43,355 bases of DNA, taken from a virus. Taxonomy: Duplodnaviria > Caudoviricetes. Below are positions 1-43,355 of this stretch, piece by piece. The notes below the pieces were generated by a model that saw only the letters and a list, made by a program, of their open reading frames with translations, was not told the DNA's origin and made no database searches. Every line of letters starts with the position of its first letter. Positions within the stretch are counted from its first letter, which is position 1. The translations under genes were made by a program, and so were the position numbers. Location: the IMG/VR virus record IMGVR_UViG_3300020508_000002, positions 1 through 43,355 of that record; one strand, given 5' to 3'.

Positions 1-99
1 GAATATTTAAGAAAATCTCTTGAAGAATTAAACAAAATTGAAAACCATTTTGCAGTTCATAAAACTGCCACCCAAATTACATGGACAAACGCACGTATT
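1..99 (+). repeat. Terminal overlap, identical to 43257-43355
   Basis: Exact 99-nt match gaatatttaag...gcacgtatt at both ends, inside an ORF, consistent with an assembler k-mer overlap. Confidence 0.95.
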
Positions 100-3000
100 C
101 CTGGCGTTAGGGTTATAAGAGATTCTCAAGGTGGCGCTCCGACTATTGAAATAACTTTACCAAGCGTTCCCAAAACTGGAGTTATTCCTTCACTTAAGTT
201 TTCTGTCGATGCCCCAGTTGAAACCGTTCTTCAATATCTTGACATTCTTGAAGATGCAATCAACAAAGATCGTGGTGCCCAGGAATTAAATTTCGGAGCA
301 GGAATGGAGAACAATATTGGCTGGTTGGTGAGAATTGAAGGTCTCACAAAAGCCAAGGCGTCTTTAAAAACAGCTGCATTAAAAGACATTGCTACGCTAC
401 GTAAAGCTATTCAAGACATACCCGAATGGTCTAGATCTACGGGGATTGAACTTGTTCGTCCCGACTCTTTAATTCCTGGTGTCAGGGACAACATTGTTCC
501 TATTGACAGAAACGCTAGTGACATTCAAGACCTGTTTTGGGACGAAGAGCAATGGCCGGGCAGGGAAGAAGCTTCTTCGGTTGCTTCAAACATTTTTGCA
601 GAGCTTGATGATTTTGACCCAACGGAAGGGCTCACCCAAGATCAAACAATCCTTAACAATATCCCGGTAGACGATCCCGTTCTTAGACAGCAGATCATCG
701 ATGTTCTTAAAGAAGCGATAGAAAACGAATTAAAAGGAAGCAAAAAATTTTCTCTTGCTTCTGACCTTAAATACGTAGTTGATGTTATTGAAGGCCGAGG
801 CGAAGTTAAGCGCCTTGCAAAAGTTGACGACGTTCTTGAACAAGCAAAGCCACCGACAGCCAAGAACACCCGGGCTGACTATGTAATTATCCCTTGCGGT
901 GCTGCCAAGGGTCCGGTTGCAACTACGGCTGCCGAAATGTACCAAGGCTCAATGTTTAAAGATGCACTGGCTACGGCTCGTGAAATGTTTGACGACGACC
1001 GCATTTACATCATCAGTGCTGAGTACGGCCTCCTTCGTCTTGATGACGTTATTGAACCATACGACAAAAAGCTTGGCGACCCTGGCTCCGTTGACAGTAC
1101 AACCATCTCTATGCAATTGCGCGACGAGGGACTTAAGAGGGGATCCAGTATTCTTTCCTTGCTCCCCAAGGAGTACCACAACTTATTGCAGCGTGGTGTA
1201 GAAGGACCAATAAAAGCCAACCCCAACAAACTTACCGTTGAACAATATTTTGCAGGGACAAGGGGAATTGGTGAACAAAAGGGCCGTCTGTCCAATCTTC
1301 GTAAAGAAACAGCTGCACAAAGAGCAGAAGCTGCTGCAGATGGTGCAGCCCTCATTGACCCCGAGCTTGAACAGCTTGCTAACAGCGTTGCCCAAGATCC
1401 TGCGTTGTACGCAAACTTTAGAGGCCAAGTTGAAGAACGTGCCATGTTGGAGCGTGACATTGAGTCAATGCGTAACCCAACACCCGAAGACATTGAGACA
1501 TACCGCAAAGACGCACAGGCCAAAGCACAGGAAGAAGTACGTACCTATGCTGGTGTCCTTGAAGGCATCGGCGGCAAGTGGGACCGTGCCAATGATTCCG
1601 TAACATTCTATGTCAATGTACGTTCCGGTACAGCCGAGTGGGAATGGTGGGACAAGCTTGACTCACGTGAACGCCGTCGTCTCGCCCGTACATATTTCCG
1701 TTCAACTACGGAACGCAGCACCGCAGCCAAGGGTCCAAAGCTTATCCGTGTTGCAGATAACATTGACCAGCTAGCCGACCCTTACGGTCTCACACCTGAC
1801 GAATGGGGCCAGCAGTTTCTTGAAACTGTACGTGAATACGAACGTGCCAAGAAGGCGCTAAAGGAAAGCAAGAGCAAGAACTTCGACCCTCTTGCCGCAA
1901 TCGACGAGAACCCTGAACTTCAGCAGGCACAGGATTACCTTGACCGCTTGATTAACGAAGAGGGTGTTGACAATGATCTTGTAACTGTTGTCAATCGTGC
2001 TCGGGAAATCCTTGGCGACAACGAAATCCCATCTTTGCGTGTCATTGCTGATAAGCCAACCGACGTAGTGCCGGAACGCAAGATCTCTGATCCGACCGTT
2101 CGTCGTGCCGCCTACGAAGCTGACGTCATTAACGCAATGGCCAAAGACGCAACAAAGAAGATGCGTGCTGCCCAGCGAGCAACTGAACGCCTGGCAGCCT
2201 TTGAAGAGTTTATTGTTCAGTCGGAAAAGTATCGTGGAGAAGCGGAAAGGCTGATCCAGCTTCAAAAGACCGGCACCAAGGCTCGTCTTGCTTTAGCAAA
2301 GAACGCTGCTACTCAATCTGCTTTGCGTGAAAAAATTAAAGATAAAAAGAAGAAGGCTCGTAAGCTCAAGATCATTGAGAACCGCCTGGAATCTTCTCAA
2401 ACTCTTGCCGACATTCAATCAATGGGTGGAGCTGCCCCGTTGCGAGTTGCAATGGAAGGTGGCTACCCGTCAGAACAGTTTGCTGTAGGCCTTCCCGACG
2501 GTGAAGATTTCCAGTTCCAGGGGCCAATGTATGTACCTACTGGTCGCCCTGCAGTCTTTACGGGCGGCTTGGCAATGGACCTCCAGCGAGCTGGTCTTTC
2601 CGGATTTGAAATCCTGACAAGCGAACACTATCGAGACGGTGATCGCCAAACAATCTTCTCTATTCGTGGCGTTGCTGCACGACTAGGTAAAGACGTGGGC
2701 CGCATGAGCTCCAACGAATCGTACCGTATGCTTGTTGCACAGTTTGGCAATACAGGTATTGAAGTACTTGGTGAGGATTTGTCACGTTCGCTTTACGAAA
2801 AGGCTTACCAAAAAGTCTCACGCATGAGTGAAGACGATCTCAATCAATCCGTAGTTCGTGTTGGTGCTGACATTGCAGAAGCTGAAGGCGGAACAGCAGC
2901 TTTTTCTTCCGGTGTGCCCAACCCAAAGGCCGCTTTCAACGCTGCGCTTAAAGAAGAATACGGTCGTCTTGTTGTTATTGAGATGGCGAACCGTGGATTT

Positions 3001-4524
3001 AAAGCTATTGATCCGTACAGCAAAATTACTTCACGTATGCCGATTGCTCGCGTTACTCATGAAACTATGTTTGTTCCTACAGGTTTCTCTGAAGCTATTG
3101 CAAAGGTTGAGGCTGTCATTGACCCAGCTTCATGGAACGGATTTCTTCGTGGTGCCCACAAGGTAACAAGCCAATTCAAAACATCAACCCTTGTGTTGTC
3201 TGTCGCCTGGCAGCTTGGCGACCTTTTCTCCAACATGATTATTGCTCAAATGAGCGGTGTCAATGTGGTGGACATGATTCGCCGCATGAAGGAAGTTAAG
3301 GCTGAAGAGTACGGCCCTGGTCTACGCACCCTTGTAGATGCAACTTCAGAATTGCCAACCCCTACCCCCAAGATTCGAATTGCTAAAGAATCACCAATTC
3401 AGGACATTAGCGCTTCTTTGGCTGACCGCCGGTACTTGTACAACATTCCGGAAGGAAACGCACTTCCTCCATTGCTGACTCGTTTGACAGGAAAGCAATA
3501 CCCGGAAGCCGTTCGTGGCCGAGGCGTAATCAACACTTCGTTCAAGATCAACGAAACAATCAACCGTATTCAGCGTCACGCCTATTTCCTTGAAGTTCTT
3601 GATACCAAATTAAAGGCTAAGGGTGTTGACCTTGACACCGTTGCTGCTGACGGTTCTTGGAAGAACGATCCGGAATTGCGTAAGATTGTTCTTGAAGCTG
3701 CAGACACTGCAAACGACTTCTTGGGTGACTTTGCTGACCTTTCGATGAGTGAACGAAAGTATGTGACCCCTTTTATTCCTTTCTACGCATGGACAAAGCA
3801 CATCCATAAAGTGTTCATGATGCTCGGTTCCGACAGCCCGCAGTCTCTTCGCTGGTACATTTACATGGGAACACTTGTTTACGATCCCGACGAAGACCCC
3901 ATGGGCTTGCGATACGGCAACCCAACATGGTTCGGCGGAGCATTCTCAACAAACATTCTTAACCCGTTTGGTGACGTTTTCGGTGGTCCAATTGGTTCAG
4001 TCCTTGCCGACGAGGATGTTAGGCCAGCGCTTAACACCCTTGGCCCCGTACCACGTATTGGTGCTGCGGTGCTGACTGGAAGAAATATTGCCAAAGGCTT
4101 CCAGCCGATTTCTAGGCCGTCGGGAAGTGGTGCGTACACACTCAGCGGATCAGAAATTTCACCGCCACTTCTTCCTTTTACTCGCCCACGTGAATTGCTT
4201 GGATTTACTGCACAGCAGTTCCCAATTGTTAGCCGCGCCATGAACGTTGCACCCGGATCACGCATTCCAGGTACTCGCATTGCCCTTGGTCCGGTTGCTC
4301 GTTACGACACTGGCGAAGTTCGTCTCAACCCACGCACTCGTCAACCCAATGTCAAGTACGGTGGCAGGTTGGCAGCTGTTGGACGCTTGTTCTCTCTTCC
4401 AGGTATTCCGTACCAGGCAGATAGTCAAATTGAAGATGTGATGCGTAGTGCTCGTGACCGTCTGCGTACTATTGAAACCCTCAAGCGCCGTAGGGCCATT
4501 GAGACTGGTGATACGGTGCCCTGA
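1..4524 (+). CDS. C-terminal part of giant (~2,613 aa) internal virion/ejection polyvalent protein with a DUF6884/YaaA-like domain
   Basis: Frame is open from base 1 into the 304..4524 ORF and in frame with the ORF starting at 39939; motif IIPCGAAK...MYQGSMF...IYIISAEYGLL...IEPYD...GIGEQ at ~877-1290; C-terminal FIPFYAW motif of the kind seen in large phage internal proteins. Confidence 0.8.
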   Translation, partial: EYLRKSLEELNKIENHFAVHKTATQITWTNARIPGVRVIRDSQGGAPTIEITLPSVPKTGVIPSLKFSVDAPVETVLQYLDILEDAINKDRGAQELNFGAGMENNIGWLVRIEGLTKAKASLKTAALKDIATLRKAIQDIPEWSRSTGIELVRPDSLIPGVRDNIVPIDRNASDIQDLFWDEEQWPGREEASSVASNIFAELDDFDPTEGLTQDQTILNNIPVDDPVLRQQIIDVLKEAIENELKGSKKFSLASDLKYVVDVIEGRGEVKRLAKVDDVLEQAKPPTAKNTRADYVIIPCGAAKGPVATTAAEMYQGSMFKDALATAREMFDDDRIYIISAEYGLLRLDDVIEPYDKKLGDPGSVDSTTISMQLRDEGLKRGSSILSLLPKEYHNLLQRGVEGPIKANPNKLTVEQYFAGTRGIGEQKGRLSNLRKETAAQRAEAAADGAALIDPELEQLANSVAQDPALYANFRGQVEERAMLERDIESMRNPTPEDIETYRKDAQAKAQEEVRTYAGVLEGIGGKWDRANDSVTFYVNVRSGTAEWEWWDKLDSRERRRLARTYFRSTTERSTAAKGPKLIRVADNIDQLADPYGLTPDEWGQQFLETVREYERAKKALKESKSKNFDPLAAIDENPELQQAQDYLDRLINEEGVDNDLVTVVNRAREILGDNEIPSLRVIADKPTDVVPERKISDPTVRRAAYEADVINAMAKDATKKMRAAQRATERLAAFEEFIVQSEKYRGEAERLIQLQKTGTKARLALAKNAATQSALREKIKDKKKKARKLKIIENRLESSQTLADIQSMGGAAPLRVAMEGGYPSEQFAVGLPDGEDFQFQGPMYVPTGRPAVFTGGLAMDLQRAGLSGFEILTSEHYRDGDRQTIFSIRGVAARLGKDVGRMSSNESYRMLVAQFGNTGIEVLGEDLSRSLYEKAYQKVSRMSEDDLNQSVVRVGADIAEAEGGTAAFSSGVPNPKAAFNAALKEEYGRLVVIEMANRGFKAIDPYSKITSRMPIARVTHETMFVPTGFSEAIAKVEAVIDPASWNGFLRGAHKVTSQFKTSTLVLSVAWQLGDLFSNMIIAQMSGVNVVDMIRRMKEVKAEEYGPGLRTLVDATSELPTPTPKIRIAKESPIQDISASLADRRYLYNIPEGNALPPLLTRLTGKQYPEAVRGRGVINTSFKINETINRIQRHAYFLEVLDTKLKAKGVDLDTVAADGSWKNDPELRKIVLEAADTANDFLGDFADLSMSERKYVTPFIPFYAWTKHIHKVFMMLGSDSPQSLRWYIYMGTLVYDPDEDPMGLRYGNPTWFGGAFSTNILNPFGDVFGGPIGSVLADEDVRPALNTLGPVPRIGAAVLTGRNIAKGFQPISRPSGSGAYTLSGSEISPPLLPFTRPRELLGFTAQQFPIVSRAMNVAPGSRIPGTRIALGPVARYDTGEVRLNPRTRQPNVKYGGRLAAVGRLFSLPGIPYQADSQIEDVMRSARDRLRTIETLKRRRAIETGDTVP

Positions 4525-4892
4525 TGGAATACAGCGTGATAGTGAAGGGCCAGCGCCCCTGGACAACTAACCAGGAGCGTAAGAAGGGTTCCCACTATCA
4601 GCGGGCTGCCATTACCAAGTGGTGGAGGGAGGCGTTCCGAGACGCTGCGCTTGAGGCCGGGATTCCCCATTTCCGGTCTATCCGTATCGAGGTTACCCCA
4701 ATCCTGCCTGACCGCAAGTTTCAAGACACTGGGGCCTGCTACCCCACAGCCAAGGCAGCTATTGACGGGCTGGTAGACGCTGGTGTAGTTGACGACGATG
4801 CCCCTGGATACGTCCCTACCATTACCTTTCACGCTCCTGTATTATCTAAAGAGGCAGGATTAGAGCTGCTCATTATCCCCGAAGGTATTTAG
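4524..4892 (+). CDS. rusA: RusA-like Holliday junction resolvase
   Basis: D(TG)...KAAIDGLVDAGVVDDD motif typical of phage RusA-like proteins; 122 aa. Confidence 0.75.
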   Translation: MEYSVIVKGQRPWTTNQERKKGSHYQRAAITKWWREAFRDAALEAGIPHFRSIRIEVTPILPDRKFQDTGACYPTAKAAIDGLVDAGVVDDDAPGYVPTITFHAPVLSKEAGLELLIIPEGI

Positions 4893-4896
4893 AACA

Positions 4897-5172
4897 ATGG
4901 CAGTAAACGATTCAGGATCAGCAGCAAAAAAACGTCTTGCAGAAGAAAAAGCAGGCCGGGGGCGTAACCGCCGAGACAAATACGGCAATTCAGGGTTTGG
5001 CGAAACATTCAGCGGCGTCATGAAAAAAGATCAGGCCAAATTAAACGCAACAAACAAAACCCTTCCGCCTTATAATCGCGGTGCGGCTACCAAATACAAC
5101 AAGCGCGGCAATATCACCGAAGTCACCTACGGATACACAGATAATGAAGGTCGTCGGGAGATGAAAAAGTAA
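4897..5172 (+). CDS. Small basic hypothetical protein
   Basis: 91-aa K/R-rich ORF that fills the gap between genes. Confidence 0.65.
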   Translation: MAVNDSGSAAKKRLAEEKAGRGRNRRDKYGNSGFGETFSGVMKKDQAKLNATNKTLPPYNRGAATKYNKRGNITEVTYGYTDNEGRREMKK

Positions 5173-5176
5173 AGTA

Positions 5177-6157
5177 ATGCTTCGTCCACCCGTCACGCCT
5201 AAGAAGAGAACTTTCCAGGATGCCCCGGAAATTGTTACTCCTGCCTGGCTAGAAGCACTTACCAACAGAAAAACTGCTGCGACTCCACAAGCGCCATCAA
5301 GACCAAATCCCGGCACGGGGGAAATGGTCGACGGGGGTAAGTACGGAACCTACGATTCCAATAAGTGGGGTGGCTTGTATGGCCTGGCAGTAGATGCTGC
5401 AAAGGTTGGCGATTTTCTTGTTGGGAATCCGGCAAAATCTATGTGGCGCACTCTTAAAGGAGAAAATGCAAACACAGCTTTCAACCCGAACAGCGGGGCA
5501 AGCATTACACAACGACTTGGTGCTTTTGGCGAAGATGCCATGAACTTTGCATCCGTATTCCCTGCTATGCGGACAGCAGGAGCTGCACGTAATCCGTTTG
5601 CCCGAGTGCGTTTGCCGCAAAATATGACCGCCCCCCCGCTATATGAATATGGGCTCCACACAACAAAAAACCCATCATTAACTTACGTTGACCCCAATGT
5701 AACCAAGAACATGGGAGCGGCAAAAGACGCTTTAGATGGATACGCCTACCAATGGAGATTGAGCGACCCTAGAACTGGCGCAGGGTATGACACATTGGCT
5801 GATCGTGCAACTACGGATGCAATGGCTTGGTCTGATCGACTTTCAAACAATATGAGCATCGATTCCATTAATACCTATCTTACAAGAGGTAGGGCAGAGG
5901 GGGTAATTGATGATGCTAATCTTGCTAAAGAATTGGTTGATGGGAGAAATAAAGCGGCCGCAGTTCCAGGGCCATTGGAAATTTTTGGAAAAGTTTCTTA
6001 CGATGCTGATTCTTATTTTCCCAACAGGGGAGCATATGAAGAGGCTATTAAAAATATGATCGCCAATCGCAAAAGAGAAATTGCTCTCAACAACAAAAGA
6101 CTAATGTATGCGCGTGGGCTTCTTCCTGAAGGCTACAATCTTTTGCCGGAGAAGTAA
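5177..6157 (+). CDS. Leader-bearing protein with Arr-like ADP-ribosyltransferase-fold C-terminal domain
   Basis: N-terminus shared with 6157..8607; C-terminal GLHTT...GYAY...DAMAW...YLT...IDDANL...PLEIFGKV parallels the Arr motifs FYHGT...IYFT...AAxW...IYIV...EDDPNL...PLRIVGEV. Confidence 0.6.
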   Translation: MLRPPVTPKKRTFQDAPEIVTPAWLEALTNRKTAATPQAPSRPNPGTGEMVDGGKYGTYDSNKWGGLYGLAVDAAKVGDFLVGNPAKSMWRTLKGENANTAFNPNSGASITQRLGAFGEDAMNFASVFPAMRTAGAARNPFARVRLPQNMTAPPLYEYGLHTTKNPSLTYVDPNVTKNMGAAKDALDGYAYQWRLSDPRTGAGYDTLADRATTDAMAWSDRLSNNMSIDSINTYLTRGRAEGVIDDANLAKELVDGRNKAAAVPGPLEIFGKVSYDADSYFPNRGAYEEAIKNMIANRKREIALNNKRLMYARGLLPEGYNLLPEK

Positions 6158-8607
6158 TGCTTCGTCCGCCTGTCACGCCTAAGAAGAGAACTCCAGCTGT
6201 CCCTGAGCAGCCGGAGATTCCTGCTGCCTGGCTAGAGGCGCTTAACAATAGCGGCACCACTGTAGCCTCAGCCAACGCTGGCACTGTTAGTCCAAGAAAA
6301 CAGTTCACAAACGTCCGGCAAGCGGAACAGGCCATTGATTCCCGTCAGCAAGCCGAGGCTAACTACAGGGCATATTACGACAAGCGTGTTCCTGTAAAGA
6401 CCATCGCCCCTTACATGGGTGGAGACGTCTACTCTGACTCCGTAGGGCAGATGATCAAGTTTGCGGGTGACAACCTAATCAAATACCCTTTACAGTCTTT
6501 TGGGCGTACCGCGTCTTTGCAAAACGCCGATACGGCATTGAACCCATTTAGCGGCGCAAGCACCTCGGAACGACTTATGGCTCTAGGCGAAGATGCTATA
6601 AACATTGCTAGCGTTATTCCCGGAGTTAGGACAGCTGCCCAATCCAGTGCACCCTTAAAGCAGGCTGGTAAAAACTTCTTCTCAGGCCTTGCCGCAAGTA
6701 GGGCGGCACGAGCACAAGCAAGAAGCGGGTGGACGCCACCGTTAATGCAACCATTTGAATACGCTCCTCCACGTCTTGAAGGCATTACTCGTGAAGCTCG
6801 TGAAGCTGCCGGTGATTTAGCTTTGCTTCAACAGCAATCAATGGTAAAACCTGGAATTGAATATGGTGCTTCAGCTACTGGAGTAACCGGAATGAACAGA
6901 CCGGAATGGATTGAAAAACTACCTGAAGGGTTTCAACGATTTTGGCATACAAATCCGCAGGGCGCTTCTCTTCCTTCTAAATTAAGTTCTATGAAAGAAG
7001 CTGCAAGACTTAGAGGTCGACGTGGATCCGGTGCGACGCAAGCATTTAGTGGCGGTATATACAACACTGATTCCGGTGCCATGTCATTAACGTATCTTGA
7101 CGACATGGGCAATCCAGTTATCAGAGATAGATTCCCGTCGTCTGTTTTGCCTAAAAATTTTGTTGATGATTTAATGCCAGGCTACGGCGTATACGACAAA
7201 CCTTGGATGAGAAATGGAAGTAGCGGGAGTGTTTACGGAGAACAAATTCCATATCGAGAAATTGGAGAAGAAATCAGAAAAGCTCAATTGGATGATTTTA
7301 GAAATCAATTTGTTGGTTTAAATTCTCGCGCTAGCAATATTCCATTTCGCACTGATAGCCCATATTACGGACAAGATTTTGGTGACATGACAGTTAAAGA
7401 ACTTCTTGACAGTGTCGCAACAAAAGAAGAAGCTTTGGCAATAATTAACGATTCAATTCGTCCTATAGTTTTTGAACAAAACCCTCAAAACGCTTTTGAA
7501 AGCATGTTGAAAAAGTTTGGGAATAGAAACGTTGACTACGGAATGAAAGAAGCCGCCTTAAATCAAGAAATTAGATTTAAGCATCCCGTAGTACGGGGAG
7601 CAAAAGGATCGTATTCAAAAACAGCTGTCGTGGATCCGAATAGCGGTCTTTATCTTTCTCCCAATAATAATTTCCGTCCAGCAGAAATGCCTTTTTCTGA
7701 AGGCTATTATCAACAAATAGATAATTTATCTGCACAATGGAAAGCGGATACAATTAAGCGAATACAAGATCAAATGAAAGGTTGGAAGAACACTCCTGAA
7801 CAAATTGCGCTTCACATGGATGACGCCTTTTTCCAATACCTAGACGAAGTAAACCCGTATAACTATTTTAAAAATAGAGATTTGCAACCAAAATTTCAAA
7901 TGGGTACACCAAATGTTGGCGGACAAAACTATTGGGATTTGCCGGTTGTTAAAGATTCTGATGGAGTGATCCAGTCCGTTGGCGACCTTAAAGCTATGGA
8001 TATTAGAACAGCTGGCGGATCTAAGGAAATGTTTGAAAATCTTGCTGACGAATGGAAAGATTTTATTTATCAAAACTATCCACAGTTATCAAATGATCAG
8101 GGCGTCAACACTCAATTAGATGCTCTTAGAAACCTGCATACATCTTCAGCAAAAACAAAAGGTTATCATAATATTCAAAATGAGCTTAGTGCACTTTTAG
8201 CGCAAGCCAATTCTGAAGCGGGCATAGCAACCGACATTTTTGGTGACTTGACTCCTAAAGAACAATTTTATGATTATTTAACTGACAGCGGTTATGGCGT
8301 TATCCCCCATACCGGTGGTGAAATTATGGGCGGCGATGTTCAGCATTTATCTTTAAATGTTTTAAAACCTGAACTTTTACCGCCTTCTAGTTACGTTTCT
8401 CCTGGTGTAAATTTTGATGAGCATTTGTCTCGTCTTGCGCGGGCAAGAGCAATGCAGATGCGGTATGCAAAATCAAATTCAACAGGGCGAGAATTTGGTG
8501 ATTTCTTAAACAAGCAGAAATTAAGTGAAGCTGGAAAACAAGCACGTCTTGCAGGAATCCAGTCTATGCTTGTCGGAAGCGCTAATAACACCGCACGCAA
8601 CCGCTAA
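6157..8607 (+). CDS. Leader-bearing protein with an insertion-split ADP-ribosyltransferase-like (ART-PolyVal-like) domain
   Basis: FWH...GGIYNTDS...SLTY, GGQNYWDL...MDI and LTDSGYGVIPHTGG...LNVLKP match the ordered ART motifs YHG/GxYxT/GxVY/GYDGI/VFxP; TAATG coupling with the upstream gene. Confidence 0.6.
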   Translation: MLRPPVTPKKRTPAVPEQPEIPAAWLEALNNSGTTVASANAGTVSPRKQFTNVRQAEQAIDSRQQAEANYRAYYDKRVPVKTIAPYMGGDVYSDSVGQMIKFAGDNLIKYPLQSFGRTASLQNADTALNPFSGASTSERLMALGEDAINIASVIPGVRTAAQSSAPLKQAGKNFFSGLAASRAARAQARSGWTPPLMQPFEYAPPRLEGITREAREAAGDLALLQQQSMVKPGIEYGASATGVTGMNRPEWIEKLPEGFQRFWHTNPQGASLPSKLSSMKEAARLRGRRGSGATQAFSGGIYNTDSGAMSLTYLDDMGNPVIRDRFPSSVLPKNFVDDLMPGYGVYDKPWMRNGSSGSVYGEQIPYREIGEEIRKAQLDDFRNQFVGLNSRASNIPFRTDSPYYGQDFGDMTVKELLDSVATKEEALAIINDSIRPIVFEQNPQNAFESMLKKFGNRNVDYGMKEAALNQEIRFKHPVVRGAKGSYSKTAVVDPNSGLYLSPNNNFRPAEMPFSEGYYQQIDNLSAQWKADTIKRIQDQMKGWKNTPEQIALHMDDAFFQYLDEVNPYNYFKNRDLQPKFQMGTPNVGGQNYWDLPVVKDSDGVIQSVGDLKAMDIRTAGGSKEMFENLADEWKDFIYQNYPQLSNDQGVNTQLDALRNLHTSSAKTKGYHNIQNELSALLAQANSEAGIATDIFGDLTPKEQFYDYLTDSGYGVIPHTGGEIMGGDVQHLSLNVLKPELLPPSSYVSPGVNFDEHLSRLARARAMQMRYAKSNSTGREFGDFLNKQKLSEAGKQARLAGIQSMLVGSANNTARNR

Positions 8608-8631
8608 TATGCAACTCCATTAGGAGGATGT

Positions 8632-9591
8632 ATGACTTTAGTTTATAAGCCAGCACAAAAGCCCGAATGGCCTGTTATCCAGCAGGGGCCCCGAGTAGCC
8701 ATTCCACGCAACCGTTCCAAGCCAATGGAATCCGAGATGAAGCGCTGTGTCGTTTTGCCGGACATGCAGATTGGTTACTACCGGAACCGCAAGGGGAAGA
8801 TGGAGCCAACTCACGATGAGAAGGCTATCGACCTTGCGCTTGCAATTACCAAGGAAGCTAAGCCTGATGTGGTAGCCCTCGTCGGGGACAACCTGGACTT
8901 ACCGGAGCTCAGCAAGTACCGCATTACCCCGGCATACCAACAGACCACTCAGGAAGCCATTGACCGCGCTTCCCTTATCTGCGCTCAGATTCGGGCCGCA
9001 GCTCCCCACGCCGAGATCATATGGCTGGCAGGCAACCACGAGGAACGCCTCCCAAACCACATCCTAGACAACGCTAGGGCCGCCTTTGGCCTTAGACGAG
9101 GAAATGTACCCGACACCTGGCCCGTGCTCTCTGTGCCCTTCCTGTGCCGTATGGAGGACTATGGGGTGGAATACCGTCCAGGCTACCCAGCCTCACACAT
9201 TTGGCTTAACAACAAGATCCGGATTATTCACGGAAGCAAGGTCAAGAGCAGTGGGTCAACCGCCCACATGTACCTTGCCAATGAGAAACACAGCGTTATC
9301 TATGGACATATCCACAGAATTGAGCTGGCTTACAAGACCCGAGAGGATTATGATGGCCCACGAACCATTATGGCAGCGTCTCCAGGCTGCTTGGCACGGC
9401 TTGACGGAGCAGTTCCGAGCACTAAGCAGGGCATGGATATTGATGGTCGCCCGTTGGTATCTCATGAGAACTGGCAACAAGGGCTAGCCGTAGTAGAGTA
9501 TGAAACTACCGGCAAGAATCGATTTACTTACGAGTCAATCCCTATCTTTGACGGTACTGCTTCCTGGCGTGGTCAATGGTTTAAAGTGTAG
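8632..9591 (+). CDS. Calcineurin-like metallophosphoesterase
   Basis: PDMQ, GDNLD, GNHE, HG and GHIHR motifs; AGGAGG SD. Confidence 0.85.
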   Translation: MTLVYKPAQKPEWPVIQQGPRVAIPRNRSKPMESEMKRCVVLPDMQIGYYRNRKGKMEPTHDEKAIDLALAITKEAKPDVVALVGDNLDLPELSKYRITPAYQQTTQEAIDRASLICAQIRAAAPHAEIIWLAGNHEERLPNHILDNARAAFGLRRGNVPDTWPVLSVPFLCRMEDYGVEYRPGYPASHIWLNNKIRIIHGSKVKSSGSTAHMYLANEKHSVIYGHIHRIELAYKTREDYDGPRTIMAASPGCLARLDGAVPSTKQGMDIDGRPLVSHENWQQGLAVVEYETTGKNRFTYESIPIFDGTASWRGQWFKV

Positions 9592-9593
9592 TC

Positions 9594-9905
9594 ATGGACT
9601 TTGATCTCACCCCTGCAATGGTTGTGTGGCATGACGCCCACGTTGGAACAGACGGGTGGGAAGATTATGTCAACCTTGAAGACGACGGCCCCTGCGTAGT
9701 TAACAGTTGCGGTTTTTTGTTACCCACAGATAAGGGTGGAAAAGAAAACCACATTAGCATGGTGGCAACATTTAGCTCTGACGGTATGGTACATTCTGTG
9801 TTCCATATTCCCGTGCAAATGGTGCAACGGGTAGAAGTCTTAGTGAGGTCACATGAACTGGGAAATGCTCCTTTATTTTCTTCGCAAGGTAGTGCCATCC
9901 GGTGA
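9594..9905 (+). CDS. Conserved-looking phage hypothetical protein
   Basis: VxWxDA...W...P..V.S.GFL...IP pattern common in small phage proteins. Confidence 0.7.
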   Translation: MDFDLTPAMVVWHDAHVGTDGWEDYVNLEDDGPCVVNSCGFLLPTDKGGKENHISMVATFSSDGMVHSVFHIPVQMVQRVEVLVRSHELGNAPLFSSQGSAIR

Positions 9906-9975
9906 ACATGAGACCGAAGAACTGCTGAAGTGCTATAATTTCGTACAGCAGATCATCGACCACGAAGCTGCTTAA
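9853..9975 (+). CDS. Small hypothetical protein (40 aa, not in ORF track)
   Basis: GAGG SD, MNWEMLLYFLRKVVPSGEHETEELLKC..., TAATG coupling to the next gene; overlaps the upstream gene by 53 nt. Confidence 0.45.
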   Translation: MNWEMLLYFLRKVVPSGEHETEELLKCYNFVQQIIDHEAA

Positions 9976-10133
9976 TGGCCTGCGACCACTGTGGAGAGGT
10001 CGATCGTGCTATTACTATTTGGCCTCAGTACGTTCATGATAACTGTGAATGCTTGTGCCATCGGTGGAAGTCACGCAAGGGTCAAGAAGAACTAGCCGAA
10101 CAGAAAAAGAATCGGCGCAAGAAGAAGAAATAA
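9975..10133 (+). CDS. Small putative Zn-binding protein (52 aa, not in ORF track)
   Basis: MACDHC...CECLCH plus a basic tail; TAATG coupling at both ends. Confidence 0.7.
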   Translation: MACDHCGEVDRAITIWPQYVHDNCECLCHRWKSRKGQEELAEQKKNRRKKKK

Positions 10134-10741
10134 TGTCCACACACATAGCAGATATCCCTAAGCCTTTTTACTGTTACGTTCGTAATGAGTTTCTTTACGA
10201 CATGCAGAAGGGTCATGGGGAGTTCACTTCCTGCATGGTGTACGGACTTTCTTCTCTTCCCGGGAGAGCCTGGGGTCTTTCGCTGTTGCTCAACAACGGT
10301 GCAATGGTTCAGCATGTTCCGGTTCATGCAATCACATTTAACCCTAAGACCTCGCACAACCACCCACTAGATCACCTGCAAATATGGTCTTGTTACGGGT
10401 GGGATTTTGTGACGCACGAGTATGACGCACTGAAAGAGATGCCGGTCAAGGTTTACATGAAGGGCCAGTGGGAGATTGGCAGGTACATTTTTACTGCTGC
10501 GCCTTACGATGACCACTTCGCTATGTGTCCGGATCAACACAAGCACTTTAACTTTGTGCAGCTTGAGTGTGGTGCGCTTGGAGCTTTCCCTGGAAACAGG
10601 ATGTTGGTTTTCGATTCATCCTTTGTAGAATTTGAACCTGAGAGACCGTCTTACATCACCAATACCCAGTACTGGTATGTAGAAAACATTGAAGATGATC
10701 CACCTTTTGATGATGTAATCAATCACACAAATTCTCTTTAA
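10133..10741 (+). CDS. Phage hypothetical protein
   Basis: Start MSTHIADIP at a TAATG overlap; globular composition. Confidence 0.75.
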   Translation: MSTHIADIPKPFYCYVRNEFLYDMQKGHGEFTSCMVYGLSSLPGRAWGLSLLLNNGAMVQHVPVHAITFNPKTSHNHPLDHLQIWSCYGWDFVTHEYDALKEMPVKVYMKGQWEIGRYIFTAAPYDDHFAMCPDQHKHFNFVQLECGALGAFPGNRMLVFDSSFVEFEPERPSYITNTQYWYVENIEDDPPFDDVINHTNSL

Positions 10742-10782
10742 CTAGCTGTAAGCTATAATTGACCAATACTGTTAGGAGCAAT

Positions 10783-10977
10783 ATGACAGACAATAATCGG
10801 TTACCAGTGGGCTCGCTTGTCCGTATTCACGGGCAGTCAGGTGAGTTCAAGGTTAAGGGTTACAACAAGGACGGTAGCTACTGCTTGTATGGCGGTGCTG
10901 TCGGACACGGTTCTTTTAGGGATGTGGTAAACGTCCGTCCAATTGTGGAGAAGAAACGTAGAAAGGCGGCCGAATGA
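10783..10977 (+). CDS. Small hypothetical protein (SH3-like beta pattern)
   Basis: AGGAG SD before ATG 10783; ATGA overlap with the next gene. Confidence 0.65.
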   Translation: MTDNNRLPVGSLVRIHGQSGEFKVKGYNKDGSYCLYGGAVGHGSFRDVVNVRPIVEKKRRKAAE

Positions 10978-11366
10978 AACGAATCCTTATCGCCTCTCTC
11001 GCATTAATAACTTTTACCCCAACTCGTGCGTCGGCAACTCCCATAAAAAGTTGTCCGGAGTACGAGTCTTTGTTTAGGGAATACAAGCTTCCGGTTAAAC
11101 AATTTAGCAAAATCGCTTATCGTGAATCACGTTGCAACCCAAAGAGCATTTCCGCTATCAGACATACAGGAAAACCGGATGTTGGATTATTGCAAATCCA
11201 GGGTAGCTGGGCTACAGTCACGAGGAACATTTGCAAAGTGAAGTACGGTCAAGTAATCAAAGCACTTACCAAAGTGAGATGTAATCTTGCAGTAGCTTCA
11301 TATTTGTATCAGAATGGTGGCATTGGCCACTGGAAAGGAACATCAGGTCATGACAGAAATAATTAA
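10974..11366 (+). CDS. Secreted lytic transglycosylase (SLT/lysozyme-like)
   Basis: N-terminal signal peptide; IAYRESRCNP (catalytic Glu) and DVGLLQI motifs. Confidence 0.8.
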   Translation: MKRILIASLALITFTPTRASATPIKSCPEYESLFREYKLPVKQFSKIAYRESRCNPKSISAIRHTGKPDVGLLQIQGSWATVTRNICKVKYGQVIKALTKVRCNLAVASYLYQNGGIGHWKGTSGHDRNN

Positions 11367-11862
11367 AGTAGCGTTACCGGATCGCATCACAGGAGATGCA
11401 CTGGTCGCATTTCAAAACGCATTGTTATTGATGGATGATTACCGCAAAGATCTAGCCGAGGCGCAGGATTGGGAATCGTTGTGTTACGGACTTACAAACC
11501 TAATTGACTTCAAACAAAACCTTGCTGCGCTTGTGGAAACAATTCAGCACGACATTTATGACCTCATGCCCGACAAGAAACAGGTTGTTGAAGGGCTTGG
11601 TACATTTGAGAAGCGTCGTAGCAATAGCAAGAAGTGGGAGAGTGAGCGATTGCTTAACGACATTGTAAGTCACCACTTGAACAACGGCACCGGGGAGATC
11701 ACTCCGAGCACTGTCTTTAATCTTGTTGAGGACTTGAAGAAAGCAATGCCGATAACGGCGTCACTTGGATGGCGCACTGGGGCATTGAAAGAAATGCAGA
11801 TTGACATTGACGATTATTGTCAGATAACATGGGGTCGTCCTACGATCTCGGTAATTAAGTAA
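11350..11862 (+). CDS. Hypothetical protein in recombination module
   Basis: 171-codon ORF upstream of recT. Confidence 0.7.
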   Translation: MTEIIKVALPDRITGDALVAFQNALLLMDDYRKDLAEAQDWESLCYGLTNLIDFKQNLAALVETIQHDIYDLMPDKKQVVEGLGTFEKRRSNSKKWESERLLNDIVSHHLNNGTGEITPSTVFNLVEDLKKAMPITASLGWRTGALKEMQIDIDDYCQITWGRPTISVIK

Positions 11863-11872
11863 AGGAAACACC

Positions 11873-12754
11873 ATGAGTGAAATAGCAATTGTCCAACACG
11901 ATTACGAAACAATGTGGAAGCTGAGCCAACGCGTCAGTAACACAGTTTTTGTACCTACCGCGTTACGTGGTAAAAACGAGTCAGTTTTGGCTTGCATTAT
12001 GTACGGAGCAGAGCTTGGCCTGGGGCCAATGCAGGCCCTGAACAGTATCCATGTCATTGAGGGACGCACCGCAATGTCTCCCGAATTGATGAGAGCGATG
12101 GTTGCTCGTCATGGGCACCGCATTGATGTGGTTGAAAACAGCAACACAGTCTGCGAAGTTAAGGGGATCAGAGCAGATACTGGCAGTACAGCCACAGTGC
12201 GCTGGACGATGGAAGACGCCAAGATGGCTGGTCTTGCCAACAAGAACAACTGGAAGACATACCCACGTGCCATGCTTCTTGCCCGTGCAACGAGTGAGTT
12301 GTGTCGTATCGTGTTCCCCGACATTATCGCTGGCTTGTCCTACACGCCCGAAGAAGTGTCAAGCATTGAAGGTGTTGAGTATTTCCCCGAAACAACAATT
12401 GCCGAAACAGCAAAGGTTGAAGAGCCAGCTGCCGAAGAAATTGAAATTATTGATGCAGAGATTGTAGAAAAACCAGTACCAAAGAAAAAGAAAGTCGGAG
12501 AGAAGGCTGAGTTCGTAGAGCTTGCTGACATTGTGGACAAAGTGATTCCAACCAGTCCGGTTGAGAACACCAGCCCACCTTTTGAGTTTCGCTTGCGACA
12601 GGTTGAATCATGGGGCGGATGGCCATATGTAAAAGCGATTGCAAAAGTTGCTGCCAAGAAGATCGGTGTTGAAGAACCGATTAGTGCTTACGAGTTAGCC
12701 CACAGCGAAAAGCTTTACAAAGAAGTGAAGATGGCTATCAACTCCAAAAAGTAG
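11873..12754 (+). CDS. recT: RecT-like single-strand annealing protein
   Basis: GAELGLGPMQAL..IHVIEG, WT.EDAK.AGL, NW..YPRAML.ARA motifs. Confidence 0.8.
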   Translation: MSEIAIVQHDYETMWKLSQRVSNTVFVPTALRGKNESVLACIMYGAELGLGPMQALNSIHVIEGRTAMSPELMRAMVARHGHRIDVVENSNTVCEVKGIRADTGSTATVRWTMEDAKMAGLANKNNWKTYPRAMLLARATSELCRIVFPDIIAGLSYTPEEVSSIEGVEYFPETTIAETAKVEEPAAEEIEIIDAEIVEKPVPKKKKVGEKAEFVELADIVDKVIPTSPVENTSPPFEFRLRQVESWGGWPYVKAIAKVAAKKIGVEEPISAYELAHSEKLYKEVKMAINSKK

Positions 12755-12764
12755 ATAGCAAAGA

Positions 12765-12797
12765 AAAACCCCCAGGGAGAAATTCCCTGGGGGTTTT
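12765..12797. terminator. Bidirectional intrinsic terminator
   Basis: AAAACCCCCAGGGA-gaaat-TCCCTGGGGGTTTT perfect hairpin between convergent genes. Confidence 0.85.
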
Positions 12798-12846
12798 GCT
12801 GTTAGGAGCGATGTAAGTGTACACCTCCCAAAGAGTGAGCGTGGGG

Positions 12847-13116
12847 TCAGAAGGTTGATTTCTTGCGACCAAATACCGCAGTGCCGTGATCGGTGTTGCG
12901 AGCTACGAACTCATACTTCAATCCGTACTTCTTCTGTGCGTCGGAAGCACGTTGGTAACCGGATTGTTTTGTTTGATATGTGTAGAACAATGCCCACACT
13001 CCCTCGTTGGCGTCAAGGAACGCAACGAACTCGCTCATAAGTGGCATCCCTACTCGGTAGCCGTTGCGTGGTGGTGGTGGTGCTTGAAGTTCAAACTTCG
13101 GTGTTTCGTTTTCCAT
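12847..13116 (-). CDS. Hypothetical protein (89 aa)
   Basis: MENETPKFEL..., AGGA SD on the minus strand; ends at the terminator. Confidence 0.65.
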   Translation of the reverse strand: MENETPKFELQAPPPPRNGYRVGMPLMSEFVAFLDANEGVWALFYTYQTKQSGYQRASDAQKKYGLKYEFVARNTDHGTAVFGRKKSTF

Positions 13117-13208
13117 AATATTCCTAACTAGATGGTGCTCACCCACGAAAGAGAGTGAGAGAGTGAGCGAGAGAGATAGTACCCTAGCCCAGCAGTAGAA
13201 ACAACCTA

Positions 13209-13502
13209 TTAGACGGTGATCCAATAGTGACGTGAGCTCGACAGGATTGACAAGGTAAAACGAACGGCGGTGGTGACGGCAGGTGCGAACCCGACTATCT
13301 CGTTTTCTTGGCGACACTCAACTTCTTCGCCACGGGCGTTGCGATAGATACCTCTGACTGCGTACAGCCCTGCACCGACTTTGACCAGTCGCCACTCGCC
13401 ACTGTCTTTTATGATTTGGTTCACGCCAAGTGGAATCTTTGGCGGTGGGGCAACTTCGTTCAGTTGTTCTATTAAAAGTTCTAGGTCTGAAATACTTGAC
13501 AT
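13209..13502 (-). CDS. Hypothetical protein, probably leaderless mRNA
   Basis: MSSISDLELL...; ATG lies 7 nt downstream of a -10 box. Confidence 0.55.
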   Translation of the reverse strand: MSSISDLELLIEQLNEVAPPPKIPLGVNQIIKDSGEWRLVKVGAGLYAVRGIYRNARGEEVECRQENEIVGFAPAVTTAVRFTLSILSSSRHYWITV

Positions 13503-13524
13503 GGTTACGAGGATAGTCCATAAT
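13496..13524 (+). promoter_or_regulatory. Sigma70-type promoter of the early operon
   Basis: TTGACA-N17-CATAAT. Confidence 0.8.
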
Positions 13525-13538
13525 CTCTCCGTCGGCAA
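13510..13538 (-). promoter_or_regulatory. Overlapping divergent promoter
   Basis: TTGCCG-N17-TATCCT on the minus strand, 7 nt before ATG 13502. Confidence 0.55.
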
Positions 13539-13567
13539 TAACGCCGACAACGAAAGAGAGAAATAAA

Positions 13568-14338
13568 ATGACTACAACATCCTCACAATGCTGGAATGAC
13601 TTGAACCTTGCGCTGCAAGCTGGAACCGATCGTGTTCTGCTTTACGGACAGCCAGGAACAGGCAAGACCCATTTCGCATTAACAAAACACCTTGAATACT
13701 TTGACCGCACTCGCAAGTCGTACCGTGTTCTTTGCTCTCCTGACATGACCACCGCAGATGTGGACGGACTGTGGAAGCCAAGCAAGGACGAATGGAAGTT
13801 TGTGACAGGTTCAGCCCTTCGGGCATGGCAAGGTGGAGACCGCCTCATCCTTGACGAACTTGACCAAGCCTCGGGAGATGTGCTCACCGCTTTGTTGCTT
13901 ATCTGTGACAGTGACGGCTCGGCTGTTCGCGAACACCCTGAAACTGGTGAACGCCTTACACCTAAGGATGGCTTTGAAATTATTGCCACCACCAACGCCG
14001 AACGATTGACCGATTTGCCTGCCAACTTGGTGGACAGATTCCCTGTCCGTATCAACATCAACGAGGTGAACCCTGAAGCAGTTGCTTGCCTGCCGATTCA
14101 CTTGCAAGGCGTTGCTCGTGCTTATGCGAACAGAGAGCGTGACCGTTTTAGCCTTCGTTCCTTCTTTGCTTTTGACAAACTCTCTGGCCGGATAGATCGA
14201 CAAGCTGCTGTACGTCTTGTCTTCGGTGACGAGGCTCCTGCAATTTCTACGGCGATTGCCTTGTCGGAAAGCATGGGCAAGGAAAGCGTCTCTCAGGGCG
14301 CAGTGGAATTGACTGTTGGCATGAAGGTTGCGGACTGA
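13568..14338 (+). CDS. MoxR/CbbQ/CobS-like AAA+ ATPase
   Basis: Walker A GQPGTGKT, Walker B LILDELD, ATTN sensor, DRF arginine finger. Confidence 0.88.
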   Translation: MTTTSSQCWNDLNLALQAGTDRVLLYGQPGTGKTHFALTKHLEYFDRTRKSYRVLCSPDMTTADVDGLWKPSKDEWKFVTGSALRAWQGGDRLILDELDQASGDVLTALLLICDSDGSAVREHPETGERLTPKDGFEIIATTNAERLTDLPANLVDRFPVRININEVNPEAVACLPIHLQGVARAYANRERDRFSLRSFFAFDKLSGRIDRQAAVRLVFGDEAPAISTAIALSESMGKESVSQGAVELTVGMKVAD

Positions 14339-15825
14339 TGACCGACTACACGAAAAGAATTGCCTCGCCCGAATGGGTTGTAGCAGATAGGGCTGACATT
14401 GGGCTTGACCCGAGTTTGCAGGAGGGGTGGGTAGTTAATCCTGCCCCTCTTGCGAGGGGTCTCGCCTATACGGATTTCAGTTTGCACGAGATGGCACTGC
14501 CCGAAGGTGACAGTGACCAAGCCAAGGCAGTACGGGTGCATGAGATGGTTCATGCCCGTATTTCTCCGACCAGTGTTCCGCAGGCTCTCATTGACCAGTT
14601 GGGAGTGAGTGCTAACGCAATTCGCATAGCCGAAGAGATGAGAGTGAACCTTGTTGCCCGGCACGTTGCTGACCAGTTTGATAGCAAAGCTCGTATCCGT
14701 GTTGGGGATCTTGTTGGTGATGTTGTTCACTTGGCTGACGGTTCCGAGAAGGGGCTTGCAGATAGTTGTGTAGAACGGAACTCATGGAACGACGCTCTTA
14801 GTTTGTTTCTCGGTACTTACAACACCGAAGTTCACAAACTTGTTAAGCGTCGCTTGGTCAAGAATCCAATGTTCAAGGAAAACTTTGCACTCATTGAGAA
14901 GGAGATGGATTCGAATGGTTGGAAGTTTGACACTCGCAGATTTGTGCCAATTCCACGCAGGCGACTCACTAGCACTGACCCTCTAAAGTTCAGTTGGGTG
15001 GAGAAAAGTGAAGAACACTCTGTTCTCATTCCCGAAGGGTTTATGCTCCGCACCTTTCCATTGGCAAACAAAATTGAAGGATGGATGCAACAGCCACCTG
15101 CCGAATTGGAAAAGGAACTAAAGCGAACCAACGCAAGAAGAAGGCGAGACACTGGAAGCCAGTGGGAACACTTGCGTTTTGGCATGACCTCACTCACTGA
15201 AAACACTGGTTCGTTTATCGGAAAGAGAAAGAGACCAGCCATGACGGGCAAATACCCGTCACGCCCTGACCGTTTGCTTACTGACCCGGAACGCCGCATT
15301 TTTCGCGAGGTGGTTCGGGCTCGTGGTGGCGTTGTTGTCTTTGACTGCTCGGGTTCTATGGGCGTTTCTCATGAGACCGTTCGGGAAACTGTGAAGCAAT
15401 TCGCAGGAGCGTTAATCGTTGTGTACACCAACAGCACCAACAACGCAGGCGCACCTAATGCTTGGGTGGTCGCTAAGAACGGGAGAATGATTACAGAGTC
15501 AGACTTTAATGAGTTGCCACTGCACTGCGGTAACGGCGTAGATGGGCCGATACTTCGGTGGGCACTTCGGCAACGAAAGTCAAACAAGGATTTCATTCTT
15601 TGGGTGTCGGACGGACAAGTAACAGGCAAGAACGACGATATGCACGACGACCTCATCAGAGAGTGTGCGAACTTATCGGTTCGTAACAACATTGTCGGGG
15701 TGGACACTTGTGACCAGGCGATCGAGCTGCTTGCCACGATTAAGCGAACAGGGGCAGTGCCTAAAAACAAATACTGCCGACTGATAACAAACTGGGTGCG
15801 AGCCCTAGAAAAAGAAAAGGATTAA
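14338..15825 (+). CDS. vWA-domain protein with N-terminal HExxH motif (MoxR partner)
   Basis: VHEMVH zincin-like motif; MIDAS DCSGS...SDG; translationally coupled to the AAA gene. Confidence 0.8.
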   Translation: MTDYTKRIASPEWVVADRADIGLDPSLQEGWVVNPAPLARGLAYTDFSLHEMALPEGDSDQAKAVRVHEMVHARISPTSVPQALIDQLGVSANAIRIAEEMRVNLVARHVADQFDSKARIRVGDLVGDVVHLADGSEKGLADSCVERNSWNDALSLFLGTYNTEVHKLVKRRLVKNPMFKENFALIEKEMDSNGWKFDTRRFVPIPRRRLTSTDPLKFSWVEKSEEHSVLIPEGFMLRTFPLANKIEGWMQQPPAELEKELKRTNARRRRDTGSQWEHLRFGMTSLTENTGSFIGKRKRPAMTGKYPSRPDRLLTDPERRIFREVVRARGGVVVFDCSGSMGVSHETVRETVKQFAGALIVVYTNSTNNAGAPNAWVVAKNGRMITESDFNELPLHCGNGVDGPILRWALRQRKSNKDFILWVSDGQVTGKNDDMHDDLIRECANLSVRNNIVGVDTCDQAIELLATIKRTGAVPKNKYCRLITNWVRALEKEKD

Positions 15826-15827
15826 AA

Positions 15828-16604
15828 ATGGATATCAAAGAATTACGCCCACAAGAAGTGATGGACAACTGGCTTACCGCTTACGGCTACGACAAGAACC
15901 GCAGTACAAGCCCCGAGTCCCACTCATTGGGTTATGTCCTCACCATCAACGAGGGTGTGCCCAAGTGGCGCATGTTCGGTGCGGAAGAAGTTGGCGAGCA
16001 GGCTCTGATGGGCACTTTTCGCGAGTCTCTGGCATTGTTGTCTAATGACTACAAGGCAGGCAGGTTCGGAGAAGAAACAACCCGTATCGGTGCAGTGTTG
16101 CTCGTCTCTCATGGGACAGGTCATCACGCATACAAGAACCCCGAGACAGGGGAGAACTTGCGGTATGAAGAACTGACCGAAGGGCAGAAGGAAGAACTGG
16201 CAAAACAGTTTGAGGACGACGGAGTGAGAGAGGAATTAGAGGGCGAAGTGCCTTGTCGAATCGTTAATGTCATCACGCCTACCGGACTTGCAGCTGACGT
16301 TTCGATCGTTCACAAAACTGGGGTGGTGGTTCAACAGATTGAGCAGTATCTAAACGACGGCGAGGGGACTATTCCTCAACCTTGCGGTGCGGTGGATGAT
16401 GCTCTCATGAGTACCTTTATGTTTATGCAGGTAGCCCGTGAATGTGTGGCGAGTGGTGAAGAGATGTCTTTTGCAGGCATGTTGAAAACTGCCACCGAGT
16501 TGCACGACATGCAGGGTGGCAAGCAACTGATTGCTTTCCTACTTCGTATCTTGGCTGGTGGGCTAGAAGAAGGAATTATTTCGTTAGGTGAGGATGACGA
16601 CTAA
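15828..16604 (+). CDS. Hypothetical protein
   Basis: 258-aa acidic ORF with AAGGA SD. Confidence 0.75.
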   Translation: MDIKELRPQEVMDNWLTAYGYDKNRSTSPESHSLGYVLTINEGVPKWRMFGAEEVGEQALMGTFRESLALLSNDYKAGRFGEETTRIGAVLLVSHGTGHHAYKNPETGENLRYEELTEGQKEELAKQFEDDGVREELEGEVPCRIVNVITPTGLAADVSIVHKTGVVVQQIEQYLNDGEGTIPQPCGAVDDALMSTFMFMQVARECVASGEEMSFAGMLKTATELHDMQGGKQLIAFLLRILAGGLEEGIISLGEDDD

Positions 16605-16653
16605 GACCCGATAGCCTGCCCTGTGTCGGGGTTCCCCCTTTCCCCCGACTAGC

Positions 16654-16690
16654 AAGCCCCGATAGGTATCACGCACCTGTCGGGGCTTCT
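16654..16690 (+). terminator. Hairpin-family terminator
   Basis: AAGCCCCGATAGGT/ACCTGTCGGGGCTT stem. Confidence 0.65.
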
Positions 16691-16733
16691 GCTATTCTCG
16701 GGGTGTCTTACCAAACAGAAAGAGGGACAAGAA

Positions 16734-17060
16734 ATGGAAACCAGTTACTTTGCAGATATGGGCGTGTTGGGGCTTTGCCTCATGGCTTGTGTGTGGCTTG
16801 TTGTGTTTAATCAGAATGAGAAGAAGAAATACGAGGACGCCCGACACCGAGCCATTAGTTCAGCATTGAAGGACGGCGAGCGAGTGGTGTTGTCACTGAA
16901 TGTTGTGGGCAACTATCCGCACCGTGTTCTTGTTGATGGCCGGGTGTGGGGGTTTTCCGATATGGGCGATTTGTGGAACTTTCTCGTGACCGATTCAACG
17001 GGCGAGTGTGAGAGTGCGAGAGAGTGGGGCGGAGTGCTCCTCACTCATCCATCCATCTAG
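16734..17060 (+). CDS. Small membrane-anchored hypothetical protein
   Basis: GAAAGAGGG SD; hydrophobic N-terminal segment. Confidence 0.65.
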   Translation: METSYFADMGVLGLCLMACVWLVVFNQNEKKKYEDARHRAISSALKDGERVVLSLNVVGNYPHRVLVDGRVWGFSDMGDLWNFLVTDSTGECESAREWGGVLLTHPSI

Positions 17061-17112
17061 TCCGGCGCGGCCAGGAGATCAGCTCCTCGAAACGTCCACC
17101 CGATCACTTTGG

Positions 17113-17150
17113 AGAACCCTCGGCAGTGTTTGCACTGTCGGGGGTTCTTT
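17113..17150 (+). terminator. Hairpin-family terminator
   Basis: AGAACCCTCGGCAGTG/CACTGTCGGGGGTTCT followed by TT. Confidence 0.65.
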
Positions 17151-17200
17151 CGTGTATGCTCACCCGTGGCAATAGTGCCGACAGCCTGAAAGGGGCAACA

Positions 17201-17791
17201 ATGAGAACAGCAAGCCAACTATTAGAGGACATGGGTACAGCCGTCCCTATGCCTGAGGACACGGGGGCAGTAGCCCAACTGTGGGAACTGTGGGGCAGGG
17301 AATGGGTTGAGGGTCTCGTACCTAACGACAACGATATCTATATGACTATGAACCGCCACGGACAGAACCACCGCCGACTTCCCGACATTGTTAAGCCTGA
17401 CGCTATGGCGATTGTCTGCACTGGCTGGGGTGCTCCTATCAACCCCGAGACGGGGACGCTGGACGCTGACGCTCCGAGCCTGCACCCTGAACGCCGACGG
17501 GTCACACTCTTCACCGTGGTTACTCCTCGGGCTGATGTTGCGTCCCGTTTGGTGATGGGTGACGACGAGCCGACAGATGACCCCGAAGGCGGTGGCGTTG
17601 GTGCATTGGCTGACGCTTTGGACGCTTGCGCTGTTGCGGTGTGGGGTAGTGAGTTCACCTCGTCGCTGGTCATGCAGTACGCCACGGGCAAGGCTGACGG
17701 TGCAGACGAGGCAACGCTTGACCGACTCATAGAACGGGTGGCGAATATTGCCCCGACTGTCCGTGAAGCATTAGAGGGAGAGGGCGAGTGA
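17201..17791 (+). CDS. Hypothetical protein
   Basis: GAAAGGGG SD before ATG 17201 (MRTASQLL...). Confidence 0.7.
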   Translation: MRTASQLLEDMGTAVPMPEDTGAVAQLWELWGREWVEGLVPNDNDIYMTMNRHGQNHRRLPDIVKPDAMAIVCTGWGAPINPETGTLDADAPSLHPERRRVTLFTVVTPRADVASRLVMGDDEPTDDPEGGGVGALADALDACAVAVWGSEFTSSLVMQYATGKADGADEATLDRLIERVANIAPTVREALEGEGE

Positions 17792-18069
17792 TGGGGCGAG
17801 ATATGGCGAGAAATGTTGAAGGCATGGCCGGTACGTCTGCCCTGGCAGCTCGATATGGTGTCACGCCCCCAACGCTCAACAACTGGGAGACCCGTTATCC
17901 GAACTACCCGACCCCTGCCGTTCTTATTCCTTCTAAGCGTTCCGCAATTCGCCTGTGGGATATTGAAGAAATGGACAACTGGGTGAACTGGTACCGAGTT
18001 GTCCAAATCGCAAAATTGCCAACCGTTCCAACAACAGCAACAACAACAGAAAGAGAGGTCTTGCAGTGA
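17788..18069 (+). CDS. AlpA/MerR-type helix-turn-helix DNA-binding protein
   Basis: GTSALAARYGVTPPTLNNW...YPTP...RLWDIEEMDNW pattern. Confidence 0.75.
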   Translation: MMGRDMARNVEGMAGTSALAARYGVTPPTLNNWETRYPNYPTPAVLIPSKRSAIRLWDIEEMDNWVNWYRVVQIAKLPTVPTTATTTEREVLQ

Positions 18070-18386
18070 GTGAGACAACTACCGCCCGCACTGTTTGGGA
18101 ATATGTCGAGGAGACACCGGAGCACCTGGCCGCTTTGGGTCATCTCTGGTCTTGGTCTCTCAATCACGAACCCCACAACGCACCTTTCCCCTTGTTCCTT
18201 GACCTTGTGGACTACTCACAAGAACACTTTGGGAGCAAGTGCAGTGTGTGGGGTGTGACTGACTGCGCTGGCTATGGCTCAACCATTGAGATGGGCTACC
18301 TCGTGGATGCTCTCGCCCTGTTCGTTGAGCGTCCGAGAGAGTGCGAGGAATGGCTTGATGGTCTCTTCACCTTTGAGGACGCCTAG
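18066..18386 (+). CDS. Hypothetical protein
   Basis: GTG start, GAAAGAGAGG SD, GTGA overlap. Confidence 0.7.
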   Translation: MSETTTARTVWEYVEETPEHLAALGHLWSWSLNHEPHNAPFPLFLDLVDYSQEHFGSKCSVWGVTDCAGYGSTIEMGYLVDALALFVERPRECEEWLDGLFTFEDA

Positions 18387-18440
18387 CAACGTCTCCGGCA
18401 GCTCGAAGGTGATCACCTTCGCGAACTGACCCCAACAACT

Positions 18441-18480
18441 GAACCCCGACAGGTCGCCCCCCGACTTGTCGGGGTTCTTT
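18441..18480 (+). terminator. Hairpin-family terminator
   Basis: GAACCCCGACAGGTCG/CGACTTGTCGGGGTTC followed by TTT. Confidence 0.7.
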
Positions 18481-18550
18481 CATGTCTGCTGTCTGTCGGG
18501 TAGTCTCTTCGTGTCGGGCTCGGTGCTCGGCAGTTCTGAAAGGGGACGAA

Positions 18551-18964
18551 ATGAAATACAAGACAACGCTTTACACGGGGGACGGTTTACGCCTTCTTCG
18601 TGTCGCTACCTTTGCCACCTCTGCCGAGGCTGTTGAGTGGGGGCTTGCTTGTGAAGCAATACCTCACTCTGCCGACTTCGGTGATGGCGTCCTGCAGTAT
18701 GTCGTTACTCGTTTTGAGGTTCGCCAGTGGTGCGACAGTTCCGAGGGCTGGTTTCCGTTGGGTGACTGCCCCTGCATGGACTGGCAACTAGATACGGTTG
18801 GCAACTGGGGCAAGGTTGGCGAATGTGCCGACACTGGCGACGGCTGGGCGTCTCGGGCGTTCGCTGGTGCTCTCGGTGATGACAGCACCGCTCCTGCCTG
18901 CTGGAAGTGTGGAGCGTCTGAGCGCATTGGTGACTATTGCAAGGCATGTCTCACCAATCAGTGA
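18551..18964 (+). CDS. Hypothetical protein with C-terminal CxxC...CxxC zinc ribbon
   Basis: GAAAGGGG SD; CWKC...CKAC. Confidence 0.65.
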   Translation: MKYKTTLYTGDGLRLLRVATFATSAEAVEWGLACEAIPHSADFGDGVLQYVVTRFEVRQWCDSSEGWFPLGDCPCMDWQLDTVGNWGKVGECADTGDGWASRAFAGALGDDSTAPACWKCGASERIGDYCKACLTNQ

Positions 18965-18991
18965 CCAACTAGCAACCGACTAGCAACCTAG

Positions 18992-19022
18992 GGAGCCCCT
19001 GCCGATTGGTGGGGGCTTCTTG
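18992..19022 (+). terminator. Hairpin-family terminator closing the early region
   Basis: GGAGCCCCTGCC/GGTGGGGGCTTC followed by TT. Confidence 0.6.
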
Positions 19023-19166
19023 CTGTCTCGGGTGGCATTGAGTGGCGAGCGTGTCGGGCAGTGTCGCCCACAGTGAGAGCGTGAGAGATGCGCCCACTGG
19101 CTCACCCTCACTTCATCACTCACCCTGGCCGCGTCTCAGCTGCTCGACGTGCCGGAATGGCAGACA

Positions 19167-19259
19167 GGGCAGGACGTCACCCCACCGACAGGGCAGGACG
19201 TGGGGAGAGGGAGAGGGCAGGACGTGCCACGACGTAGGGCAGGACGTGGGGCAGGACGT
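19167..19259 (+). repeat. Five direct copies of GGGCAGGACGT (iteron/pac-like)
   Basis: Copies start at 19167, 19191, 19215, 19237 and 19249. Confidence 0.9.
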
Positions 19260-19639
19260 CACCACCTGGCCATCGTTCCGGACTCCATCCCTCCCCACTG
19301 CCCAAGCCCCCAACGTCCCCCCGCTCATCGATCCACACCAACCACCACCCCCCCCACCGCAGAGGGGACCCCAAGCGCGTAATTGATAGCACGTTCCCGT
19401 ACGTTTGACTAAAATTTTTCGGGGTTGCGGAGAGACTGCAGCGTGTCCTAGCGGTGAATTCCTCCTTCTTAGGCCTGATTTGCTCCCGAATGGGGTGAAA
19501 ATGCAGTAAATCTGTACCCGGAGTTAAAAATCTTCCACATTTGTTTCAAAAAGACCCACCTAACAGGTGGAATCCACCAGTGCCAGCTTCTTTCAGGAGC
19601 AATTGTTGACTATCTTGCTGTGTTGACCGAACTAACAGG

Positions 19640-19880
19640 TGGAGTTCTCTAGCTCCCCCCACGGTTTACTACTGTTGTAGACGGTCGCCGTAGCCAAGTT
19701 CTTTTAGCCGACACCGGATTTAATGAGATGACGTTCATAACGCTGCTTGTTCCTCTTACGCAACAGGGGCAAGACCATCTTTCTTCATTCTTGCTTGGGT
19801 GCAGGGAACATCAACCCACGTTCCCGTGTAAACACCAGCAGAGTGCAACTCCCTACGTGGCCATGGTCCTTTACCTTGTG
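19640..19880 (-). ncRNA. Candidate structured non-coding RNA
   Basis: Downstream of a minus-strand promoter, no credible ORF, several helices whose G-U wobbles work only on the minus strand; 3' end uncertain. Confidence 0.5.
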
Positions 19881-19885
19881 CACCA

Positions 19886-19914
19886 AAGATACACGATGAT
19901 CCAGCTCAGCGCAA
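19886..19914 (-). promoter_or_regulatory. Leftward sigma70-type promoter
   Basis: TTGCGC-N17-TATCTT. Confidence 0.55.
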
Positions 19915-19944
19915 CCTCAGGAGCAAATTATCTTATAAAAGTTG

Positions 19945-19973
19945 TTGACACGAGGTTTAGCTAGTACTATTGT
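19945..19973 (+). promoter_or_regulatory. Rightward sigma70-type promoter
   Basis: TTGACA-N17-TATTGT just upstream of an AAAGGA SD. Confidence 0.7.
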
Positions 19974-19994
19974 GAATGTCAACAGAAAGGAACC

Positions 19995-20087
19995 ATGATG
20001 ACATGGCAAGAAGCAATTGTACGGTGGGATGGCGAAGAGCCAATCTACGTAGAGAAGGAAAAGAACCCATCGGAGGGCGTGTGGTGA
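19995..20087 (+). CDS. Small hypothetical protein (30 aa)
   Basis: AAAGGA SD; MMTWQEAIVRWDGEEPIY...; GTGA overlap with the next gene. Confidence 0.5.
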   Translation: MMTWQEAIVRWDGEEPIYVEKEKNPSEGVW

Positions 20088-20335
20088 AAGCTAACGACAT
20101 GACAGCTGAGGAATGGCTGAAGTATGGCTGGGAACGTGGTTACTGCGGCCCAGCTCTGTGTGCGACCCATGATGGGTTTCCTACCGACCCTGAAGAGGAC
20201 GAAGCTCTAGATGAGGGGTACGATCCTTGTATGCACCTTGTTCGCCTCTACGAAGATCATGAGCAGCGCCGTCGTATAGAGGAGAACCACTCTCCTACAC
20301 AGTGGCGGGCTAGTAACAGGGGGTGGGACAAGTGA
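20084..20335 (+). CDS. Phage hypothetical protein
   Basis: GGAGG SD before GTG; EWL.YG...GYC...C.THDG...DPC motif. Confidence 0.7.
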   Translation: MKANDMTAEEWLKYGWERGYCGPALCATHDGFPTDPEEDEALDEGYDPCMHLVRLYEDHEQRRRIEENHSPTQWRASNRGWDK

Positions 20336-20532
20336 ACTACAACAGGAGTCGTTACTGGACGCAAAGCACCCTATCTCGCCTCATTGACTCGCAAGAGGCA
20401 CATGGGCGTACGCAAGAAGAGCTAGAAGTCGCTAAAAAACGGATTTCGGAGCTCGAAGGCATCTTAAACACACTTTTAAAAAAGATCTCCGAAACAAACG
20501 CAAAGTCTCTCACGGAGGAGGAAAATGAGTGA
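20332..20532 (+). CDS. Small coiled-coil protein
   Basis: GTGA overlap; heptad-like sequence. Confidence 0.6.
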   Translation: MNYNRSRYWTQSTLSRLIDSQEAHGRTQEELEVAKKRISELEGILNTLLKKISETNAKSLTEEENE

Positions 20533-20782
20533 AAAGCAGCAAGTTCTCCCTTTTCAGCCAGTTATTGATAAATTGCGGGGTATTAACGATTCTGACTGTG
20601 ATTTTGCATTGGCTCTTGGCGTAAGCCGCGACGTCATGCGTAACTGGGTCAAACGAGGAATTAGGTTCTACCGGGCAGATAAGCTAGCCTGTAGCCTGGG
20701 ATACCACCCCTCGTACTTTTGGCCAAAAGAATATTGGGATTTACCCGAAACCACCGAATCAGAAGATATGATATCCGCATAG
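20525..20782 (+). CDS. Helix-turn-helix DNA-binding protein
   Basis: FALALGVSRDVMRNWVKRG...ADKLACSLGYHP..FW. Confidence 0.75.
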   Translation: MSEKQQVLPFQPVIDKLRGINDSDCDFALALGVSRDVMRNWVKRGIRFYRADKLACSLGYHPSYFWPKEYWDLPETTESEDMISA

Positions 20783-20789
20783 GAGGATT

Positions 20790-21173
20790 ATGAATCACAT
20801 CACTATTATTGGAAATTTAGGACAAGATCCGGAGCTTTCTTTCACAACAGGTGGAAAAGCTAAGGTCAAGTTCAGCATTGCGGATACCCGTGATGTAAAC
20901 GGTGTTAAGGAAACAACCTGGCACCGCTGTGTAGCATGGGGGAAGACCGCTGAAAACGTTGCTTCAATGTTCGCTAAAGGCAATCGTGTTATGGTTGTGG
21001 GTCGTTATAAGACAGACGAATATACCACTAAAGCCGGAGAAAAGAAGACCGTAATGGAAGTCCTTGTGGACGATTGCGGCCCAAGTATCCGGTTTGAGCT
21101 TCCAAACGACGATCGCCCTAAGTTTAGCCAGCCATCAGAACCGCAAGCACTATTTGATGAAGCGCCATTTTAA
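20790..21173 (+). CDS. ssb: Single-stranded DNA-binding protein
   Basis: ITIIGNLGQDPEL, WHRCVAW, KGNRVMVVGR, acidic tail ending DEAPF. Confidence 0.93.
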   Translation: MNHITIIGNLGQDPELSFTTGGKAKVKFSIADTRDVNGVKETTWHRCVAWGKTAENVASMFAKGNRVMVVGRYKTDEYTTKAGEKKTVMEVLVDDCGPSIRFELPNDDRPKFSQPSEPQALFDEAPF

Positions 21174-21984
21174 ATGGATGCAAGAAGCGAAGTGTCGCGT
21201 TGAAGGTTATGACACAAACCTTTGGTTTCCATCAGAACCGCAAGGAAAAGACTTTTTCGCCCTTGCACGAGCGATTTGCAACGAATGTACAGTCAAAGCA
21301 GACTGTTTAGATTACGCACTAAGTTTCCCGTCAGTAGAAGATGTGGCGGGGATGTACGGAGGATTATCACCATGGCAGAGGGAAACCATACGTCAGAACC
21401 GTTTGACGACGAAACCTACCACAAACAGCTCGTATGGGAGCAGTTCCTACAAGATGCCGTCGAAGCGGGTAACAAAGCCATCGAATGGTTCGATCTCGCG
21501 GATTACTCAGAAGAGTTGGTTTCAGAAGCAGAGCTTGAGGAAGTCTATAACGAAAGATGGCAAACAACCGGAGATGTTGTTGTCGCCGCTTACAACTTCT
21601 TGTGGCCTGAGATTGAAGCATTGGCAATCAAGCTGGGAGTCCCGTTCCAGCCTGAAATCGGAGAGATTGATGGTATCGAACATGACGACTGAGTACTACA
21701 CACCAAAGCAGACAAAACTCCTGCTTTCTTCAACTCAAGCTGCACCGGACAGTGCAGTATCAGCACAAGCGCTAGCTGGCATCCTTTCTGCCGGTTGGCC
21801 TGACCCATTGCCTGAGCATATTGCTTCTGCTATATTTATGGGGTGTTCGTATGTCATGAACCTAGGAAAAATGGCATATGATGCTGGGAGCATCACTCCT
21901 GAGGAAAATGCTTCCATCCAAGGTATTTGTGAGTTGTCTATGCAAATATGGAAAAATATCTACGAACAGGTAAAATCGGAATAA
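21157..21984 (+). CDS. whiB: WhiB-family Fe-S transcription regulator with long in-frame extension (a separate gene may start at 21670/21682)
   Basis: W..A.C...FP...A.AICxxC.V...CLDYAL...GMYGGLS..QR; no stop until 21984. Confidence 0.85.
   Translation: MKRHFKWMQEAKCRVEGYDTNLWFPSEPQGKDFFALARAICNECTVKADCLDYALSFPSVEDVAGMYGGLSPWQRETIRQNRLTTKPTTNSSYGSSSYKMPSKRVTKPSNGSISRITQKSWFQKQSLRKSITKDGKQPEMLLSPLTTSCGLRLKHWQSSWESRSSLKSERLMVSNMTTEYYTPKQTKLLLSSTQAAPDSAVSAQALAGILSAGWPDPLPEHIASAIFMGCSYVMNLGKMAYDAGSITPEENASIQGICELSMQIWKNIYEQVKSE
21372..21692 (+). CDS. Acidic hypothetical protein nested within the whiB frame
   Basis: GGAGG SD 9 nt before ATG; protein-like acidic sequence MAEGNHTSEPFDDETY... Confidence 0.7.
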   Translation: MAEGNHTSEPFDDETYHKQLVWEQFLQDAVEAGNKAIEWFDLADYSEELVSEAELEEVYNERWQTTGDVVVAAYNFLWPEIEALAIKLGVPFQPEIGEIDGIEHDD

Positions 21985-22478
21985 TGTCAGAATCGGACGA
22001 AATGCGGGAAAAGCGTATCGCCAATATCCTCCCCCATGCTTTTACACCTGAGAACGCAGCAGAAAACGCCCGCAAGGCCGCAGTCTCTCGTCAAAAAAAC
22101 AAAGACATGGAAAAGCATGTTCGTACCGGTTATTCAAAAGAAATCGTCACAGCGCAGGAACAGCTTAAAAAGCTAGGCCTTAGCAAGATGGCTGCAGCTA
22201 TTCCACGCGAGGACCTCCCTCAGATGGCTATTGCGATCATGGCAGACAACGCTTTGCGTGTTTTGGGTGGAGAATGGGAAATCAAGTCAGCTGAAGAAGC
22301 TACAAAGATTGCCAAGGTATGGCACGACATTCTCCGTCTTGAGATGAACCAAGCTACTACCATTTCCGGCACACAAAATGAGACCCCCGAAACGAGACAA
22401 AACCGCCTTGAAGAACTCCGTCTTGAGGCTAAGCGTCGCGTTGAAGGTGGGTTGAGGGCTGTCGCTGGTGACGCATGA
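21984..22478 (+). CDS. Probable terminase small subunit
   Basis: Immediately upstream of terL; helical; FTPENAAENARKA motif. Confidence 0.5.
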   Translation: MSESDEMREKRIANILPHAFTPENAAENARKAAVSRQKNKDMEKHVRTGYSKEIVTAQEQLKKLGLSKMAAAIPREDLPQMAIAIMADNALRVLGGEWEIKSAEEATKIAKVWHDILRLEMNQATTISGTQNETPETRQNRLEELRLEAKRRVEGGLRAVAGDA

Positions 22479-24061
22479 GCCAACTCCTATCCGATGAAGA
22501 GTTTAATAACCTCTCTACTCGCGAACAAGATGAGTATCTCAAGCTTCTTGAAGAAGACCTTACAGCTTGGTCTCTCCAAGGTAACGAAAGGCAGCTACGC
22601 GCAAATGCGCTACTCGGCAAAGTTGACTGGCTCCTTTACGGCGGTGCAGCGGGTGGAGGTAAATCAGAGCTTCTTACCTACCACGTACACCAGCTCAGCC
22701 TCCGGTTTCCAGGTCATAGAAGCCTACTTATTCGTACCTCCCTCCCCGAACTCCGACGATCTCTGATTATTCGTACCCAGGTACGGTATGCACAGGTAGA
22801 AGTAGACGCAGTATTGCGAAGCGTCGACAACGTTAAAGCGTGGTGGTATGGCAATGGAAGTATTATTGAATACGGTTACTGCGCCCGCGATGAGGATGTT
22901 AGCCAGTTCATGTCTGCTGAGTATGACTTTATTGGCTTTGACGAAGCTACGCAGTTCACGCCGTACCAAATGCTAATGATCTCCGGCCGTCTGCGTACCA
23001 GCAAAAAGATGGCTGCAAAGGGTGTTAGAACCCACGTTATGTTTGCCACCAACCCAGGCGACCGTGGACATACTTTTTTGTACCAAATGCTTGTTGGGCC
23101 TACCCAATACGGTAAATACGCTGTTGTGTACGATGTGTCAAACGGATTTGAGGATCCACCAATTGTACGTCTTGTGGAGCTTCCGGAAGACTTAGAGGAG
23201 TTACAGAACCTTGAAATCGAACATGACCCGAACGACCACCTTGTCGTTGCTTTTGTCCCTTCTACTGTTGTTGATAACCCCTATATTGACCCGACTTACA
23301 AAAAGCACCTATCAATGCTTCCTGAGACGGAACGAAGACAAAAGCTCATGGGCGACTGGGACACGTTTTCGGGACAGTATTTCGTGGAATTTCAACGTAA
23401 CATTCACGTTGTTCCCCCATTCCCGATCCCGGATTCGTGGCAAAAATATCGCGGTGTCGACTTCGGAACAGCAAACCCTTACTGCTGCCTGTGGGGCGCG
23501 ATCGACCCGTCTGACAGCACTATGTATATCTATAGGGAAAGTTATGCTAAAAACCTCACTGCAGCACAGCAAGCCCGGACTATCAAAAGCTTATCTGTAT
23601 CTTCCGAAAACAAACCGGAAACTTACGTTATGAGCGTTGGTGACCCGTCCATGTTTAACAACACGGCGGGCACCGGAACTACAGTTGCAGGACAGTACAA
23701 CAGCAACGGCGTTATCCTAACTAGGGCCAAGAACCAACGTATTGGTGGATGGCAGAACGTACGTCGATATATGGCACCGAGCCCCGTCGATGGCGTTATC
23801 CGTCTTAAAGTGTTTGATAACTGCGTTAATTTAATTAGAACCCTCCCTCAAATGAGGTACGACAAAGGCAATTCTGAAGACTTGGACACCAAGGACGAAG
23901 ACCACGCAGTTGACGCTTTGCGGTATTTGTTAGGCTGCAGACCCTATGAGGTCCATAAACGCGCAGCTAAGAAGTATGCTGAAGGTGCAGATGGACGTGT
24001 ACAGCGTTACATTGAAAGACTCGACAAAATGGGCAAACGCTCAAAAACGAAACGGTGGTAA
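22475..24061 (+). CDS. terL: Terminase large subunit
   Basis: YGGAAGGGKS Walker A, FIGFDEA Walker B, ATNPG, GVDFG, DHAVDALRY. Confidence 0.95.
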   Translation: MSQLLSDEEFNNLSTREQDEYLKLLEEDLTAWSLQGNERQLRANALLGKVDWLLYGGAAGGGKSELLTYHVHQLSLRFPGHRSLLIRTSLPELRRSLIIRTQVRYAQVEVDAVLRSVDNVKAWWYGNGSIIEYGYCARDEDVSQFMSAEYDFIGFDEATQFTPYQMLMISGRLRTSKKMAAKGVRTHVMFATNPGDRGHTFLYQMLVGPTQYGKYAVVYDVSNGFEDPPIVRLVELPEDLEELQNLEIEHDPNDHLVVAFVPSTVVDNPYIDPTYKKHLSMLPETERRQKLMGDWDTFSGQYFVEFQRNIHVVPPFPIPDSWQKYRGVDFGTANPYCCLWGAIDPSDSTMYIYRESYAKNLTAAQQARTIKSLSVSSENKPETYVMSVGDPSMFNNTAGTGTTVAGQYNSNGVILTRAKNQRIGGWQNVRRYMAPSPVDGVIRLKVFDNCVNLIRTLPQMRYDKGNSEDLDTKDEDHAVDALRYLLGCRPYEVHKRAAKKYAEGADGRVQRYIERLDKMGKRSKTKRW

Positions 24062-24064
24062 CAA

Positions 24065-24472
24065 ATGTTACGTGTAGACCATTACTTATATCTTCCAGGT
24101 TGCTGCGGTTTTTGCCGTAGTGTCAACCTGCCTACGATTGACACAGGGATTGACTTAGATCACCCCAATAGCCCCGATGATGACAACCCATCGGCTAACC
24201 GCCGGTTTTATGTTTGTGCTGACTGTTGTGTTGAACTAAGCCGCATGGTTCTTGATTCTCGCAACTTAGAGCTTATTACAGCCGGTTCCAACCAGGCGCT
24301 GTCTGACATGATTACCGAACTGTCGGAAAACAACGTAAAGCTGTCCGGTCGTATTGAGGAGCTTGAAACGGCGCTTCGGATCATGAACAGTATCCCTAAA
24401 GCACCTATCGAAGAAGCACCGCCAGCTAAAAAGAACTTTAAAGTCGTCTCACCAAAGGATGTAGAATTGTGA
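24065..24472 (+). CDS. Hypothetical protein, CxxC..CxxC plus coiled coil
   Basis: CGFC and CADC motifs; operon position. Confidence 0.65.
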   Translation: MLRVDHYLYLPGCCGFCRSVNLPTIDTGIDLDHPNSPDDDNPSANRRFYVCADCCVELSRMVLDSRNLELITAGSNQALSDMITELSENNVKLSGRIEELETALRIMNSIPKAPIEEAPPAKKNFKVVSPKDVEL

Positions 24473-24687
24473 TAATGTTGTCTATTGTAGCTCTCGGTAA
24501 TATGGGAGTTACTATTTGGCTTGTTCGTGAGAACCGTCGAATTACACAATTAGCTATTTCACGTCACACGGGAGACTTTACATCAATGGTTAGGGCTGAG
24601 AAGACTCCTGCTTCTAAGAAAAAGAAGACCGATGATGAAGAGACCTACCACACATGGCGTGTCCCATCTGAAGGAGTCGCTCCGTGA
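24469..24687 (+). CDS. Small membrane-anchored hypothetical protein
   Basis: GTGA overlaps at both ends; hydrophobic N-terminus. Confidence 0.55.
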   Translation: MIMLSIVALGNMGVTIWLVRENRRITQLAISRHTGDFTSMVRAEKTPASKKKKTDDEETYHTWRVPSEGVAP

Positions 24688-26744
24688 AGCCTTGGGCCCC
24701 GCCTGGTGCTGCCGATGTAATTGGCATGTGGCAGAAAGCCGACCAGTACCTCGTTAAAGAACGCCGCGACTACTGGATGAATGCCTCTTATTACGCTTCT
24801 CACCAGTGGATTTGGTGGGATGCAACCCGCAACGTCGTACAGGAGCTTGATTACGCCAACGAGGCAGAACGCAACTCCCGTATCACTATTGACAAATACG
24901 GGCCACGCACCCGCAGCCTTTTGGCTCGCCTAACACGATCTGAGCTTATTTGGGAAGTCCAGCCTACTGGTATGGACGATTCCTCTATGCGTCGTCAACG
25001 TTTGCAGGAACACCTGCTTTTGGGTGAACAGCGCCACAACAACTGGGAAGACATTCGTGAAATGTCTATTCTTCAAACATTGTTCGGCGGAGCTAGCGCA
25101 ATTTCTGTGGACTGGGACCCTGACAAGGGTGAAGACTACACCATGGACGCAATGTCCAATATCTCCGTTCCGGTTGGTGGTATCAGACTGACACCGCTTG
25201 GTATTAACGAGTTCACCCTTGAACCAGGTTCCCACAACGATCGAGACGCCCGCTGGTGGATTCGTTGTACTAGCCTCCCACCGGAGCAAGTACAGGAAAG
25301 ATACAACCTTGAAGAAGTTCCACAAGCCGACGCAGAAGCTATGCTTTCTTCTCGCCATCGCAGTATTTTGCTACGTCGTCCGGGTGGTGCCCCGCCAAAA
25401 ACAACCCTTGTCTACGTCTACTACGAACGACCCACTTCACGCGGCCCCGGATGCGTAATCCATGTTGTTAACGGCAAAGTTGTACTTCAAGAAGATGAAT
25501 GGCCATTCCCGTTCAAGCACCTGAATATTGCGCTTTTTCGTCAAAACAAGATCCCTACCAGCTGGGTTGGGCACACCTTACTTACGCCCGCGCGAGACGT
25601 TCAGTACGCATACAACCGAGCACGTTCAACGATTCTTGAACACATGCGTAAGGCAGCCAACGCTCGTTTGATGATCCCAGCAGGATCCGTCGACGACGCT
25701 GACATGATCACAATCGACCCAGCAGATACCCTGGAATACAACAGCGAGATTGGTGAACCACACTGGCAAACCGCTCCTGAGGTACCTCGTTGGATTTCCG
25801 GTGAAGCAGCGCAGCTAGAAGCTGAAATGGATGACATTTTCCATACGCACCAAACCACACGAGGCGAAGCCCCTGGCGACCGCAACAGTGGACTTGCTTT
25901 GGCTTTGCTTGCTGAAAAAGACGATACACCTCTCGGCCCGATGGCTAAGGACCAATCAATGGGTTGGGGTCGTATTGGCGAGATGACGCTTGCTTTGTAC
26001 CGTATGAATGCAGAAAGCTCCGGGATCACCCGAAACGTAATGCTTATTACTGAACAGGGCGTCCCTCACCAGGTCACATGGAACGCTAAAGACATTGACG
26101 AAAAGCCAATCGTTCTTGTTCCAATTGACGCAACAATGCCACGCAGCAAACTTGCTACACAGTCAATGATTACCTCGCTTGCTCAGCAATTCCCGATGGT
26201 GTTCCAAAACGTAGACGCCAGGTCTATCAGCAAGATGCTCGATCTTCCGGATCCCAAGCTGTTCTTGTCTCAGCAAAACCCTGACATGGCTAAAGCTGAA
26301 TGGGAGAACGGTCTCCTTATGCAAGGCGTACCGGTCATTCCTGAAGACTTTGACGTTCACGACATTCACATCAACATCCACAACACCGAACGCAAGAGTC
26401 CGGCATACGAGCTTGCAGACCCTGAGGTTAAGCAGCTTATTGACGCCCATATCATGGCTCACGTTCAGTACATGTCTAATGAGGTTGCAGCAACCATGGC
26501 CCAAGCTGACCAGGAGTCAATGGGTATGACGCCCGATCCTGGTGTAATGGCTGCATTGCAATCCGGTGCGGGTTTGCCAATTCCTGAAAGTCAAATGGAC
26601 ATCGAACAAGAAATGATCGATATGGAAAGATCTTCCCAAATGGCACCACAAGGTATGCCTATGATGGGCGAAGAGCAAATGATGGATCCGTCGATGATGG
26701 ACCCCTCAATAATGGGTGGTATGCCCGGAATGGAAGGAATGTAA
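24684..26744 (+). CDS. Portal protein
   Basis: 686 aa, between terL and scaffold; M/P/Q-rich tail; SGLAL..L.E motif of P22-like portals. Confidence 0.85.
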   Translation: MKPWAPPGAADVIGMWQKADQYLVKERRDYWMNASYYASHQWIWWDATRNVVQELDYANEAERNSRITIDKYGPRTRSLLARLTRSELIWEVQPTGMDDSSMRRQRLQEHLLLGEQRHNNWEDIREMSILQTLFGGASAISVDWDPDKGEDYTMDAMSNISVPVGGIRLTPLGINEFTLEPGSHNDRDARWWIRCTSLPPEQVQERYNLEEVPQADAEAMLSSRHRSILLRRPGGAPPKTTLVYVYYERPTSRGPGCVIHVVNGKVVLQEDEWPFPFKHLNIALFRQNKIPTSWVGHTLLTPARDVQYAYNRARSTILEHMRKAANARLMIPAGSVDDADMITIDPADTLEYNSEIGEPHWQTAPEVPRWISGEAAQLEAEMDDIFHTHQTTRGEAPGDRNSGLALALLAEKDDTPLGPMAKDQSMGWGRIGEMTLALYRMNAESSGITRNVMLITEQGVPHQVTWNAKDIDEKPIVLVPIDATMPRSKLATQSMITSLAQQFPMVFQNVDARSISKMLDLPDPKLFLSQQNPDMAKAEWENGLLMQGVPVIPEDFDVHDIHINIHNTERKSPAYELADPEVKQLIDAHIMAHVQYMSNEVAATMAQADQESMGMTPDPGVMAALQSGAGLPIPESQMDIEQEMIDMERSSQMAPQGMPMMGEEQMMDPSMMDPSIMGGMPGMEGM

Positions 26745-27497
26745 ATGTCAATGGAAGAAACCAACTTTACTGATTACGTAACGCAACCAGCGGAGGAAGC
26801 CGCAGAAGCGTCCGTTGAAGCTGGCGTTGACGGCAACTGGGAAGAGCGCTACCGTTCAGAGGTCCAGGACCGCATCCGTGAACGTGAACGTTACAAGCCA
26901 ATTCGTCAAGTATTTGACAACATGCACCCTGATGACGCGGCAGCCGTACAGGGTTTTGCACAGGCATGGGCTGCTGGTGATGAAGACACCGCTATTCAGT
27001 GGATGATTGAAAACGCCAAGACACTTGCCGGTGACCGCTTTTACGAAATCGCTGGCGTCAACAGCCAGGGTCAGACACAACAGCAAGTAATGCAAGAAAC
27101 TGTTCAGCAGGCTCAGCAGCAAGGTCTTACCCCTCAACAGGTAGAGCAAATGGTTGAACAGCGTATGCAGGCTTTTCAGCACGAGCAGATTGTTCAGAGC
27201 TACGAGGTTGAAATTGAACAAACACTGCAGGAGGCTGGGTATGACCCCAATGGCCCATTAGCCATTGCAGCTATTGCAGCAGCACAGCAACGCCCTGACC
27301 TGGATCTCCACGCCGCAATTGCGGACATTGAGAATCAGATTCTTCAGCAAGCTCAATCAATTGTGCAGCGTCGCCAAAACCCATCAGAAGGTATGCCATC
27401 AGCAGCACCTAACGGGTTGCCGCCAATCATGCCAAACAGCAACATGTCTCCACGTGATCGGGCCATGGCTCGTCTTGGACAAAACGGTCTTAGTTAG
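26745..27497 (+). CDS. Capsid scaffolding protein
   Basis: Q/E/A-rich helical protein between portal and capsid. Confidence 0.7.
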   Translation: MSMEETNFTDYVTQPAEEAAEASVEAGVDGNWEERYRSEVQDRIRERERYKPIRQVFDNMHPDDAAAVQGFAQAWAAGDEDTAIQWMIENAKTLAGDRFYEIAGVNSQGQTQQQVMQETVQQAQQQGLTPQQVEQMVEQRMQAFQHEQIVQSYEVEIEQTLQEAGYDPNGPLAIAAIAAAQQRPDLDLHAAIADIENQILQQAQSIVQRRQNPSEGMPSAAPNGLPPIMPNSNMSPRDRAMARLGQNGLS

Positions 27498-27499
27498 GC

Positions 27500-27530
27500 T
27501 ACTTGACATAGCTCAAGTAACATATAACAT
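27500..27530 (+). promoter_or_regulatory. Capsid-operon promoter with overlapping inverted repeat
   Basis: TTGACA at 27503 with TAACAT at 27525; TACTTGA-N6-TCAAGTA palindrome over the -35 box. Confidence 0.55.
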
Positions 27531-27701
27531 ATAGATATACATTCGTCTTGGATTAGACGGTGTAAAAACATAGTCACCACAAAGGCACGTTGACGGAACG
27601 TCATAGCGCCCCGATGTTCGGAGAACTAGGGACCGCCGGGTAGTGGGTCTAAACAACTCAATCCATCAACAAAACAACAATCAACAGTAAGGAATAACAA
27701 A

Positions 27702-28970
27702 GTGCCCGCAAGCCTTTCCACCGTTGATGCAATCCTTAAGGACGACTACAAGGATTACATCGACCAACTTAACCAAGCGACTTTTCTCCTCTCGCAGATC
27801 GAGACTCGCCGCGACACCATCACGGGCCGTGTTGCCCGCCATGCACTCCACCTCGGACGTTCGTCCGGTGTCGGCGCTCGCGGCGAAAATGGCACGCTCC
27901 CAACAGCAGGCAACCAAGGCTTCGCGACGGTCCCCGTACCAGTCCGCTACGTCTATGGTCGCATCCAGCTGAGTGGTCCAACAATTCGTCAGGCTGTTAC
28001 AGACCGTGGCGCGTTCGTTGACGCACTTGACGCTGAAATGCAGGGAATCCGCCGTGACGCAATGAAGGACGTCAACCGCCAGCTTTGGGGTACATCTAAC
28101 GGTGTTATCGCTCAGTGTGGTACGACCACTTCTTCAACAACTGTCGTTTTGGCTTCTTCAACCGGTACAACCGCCCTCCGCAACCTCTTCTTTGATGGCG
28201 GCATGGTTGTTGACATTGGTACCGTAGCTGACCCAACCGTAGTTGCTTCTGCTCGTACGATCTCATCACTTAGCGAATCAGCTAAGACTGTTGTTATCTC
28301 CGGTGCAGCAGTTACCACTTCATCCTCACACTTCTTGTTCCGTGCAGGTGCAGGCGGTGCTTCCAGCAACACTGGCCAGCCAGGTGACGGTCAGAAGGAA
28401 TTGACAGGTATTCAGACAATCGTCGACGATAGCGCAGTCCTTCACACCATTAACCCTTCAAGCCAGCCAAAGTGGAAGGCCTACGTTAACAGCAACAGCG
28501 GTACCAACCGTGCAGTTACCGAGACCCTCATCACTGGTGCAATCATGAAGACCCTCATCAACAGCGGCAAGAAGCCATCGCTTCTTGTTTCTGCAGAAGG
28601 TGTTCACCTCTCGGTTGCAAACTTGTTCCTCTCGCTCAAGCGAAACATGGAGCAGACCCAGCTCAAGGGTGGCTACGCAGGTATCCAGTACTACTCACCA
28701 TCAGTCTCCGGACAGGGTGACGAAGGCCCAACGGTCCTCTACGCAGACTTCGACTGCCCGAACAACGCACTCTACGGCCTTTCGCCTGAGAGCATGGTGT
28801 TCCATCAGGTTGGCGAAGGCTGGCAGTTCATGGACCTTGACGGTGCAGTGATGAACCGCGTTCCTAACACCGATGCTTACGAAGCAACGATGACCTGCTA
28901 TGCAGAACTTGCATGTAAGCAGCGCAACGCTAACTTCGTGATCAAGGACCTTACGGAGACAACGATCTAA
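27702..28970 (+). CDS. Major capsid protein
   Basis: 422 aa, strong codon bias, AAGGA SD, follows scaffold. Confidence 0.85.
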   Translation: MPASLSTVDAILKDDYKDYIDQLNQATFLLSQIETRRDTITGRVARHALHLGRSSGVGARGENGTLPTAGNQGFATVPVPVRYVYGRIQLSGPTIRQAVTDRGAFVDALDAEMQGIRRDAMKDVNRQLWGTSNGVIAQCGTTTSSTTVVLASSTGTTALRNLFFDGGMVVDIGTVADPTVVASARTISSLSESAKTVVISGAAVTTSSSHFLFRAGAGGASSNTGQPGDGQKELTGIQTIVDDSAVLHTINPSSQPKWKAYVNSNSGTNRAVTETLITGAIMKTLINSGKKPSLLVSAEGVHLSVANLFLSLKRNMEQTQLKGGYAGIQYYSPSVSGQGDEGPTVLYADFDCPNNALYGLSPESMVFHQVGEGWQFMDLDGAVMNRVPNTDAYEATMTCYAELACKQRNANFVIKDLTETTI

Positions 28971-28971
28971 G

Positions 28972-29292
28972 ATGCCTGCATCGGTAAGTATCGTTACGGG
29001 TCCGGAAGTTCCAGGTAACCGTAAGTTTGTGACAGCAACAGTCACATTCGACTCGTCGTACGCGACCGGGGGAGAGGCGATTTCGCTGGCCTCCCTCGGT
29101 CTCGACCGACTTGACTTTCTGTGGGCAGTAACCACGGATGGCTATGTCCCTGCATGGGATGGTTCAACAACCAATCCAAAGATTGAACTCTTTTGGGTTG
29201 ACACTACAACAGACGGTGCTGCATTAGCAGAAGTACCGAGCACAACGAACGTTTCGACGGTAGTAGCTCGTATCTTTGCATTCGGCGCATAA
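28972..29292 (+). CDS. Probable head decoration/cement protein
   Basis: FDSSYATGGE motif, small beta-rich protein directly after the capsid gene. Confidence 0.6.
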   Translation: MPASVSIVTGPEVPGNRKFVTATVTFDSSYATGGEAISLASLGLDRLDFLWAVTTDGYVPAWDGSTTNPKIELFWVDTTTDGAALAEVPSTTNVSTVVARIFAFGA

Positions 29293-29303
29293 AAAGCTTG
29301 TTG

Positions 29304-29340
29304 GCCGGGGTGGGTCTTTTCTCCTTTCACCCACTCCGGC
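29304..29340 (+). terminator. Stem-loop after capsid genes
   Basis: GCCGGGGTGGG/CCCACTCCGGC stem with a pyrimidine loop; no U-tract. Confidence 0.5.
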
Positions 29341-29362
29341 TGGCATCATCTAGGAGAACATT

Positions 29363-29824
29363 ATGGATTTAAGAGCTCACGACATTTTGGGACAACACAT
29401 CCCAGGCTCGGACGGATGGGCTGAGATTTCCACCGATGTGTACAACATCTCGGAACGAATCCGCAAGGGAGACGAATCAGGCTGGCGCGGTGATCCGACT
29501 GCCAGTATCCTGTTTAACCCTCTTACGCAGCACTTTGAAGTATGGCTAATCGACGGCCAAAACACGCCTTACATTGCGTGCTCTTCCCCGCGCTGCGATC
29601 ACTCTCTTATTGTGAAGCTCATTGAAGGCGACTGGCAAAAAGGCCACCGCTTGATTGAGGACATTCAGAAGAAGAACCGTGCTGCCCGTGCTGCAGAAGA
29701 CTCAGCACAACGCGATAAGGCAGAAGAACTCGCTGACAAGATGCACTTTGCTATCATTAAAGATATCGGTCACCTTGAAGGTGGCACCAAACGTCAATAC
29801 TCAATGAATAACGGACTCAAATAA
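29363..29824 (+). CDS. Hypothetical protein (structural module)
   Basis: AGGAG SD; 153 aa. Confidence 0.7.
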   Translation: MDLRAHDILGQHIPGSDGWAEISTDVYNISERIRKGDESGWRGDPTASILFNPLTQHFEVWLIDGQNTPYIACSSPRCDHSLIVKLIEGDWQKGHRLIEDIQKKNRAARAAEDSAQRDKAEELADKMHFAIIKDIGHLEGGTKRQYSMNNGLK

Positions 29825-30126
29825 TGGCAACATACTCATCTTCTCAATCCAAGTACATCACGCTAGTGGCAAACACGGTAGATACCGTTACTCTCACTGG
29901 AACGGGAAACGTTTTGCGTTTTGTTACTACGGCCGGTACTTCTCATGCCTATGCAACTGTAGCCAGCACTGGTTTAACACCAGCTACACCTACCGTTGGT
30001 GGCGACAATACGTACGCAACCGTTCATGGAAATCCTGGGTACATTGATATCCCTTGGAATGGTGGCGGGGCTGTAGTTAGTATTATCAGTACGGGTACTC
30101 CGACGATCGGCATTATGCTAATCTAG
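29824..30126 (+). CDS. Small T-rich virion protein
   Basis: TAATG coupling; beta-rich T/G/V composition. Confidence 0.65.
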   Translation: MATYSSSQSKYITLVANTVDTVTLTGTGNVLRFVTTAGTSHAYATVASTGLTPATPTVGGDNTYATVHGNPGYIDIPWNGGGAVVSIISTGTPTIGIMLI

Positions 30127-30144
30127 TATTAGAGTAGATGATTA

Positions 30145-31732
<1,588 letters not shown>

Positions 31733-31733
<1 letters not shown>

Positions 31734-32848
31734 TGCCAATCCGTAGAGGAACAGCGTCAAGTGTTGCTTTAGCTCCTGTCACAACAATCAACACAACGAC
31801 TGAGTTTAATGAGTCGCGCGCAACGTTCAATGCAACTATTGATTCGTCCGGATATATGACAAGCGTTTTGTTTCAATACAGCACTAATGGAACTACGTGG
31901 ACCAACTCGGGAACTGTTTCGGGGGTAACGGGGAACAGTCAATCTGTATCGCACACTCAAACAGGCCTGTCTGTAGGAACTTTGTACTATGTTCGTGCAA
32001 TAGCTACAAATCAAATCGGTAGCACAACTTCTTCAAATACAACTTTTACCACCTGGTCTTTAAAGACTTATTTAAACACGACTGCCGGTTCTTACTCGGT
32101 GTCAGTGCCTTCGATTACTGGTGTTGCACCAACTATTTACGAAATGCTTTTGTACGGCGGCGGTGGTGGAGCGAACTATTCAGGTGGTGGCGGCGGCGGC
32201 TATCGCCTTGCTGCTAGTCACACATCGTCAACCACGGGTACACAGACAGTTTCAGGTTCAGTAGGTGGCGGCGGTGCCGCAGGAAACGGCGGCGGTGGGA
32301 CTGGTAGTGCAACAGCAGGTGGCAGCACAACATTAACCGTCGGTTCAACAACATGGACTGGTGGCGGCGGCGGAGCAGGACAGCACCCAGGTAGTTGCGG
32401 AGCGTCATGTGGTGGTCGTGGCGGAACTGTCGGTTCAGGAACTAACGGTGCAAACATCGGAGGTTGCACTACCTACGGTTACTACTACGTTTCTAGCCAA
32501 ACCTTTATTTGCACAGCGTCCGACAAAAACGGTTGTACTGCTGGCTATTTCCAAGATAACTATTCCTACGATTGTGGTTACTACGCAGGCGGCGGCGGCG
32601 GCGGTACTGATGGCGGTGGTGCTAACGCAGCCACACAGAACAGTGCTTCACATGTCGGCGGTGCTGGCGGTACAGGTGGCGGGGCATACGGTCTTCGTGG
32701 AGGCAACGGCGGTGGAGGTCAAGGCACCCAAGGCAACGGGGCAGCAGGTGGTTTTTCTGTTGGTTCCGGGACAATCGTAGGTACCGGCGGGTCTGTATTT
32801 GCTGGTGGTTCCGCTGGTGGTATAACATTTAAGTATTACGGACCGTAA
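31733..32848 (+). CDS. Glycine-rich fibre/receptor-binding protein with FN3-like N-terminus
   Basis: TGLSVGTLYYVRAIATN FN3 motif, GGGGG repeats, Cys-containing loops. Confidence 0.75.
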
Positions 32849-32860
32849 CAAAGGAAAAAT

Positions 32861-33979
32861 ATGGAACAGTTCACGTTGGACAAAATTAAAAACTACAAAA
32901 TGTTTTATGTCTTAAAGAAAATTAAATCAACATCGCAAGAAATTGTTTTGCTACATAAGCAATCACAAGAGATGGTTGTTGTCGAAACAGAAAAGTACGA
33001 CCTGTTTCAAGTCGGAGCTGATCAAGTGCTTGTTGCTTTTGTAGACGTTTTCCAACACGCTGGTAAGCATAATTATGTTGCGTCTGACGGTTTGCTGGAG
33101 GAAAACATTCTTCTTAACCCGTATGAAAAAATAGTTGACTACTACAAAACGGATCGAGACGACGAACCTTCAGGGGTTTTTCTTTTTCTTAATTCTTGCC
33201 CGGCCGTTTTAGAAGGCCAAGATTGGCGTTGCGATAACGCATTATTTGGTCCTCGTGGATTTTTCCCAGTTGGTCAAGAAGAAAAAAGACTAATAGACGG
33301 TATCACAAAAATTAAAGTATACGAACCGGTATTAAGCATTAACGGTGTCGGACACATTGTTTATTTTAAACACGAGGGTGACGATACTGAATTAAGATTT
33401 GATTACATCAATAACGCAGAACTTCCTCAATCAGCAGAAACGTTTTCTGAAATGATTAAGCTAATCCTTGAATGGGCTAAAGTTTCTGAAGAACCTTTTA
33501 ACAACACCGAACAGATTGCAATTAAGGCAAAACAATTTGTGGATAATTTTGGGATATCGGAAAGCTTTGTTGCCGATCAGCCGAGTATGCAGGTGGTCAA
33601 ATATCTACAAGGCGATACGCTGGCACGGGTCCGTACTCATGGGACATATAAGATTTCTGATGCGATAAACAGTTTAGTTGTTGACAATCTTCCGTATATG
33701 ACCTTTAGTAAAATTGCTGAACTTAACCCTACAATGTTCAATCTTAAAGAGTGTTTGGAAACAGAAATTCAATGGTCGCAAGAAGAATGGGACCAAGCAT
33801 TGGTAACACACAACATTACGGAACCCAAAGAATATGGCGATGTTGACGGAGTTTGCGAACATATCTTAAGCACTTTTCCTAACAATTTGACCTTTCCCAA
33901 AATAGTTTTTGGCCTTTTGAAAAAAAAGAAAGAATTGTTAGAAGAAGCATTTAACAGTCCGTCCTTGATGGTGGACTAG
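32861..33979 (+). CDS. Hypothetical protein (AT-rich gene)
   Basis: 372-aa ORF, AAGGA SD. Confidence 0.75.
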   Translation: MEQFTLDKIKNYKMFYVLKKIKSTSQEIVLLHKQSQEMVVVETEKYDLFQVGADQVLVAFVDVFQHAGKHNYVASDGLLEENILLNPYEKIVDYYKTDRDDEPSGVFLFLNSCPAVLEGQDWRCDNALFGPRGFFPVGQEEKRLIDGITKIKVYEPVLSINGVGHIVYFKHEGDDTELRFDYINNAELPQSAETFSEMIKLILEWAKVSEEPFNNTEQIAIKAKQFVDNFGISESFVADQPSMQVVKYLQGDTLARVRTHGTYKISDAINSLVVDNLPYMTFSKIAELNPTMFNLKECLETEIQWSQEEWDQALVTHNITEPKEYGDVDGVCEHILSTFPNNLTFPKIVFGLLKKKKELLEEAFNSPSLMVD

Positions 33980-33999
33980 GATTAGGATAGAATTAACCC

Positions 34000-34614
34000 A
34001 TGAACCGTGGTCAAATCCGTACGGCTGTAAAGCAACGCCTGGCAATCCCTGCATCCGGCGACGGCCTGTTGCCGGACACCACGATTGACTCTTTGATTAA
34101 CCGTTCCCTAGCTACTATCTCAGCCACCAAGGAATGGCCCTGGTTGCTTGATACCCAGGCTATGACTTTTGTAGGCGGCTCGGCTACTGTCCCTAACGAC
34201 TTCGTACGGGCCCGCCAGCTGGTTATTAACGAGCTTCCGGTTATGTGGGTCCAACTTGAGGACTTCCTTGACCCTGACCGTATGACGGCCACCTTTGCTT
34301 GGACGATTATCGGTAACAAGGCTCGGCTCAACCCTCTTCCGACAACCGATCAAAACGGGACTTTATATTACTACCGGAGCGAACCTGAACTGCTGAGCGA
34401 CTATTCGACACCGCTTATGCCAGCTTTGCACCACCCTCTAATCGTTGCCTACACGGCGTACCTTGCAGCCATGGTCCGCCAGGACGAAGGGCGTGCTGCG
34501 GTATACCAGGCTGAGTACCAGTCAATCCTTAACACCATGCGAGATGACTTGAAGCAGAACACCTCCCGCCGCATTCGGTATAGCCCTGGTTACCAACATG
34601 CTGCGTGGTCATAA
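34000..34614 (+). CDS. Head-tail adaptor / tail tubular protein A-like
   Basis: IN..L..I....WPWL...VP.DF...P...H..IV pattern; position. Confidence 0.7.
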   Translation: MNRGQIRTAVKQRLAIPASGDGLLPDTTIDSLINRSLATISATKEWPWLLDTQAMTFVGGSATVPNDFVRARQLVINELPVMWVQLEDFLDPDRMTATFAWTIIGNKARLNPLPTTDQNGTLYYYRSEPELLSDYSTPLMPALHHPLIVAYTAYLAAMVRQDEGRAAVYQAEYQSILNTMRDDLKQNTSRRIRYSPGYQHAAWS

Positions 34615-36464
34615 TGCCAGCCTTTACTTCTACATGGGATGACTTTACCGGCGGGTACTTTGTCGGAGAGAACGACAACCGCCAGCCACGAAGCACATTC
34701 ACTGGCGAAAACGTAGCCGTATCACTCAATGACGGATCTGTTGTAGCTACTAACAAAGTGCAGCAAATCCCCTTAAACGCTCCCGGCGAACACGATACAG
34801 GAATTGTTATTCAAAACGATTCTTTGTACATTGACGGTGGTGCATCGGTCAATACTTTTGTGACGCCCGCCGTTCAAGGTGGTGATTACATTTATTTTGC
34901 TGTTCAATTTATCGGTACTTCAACTACCACGTTTAAAATGTACCGCCTTCGTTGGGGAAACCCATCGGACCCTACTCAGAATTGTGAAATAAATTCAAGC
35001 GACGCTGTAAGTCTTACAAACACCTACACAATCACAAACGTTTTCACAACCAATGAAAGCGGGCAAATTTATGCCTACGTAGGTTCAAAAGACAAGATTT
35101 ACAGATTTACCGGCACTGGCAACTGGGACGCAATCAACCCAGCAGCGATGACTACGATCACACTTCCTTCGGGTATCACGAGCGTTGACGGGATTACTGT
35201 TTGGAACGCTCGAATGGTTGCATGGTCTTCTACGACTGATTATGTTTATTATTCTGAAGCATTGAATTTTAGTAGCTGGCTTACTTTGAACTTTATTGCT
35301 CCAGGCTATTCAAATAACGGCGTTACCTGGGTGATCCCAAGATATGACGATTTGCTTGTTGTTAAACCAAACGCTATTTATTCTATTACGGGAGTATTGG
35401 GGGCTACGGCAGCTGTCCGTCAGGTTTCTGATGCTGTTTACCCATTGAATACTGATTATTCTTCGATTGTTTCTCAGTCCAATACGATGTTCTATTTGTC
35501 AAGATTGACGGAACCGTATTATGCAAACGTTAACTATCTGTCCGGCCAGCAAGTTGGTGTTGCTGCGTACCAAAACCTTGGACGCGCTTTTGTTTCCCCT
35601 TACGCAAACATTGATCACGTAACACCACCTTCTCTTGCTGCATCGTCCAATGGCGACGTTGTATGTACATACTCAGTAAGCGAGTTTGGTGCTGGCGGTT
35701 TTTATGCTTTGATTAGAAACAGGTTTGGAGATTGGCTAAGAATCAAAAGCGAATCGCTCAATTTTTATTCTGCCCCAATCGAAGGGGTGTCTCAAAACGA
35801 TAAATTTATTAGGCGTTACAGCGCTGTAAACAACTATCAAACCCCGTCCGCTGTTTTTGGGTTTCCTCCTAACGCAATGGTGTTTATGCAAGTTGCCTCG
35901 AATATTACAACCAGCGGGTTTGGCGCAGAAGCTTTTGCGCGTTACAAGTCTATTTCTTTTGGTGTTTGGTTTCAGCAACAAGTAAACGCTGGCCATGACT
36001 ATGCCGGGGATGACGACATTACTTTTGATGCGTTAACCGAAGGTACGCTTATTCTGTCCCCAGTGGATGACCAAAAAGCTTCTACCATCCGCCGCATTTA
36101 TGTCGAAGCAACTCTTGATTTAGATTATATTAATTATGGCGATTTTTCCGGTGACGCAGAAATGACAGTCACAGTTATTAACGGGGCTCCGGAAGATGTT
36201 GCTTACGACCCTAACCTTAATTTTGTTTCTAGCGATCGTGTCTTCTCTCAAGCTCTTTCTAGCATTCCCAATACCACCGCTTTCACACCCGCAGAAGTCA
36301 AGACGGCACCCTACGCAAACGCCAATCCTTACAAACGTGTTACGGCTACACGTATCCTGCGTTTTGATTCAGACAACATGGGCTATGGTTACAAGCATAA
36401 TGTGTCTATTAAATTTTCGGGTTTTAGGATTAAGCGTGTTTGGATTGAAGGCGATTCGCGATGA
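34614..36464 (+). CDS. Tail nozzle / tubular protein B-like
   Basis: DFTGG...ENV start, beta-propeller-like composition, follows the adaptor. Confidence 0.65.
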   Translation: MPAFTSTWDDFTGGYFVGENDNRQPRSTFTGENVAVSLNDGSVVATNKVQQIPLNAPGEHDTGIVIQNDSLYIDGGASVNTFVTPAVQGGDYIYFAVQFIGTSTTTFKMYRLRWGNPSDPTQNCEINSSDAVSLTNTYTITNVFTTNESGQIYAYVGSKDKIYRFTGTGNWDAINPAAMTTITLPSGITSVDGITVWNARMVAWSSTTDYVYYSEALNFSSWLTLNFIAPGYSNNGVTWVIPRYDDLLVVKPNAIYSITGVLGATAAVRQVSDAVYPLNTDYSSIVSQSNTMFYLSRLTEPYYANVNYLSGQQVGVAAYQNLGRAFVSPYANIDHVTPPSLAASSNGDVVCTYSVSEFGAGGFYALIRNRFGDWLRIKSESLNFYSAPIEGVSQNDKFIRRYSAVNNYQTPSAVFGFPPNAMVFMQVASNITTSGFGAEAFARYKSISFGVWFQQQVNAGHDYAGDDDITFDALTEGTLILSPVDDQKASTIRRIYVEATLDLDYINYGDFSGDAEMTVTVINGAPEDVAYDPNLNFVSSDRVFSQALSSIPNTTAFTPAEVKTAPYANANPYKRVTATRILRFDSDNMGYGYKHNVSIKFSGFRIKRVWIEGDSR

Positions 36465-36652
36465 ACCCAATTGAGATTGTGTGGAAACACCCACGCCAGG
36501 CCTATGAGCTGGCTTACGTGCTCAAGAACGACAAAACTCAAAGCTACGAAGAGTACGCTGCTGCTTTGCGGGAAAACATCGTTTCCCTGGAAGACCGGAT
36601 CTCTCAGATGCAGGTTCAGATCGATGCCTTGTGGGCGGCAGCAGGCTTGTAG
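36461..36652 (+). CDS. Small coiled-coil protein
   Basis: ATGA overlap; 63 aa. Confidence 0.6.
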   Translation: MNPIEIVWKHPRQAYELAYVLKNDKTQSYEEYAAALRENIVSLEDRISQMQVQIDALWAAAGL

Positions 36653-36684
36653 CAATACGCTACTATATATGGGATAATTGCCCT

Positions 36685-36954
36685 ATGAACCTTCAAGTTG
36701 TCAAAGATGTAGCTACCCGCCTGATCGCCCTGTTTGTATCCAGCTCGCTCGGCATCATCACCGGCTCCTCGGTTATTGACGCATTTGCTAAGGATATCAG
36801 CGTTCCTCTTTGGTACAAGGCTCTCCAGGCTGGCGGTGCTGCCGTAGCCCTCGTTGTCTACGATCTCAGCAAAGCCCTTAGTGACGGAAAGCTTACCAAG
36901 GCTGAGGTCGACAAAGCATTTGGCGTAGACCGGGACAAGCACAGTGCCGCGTAA
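36685..36954 (+). CDS. Putative holin
   Basis: Two hydrophobic segments and charged tail DGKLTKAEVD; adjacent to endolysin. Confidence 0.6.
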   Translation: MNLQVVKDVATRLIALFVSSSLGIITGSSVIDAFAKDISVPLWYKALQAGGAAVALVVYDLSKALSDGKLTKAEVDKAFGVDRDKHSAA

Positions 36955-37396
36955 GTACACCGGCAATTCCGATGGAGCAGCTAAGGGCAAACGCCCTGGC
37001 ACAGAAAAGCTCGTAGACCTCTGTAAGCGCCGTTGGAAAGCAAAATCTTTGGGGACCTGGGTCGTGCGGGACATGCGAGGCAAGCCAGGCCAGCTGTCGG
37101 TTCATGCTACCGGTAGGGCTGCGGATATTCAATTTCCTAATGACAAGGTTAAAGCCGAAGCCGTAGACTGGTTTGTGGAACATGCTGACGCATTGGGCAT
37201 TGAGGAAATCCACGTGTATGACGCCGGTAAATGGGGCAAGGGCTGGCGCGTAGGCCGTGGCTGGAAGCAGTGGACCGAAAAAAGTAACGGTGGTACGCCA
37301 GGAGCGGATTGGCTCCATTTAGAAATTTCGCCTACATTTGCCGACGATGCTGAGCGCTTTGAAGCTGCTTGGCGAGCCCTGCCCAAGCCTGGCTGA
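36944..37396 (+). CDS. Endolysin, M15-like Zn peptidase
   Basis: SVHATGRAAD (SxHxxGxAxD) and WLHLE Zn ligands. Confidence 0.78.
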   Translation: MPRKYTGNSDGAAKGKRPGTEKLVDLCKRRWKAKSLGTWVVRDMRGKPGQLSVHATGRAADIQFPNDKVKAEAVDWFVEHADALGIEEIHVYDAGKWGKGWRVGRGWKQWTEKSNGGTPGADWLHLEISPTFADDAERFEAAWRALPKPG

Positions 37397-37398
37397 CG

Positions 37399-37614
37399 AT
37401 GACTGCCGCGTGGTCCAGTCTTTTGGTGGCCCTTATATCCGGACCACTTATGTGGGTATTATATAGGTTGGACAAGCGCAATACTAGTCAACATGGACAA
37501 GCTGTTGATCTTATCCAGTCAGTTAAGCACGACGTAAAGGAAGTCAAGGATATGCAGGTTTGGATGGACATGAAACTTGACAAACATATTGACCAGGATC
37601 ACCATGCCAATTAG
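37399..37614 (+). CDS. Small membrane protein (lysis module)
   Basis: One TM segment, coiled coil, LDKHI..H tail. Confidence 0.65.
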   Translation: MTAAWSSLLVALISGPLMWVLYRLDKRNTSQHGQAVDLIQSVKHDVKEVKDMQVWMDMKLDKHIDQDHHAN

Positions 37615-38296
37615 CTATTTTGAAACCCTTAAAACACAGTTAACAGAAGCGGCTACAGCTAAAAAAGCTGCCCTTGACGCTGCTTATGACCGTGCCACTA
37701 CTGCTACTTTTGATGCTTCCGGTAAGCCAACCTATAAAAAAGATGCTGCCGGAAATAACATTTATGGAACTCGTGACGTGCAGCATTTGGAAAATGTCCG
37801 CAACATAGGTGTAGGTGCCGAAGCTAGCGGGACTCTTCGCAGCGGTCAGAATCAAAGAAATCTTATTAATAACGAAGCTGATTACAGAGCTGACGTACTT
37901 GCTGCCAGTACTAAATTAACAGCGGACAAAAACTTAGTTGATACAGAAACAGGGACCAAGACCGCGGAGTATCAAGCCTTGTATGGGGACAAAGCTGGTG
38001 CAGGTTCAGGTGCAGTAGCAGGACCAGCAGCAGGATCAGCAGCAGGATTAGCACCCGCTACAGCACCCCCTGCAAGAACAAGTACTGTAACAAGCGGCGG
38101 CAAAACTACTGTCCTAACACCAGCTCAACAAAGCGCATGGGCCAATGCTTTAAAAAATGTACCAGCTTCAAGGGCTGGAAATAGAACCCCCGTACCAGCT
38201 GTACCAGCTTCAAGGGCTGGAAATAGAACCCCTGCACCAGCTCCTGCCAAAGCTCCTGCCAAAACGGTAGTTCCAAAAAGAATAGGTGGTTACTGA
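37604..38296 (+). CDS. Putative internal virion protein
   Basis: A/T/P-rich, low-complexity C-terminus; precedes the giant protein. Confidence 0.6.
   Translation: MPISYFETLKTQLTEAATAKKAALDAAYDRATTATFDASGKPTYKKDAAGNNIYGTRDVQHLENVRNIGVGAEASGTLRSGQNQRNLINNEADYRADVLAASTKLTADKNLVDTETGTKTAEYQALYGDKAGAGSGAVAGPAAGSAAGLAPATAPPARTSTVTSGGKTTVLTPAQQSAWANALKNVPASRAGNRTPVPAVPASRAGNRTPAPAPAKAPAKTVVPKRIGGY
38158..38232 (+). repeat. 33-bp direct repeat (VPASRAGNRTP x2)
   Basis: tgtaccagcttcaagggctggaaatagaacccc at 38158 and 38200. Confidence 0.9.
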
Positions 38297-38697
38297 TGAC
38301 ACGCTACAAGCCATTTAGAGATGCTGTTGCAAGCCGTGAAGAAGCATTTCGCGAGCAAGTACCAAACGTTTTAAACGTATCTAGTTTATTGCAACCCGAG
38401 CAGGGAACACCATCTTCCCCTCCATCAGCAATTAATCCTAACGAAATTCCTTCGGTGGGCGCGCTCGCCAATATGAAAGCCATTTCCGGCACTCAGTCAA
38501 CGGCTCGCCAGGATCAAAACAAAGCAACTATTAGACGGCTTCCTCAATATGTCGATGCTTATAGAGGTTATCTTAAGTGGCGTTACCCTACACGCTACGG
38601 TGGCGGCGGTGGCGGCGGTGGCGGCGGTATCCTTGGCGGTTATGAAGTTCCTAGCCTTGGCGATCCGTTTACTCCTCCTAAACCGACAGGAAGATAA
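38296..38697 (+). CDS. Putative internal virion protein
   Basis: TGATG coupling; poly-Gly tract. Confidence 0.6.
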   Translation: MTRYKPFRDAVASREEAFREQVPNVLNVSSLLQPEQGTPSSPPSAINPNEIPSVGALANMKAISGTQSTARQDQNKATIRRLPQYVDAYRGYLKWRYPTRYGGGGGGGGGGILGGYEVPSLGDPFTPPKPTGR

Positions 38698-38700
38698 TAG

Positions 38701-39939
38701 ATGCTTGGCACAAAGACTGATCTTTTTAATGCAGCTAGCGGCAAAATGCCTAAACGTGTATTCACCAATACCGATTTCGGTGGCACTGGTACGACTACAA
38801 CAACTACGCCGCAGCAGGGTACATATGCAGAAGCTTTGAGCCGCAAGGGTTTGCTAGCTCAAACCTTTCCTAGCCTTGCTGCCGAAAACGCTACCTATAA
38901 GACACAAACGGGCCAACTTTACGGACCATACGCAACGGCCGTTGGTGCTCCAGCAACGAAAACCTTTGCTGACGTTTTGGCCCGCACCGGTAGAACATCA
39001 AGCGGTAGCGGTAAGTACGGGGGATTTAGGAATGCTGGAGACTTGACTACAGCTATTGGCGGAGCGGCTATGAACGTTCGTGACGTTACTGTTCCACAAC
39101 TTAGGGCTGCCGCTAGTGACTACTACACCAAGCTAGACAAGGGTTACCGCGGTGCCCTAGGGCCGTTGACTGGCTTTACTAGCGAGTACAATCCAAACGT
39201 TGTTAGCCCCGGCAACTTCCGCATTGCTGACCAGCTGTCAATGCCTCAGTATGCTAACCAGCGTGCTGCTATTAAGTCATTTACCCCAACCCTGGGATCT
39301 TGGTATACAGAACAAGCTAAGCCAGCTGAGGAATATCTACAGACTGCTCAGCAGCTTGAGATGACTCCGCTGTCTCAACTTGCTACTTCTATCGCAACCA
39401 GGGGATACGGCATGGATGCCAACCTTGCTGCCGGTAAGTTTGCAGGACTTGACTCAGAATACTTTAAGCGCAATCGCGATGCTGAATACATGGGCCAGTA
39501 TGGCGTTCCGTACGACGAGTACACAGCTCTTCAGAAAGAAAAAGAAGACGCTCTCAATACCGCAAAAGACCAGGACGAAGCAGATGCTTTGTCTAACATT
39601 GAATCAATTACCGGATTCTCTTATGGAGCCTTGTCGCCAATTGCTGGTCAAACTAAGATTCAGATGTACAACACACTTGCAGGCAATTATTCATACAAGG
39701 ACCTTAACAACGACAGCGTGTTGACAAGTTCAAATGGGGCTGGCGTTGTTGCTGCCTATAAAGATTTTATAGCTAACGCCAAAACTGATGAAGCCCAAAA
39801 ACTTATTGATTCGATTGATACAACTCCTGGAGCAGAGTCTTTGGCACTTCTTCTTAAAGCCCTTCAAAACCGTCTTGTAACAATTCCTTCCAAGGCTAGC
39901 GAGAATGCTATTATTTGGGGAACTCCAATAGATCAGTAA
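38701..39939 (+). CDS. Putative internal virion (ejection) protein
   Basis: 412 aa, A/G/T/Q-rich, directly upstream of the giant gene. Confidence 0.65.
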   Translation: MLGTKTDLFNAASGKMPKRVFTNTDFGGTGTTTTTTPQQGTYAEALSRKGLLAQTFPSLAAENATYKTQTGQLYGPYATAVGAPATKTFADVLARTGRTSSGSGKYGGFRNAGDLTTAIGGAAMNVRDVTVPQLRAAASDYYTKLDKGYRGALGPLTGFTSEYNPNVVSPGNFRIADQLSMPQYANQRAAIKSFTPTLGSWYTEQAKPAEEYLQTAQQLEMTPLSQLATSIATRGYGMDANLAAGKFAGLDSEYFKRNRDAEYMGQYGVPYDEYTALQKEKEDALNTAKDQDEADALSNIESITGFSYGALSPIAGQTKIQMYNTLAGNYSYKDLNNDSVLTSSNGAGVVAAYKDFIANAKTDEAQKLIDSIDTTPGAESLALLLKALQNRLVTIPSKASENAIIWGTPIDQ

Positions 39940-42900
39940 TGGTTATCCCAGCACAACCTCGCAAACTTCAACCGATAGCTACTAAGCCAAGGCTCCCGCC
40001 TATTCCTATCCCAAGACCTACGCCTAGCACCGGTGGTGGTGGAGGAGATGATGATGGCAATAGTTGGTTTGACAATTTTGCAGACGACGTTACAAATGTT
40101 GAGCTTAAATTATGGAACGGTCTTCCCTACATCGGAAGAAAATCACCAGCTAGCTCATCTTCATTAAGTCCCGTTGCAGGAAAATCTAGATTCCAAACAG
40201 AAACTCGTGAAGTTGCAAACGTTGTACGCAACGTTCCATCCGGCGCTATTCGTTTTTTTGGCGGCCTCGGGATTGATCTTGTAAAGCAATCTACGCCATT
40301 TATTTGGCAAGACGAAAGACCATACAGCGATCCAAACTCAACAACACGTCAATTTGCAACTAGCGTCGGTAATACTCTTCAGTTTTGGAATCGTGTTCCC
40401 GACTACGCAGAGCAATGGCAAGCTGGAGGACCTATCTCCGGAATGCTTATTGAAGACCTTGGAAACATTTCATTTATAGGCCGCGGTGCCGCAAGAGGCG
40501 CATCTTCAATTTCAAAAGCTACCGGCGCTTCTGCTGCCGAATCTGCTGCTGCCGCTTCTGTCGCTTCCCGTTCAGCCGCTGCTTCGGCTACAAGAGGGGC
40601 GATGGCAGATGCTGCTGCCGCTGCAGAAAGGGCTGCTTTATATACTGCAAAATCTGAACGCATGGCAAAGATTTCCGGATGGGCTGATCGTACTGCTTCC
40701 CGTACGGGCCATGCTATTGACTACGTAGACAAAGCAGCCAACTTTCCTTTTAAGCCTTACGTATGGGCAGGCAAAGGTCTTGGCCGCGCTTATCGAGAAG
40801 GTTTGTATGTAGAACAACTTTCTACCGGTTGGGGCGCACGCGCAGCCAAATCCTACATTCAGCAAATTGATGATCTTCGTAAAGCCAATCCGGAGATGCC
40901 GGACAACCATCCTGACCTTCAATTGCTTCGTAAAAAAGCGGCAAGAAACATTGCCATATCCCTAACCCATGCTACAAAAGCAAAAATCCGTCAAGCGGTA
41001 CGCAACTCGGAGTTTGAAGCAGAGCTAGTAAAACAAACACTTCTCAACATTCAGAAAAACCCCGAGTTTAAAGATGTTGTCAATCCCGCCACCGGCGAAG
41101 CCTGGGGTGAACTTAGTCAAATAGAAAACGAAGCAATCATTGCTGTTATCAACGGCCGTGCTGCTCTTGTAAAATACCTTGTTGAAAACCTTAACAAGAC
41201 ACCTGAAGAAATTGCCGAGCTTGGCCGCTATGACGCCACTCCGGAATACCACCTTTCGGGATCAGGCGCTCGTTTATCAATTGACTTTGTAAACGGAAAT
41301 CTTTCTCCCGAACAGTACCAACGCTTGTCTTCTGCTGTTGAAGGCTTGATGAAAGCTCTTGTTGAAGTTGCACAAAAATCAGTAGATGGCGTTGGCCGTC
41401 GCAGTGCTCTTTCTACTGACTACTTAATTCCTCTGCCTTTTGTCAATCGTCTTAAAATCGCTGTTGCAAAATCAAAGAACAAAGCCCTCATTGACCTATT
41501 TGCAGAAGCAGAAGAAAACGGAATCTTTGAACTTCCGGCTAACGACCCAGTACGCCAACAGTTTCTTATGGCGATTGTTGAAGCGTTGCCTGATGAACTT
41601 GCTCTTGACCCTTCCATGTACCCAGCGTCAATGCGAGAAAACATTGAGTTCTATCGTCGCGTTCGCCGTTCCTTTAACCAGGAGGCAACTGGCGCAGCAT
41701 TGGGTGAACCTCTTCCGCCACGAGATGGTCGTCCTCGCGCACCCAAAGGTCCATGGGATCCATTTAAAGATTCTGACCCGGATGCAGAAGTTACAGACCG
41801 TCCTGAGCAATTTGACATGCCCCCATCACGGGGCCGCCTTAATGCTGCGGAAAACCTGTTAGGCAAAACAAAAGAAAAGCTCAAGAAGCTCGGTGATGAA
41901 ATTCTCAAAATCACCGACAAAATTGCATTGCTTGAAGAAAAGCATGTAAAGCTACAGCAACAAGTTCGCAAGTACGACGTTGTTGACGCACACCTTGCTG
42001 GCATGAACGAAAAAGCAATTGCTAGAAAATACCGTATTCCGGTTTCTGAGGTTCGGGAAATCATTGCTAAGAGCCCTGTAGTAAAGCAGGCGGCTAAGCT
42101 TGCCGAAACCACCGCAAGGCTTGAAGAACTTCAGAAGGTAATTGGTAAAAAAAGGGCTTCTCTCCCCGAAAACGCAGTGGACGCAGAGCTTGCCGTATTG
42201 CAGCAAGAACTTGCTAACGCCCAAGCAGCGGCTGCGTCTGCTCGTCAGGCTGTTGACGCAGCAAGGAACATTAACGAGATTGCTCGCCAGGCCGACGAGT
42301 CAGCAATCAGCAATCTTACCGATGCAATCGTTCTTGCAGATGACGAACTGTATGACGGTGAGATGGCTTTCGAACGGGCAGGCGGAGATCTCGACACGCT
42401 TAAGGTTGAAGTTGATCCTAAGGAAGTATTCCCAGTTACTCCGGAACGTGGTGACGCATACATAGAACAGCTCAAGGCTGTAGCCCAACAGGCGCTTGAA
42501 GGATTGGAAGGCAGCAGCTTGCAGGCTGTTATTCCTAACTTTGTCACCGCAATTGAATCTGCCTGGAACGACGCTAACGAATTTATGGAGAATGCTCAGA
42601 CGCCTGCAGAGTTGCGGGTTGCTGATCTCCGCATGGAGCAGCTTGGTGACGTTATCAACGACGTTACCCAGGAGCTAAACAAAGCCTTCTACGAAACACC
42701 TGAAGGCATGACAATGGAACAGGCTGTTGGTGAGGCCATCGTCAAAGTTCTTGGAGATGAAACAAACCAGCGGGTTATTGCTGGCACTGCACCACTGACG
42801 AAGGGCGGAGTCGTACGAGGTGGCGAACCACGCACAACCATCTTTAACAAGTTAAACACCAAGCGCAATGATGCTGGAGCGCTGGATCTTGGTTTGATAA

Positions 42901-43355
42901 ATGACTGGAGTAATCCAAACATTATCATTATGAAAAAAGGTGCTGCAATTGATGAATTGATTCAATCAATAATTGACGACACTGCGGATACTTCTGTATT
43001 TCCACAAAGGGAAGTTTCATCTAAGGTTGGCACTGTCCATCAGCTTGCTACGGCGGCAAATATTATTGCTCGTTACGTTAAAGAAGTACGTGCTGCCACA
43101 ACAAAAGAAGCAAAGATACAGTTAATTCTCAATCCTCCCGATTACGTCCCAGCAGAATTGTATGCAGAGATGACTCGCGGTATGAGTCGTGACACTATTC
43201 CAGCTGACGAAAATGGTCCAACCCATCCTCTCCGTAAGTTCTCTAAAAAATCTTACGAATATTTAAGAAAATCTCTTGAAGAATTAAACAAAATTGAAAA
43301 CCATTTTGCAGTTCATAAAACTGCCACCCAAATTACATGGACAAACGCACGTATT
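39939..43355 (+). CDS. N-terminal part of giant internal virion protein (continues at base 100 through 4524)
   Basis: TAATG start (MVIPAQPRKLQP...); no in-frame stop to the window end; codon phase at 43257 equals phase at base 1. Confidence 0.88.
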   Translation, partial: MVIPAQPRKLQPIATKPRLPPIPIPRPTPSTGGGGGDDDGNSWFDNFADDVTNVELKLWNGLPYIGRKSPASSSSLSPVAGKSRFQTETREVANVVRNVPSGAIRFFGGLGIDLVKQSTPFIWQDERPYSDPNSTTRQFATSVGNTLQFWNRVPDYAEQWQAGGPISGMLIEDLGNISFIGRGAARGASSISKATGASAAESAAAASVASRSAAASATRGAMADAAAAAERAALYTAKSERMAKISGWADRTASRTGHAIDYVDKAANFPFKPYVWAGKGLGRAYREGLYVEQLSTGWGARAAKSYIQQIDDLRKANPEMPDNHPDLQLLRKKAARNIAISLTHATKAKIRQAVRNSEFEAELVKQTLLNIQKNPEFKDVVNPATGEAWGELSQIENEAIIAVINGRAALVKYLVENLNKTPEEIAELGRYDATPEYHLSGSGARLSIDFVNGNLSPEQYQRLSSAVEGLMKALVEVAQKSVDGVGRRSALSTDYLIPLPFVNRLKIAVAKSKNKALIDLFAEAEENGIFELPANDPVRQQFLMAIVEALPDELALDPSMYPASMRENIEFYRRVRRSFNQEATGAALGEPLPPRDGRPRAPKGPWDPFKDSDPDAEVTDRPEQFDMPPSRGRLNAAENLLGKTKEKLKKLGDEILKITDKIALLEEKHVKLQQQVRKYDVVDAHLAGMNEKAIARKYRIPVSEVREIIAKSPVVKQAAKLAETTARLEELQKVIGKKRASLPENAVDAELAVLQQELANAQAAAASARQAVDAARNINEIARQADESAISNLTDAIVLADDELYDGEMAFERAGGDLDTLKVEVDPKEVFPVTPERGDAYIEQLKAVAQQALEGLEGSSLQAVIPNFVTAIESAWNDANEFMENAQTPAELRVADLRMEQLGDVINDVTQELNKAFYETPEGMTMEQAVGEAIVKVLGDETNQRVIAGTAPLTKGGVVRGGEPRTTIFNKLNTKRNDAGALDLGLINDWSNPNIIIMKKGAAIDELIQSIIDDTADTSVFPQREVSSKVGTVHQLATAANIIARYVKEVRAATTKEAKIQLILNPPDYVPAELYAEMTRGMSRDTIPADENGPTHPLRKFSKKSYEYLRKSLEELNKIENHFAVHKTATQITWTNARI
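43257..43355 (+). repeat. Terminal overlap, identical to 1-99
   Basis: Exact match to the window start. Confidence 0.95.

Follow-up and report, generated by a model that had tools for sequence, protein, structure and literature searches.

Phages are expected to gain from losing restriction sites, foremost in the DNA that is injected first, and the locus studied here raises the question of why such sites are held low in one block while those that remain stand in tight, recurring groups. The block belongs to a complete 43.3-kb podovirus-like actinophage genome (43,355 nucleotides, all of which were analysed and are hereafter referred to as the window). We counted seven site types (GATC, AGCT, CCGG, GGCC, TCGA, CGCG, and CCWGG), joined them into clusters by 40-bp linkage, and found that the 65 sites at 12833-19281 fall into 20 clusters, against 43.5 under uniform placement (lowest 31 of 5000). 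A site of another type lay within 40 bp of 92% of the block sites, compared with the 50% expected. Depletion was confined to four of 27 sliding 3-kb windows (starts 12001-16501, z ≤ -3), the other 23 ranging between -2.2 and +2.5, and the block held 40 coding sites versus 111 ± 8 in codon shuffles (lowest 83 of 2000). The original prediction had named clustering no tighter than in such shuffles as the outcome that would speak against it; at equal counts, the coding sites formed 15 clusters versus 29.5 ± 2.5 (0 of 2000 as low), and the claimed tightness thus holds against both uniform placement and codon shuffling. The presence of the region in contigs from all four of the public lake runs examined, and in other records, rules out an assembly artefact. 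The clustering is real, and it is a product of selection and not an accident.

Several particulars of the original prediction stood, as its three gaps (16308-16937, 17106-17825, and 18424-19123) each contain none of the seven sites and its contrast region at 8941-9222 contains 11. Others needed correction: the sites described as nearly absent are depleted, with each type persisting at about 1-2 per kb, the clusters extend beyond the proposed right limit of 19281 to about 19350, and GCGC, proposed as a cluster member, had only two of nine copies near other sites. The copies of GCWGC (7/7), GCSGC (4/4), CCWGG (7/7), and ACGT (13/16, and 9/9 left of 19160) near other sites make these types part of the pattern; since GCWGC and GCSGC frequently overlap core sites, ACGT is the independent check. 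Overlapping sites made up 17 of 43 close pairs in the block versus 53 of 301 in late DNA. A shared footprint motif, longer hidden word, or repeat marking the clusters was sought in the block and not found. The block and its clusters, to which no strand is assigned, are as follows.

12833..19350, purged block, each type kept at a floor of about 1-2 per kb
12888..12904, GATC, AGCT; within a small minus-strand ORF
13218..13241, GATC, ACGT, AGCT, TCGA; directly ahead of a TTGACA hexamer
13612..13656, GCWGC, AGCT, GATC, CCWGG; coding
14186..14215, GGCC, CCGG, GATC, TCGA, AGCT, GCWGC, ACGT; coding, AGCT shifted in strain L001
14658..14710, CCGG, ACGT, AGCT, GATC; coding
15286..15307, CCGG, GCSGC, CGCG; coding, inside a conserved protein motif
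15714..15730, CCWGG, GATC, TCGA, AGCT, GCWGC; coding
16256..16307, TCGA, CCGG, GCWGC, AGCT, ACGT, TCGA, GATC; coding
17062..17105, full polylinker; stop codon on one side, hairpin on the other
17826..17853, GGCC, CCGG, ACGT, CCWGG, GCWGC, AGCT, TCGA; coding
18106..18133, TCGA, CCGG, CCWGG, GGCC, GCSGC; coding
18389..18423, ACGT, CCGG, GCWGC, AGCT, TCGA, GATC, CGCG; intergenic, ahead of a terminator at 18441-18477
19124..19155, full polylinker; terminal element about 200 bp away
19265..19333, CCWGG, GGCC, CCGG, then TCGA/GATC; end-proximal

The sites of the last cluster adjoin short GGCAGGACGT repeats (19163-19260).

We further compared the block with two sister strains. Of 18 sites lost in L001, 11 had a same-type replacement within 60 columns, as had 6 of 8 in L002, so that 17 of 26 losses in the block were made good nearby, versus 4 of 33 in late genes. 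Site order within clusters also changed: the polylinker at 17062..17105 has identical site types in another order in L001, the order at 18389..18423 and 19124..19155 differs in both strains, and at 15714..15730 the CCWGG is gone from L002 and regained 15 bp off. This freedom of order bears on an explanation that we regard as quite improbable, namely that the clusters are methylation-sensitive control elements tuning early genes to the methylases of the last or present host. The full clusters at 17062, 18389, and 13218 do have a stop codon on one side and the next hairpin or promoter on the other, as do clusters in L085-L088, but the coding set of 15 clusters or single sites falls within genes, and the saturation across coding DNA seen in distant relatives (below) is unlike an operator.

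Among eight relatives, the six core sites level off at about 1-2 per kb while other palindromes reach zero. Only one of 39 depleted site-by-phage pairs fell to two copies or fewer for core sites versus 37 of 73 for other palindromes, in relatives that are not independent of one another and with a panel picked from the studied window; GGCC in L086 is zero. Core-site spacing was more even than random over 10-11 loci (combined P = 1e-4 to 7e-3; CCGG, P = 0.01), whereas GTAC, CTAG, AATT, CATG, and GCGC showed no such evenness at these loci. The first site lay within 300 bp of the block end in 42 of 48 site-by-phage pairs, where GC content also rises. Clustering is missing at four of 11 near loci (L083, L084, L089, and L090).

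These data largely refute ordinary restriction avoidance left incomplete wherever protein or RNA constraints hold a site in place, and we consider it very improbable on the codon-shuffle, turnover, and floor-versus-zero results. Purged leading DNA is already known (PMC12455610) and the 15286 cluster does sit within a conserved protein motif, but 39 of the 40 coding sites could be removed silently, lost sites come back, and other palindromes are at zero in the same DNA. Moreover, the densest clusters are intergenic, homologous genes in other phages do without the sites, and none of seven tested clusters showed a stable fold or hairpin (z = -1.2 to +1.7). The compensatory turnover, the contrast between floor and zero, and the saturated relatives back the earlier view that the clusters are functional and need more than avoidance to explain them.

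The position of the block in the genome is framed by the following features.

12765..12797, no strand, terminator-like hairpin 3' of a RecT-like gene; left boundary
13496..13524, + strand, sigma-70-like promoter (11/12 match, consensus match only) ahead of the ATPase gene
13568..14338, + strand, AAA_5 (MoxR-like) ATPase gene
14338..15825, + strand, 495-aa ATPase partner gene, phrog_33218
15828..18964, + strand, six small early-type genes (15828-16604, 16734-17060, 17201-17791, 17788-18069, 18066-18386, and 18551-18964), all oriented toward the terminal element
19347..19419, + strand, conserved C-run/G-run element with a CCCGTA..TTT core at its end; bounds the block on the right in both clades
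22475..24061, + strand, terminase large subunit, 3.1 kb right of the terminal element

Five related contigs start 34-68 bp ahead of the core and three stop 12-100 bp past it, which suggests that the element is likely a genome terminus or packaging start and that the block to its left would be the first-injected DNA. One of the six small genes has PHROG DNA-binding matches, one matches phrog_33275, and four have no family match; the partner gene carries a DCSGS motif that we presume to mark a VWA protein. Apart from the ATPase, the early proteins received no PADLOC, NCBIfam, or Atlas assignment. WhiB evidence points to an actinobacterial host; WhiB searches for the host matched only viral clusters or unnamed proteins, a genome-collection scan gave a single, uninformative match (a contig of 3 kb from a bin labelled as planctomycete), and annotated phage relatives yielded one weak match only.

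The RecT-like gene adjoins the block, and gene content varies beside clusters (17794-18065 is absent from L001 and L002), as would be expected if sites were kept for cutting, either as decoys or as break points triggering RecT-type recombination and cassette shuffling. We nevertheless give this explanation little credence, since the clusters are located in conserved genes and a site every 20 bp, as in the distant relative G004, would shred the early genes. Contig depth is flat over the block (about 20-23 in X1 and 22-27 in X2), and the contigs show no doubling of the kind that a spare block copy or long terminal repeat would give.

Beyond these relatives, five larger actinophages (L100, L103, L125, L126, and L129) with homologous ATPase and partner genes have purged the same panel to about zero over 5-7.5 kb, which implies that marks are not required by every such phage. 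An apparent clustering in larger phages (z down to -10) was discarded, as the interval scored had spanned a wholly purged block together with normal DNA. In distant relatives, by contrast, single sites fill the 3 kb to the left of the terminal element: TCGA reaches 158 copies in G004 and 108 in G021, GATC 75 in G021, CGCG 43-58 in six genomes, GGCC 39 in G015, AGCT 28 in G008, and CCGG 61 in L335. Within one homologous gene, L079 carries 44 TCGA (18.5 by codon shuffle) and L049 none, and CGCG persists in the block, although nearly gone from the rest, in G001 (5 in 6.3 kb versus 2 in the remaining 20.3 kb) and G008 (11 versus 3 in the remaining 16.7 kb).

Mutation or repair, through Vsr-type short-patch conversion creating methylase sites or through re-ligated restriction scars, could as a by-product leave some lineages with an excess of one site where a region recombines, and GC content does climb toward the terminal-element end of the block. 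We rate this slightly below the control and cutting explanations, because it does not account for nine site types packed into 30-50 bp, for reading frames that stay intact, for a constant floor, or for a sharp stop at the terminal element.

Searches for methyltransferase families found none in the studied genome, in line with the original prediction; relatives differ, as long C5 methyltransferases are present in 10 of 33 related records, and the seven enzymes extracted have short, shuffled modules. Six of these seven genomes are depleted genome-wide (0.36-0.76) for CCGG, GGCC, AGCT, TCGA, CGCG, and ACGT, a set approximating the panel of the studied window. G004 and G002 are low for some sites yet lack the enzyme, so genome-wide depletion is confounded with lineage. 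Carriers also purge most panel sites from leading DNA. No methyltransferase module could be linked to the enriched site, and by our reading G009 and G014 have no module in common.

Of the three functions first proposed, methylated self-marks fit best, ahead of decoys and protected windows. Nine common methylase-type palindromes are held low and regular in DNA that is probably injected first: if the genome ends at the 19.35-19.42 kb element and packaging runs rightward from it, the block to its left would be packaged last and exit first. A phage without its own methylase would leave each host bearing marks solely at that host's motif, and every common type would thus be kept no more than about 300 bp from the end and again at intervals of 1-1.5 kb, a panel guaranteeing marks whatever the previous host. 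Each unmarked site would be a liability in the next host, hence a ceiling on site number, and clustering with overlap would set each liability next to a marked base. Early gene products would then disarm defences, leaving the remaining genome unconstrained. Host specialists among the relatives may saturate leading DNA with their own host's single motif, and multi-host panels may mark generalists without a methylase.

We put at roughly even odds the broad form of this reading, in which this freshwater actinophage family carries an epigenetic passport in cis, as polylinker panel or one-motif saturation, that silences a host system attacking unmarked DNA or recruits host enzymes for entry. Somewhat less probable, though still a serious candidate, is that the low-level panel sites of the studied phage switch off a methylation-repressed host defence such as DISARM, whose helicase sensor would be the best named candidate reader of the marks. 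In favour of a methylation passport, the sites have both a ceiling and a floor, cluster tightly, and are rebuilt when lost, and relatives saturate with one site. Against it, the mark model has no strict need for clustering, the CGCG excess of methyltransferase carriers is not tied to one shared module, larger actinophages purge the panel, and DrmAB is reported to bind single-stranded DNA and 5' overhangs and not plain duplex.

The sites might instead be where site-specific host proteins dock, methylases or site-loaded translocases that draw in or shield leading DNA, the marks being irrelevant. With the early genes oriented toward the presumed entering end, transcription would not draw the DNA in; first sites lie close to the end with bounded spacing, and the need looks specific to the podovirus-like family, being absent in larger phages. 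A type I enzyme is able to pull in T7 DNA, although our literature search found no paper on it. We nonetheless consider docking unlikely: the early genes of the far clade face away from the end, yet its sites saturate, methylases are scarce and transient binders, and an unmarked bound site invites cutting.

The floor, rebuilding, and saturation in DNA that is probably injected first point to a second pressure opposite to avoidance and, if the passport reading is right, would provide sequence evidence for a host check on methyl-mark spacing, a long-open question for DISARM-type systems. Favoured words might then reveal the methylases, and hence the host range, of uncultured hosts from phage sequence alone, and the natural site-free, panel, and saturated variants offer ready-made test fragments.

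DISARM (DrmABC with DrmMI/DrmMII) is a host system and a putative defence of the studied phage's host; its motifs include CCWGG and MTCGAK. Class 1 DISARM was reported to restrict motif-free DNA 47-fold, with unmethylated motifs worsening this up to 12-fold and methylated donors raising transfer 82-134-fold; in the same report, methylating donors gave a 21-fold rise for the motif-free control as well, and protection against phages did not track the number of sites (10.1101/2021.12.28.474362). DrmAB has been described as methylation-repressed (PMC9142583). Such behaviour would select both a floor and a ceiling. Our searches of open-licence PMC and bioRxiv returned neither a phage counter-strategy to DISARM by site retention nor any account of multi-type sites being retained or enriched in the leading DNA of phages. 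Against the passport, seven Lake Biwa actinobacterial bins were reported with neither motifs nor methylases (PMC6329791).

The closest parallel is avoidance in first-injected DNA, as in T5/BF23 first-step transfer and the Autographiviridae early region (PMC12455610), where depletion is likewise limited to a block of small early genes at an inferred genome end and the rest is unconstrained. Whereas targeted sites are absent there, the studied phage keeps core sites at about 1-2 per kb, with nine types clustered and rebuilt, and its relatives enrich one site to as much as about 50 per kb. Contigs of the studied phage showed no sign of a long terminal repeat such as that of the T5 type. The multispecific C5 methyltransferases of SPR/phi3T-type phages have target panels overlapping ours and resemble the long, shuffled-module enzymes of far-clade relatives, although the studied phage has none. 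The P1 pac and origin retain GATC clusters, host methylase sites kept for function, as one type at one locus, whereas here multi-type clusters recur over 6.5 kb. Chi near phage ends, a self-mark for RecBCD, is one oriented, non-palindromic word read unmodified, unlike nine palindromes in free order with no shared flanking word; in both, a short word is kept or enriched near the entering end, and a host machine would then treat the DNA as self.

We recounted the restriction-type palindromes in the early block of the window, and the cluster coordinates of the original prediction proved correct. Positions 12833-19281 hold 65 sites of seven types in 20 clusters, compared with 43.5 clusters under random placement (lowest 31 in 5000). 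The nine early genes carried 40 sites versus 111 ± 8 in synonymous shuffles, and these sites fell into 15 clusters versus 29.5 ± 2.5 at equal counts (0/2000 shuffles as low), so that the proposed clustering exceeds what codon-preserving shuffles produce. Seven late genes were near or above the shuffle expectation, with the exceptions of TCGA (34 vs 53) and CGCG (25 vs 39). Motifs outside the cluster definition also lay inside clusters (ACGT, 13/16; CCWGG, 7/7; GCWGC, 7/7; GCSGC, 4/4), but no preference was found for GCGC (2/9), TGCA, CATG, GTAC, CTAG or AATT; thus, the site panel is GATC, AGCT, CCGG, GGCC, TCGA, CGCG, ACGT, CCWGG and GCNGC, all of which we take to be classic 5-methylcytosine methylase targets. 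No common longer word, repeat or fold was detected in the clusters. We consider it improbable that the clusters serve regulation.

For 39 of the 40 coding sites, a single silent change would suffice to remove the site, and the idea that the clusters are simply leftover sites is very hard to credit. In the two sister strains (L001 and L002; 95-96% identity), cluster positions were the same and site order inside them had changed. In 11/18 cases in L001 and 6/8 in L002, a lost site had a replacement of its own type no more than 60 columns away, versus 4/33 in late DNA, although part of these cases lay in patches too diverged for base-by-base alignment. That the clusters are a by-product of repair seems distinctly unlikely. 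More distant relatives had their own polylinkers, with seven types in ~30 bp (L085) or ~65 bp (L088). The check on relatives was borne out in part, as clustering held in 7 of the 11 near loci (z = -7.5, -6.9, -5.9, -3.7, -2.6, -2.4 and -2.2) and failed in the remaining four (z between +0.8 and -1.4). The clusters of the block are maintained, and site retention is very probably under selection. The feature is real, selected and strange, and the mechanism behind it is plausible but unproven.

We further examined the floor of site counts in eight near relatives (the window plus seven loci; L001, L002, L089 and L090 were excluded for being near-duplicates or saturated). Among the depleted pairs of core sites, most retained 0.6-2 sites per kb, with ≤2 copies in just 1/39, compared with 37/73 depleted pairs for 22 other palindromes; TTAA, ACGT, TGCA, CATG, GANTC and GGNCC reached zero in particular lineages. 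The six core sites were spaced more evenly than random, and by tally the first site lay ≤300 bp from the block end in 42/48 pairs. Owing to the common ancestry of these relatives, p-values overstate independence. Two relatives retained CGCG inside the block, with CGCG nearly gone from the rest of their DNA. Retention for planned cutting is an unlikely reading of these sites. Larger phages that carry distant homologs of the ATPase partner (in the window, the 495-aa gene at 14338..15825) had purged the whole panel completely or almost completely across 5-7.5 kb, which indicates that these genes can undergo a total purge, that the floor is particular to the window's family, and that methyl marks are no universal requirement. 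The blocks of L100, L103, L125, L126 and L129 lie left of and across their ATPase partner gene, hold none or almost none of 15 tested palindromes apart from GCGC and sometimes CATG or TTAA, and end at a GC-rich, site-dense stretch, a possible injection stop, adjoining a conserved GACGGTGGYGGATGA word.

A C-run/G-run element marks the place where the window's block stops. It contains a CCCGTA..TTT core and is conserved, in both clades, 1.4-4 kb ahead of the terminase. At the core, five related contigs start 34-68 bp before and three stop 12-100 bp after, a pattern compatible with a fixed end carrying a short repeat but also with homopolymer assembly breaks; contig depth showed no doubling across the block. 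The last-in, first-out rule and the one-sided anomaly suggest that the left side enters first. The sites might be docking points for host proteins, serving entry or shielding, but we regard this as rather doubtful.

In distant relatives (terminase ~70% identical), one palindrome saturates the DNA left of the same element. Within 3 kb, TCGA occurred 158 times in G004, TCGA 108 and GATC 75 times in G021, CGCG 43-58 times in six genomes and GGCC 39 times in G015; CCGG occurred 61 times left of the element in L335, and G011 had no single-palindrome excess there. In the GP88 gene common to these relatives, TCGA in L079 numbered 44 against 18.5 in codon shuffles, whereas L049 had 0, and the CGCG excess varied between z = 0.5 and z = 4.4 because amino-acid and codon choice account for a large part of it. 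Saturation in L079/G004 is extreme and runs through coding DNA, with CTCGAG 63 times in L079; L112 has 162 TCGA and 99 GATC in 6.5 kb. No C5 methyltransferase match was found in the L079/G004, G021 and L112 records. Weak tyrosine-recombinase matches were obtained for a gene (L079:3478-4398, minus strand) that lies where the early region of the far clade has its inner edge, and L079's relatives carry similar 299-aa genes.

Among 33 records, ten encode a long C5 methyltransferase, all of them in the far clade; it was found in no complete near-clade record, nor in G004 or G021. The seven extracted enzymes consist of short modules in shuffled arrangement:
L185:1462-3105 and L187-L200, long C5 methyltransferases; shuffled 30-45 aa modules, the set differing in each phage.
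Six of the seven corresponding genomes showed genome-wide depletion of six panel sites, which suggests that the panel corresponds to the motifs that carry methylation in this host community, a contrast confounded with lineage.

The window represents a complete phage record, the ends of which overlap by 99 bases. Its portal (P22-like), adaptor (SU10-type), terminase, RecT-like and WhiB genes indicate a podovirus-like phage, which, from WhiB, probably infects actinobacteria. Its DNA was present in at least 24 lake and freshwater runs among the matches listed, and the block was covered in 4/4 runs examined. As predicted, family searches of the genome found no methyltransferase. A single open frame of ~2,600 codons (39915-43355 into 1-4524) spans the circular junction, contains a DUF6884 (YaaA-like) domain and likely encodes a giant virion protein. 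Two acidic early proteins (15828-16604 and 17201-17791), seemingly distant paralogs by eye (PETG, TP..ADV motifs), had no family or Atlas match and are candidates for anti-defence proteins. A small DNA-binding gene (17794-18065) is missing from L001, L002 and one contig of sequencing run X1, and is thus a variable cassette. Repeated GAGAGTG/GAGAGAG runs lie close to early gene ends (13148-13175, 16997-17036, 18326-18343 and 19072-19088). A second site-poor stretch (32001-34000; 8 and 12 sites per kb), in which clustering was weak (z = -2.2), lies in two unassigned genes downstream of the collagen fibre gene.

Ceiling and floor together imply that the sites are both costly and useful, and methylation by the last host is the simplest source of benefit. 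We therefore tentatively favor, from sequence patterns, a methylation-passport reading in which sites may be kept as marks methylated by that host, though the odds are somewhat against it. A phage without a methylase, moving among hosts with differing methylases, would keep one site per type close to the end, with more at intervals. Sites would be as few as possible and adjacent, so that a marked base adjoins each unmarked one; overlapping sites were indeed enriched (17/43 close pairs vs 53/301 in late DNA). Host-specialist phages would bring one motif to saturation. In a preprint on class 1 DISARM, a methylation-repressed host defence, motif-free DNA is restricted, unmethylated motifs strengthen restriction and methylating donors relieve it (10.1101/2021.12.28.474362); DrmAB is described as repressed by 5-methylcytosine (PMC9142583). 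Against such marks, relatives that have a methylase nonetheless purge the majority of panel sites. In the same preprint, the motif-free control rose 21-fold with methylating donors and phage protection did not scale with site number (10.1101/2021.12.28.474362), and lake actinobacterial bins are reported to show no motifs (PMC6329791).

In searches of open-licence PMC and bioRxiv papers, neither the retention of multi-type clusters nor saturation was found described. Restriction-site avoidance in first-injected DNA is established (PMC12455610). The window's block is like this known avoidance at the ceiling of site counts, but lacks the absence of sites that defines such avoidance: the block retains sites in clusters.

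Follow-up and report, generated by a model that had tools for sequence, protein, structure and literature searches.

Phages are known to counter restriction by losing restriction sites, by modifying their bases and by means of inhibitor proteins. The first segment of phage T5 lacks restriction sites, and in phage T7 transcription pulls the DNA into the cell. In the accessible part of the T5 report, the stop signal consists of a single region within a long terminal repeat that combines long repeats, palindromes and DnaA boxes (10.1101/866236). DarA and DarB of phage P1 and the polyvalent injected proteins are described, in the portion of the source available, as cis-acting counters to restriction, and T7 Ocr, ArdA and T4 IPI as protein inhibitors of restriction enzymes (PMC5512222); that portion describes no bait DNA element for either the Dar or the polyvalent proteins. 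As far as the accessible text goes, Chi of RecBCD/AddAB is a short, G-rich, oriented word that is stronger in tandem copies (10.1101/2020.08.13.249359), and podovirus-type internal proteins (T7 gp15/gp16 ejectosome) start entry from a fixed end (PMC13128918).

The window analyzed here, by which we mean the whole stretch of 43,355 bp, is a complete 43-kb record of a lake phage (IMGVR_UViG_3300020508_000002), probably a podovirus of actinobacteria. According to the site counts, its early region (12790..19350) is purged of restriction-type words outside the short windows described below. The density of eight such words is 1.24 sites per 100 bp in the early region and 2.84 per 100 bp elsewhere, and early coding DNA outside the windows contains 15 sites versus 102.7 expected, whereas late DNA shows little or no avoidance of these words. 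The most strictly purged word, GGNCC, has hundreds of copies in late DNA and is rare inside the windows, too (1 versus 7.0 expected, P 0.007, one of 12 words tested). The early block resembles T5 first-step transfer, in which a bounded block of early genes is thought to enter first and cis DNA signals are tied to entry; it is likewise site-depleted with sharp edges and is likely the first DNA into the cell. A RecT-like gene adjoins the early region.

A conserved boundary element sits at the right edge of the purge (19346..19428, plus strand) and comprises a C-run, GGGG.CCCC, CCCGTACGTTTG at 19396 and a T-run. Of 27 clade records and loci screened, 20 contained it; the other seven are records, or a rotated copy, that lack the intact stretch. 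As 10 of 33 terminase contigs begin 2.9–3.9 kb upstream of terL, where the boundary element lies, it likely represents the genome end or a packaging site. Contig depth, which cannot settle a terminal repeat, was flat over 6–26 kb in runs X1 and X2 (in X2, 26.1 over 11608–18140 versus 27.3 and 26.5 on the flanks) and thus, in contrast to T5, shows no doubling. The locus also differs from T5 in having about 14 small elements in which sites are retained, at a constant distance behind a 5-base word.

According to the original prediction, a GAGAG/GAGTG alternating-G motif lies 51–60 bp upstream of nearly every palindrome cluster, always on the same strand. All 12 motif/cluster pairs were located as described. 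Although the motif had been picked by eye, an unbiased ranking of 5-mers by the sites 48–95 bp downstream placed GAGAG, AGAGA and GAGTG at the top, and the cross-correlation with the palindromes gave a z of 11.4 for GAGAG at +45, compared with a largest null value of 6.4 (30 shifts; word/lag scan). Thirteen runs of GAG[ACT]G[ACT]G captured 61 of 85 sites at +45 to +100, whereas random placement of 13 runs captured 9.2 on average and 45 at most (100,000 draws). We defined GAGWG windows as the DNA 45–87 bp downstream of a plus-strand GAGWG. Between 12,791 and 19,160, these windows occupy 12.6% of the region and hold 65 of the 72 sites of the eight words, leaving seven early sites outside. Minus-strand GAGWG windows, by contrast, hold only 7 of the 72 sites in 15.3% of the early region, and in late DNA the coupling vanishes: late-genome GAGWG windows hold 26 of 1,035 sites in 2.8% of the DNA. 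The coupling of motif and cluster is real, and stronger than predicted.

Some details had to be revised. The active word is GAGWG and not alternating G in general, since GTGAG, GTGTG and GAGGG lie at background; an isolated GAGAG predicts 1.05 site types, GAGTG 0.84 and GAGCG 0.33, compared with a background of 0.16. The 51–60 bp offset is valid as the distance to the first site, but site centres peak 60–65 bp after GAG, and in another lineage at about 70 bp. While the 12 pairs stand, one small cluster (15285–15304) has no upstream GAGWG, and single GAGTG words at 16451 and 18635 have no cluster. Elements at 13556, 14640 and 18053–18072 extend the original list. The number of motif copies is positively related to the number of site types (Spearman 0.64, 146 runs), and the elements are evenly spaced (on average 455 bp and at most 772 bp apart, P ~0.001; some of the positions were picked by eye). 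They are, as proposed, bipartite, oriented DNA elements overlaid on genes: two of them overlie minus-strand genes, one with 64 homologues and the other conserved in nine of nine relatives. The element occurs in the purged early region alone and is seen again in relatives. A ribosome-binding site or promoter element was rejected, because start codons are within 20 bp of only three of the 16 runs and two runs overlie minus-strand genes.

Each of the roughly 14 elements, all on the plus strand, consists of a GAGWG run and a site cluster. Element 1 (12833..12904) carries a GAGTG run at 12833, GATC at 12888 and AGCT at 12901; element 2 (13151..13241) has a 25-nt run with seven GAGWG, followed by GATC, ACGT, AGCT and TCGA at 13218–13241, and both overlie minus-strand genes. 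One of the two longest runs, that at 13151, is found at the early region's inner edge. In element 3 (13556..13631), which is new, GAGAG at 13556 precedes GCWGC, AGCT and GATC at 13612–13631. Element 4 (14133..14215) lies within an AAA gene and pairs GAGAG at 14133 with seven site types at 14186–14215, whereas elements 5a/5b (14603..14710) have runs at 14603 and 14640 and CCGG, ACGT, AGCT and GATC at 14658–14710. GAGAGTG at 15659 opens element 6 (15659..15730), with CCWGG, GATC, TCGA, AGCT and GCWGC at 15714–15730. Six site types (16282–16307) follow the run at 16222–16232 in element 7 (16222..16307), and element 8 (16878..16943) has GAGTG at 16882 and GGCC and CCGG at 16938–16943. Seven site types each occur in element 9 (17004..17105; run 17004–17036, sites 17062–17105) and element 10 (17774..17853; run 17778–17790, sites 17826–17853). 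The likewise new element 11 (18053..18131) contains GAGAG at 18053, GAGTG at 18068 and TCGA, CCGG, CCWGG and GGCC at 18106–18131; element 12 (18335..18414) has a run at 18335–18343 and six site types at 18389–18414. Element 13 (19040..19155) comprises GAGTG at 19040, a run at 19075–19087 and seven site types at 19124–19155. Finally, element 14 (19205..19281) combines a run at 19205–19215 with ACGT, CCWGG, GGCC and CCGG at 19256–19281 and lies within five GGGCAGGACGT repeats (19167–19259).

The windows are enriched in sites and not merely spared. Coding windows contain 36 sites versus 16.5 ± 3.2 expected from synonymous-codon shuffling, and non-coding windows 21 sites in 167 bp versus none in 668 bp outside, corresponding to ~2-fold (coding) to ~4-fold (non-coding) the neutral density. 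Each site type tends to occur once per cluster: among 66 sites in 13 clusters, a single type was repeated, compared with a null mean of 17.0 and none of 20,000 draws as low. Stretches with at least six of the eight types per 40 bp occur six times in 6,565 bp of early DNA versus once in 36,690 bp of late DNA. In four genomes, clusters of 4–5 sites repeated a type in 0 of 11 early cases versus 34 of 53 late ones; of the clusters with at least six sites, three of ten early ones do repeat a type. Between strains, the site content is kept while spelling and order change. Element 9 is spelled differently in G001 with much the same content, and element 13 has three spellings in three strains. In a comparison of two non-independent strains, the windows diverge more than their flanks (71 of 678 versus 386 of 7,740 coding positions). 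We conclude that the sites in the windows are selected for.

Conservation in relatives is partial: the design recurs in some and is weak or absent in others. Relatives with ~50% identical early proteins show the same design at other positions and with lineage-specific offsets, and the elements of different lineages originated at different codons within the same genes. The offset peaks at 60–65 bp in G000, G004, L062 and L064 and at 70 bp in G005, G010, L081 and L090; in G005 and G010, the window is about 15–20 bp wide. In G010, GAG[ACT]G precedes 73% of the sites at 70 ± 5 bp and 5% at 50 ± 5 bp (background 8%). Coupling is weak in G002, G003, G006 (z 3.9; clustering z 2.3) and G007. G002 has at least two site types at 8 of 15 runs (background 0.16), and G003 has a terminal element with six site types. 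In the weakly coupled G002, G003 and G008, plus-strand GAGWG amounts to 4.0–4.4 per kb early versus 0.5–0.8 late.

The reader of GAGWG appears to be on the phage side. G001 and G002 share tail-fibre genes at 97–100% yet have unequal coupling (z 8.7 versus 1.9), and the tree of a giant protein fits the coupling, whereas the WhiB tree, which groups G002 with G000 and G001, does not. Both the giant internal protein and the early HTH proteins had been named as possible binders. Nothing ties the motif to the HTH genes, and the HTH gene at 17788 has no match in nine of nine relatives, including strongly coupled ones. The giant-protein tree, in contrast, groups the strongly coupled G000, G001 and G004 (support 100), in a sample of seven genomes with two independent strong lineages, the G005 and G010 records being without the giant gene. 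The gene for this 2,654-aa protein runs across the origin of the record (first part 39915..43355, remainder 1..4524, both plus strand) and forms one ORF after rotation. It comes after the tail module, a gene order that suggests a virion location; its product is presumed to be an internal virion (ejection) protein and is the candidate reader.

The giant protein has a variable middle, a DUF6884/YaaA-like insert and a mobile EWxWW domain (1465–1929), whose 13 matches all fall in proteins of 1,486–3,029 aa, at shifted positions. G002 and G003 lack this domain and still have some coupled elements; hence it is not required. G006 has the domain and weak coupling. Domain, profile and fold searches revealed no nuclease-blocking, methylase or clear DNA-binding domain, and a weak HTH match at aa 680–719 (E 0.0013) was below the cut-off. 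As with DarA/DarB, the protein is very large, belongs to the presumed virion proteins and would enter together with the DNA, and one domain has a fold match to 'large polyvalent protein associated domain-containing protein' (E 9e-9); a DarB-type adenine methylase and SWI2/SNF2 helicase were not found in it with Pfam, NCBIfam and PHROG (searched in two parts). It shares with polyvalent proteins (Iyer et al., 2017) its size, multiple domains, domain shuffling and inferred virion location, and of their effector domains it has no LPD Pfam match, one LPD-type fold match and DUF6884. No sequence match to solved ejectosome proteins was obtained. In contrast to T7, the early genes read toward the presumed entering end, and transcription could therefore not pull the DNA in.

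Any function must account for the observed anatomy, enrichment, one-of-each rule, even spacing, and repetition and turnover in relatives. We consider it reasonably probable that the phage tiles its first-entering DNA with evolved polylinkers, universal restriction-modification baits at a ruler distance of 60–70 bp from the word of an injected protein, where host nucleases or methyltransferases would be caught, disabled or commandeered. The more specific reading that we favour, though more tentatively, is that the elements are baits for host restriction enzymes, each with room for a single one. An injected protein, phage-coded and rigid and in all likelihood the giant internal protein, would occupy GAGWG and hold, without cutting, whichever enzyme lands in the window. 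If the genome end is near 19,400 and this end enters first, each cluster would enter just ahead of its motif. Should no window take more than one enzyme at once, repeating a word would add risk and no gain, and one of each word would make the bait work in any host strain. About 11 copies per word might tie up or inactivate the small number of enzyme molecules in a lake bacterium of small size until early gene products act, before the remaining 37 kb with ~1,000 sites enters. Such baits would, like Ocr, ArdA and IPI, occupy host enzymes before the bulk of the genome enters. However, those are protein decoys for particular enzyme types, whereas the decoy proposed here is real DNA with eight or more Type II-style words. 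We found no precedent for the bait mechanism in the literature, and no earlier paper on coupled GAGWG/site clusters.

Capture of host methyltransferases, which we regard as a serious though not a likely possibility, fits the data about as well as the bait reading. It takes in the pause for host methylation that had originally been considered, which stays in contention. Entry or packaging would pause at GAGWG and leave the polylinker at the channel mouth, where the recruited methyltransferase of whatever system the host has would mark early DNA every ~450 bp or stay at the channel to methylate the rest as it comes in. One of each, ruler, even spacing and dose effect fit equally, and 60–70 bp (~20–24 nm) would be a plausible channel length. 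Because late DNA hardly avoids the eight words, it needs strong protection, and gene scans found no phage methyltransferase. On the other hand, an unmethylated window also draws the cognate nuclease, so that protection is needed anyway; GGNCC, rare in windows yet abundant late, must be covered by another protection; and a pause word should be avoided late, where GAGWG is not significantly depleted (21 versus 22.8 expected in the late genes of G000). Nor is any defence known to us in which the number of marks per kilobase matters.

It is unlikely that GAGWG is a Chi-like stop word of a host helicase-nuclease (AdnAB, AddAB or RecBCD type). Here, the polylinker would steer cuts, and resection would halt after ~60 bp, leaving a recombinogenic end for RecA or phage RecT. 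Chi is met by its enzyme from the 3′ side, which suits the orientation provided that the right end is the first to enter; GAGWG is a short, G-rich word that works better in tandem, and its plus-strand excess in weakly coupled early regions, the neighbouring RecT-like gene and the fast divergence of the windows (in two non-independent strains) agree with this reading. The strand bias is observed, whereas the entry direction is inferred. Chi, however, acts across a wide range of distances, whereas the window spans about 15–20 bp in G005 and G010 and differs in position between lineages, and to our knowledge no Chi stands at a ruler distance from restriction sites. It is safer to lack a site than to be cut, and no second early-region copy is apparent from contig depth. 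A sister family of the same layout has only 0.6–2.4 GAGWG per kb, and the literature as accessible to us names no Chi for AdnAB.

A restriction sensor, likened to a distributed T5 injection stop, appears improbable. Occupancy or cutting of a bait would hold the ejection motor or change early expression until the enzymes are neutralized. One of each suits sensing any enzyme, and one of the two longest runs is placed at the inner edge, but a cut would lose unique genes unless repaired, and GAGWG is not cleared from late genes. A passive shield, in which a protein on GAGWG covers the downstream window so that chance site clusters are tolerated, is just as doubtful and, as a full account, largely refuted: it accounts for the ruler and for the weakly coupled G002, G003, G006 and G007, may be the ancestral state and has a parallel in DarA and DarB, which in the available part of the source protect injected DNA in cis (PMC5512222), but the purely shielding protein originally considered leaves unexplained the 2- to 4-fold enrichment, clusters richer than any late chance cluster, the near lack of repeats and the respelling with content kept.

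All readings except the passive shield imply an undescribed phage use of host restriction-modification enzymes; if this is true, counter-defence would use restriction sites rather than avoid them. Selection in this phage preserves and renews sites, a single one of each type, a measured distance away from a signal. If the bait model is true, one protein with a single DNA element would act against many Type II enzymes simultaneously and could aid DNA delivery into hard-to-transform bacteria. The element, made up of a 5-base word, a spacer and a window of 25–40 bp, is small and defined, and commercial enzymes recognize its sites, which makes in vitro work possible without culturing the phage. It also provides a sequence handle on DNA entry in actinobacterial podoviruses whose early genes face the entering end.

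Four elements are carried by two adjacent plus-strand early genes (13568..15825). The first (13568–14338) encodes an AAA ATPase (Pfam AAA_5) and the second (14338–15825) a partner with HExxH and VWA-like DxSGSM motifs, recognized by eye in an alignment; the two are possibly a remodelling or protease pair. The pair is also found in relatives without clusters.

Eight restriction-type words (GATC, AGCT, GGCC, CCGG, TCGA, ACGT, CCWGG, and GCWGC) were counted across the window, and their density was 1.24 per 100 bp in the early region compared with 2.84 elsewhere. All 12 pairs of a GAGAG/GAGTG motif and a downstream site cluster listed in the original prediction were present at their positions. Although the motif had been picked by eye, it proved genuine: GAGAG topped an unbiased ranking of 5-mers by downstream sites, and shift nulls agreed, which rules out a by-eye artefact. 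Its location upstream of the clusters was confirmed, and the core word was refined to GAGWG. Stretches lying 45–87 bp after plus-strand GAGWG (hereafter, downstream windows) held 65 of the 72 sites in 12.6% of the DNA at 12,791–19,160. The corresponding stretches held 7 of 72 sites in 15.3% of the DNA for minus-strand GAGWG, and 26 of 1,035 sites in 2.8% of the DNA for GAGWG outside the early region ("late" DNA). With a slightly wider motif, all 14 runs preceded at least two site types (background, 0.12). Across the window's phage and its relatives, runs with one, two, three, and at least four motif copies were followed by 0.86, 2.27, 3.62, and 4.33 site types, respectively. The exceptions were two single GAGTG words without a cluster and seven sites outside the downstream windows. 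Ribosome-binding sites or promoters did not account for the motif, as only 3 of 16 runs lay near starts; a sigma-70 scan gave 4 sites versus 3.9 expected by chance. Structured RNA yielded no Rfam match anywhere in the window.

Within coding DNA, the downstream windows contained 36 sites, compared with 16.5 ± 3.2 expected given the amino-acid sequence, and coding DNA outside them contained 15 versus 102.7 expected. Non-coding downstream windows held 21 sites in 167 bp, and the remaining non-coding DNA had none in 668 bp. Synonymous shuffling and the non-coding windows thus exclude protein-coding constraint as the cause. We conclude that the sites in the downstream windows are selected for. Six 40-bp stretches carrying at least six site types occurred in the early region versus one in all late DNA, and the 66 sites in thirteen clusters included one repeated type, with 17 expected. 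Among clusters of four to five sites in four genomes, a type was repeated in 0 of 11 early versus 34 of 53 late clusters; for clusters of at least six sites, the values were 3 of 10 and 5 of 5. Chance clusters picked up by motifs fail as a full account of the array. Word order varied among clusters, and those at 17004 and 19075 differed in spelling between close strains but largely retained their content. Between the same strains, motif bases differed at 5 of 231 aligned positions versus 525 of 8,944 in other DNA. GGNCC was purged outside the downstream windows and scarce inside (1 versus 7.0 expected), a weak signal given that GANTC and GCGC were also low and the null was inflated by the windows' own make-up. 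The DNA element is real, repeated, and actively maintained, and its anatomy is firm.

The window is a whole virus record of 43,355 bp that carries direct terminal repeats and encodes WhiB, SSB, terminase, capsid, tail fibers, RusA, RecT, and a portal matching podovirus-type families. Judging from this gene content, the phage is probably a podovirus of actinobacteria. RecT ends at 12754, and from there to ~19,350 the DNA consists of small cassettes of genes. Most of these genes are plus-strand; two minus-strand genes occupy the left edge of the early region. Of the 23 DNA runs holding the window, 22 were freshwater or lake metagenomes, and no RNA dataset was listed as holding it. The phage collection searched contained no cultured relatives, and a genome scan for the host returned one short contig.

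The coupling of GAGWG to site clusters recurred in some relatives and was weaker in others. Circular-shift z values were high in the early regions of G001 (8.7), the window's phage G000 (8.0), G004 (7.5), G010 (6.3), and G005 (5.6), and lower in G006 (3.9), G003 (3.1), G007 (2.8), G002 (1.9), and G008 (1.8). With G000 and G001 near-identical and G005 and G010 close, these represent about three independent strong lineages, to which fragments L062, L064, L081, and L090 are added. A wider pattern scan, covering 18 of the viral collection's 64 parts, found 119 loci, of which 79 were testable; none of these unrelated loci reached a z of 4 (best 3.0; 5th–95th percentile about −1.6 to 1.9). Eight loci with 70–78% terminase identity showed no coupling on the minus strand, the plus strand being scanned separately. 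For other words or lags, nothing beat the null in G002, G003, G006, G007, or G008, and the best value for G004 in that scan also did not exceed the null maximum. The predicted fixed motif-to-cluster distance held, but its peak varied by lineage: 60–65 bp in G000, G004, L062, and L064, and 70 bp, with a width of only 15–20 bp, in G005, G010, L081, and L090.

Early DNA was rich in plus-strand GAGWG in 8 of 10 genomes (4.0–7.5 per kb; 2.5–2.6 in G006 and G007), and this richness was absent from the unpurged G009 and eight sister-family loci. GAGWG therefore seems to predate the complete array of polylinkers. Element positions differed within genes. The early AAA ATPase has a partner (14338–15825) that carries an invariant HExxH, a downstream EExRxN, and a VWA-like DxSGSM, motifs that point to a likely metallopeptidase–VWA protein; this partner had no Pfam or NCBIfam match. 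The VWA-like proteins of G004, G005, and G010 are 50–54% identical to that of the window. Elements lie at codon 89 of the VWA gene in the window and at codons 57, 137, and 288 in G005 and G010, the element at codon 441 being shared. In the AAA gene, they lie at codon 189 in the window and at codons 84 and 223 in G005.

The purged regions of the sister family had 0–1 clusters apiece. In place of GAGWG elements, CTACCG occurs in this family as tandem repeats close to or directly at the left purge edge (L021, 1197–1214; L022, 7259–7270; L025, 5555–5578; L030, 6265–6294; L031, 2716–2733; L035, 6528–6545) and as single copies elsewhere. The purged word set also depended on lineage: G002 lacks ACGT and has TCGA unpurged, AGCT is unpurged in G005 and G006, and GATC, CCGG, and TCGA are unpurged in the G008 early region. 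In L102 (3696–8047), from a clade at 70% terminase identity, GCGCG-rich early genes point away from a similar end element, with what by eye is likely a C5 methyltransferase gene nearby.

The tight, lineage-specific offset favors a rigid phage structure over a host stop word as the basis of the ruler. A candidate reader of GAGWG is the giant, presumed internal virion protein (2,654 aa), whose gene spans the record's origin. Between G001 and G002, which differ in coupling, tail genes are 97–100% identical, most core genes 85–100%, and the internal-protein module 25–40%. A quick-method tree of seven giants placed G000, G001, and G004 together; the WhiB tree grouped G002 with G000 and G001, and the VWA tree gave no resolved grouping. 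The giant carries a mobile EWxWW domain (window, 1465–1929), found only in giant phage proteins and confidently modeled (pLDDT 87.9) as an antiparallel coiled coil bearing a small head. Neither sequence nor fold comparison with the PDB gave a match for the domain, and there was no usable Atlas match; it may carry a name in the supplements of PMC5512222. It is present in G000, G001, G004, and G006 and missing from G002, G003, G008, and G009. As reader it is dispensable, as G002 and G003 retain some elements without it. A codon-pattern scan for the domain gave 11 loci, with no new record holding both domain and early region. A DUF6884/YaaA-like insert (window, 862–1320) falls in a stretch of the giant that is gapped or unlike in G002–G008. 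The most conserved early protein (91 aa; 12847–13122, minus strand; 63–97% across 64 homologues) was rejected as reader: its one match, to an R3H-like fold, was weak (best Z 6.7, rmsd 3.0, 62 aligned), and Foldseek returned none.

A conserved boundary element (window, 19346–19428, with equivalents in relatives) marks the right purge edge and consists of a C-run, GGGG.CCCC, CCCGTACGTTTG, and a T-run. About 250 bp beyond it lies a second conserved non-coding block, ending in TTTTAGCCGACACC and also present in the sister family. The boundary region had no Rfam match. In clade members, the element lies 3.1–3.7 kb before terL; 10 of 33 terminase contigs start 2.9–3.9 kb upstream of terL, and G004 stops 86 bp beyond the element. 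Both a genome end and an assembly break at repeats fit these positions. Last-packed DNA exits first. If packaging started at the boundary element and ran right, the early region would be packed last and ejected first, and on entry from the right end every cluster would enter ahead of its own motif. Contig depth in the early region was not doubled, so a restriction cut there would probably cost unique genes. Five GGGCAGGACGT copies (19167–19259), strain-variable in number, surround element 14; the repeat resembles the FtsK-orienting word GGGNAGGG.

Any explanation must cover site selection, the single copy per type, the ruler, and the even distances between elements, and must say why the array is limited to the early block. 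We tentatively favor the reading that the clusters serve as baits held beside an injected protein. Judged by restriction-enzyme footprints, a 15–40-bp window would have room for about one enzyme at once. One of each word would make every window useful in any host, with repeats bringing only risk, and ~11 copies per word could make a difference in a small cell that has its own sites methylated. These three features together favor baits. Capture of methyltransferases at the windows has identical geometry and is possible, if somewhat improbable. A Chi-like stop word is unlikely: element orientation fits, but the ruler is unexplained and being cut brings no gain. Avoidance of GAGWG in late genes, which a pause word might show, was unsupported (synonymous-shuffle z 0.0 to −2.6 in eight genomes; −0.4 in the window). 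A passive shield by protein on GAGWG may be the ancestral state but leaves the enrichment of sites unexplained, and we consider it less likely still; a sensor that holds DNA entry is possible at a similarly low probability.

The element was compared with known systems using sources on T5 (10.1101/866236), AdnAB (PMC13000450), DarA/DarB and Ocr (PMC5512222), the T7 ejectosome (PMC13128918), and Chi (10.1101/2020.08.13.249359). The early block is purged like T5 first-step DNA, whereas the T5 signal is a single repeat region (10.1101/866236). The proposed effect resembles that of Ocr, which is, however, a protein, and the proposed cis-acting injected protein recalls DarA/DarB, although DarB domains (PMC5512222) were not found in the window's giant protein. 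The element belongs to none of these three systems. The literature searched, with most subscription papers outside its coverage, held no account of clustered retained sites or motif-coupled clusters, and we found no precedent for the latter.

Other words also stood out. CCAGA and TCTGG were the two most avoided late-DNA 5-mers in the window, G002, G003, and G006 (z about −6), an avoidance not shown by G004, G005, G007, and G008; they likely represent a host site that the former phages cannot neutralize. GTCGG/CCGAC was strongly enriched on both strands of early regions, including intergenic DNA, and is likely part of promoters, operators, or terminators. TGTCGGG occurred 19 times on the plus and 10 times on the minus strand of early DNA in four genomes, and never in late DNA. 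One perfect GTCGG/CCGAC inverted pair lies at 13531–13548 in the window.
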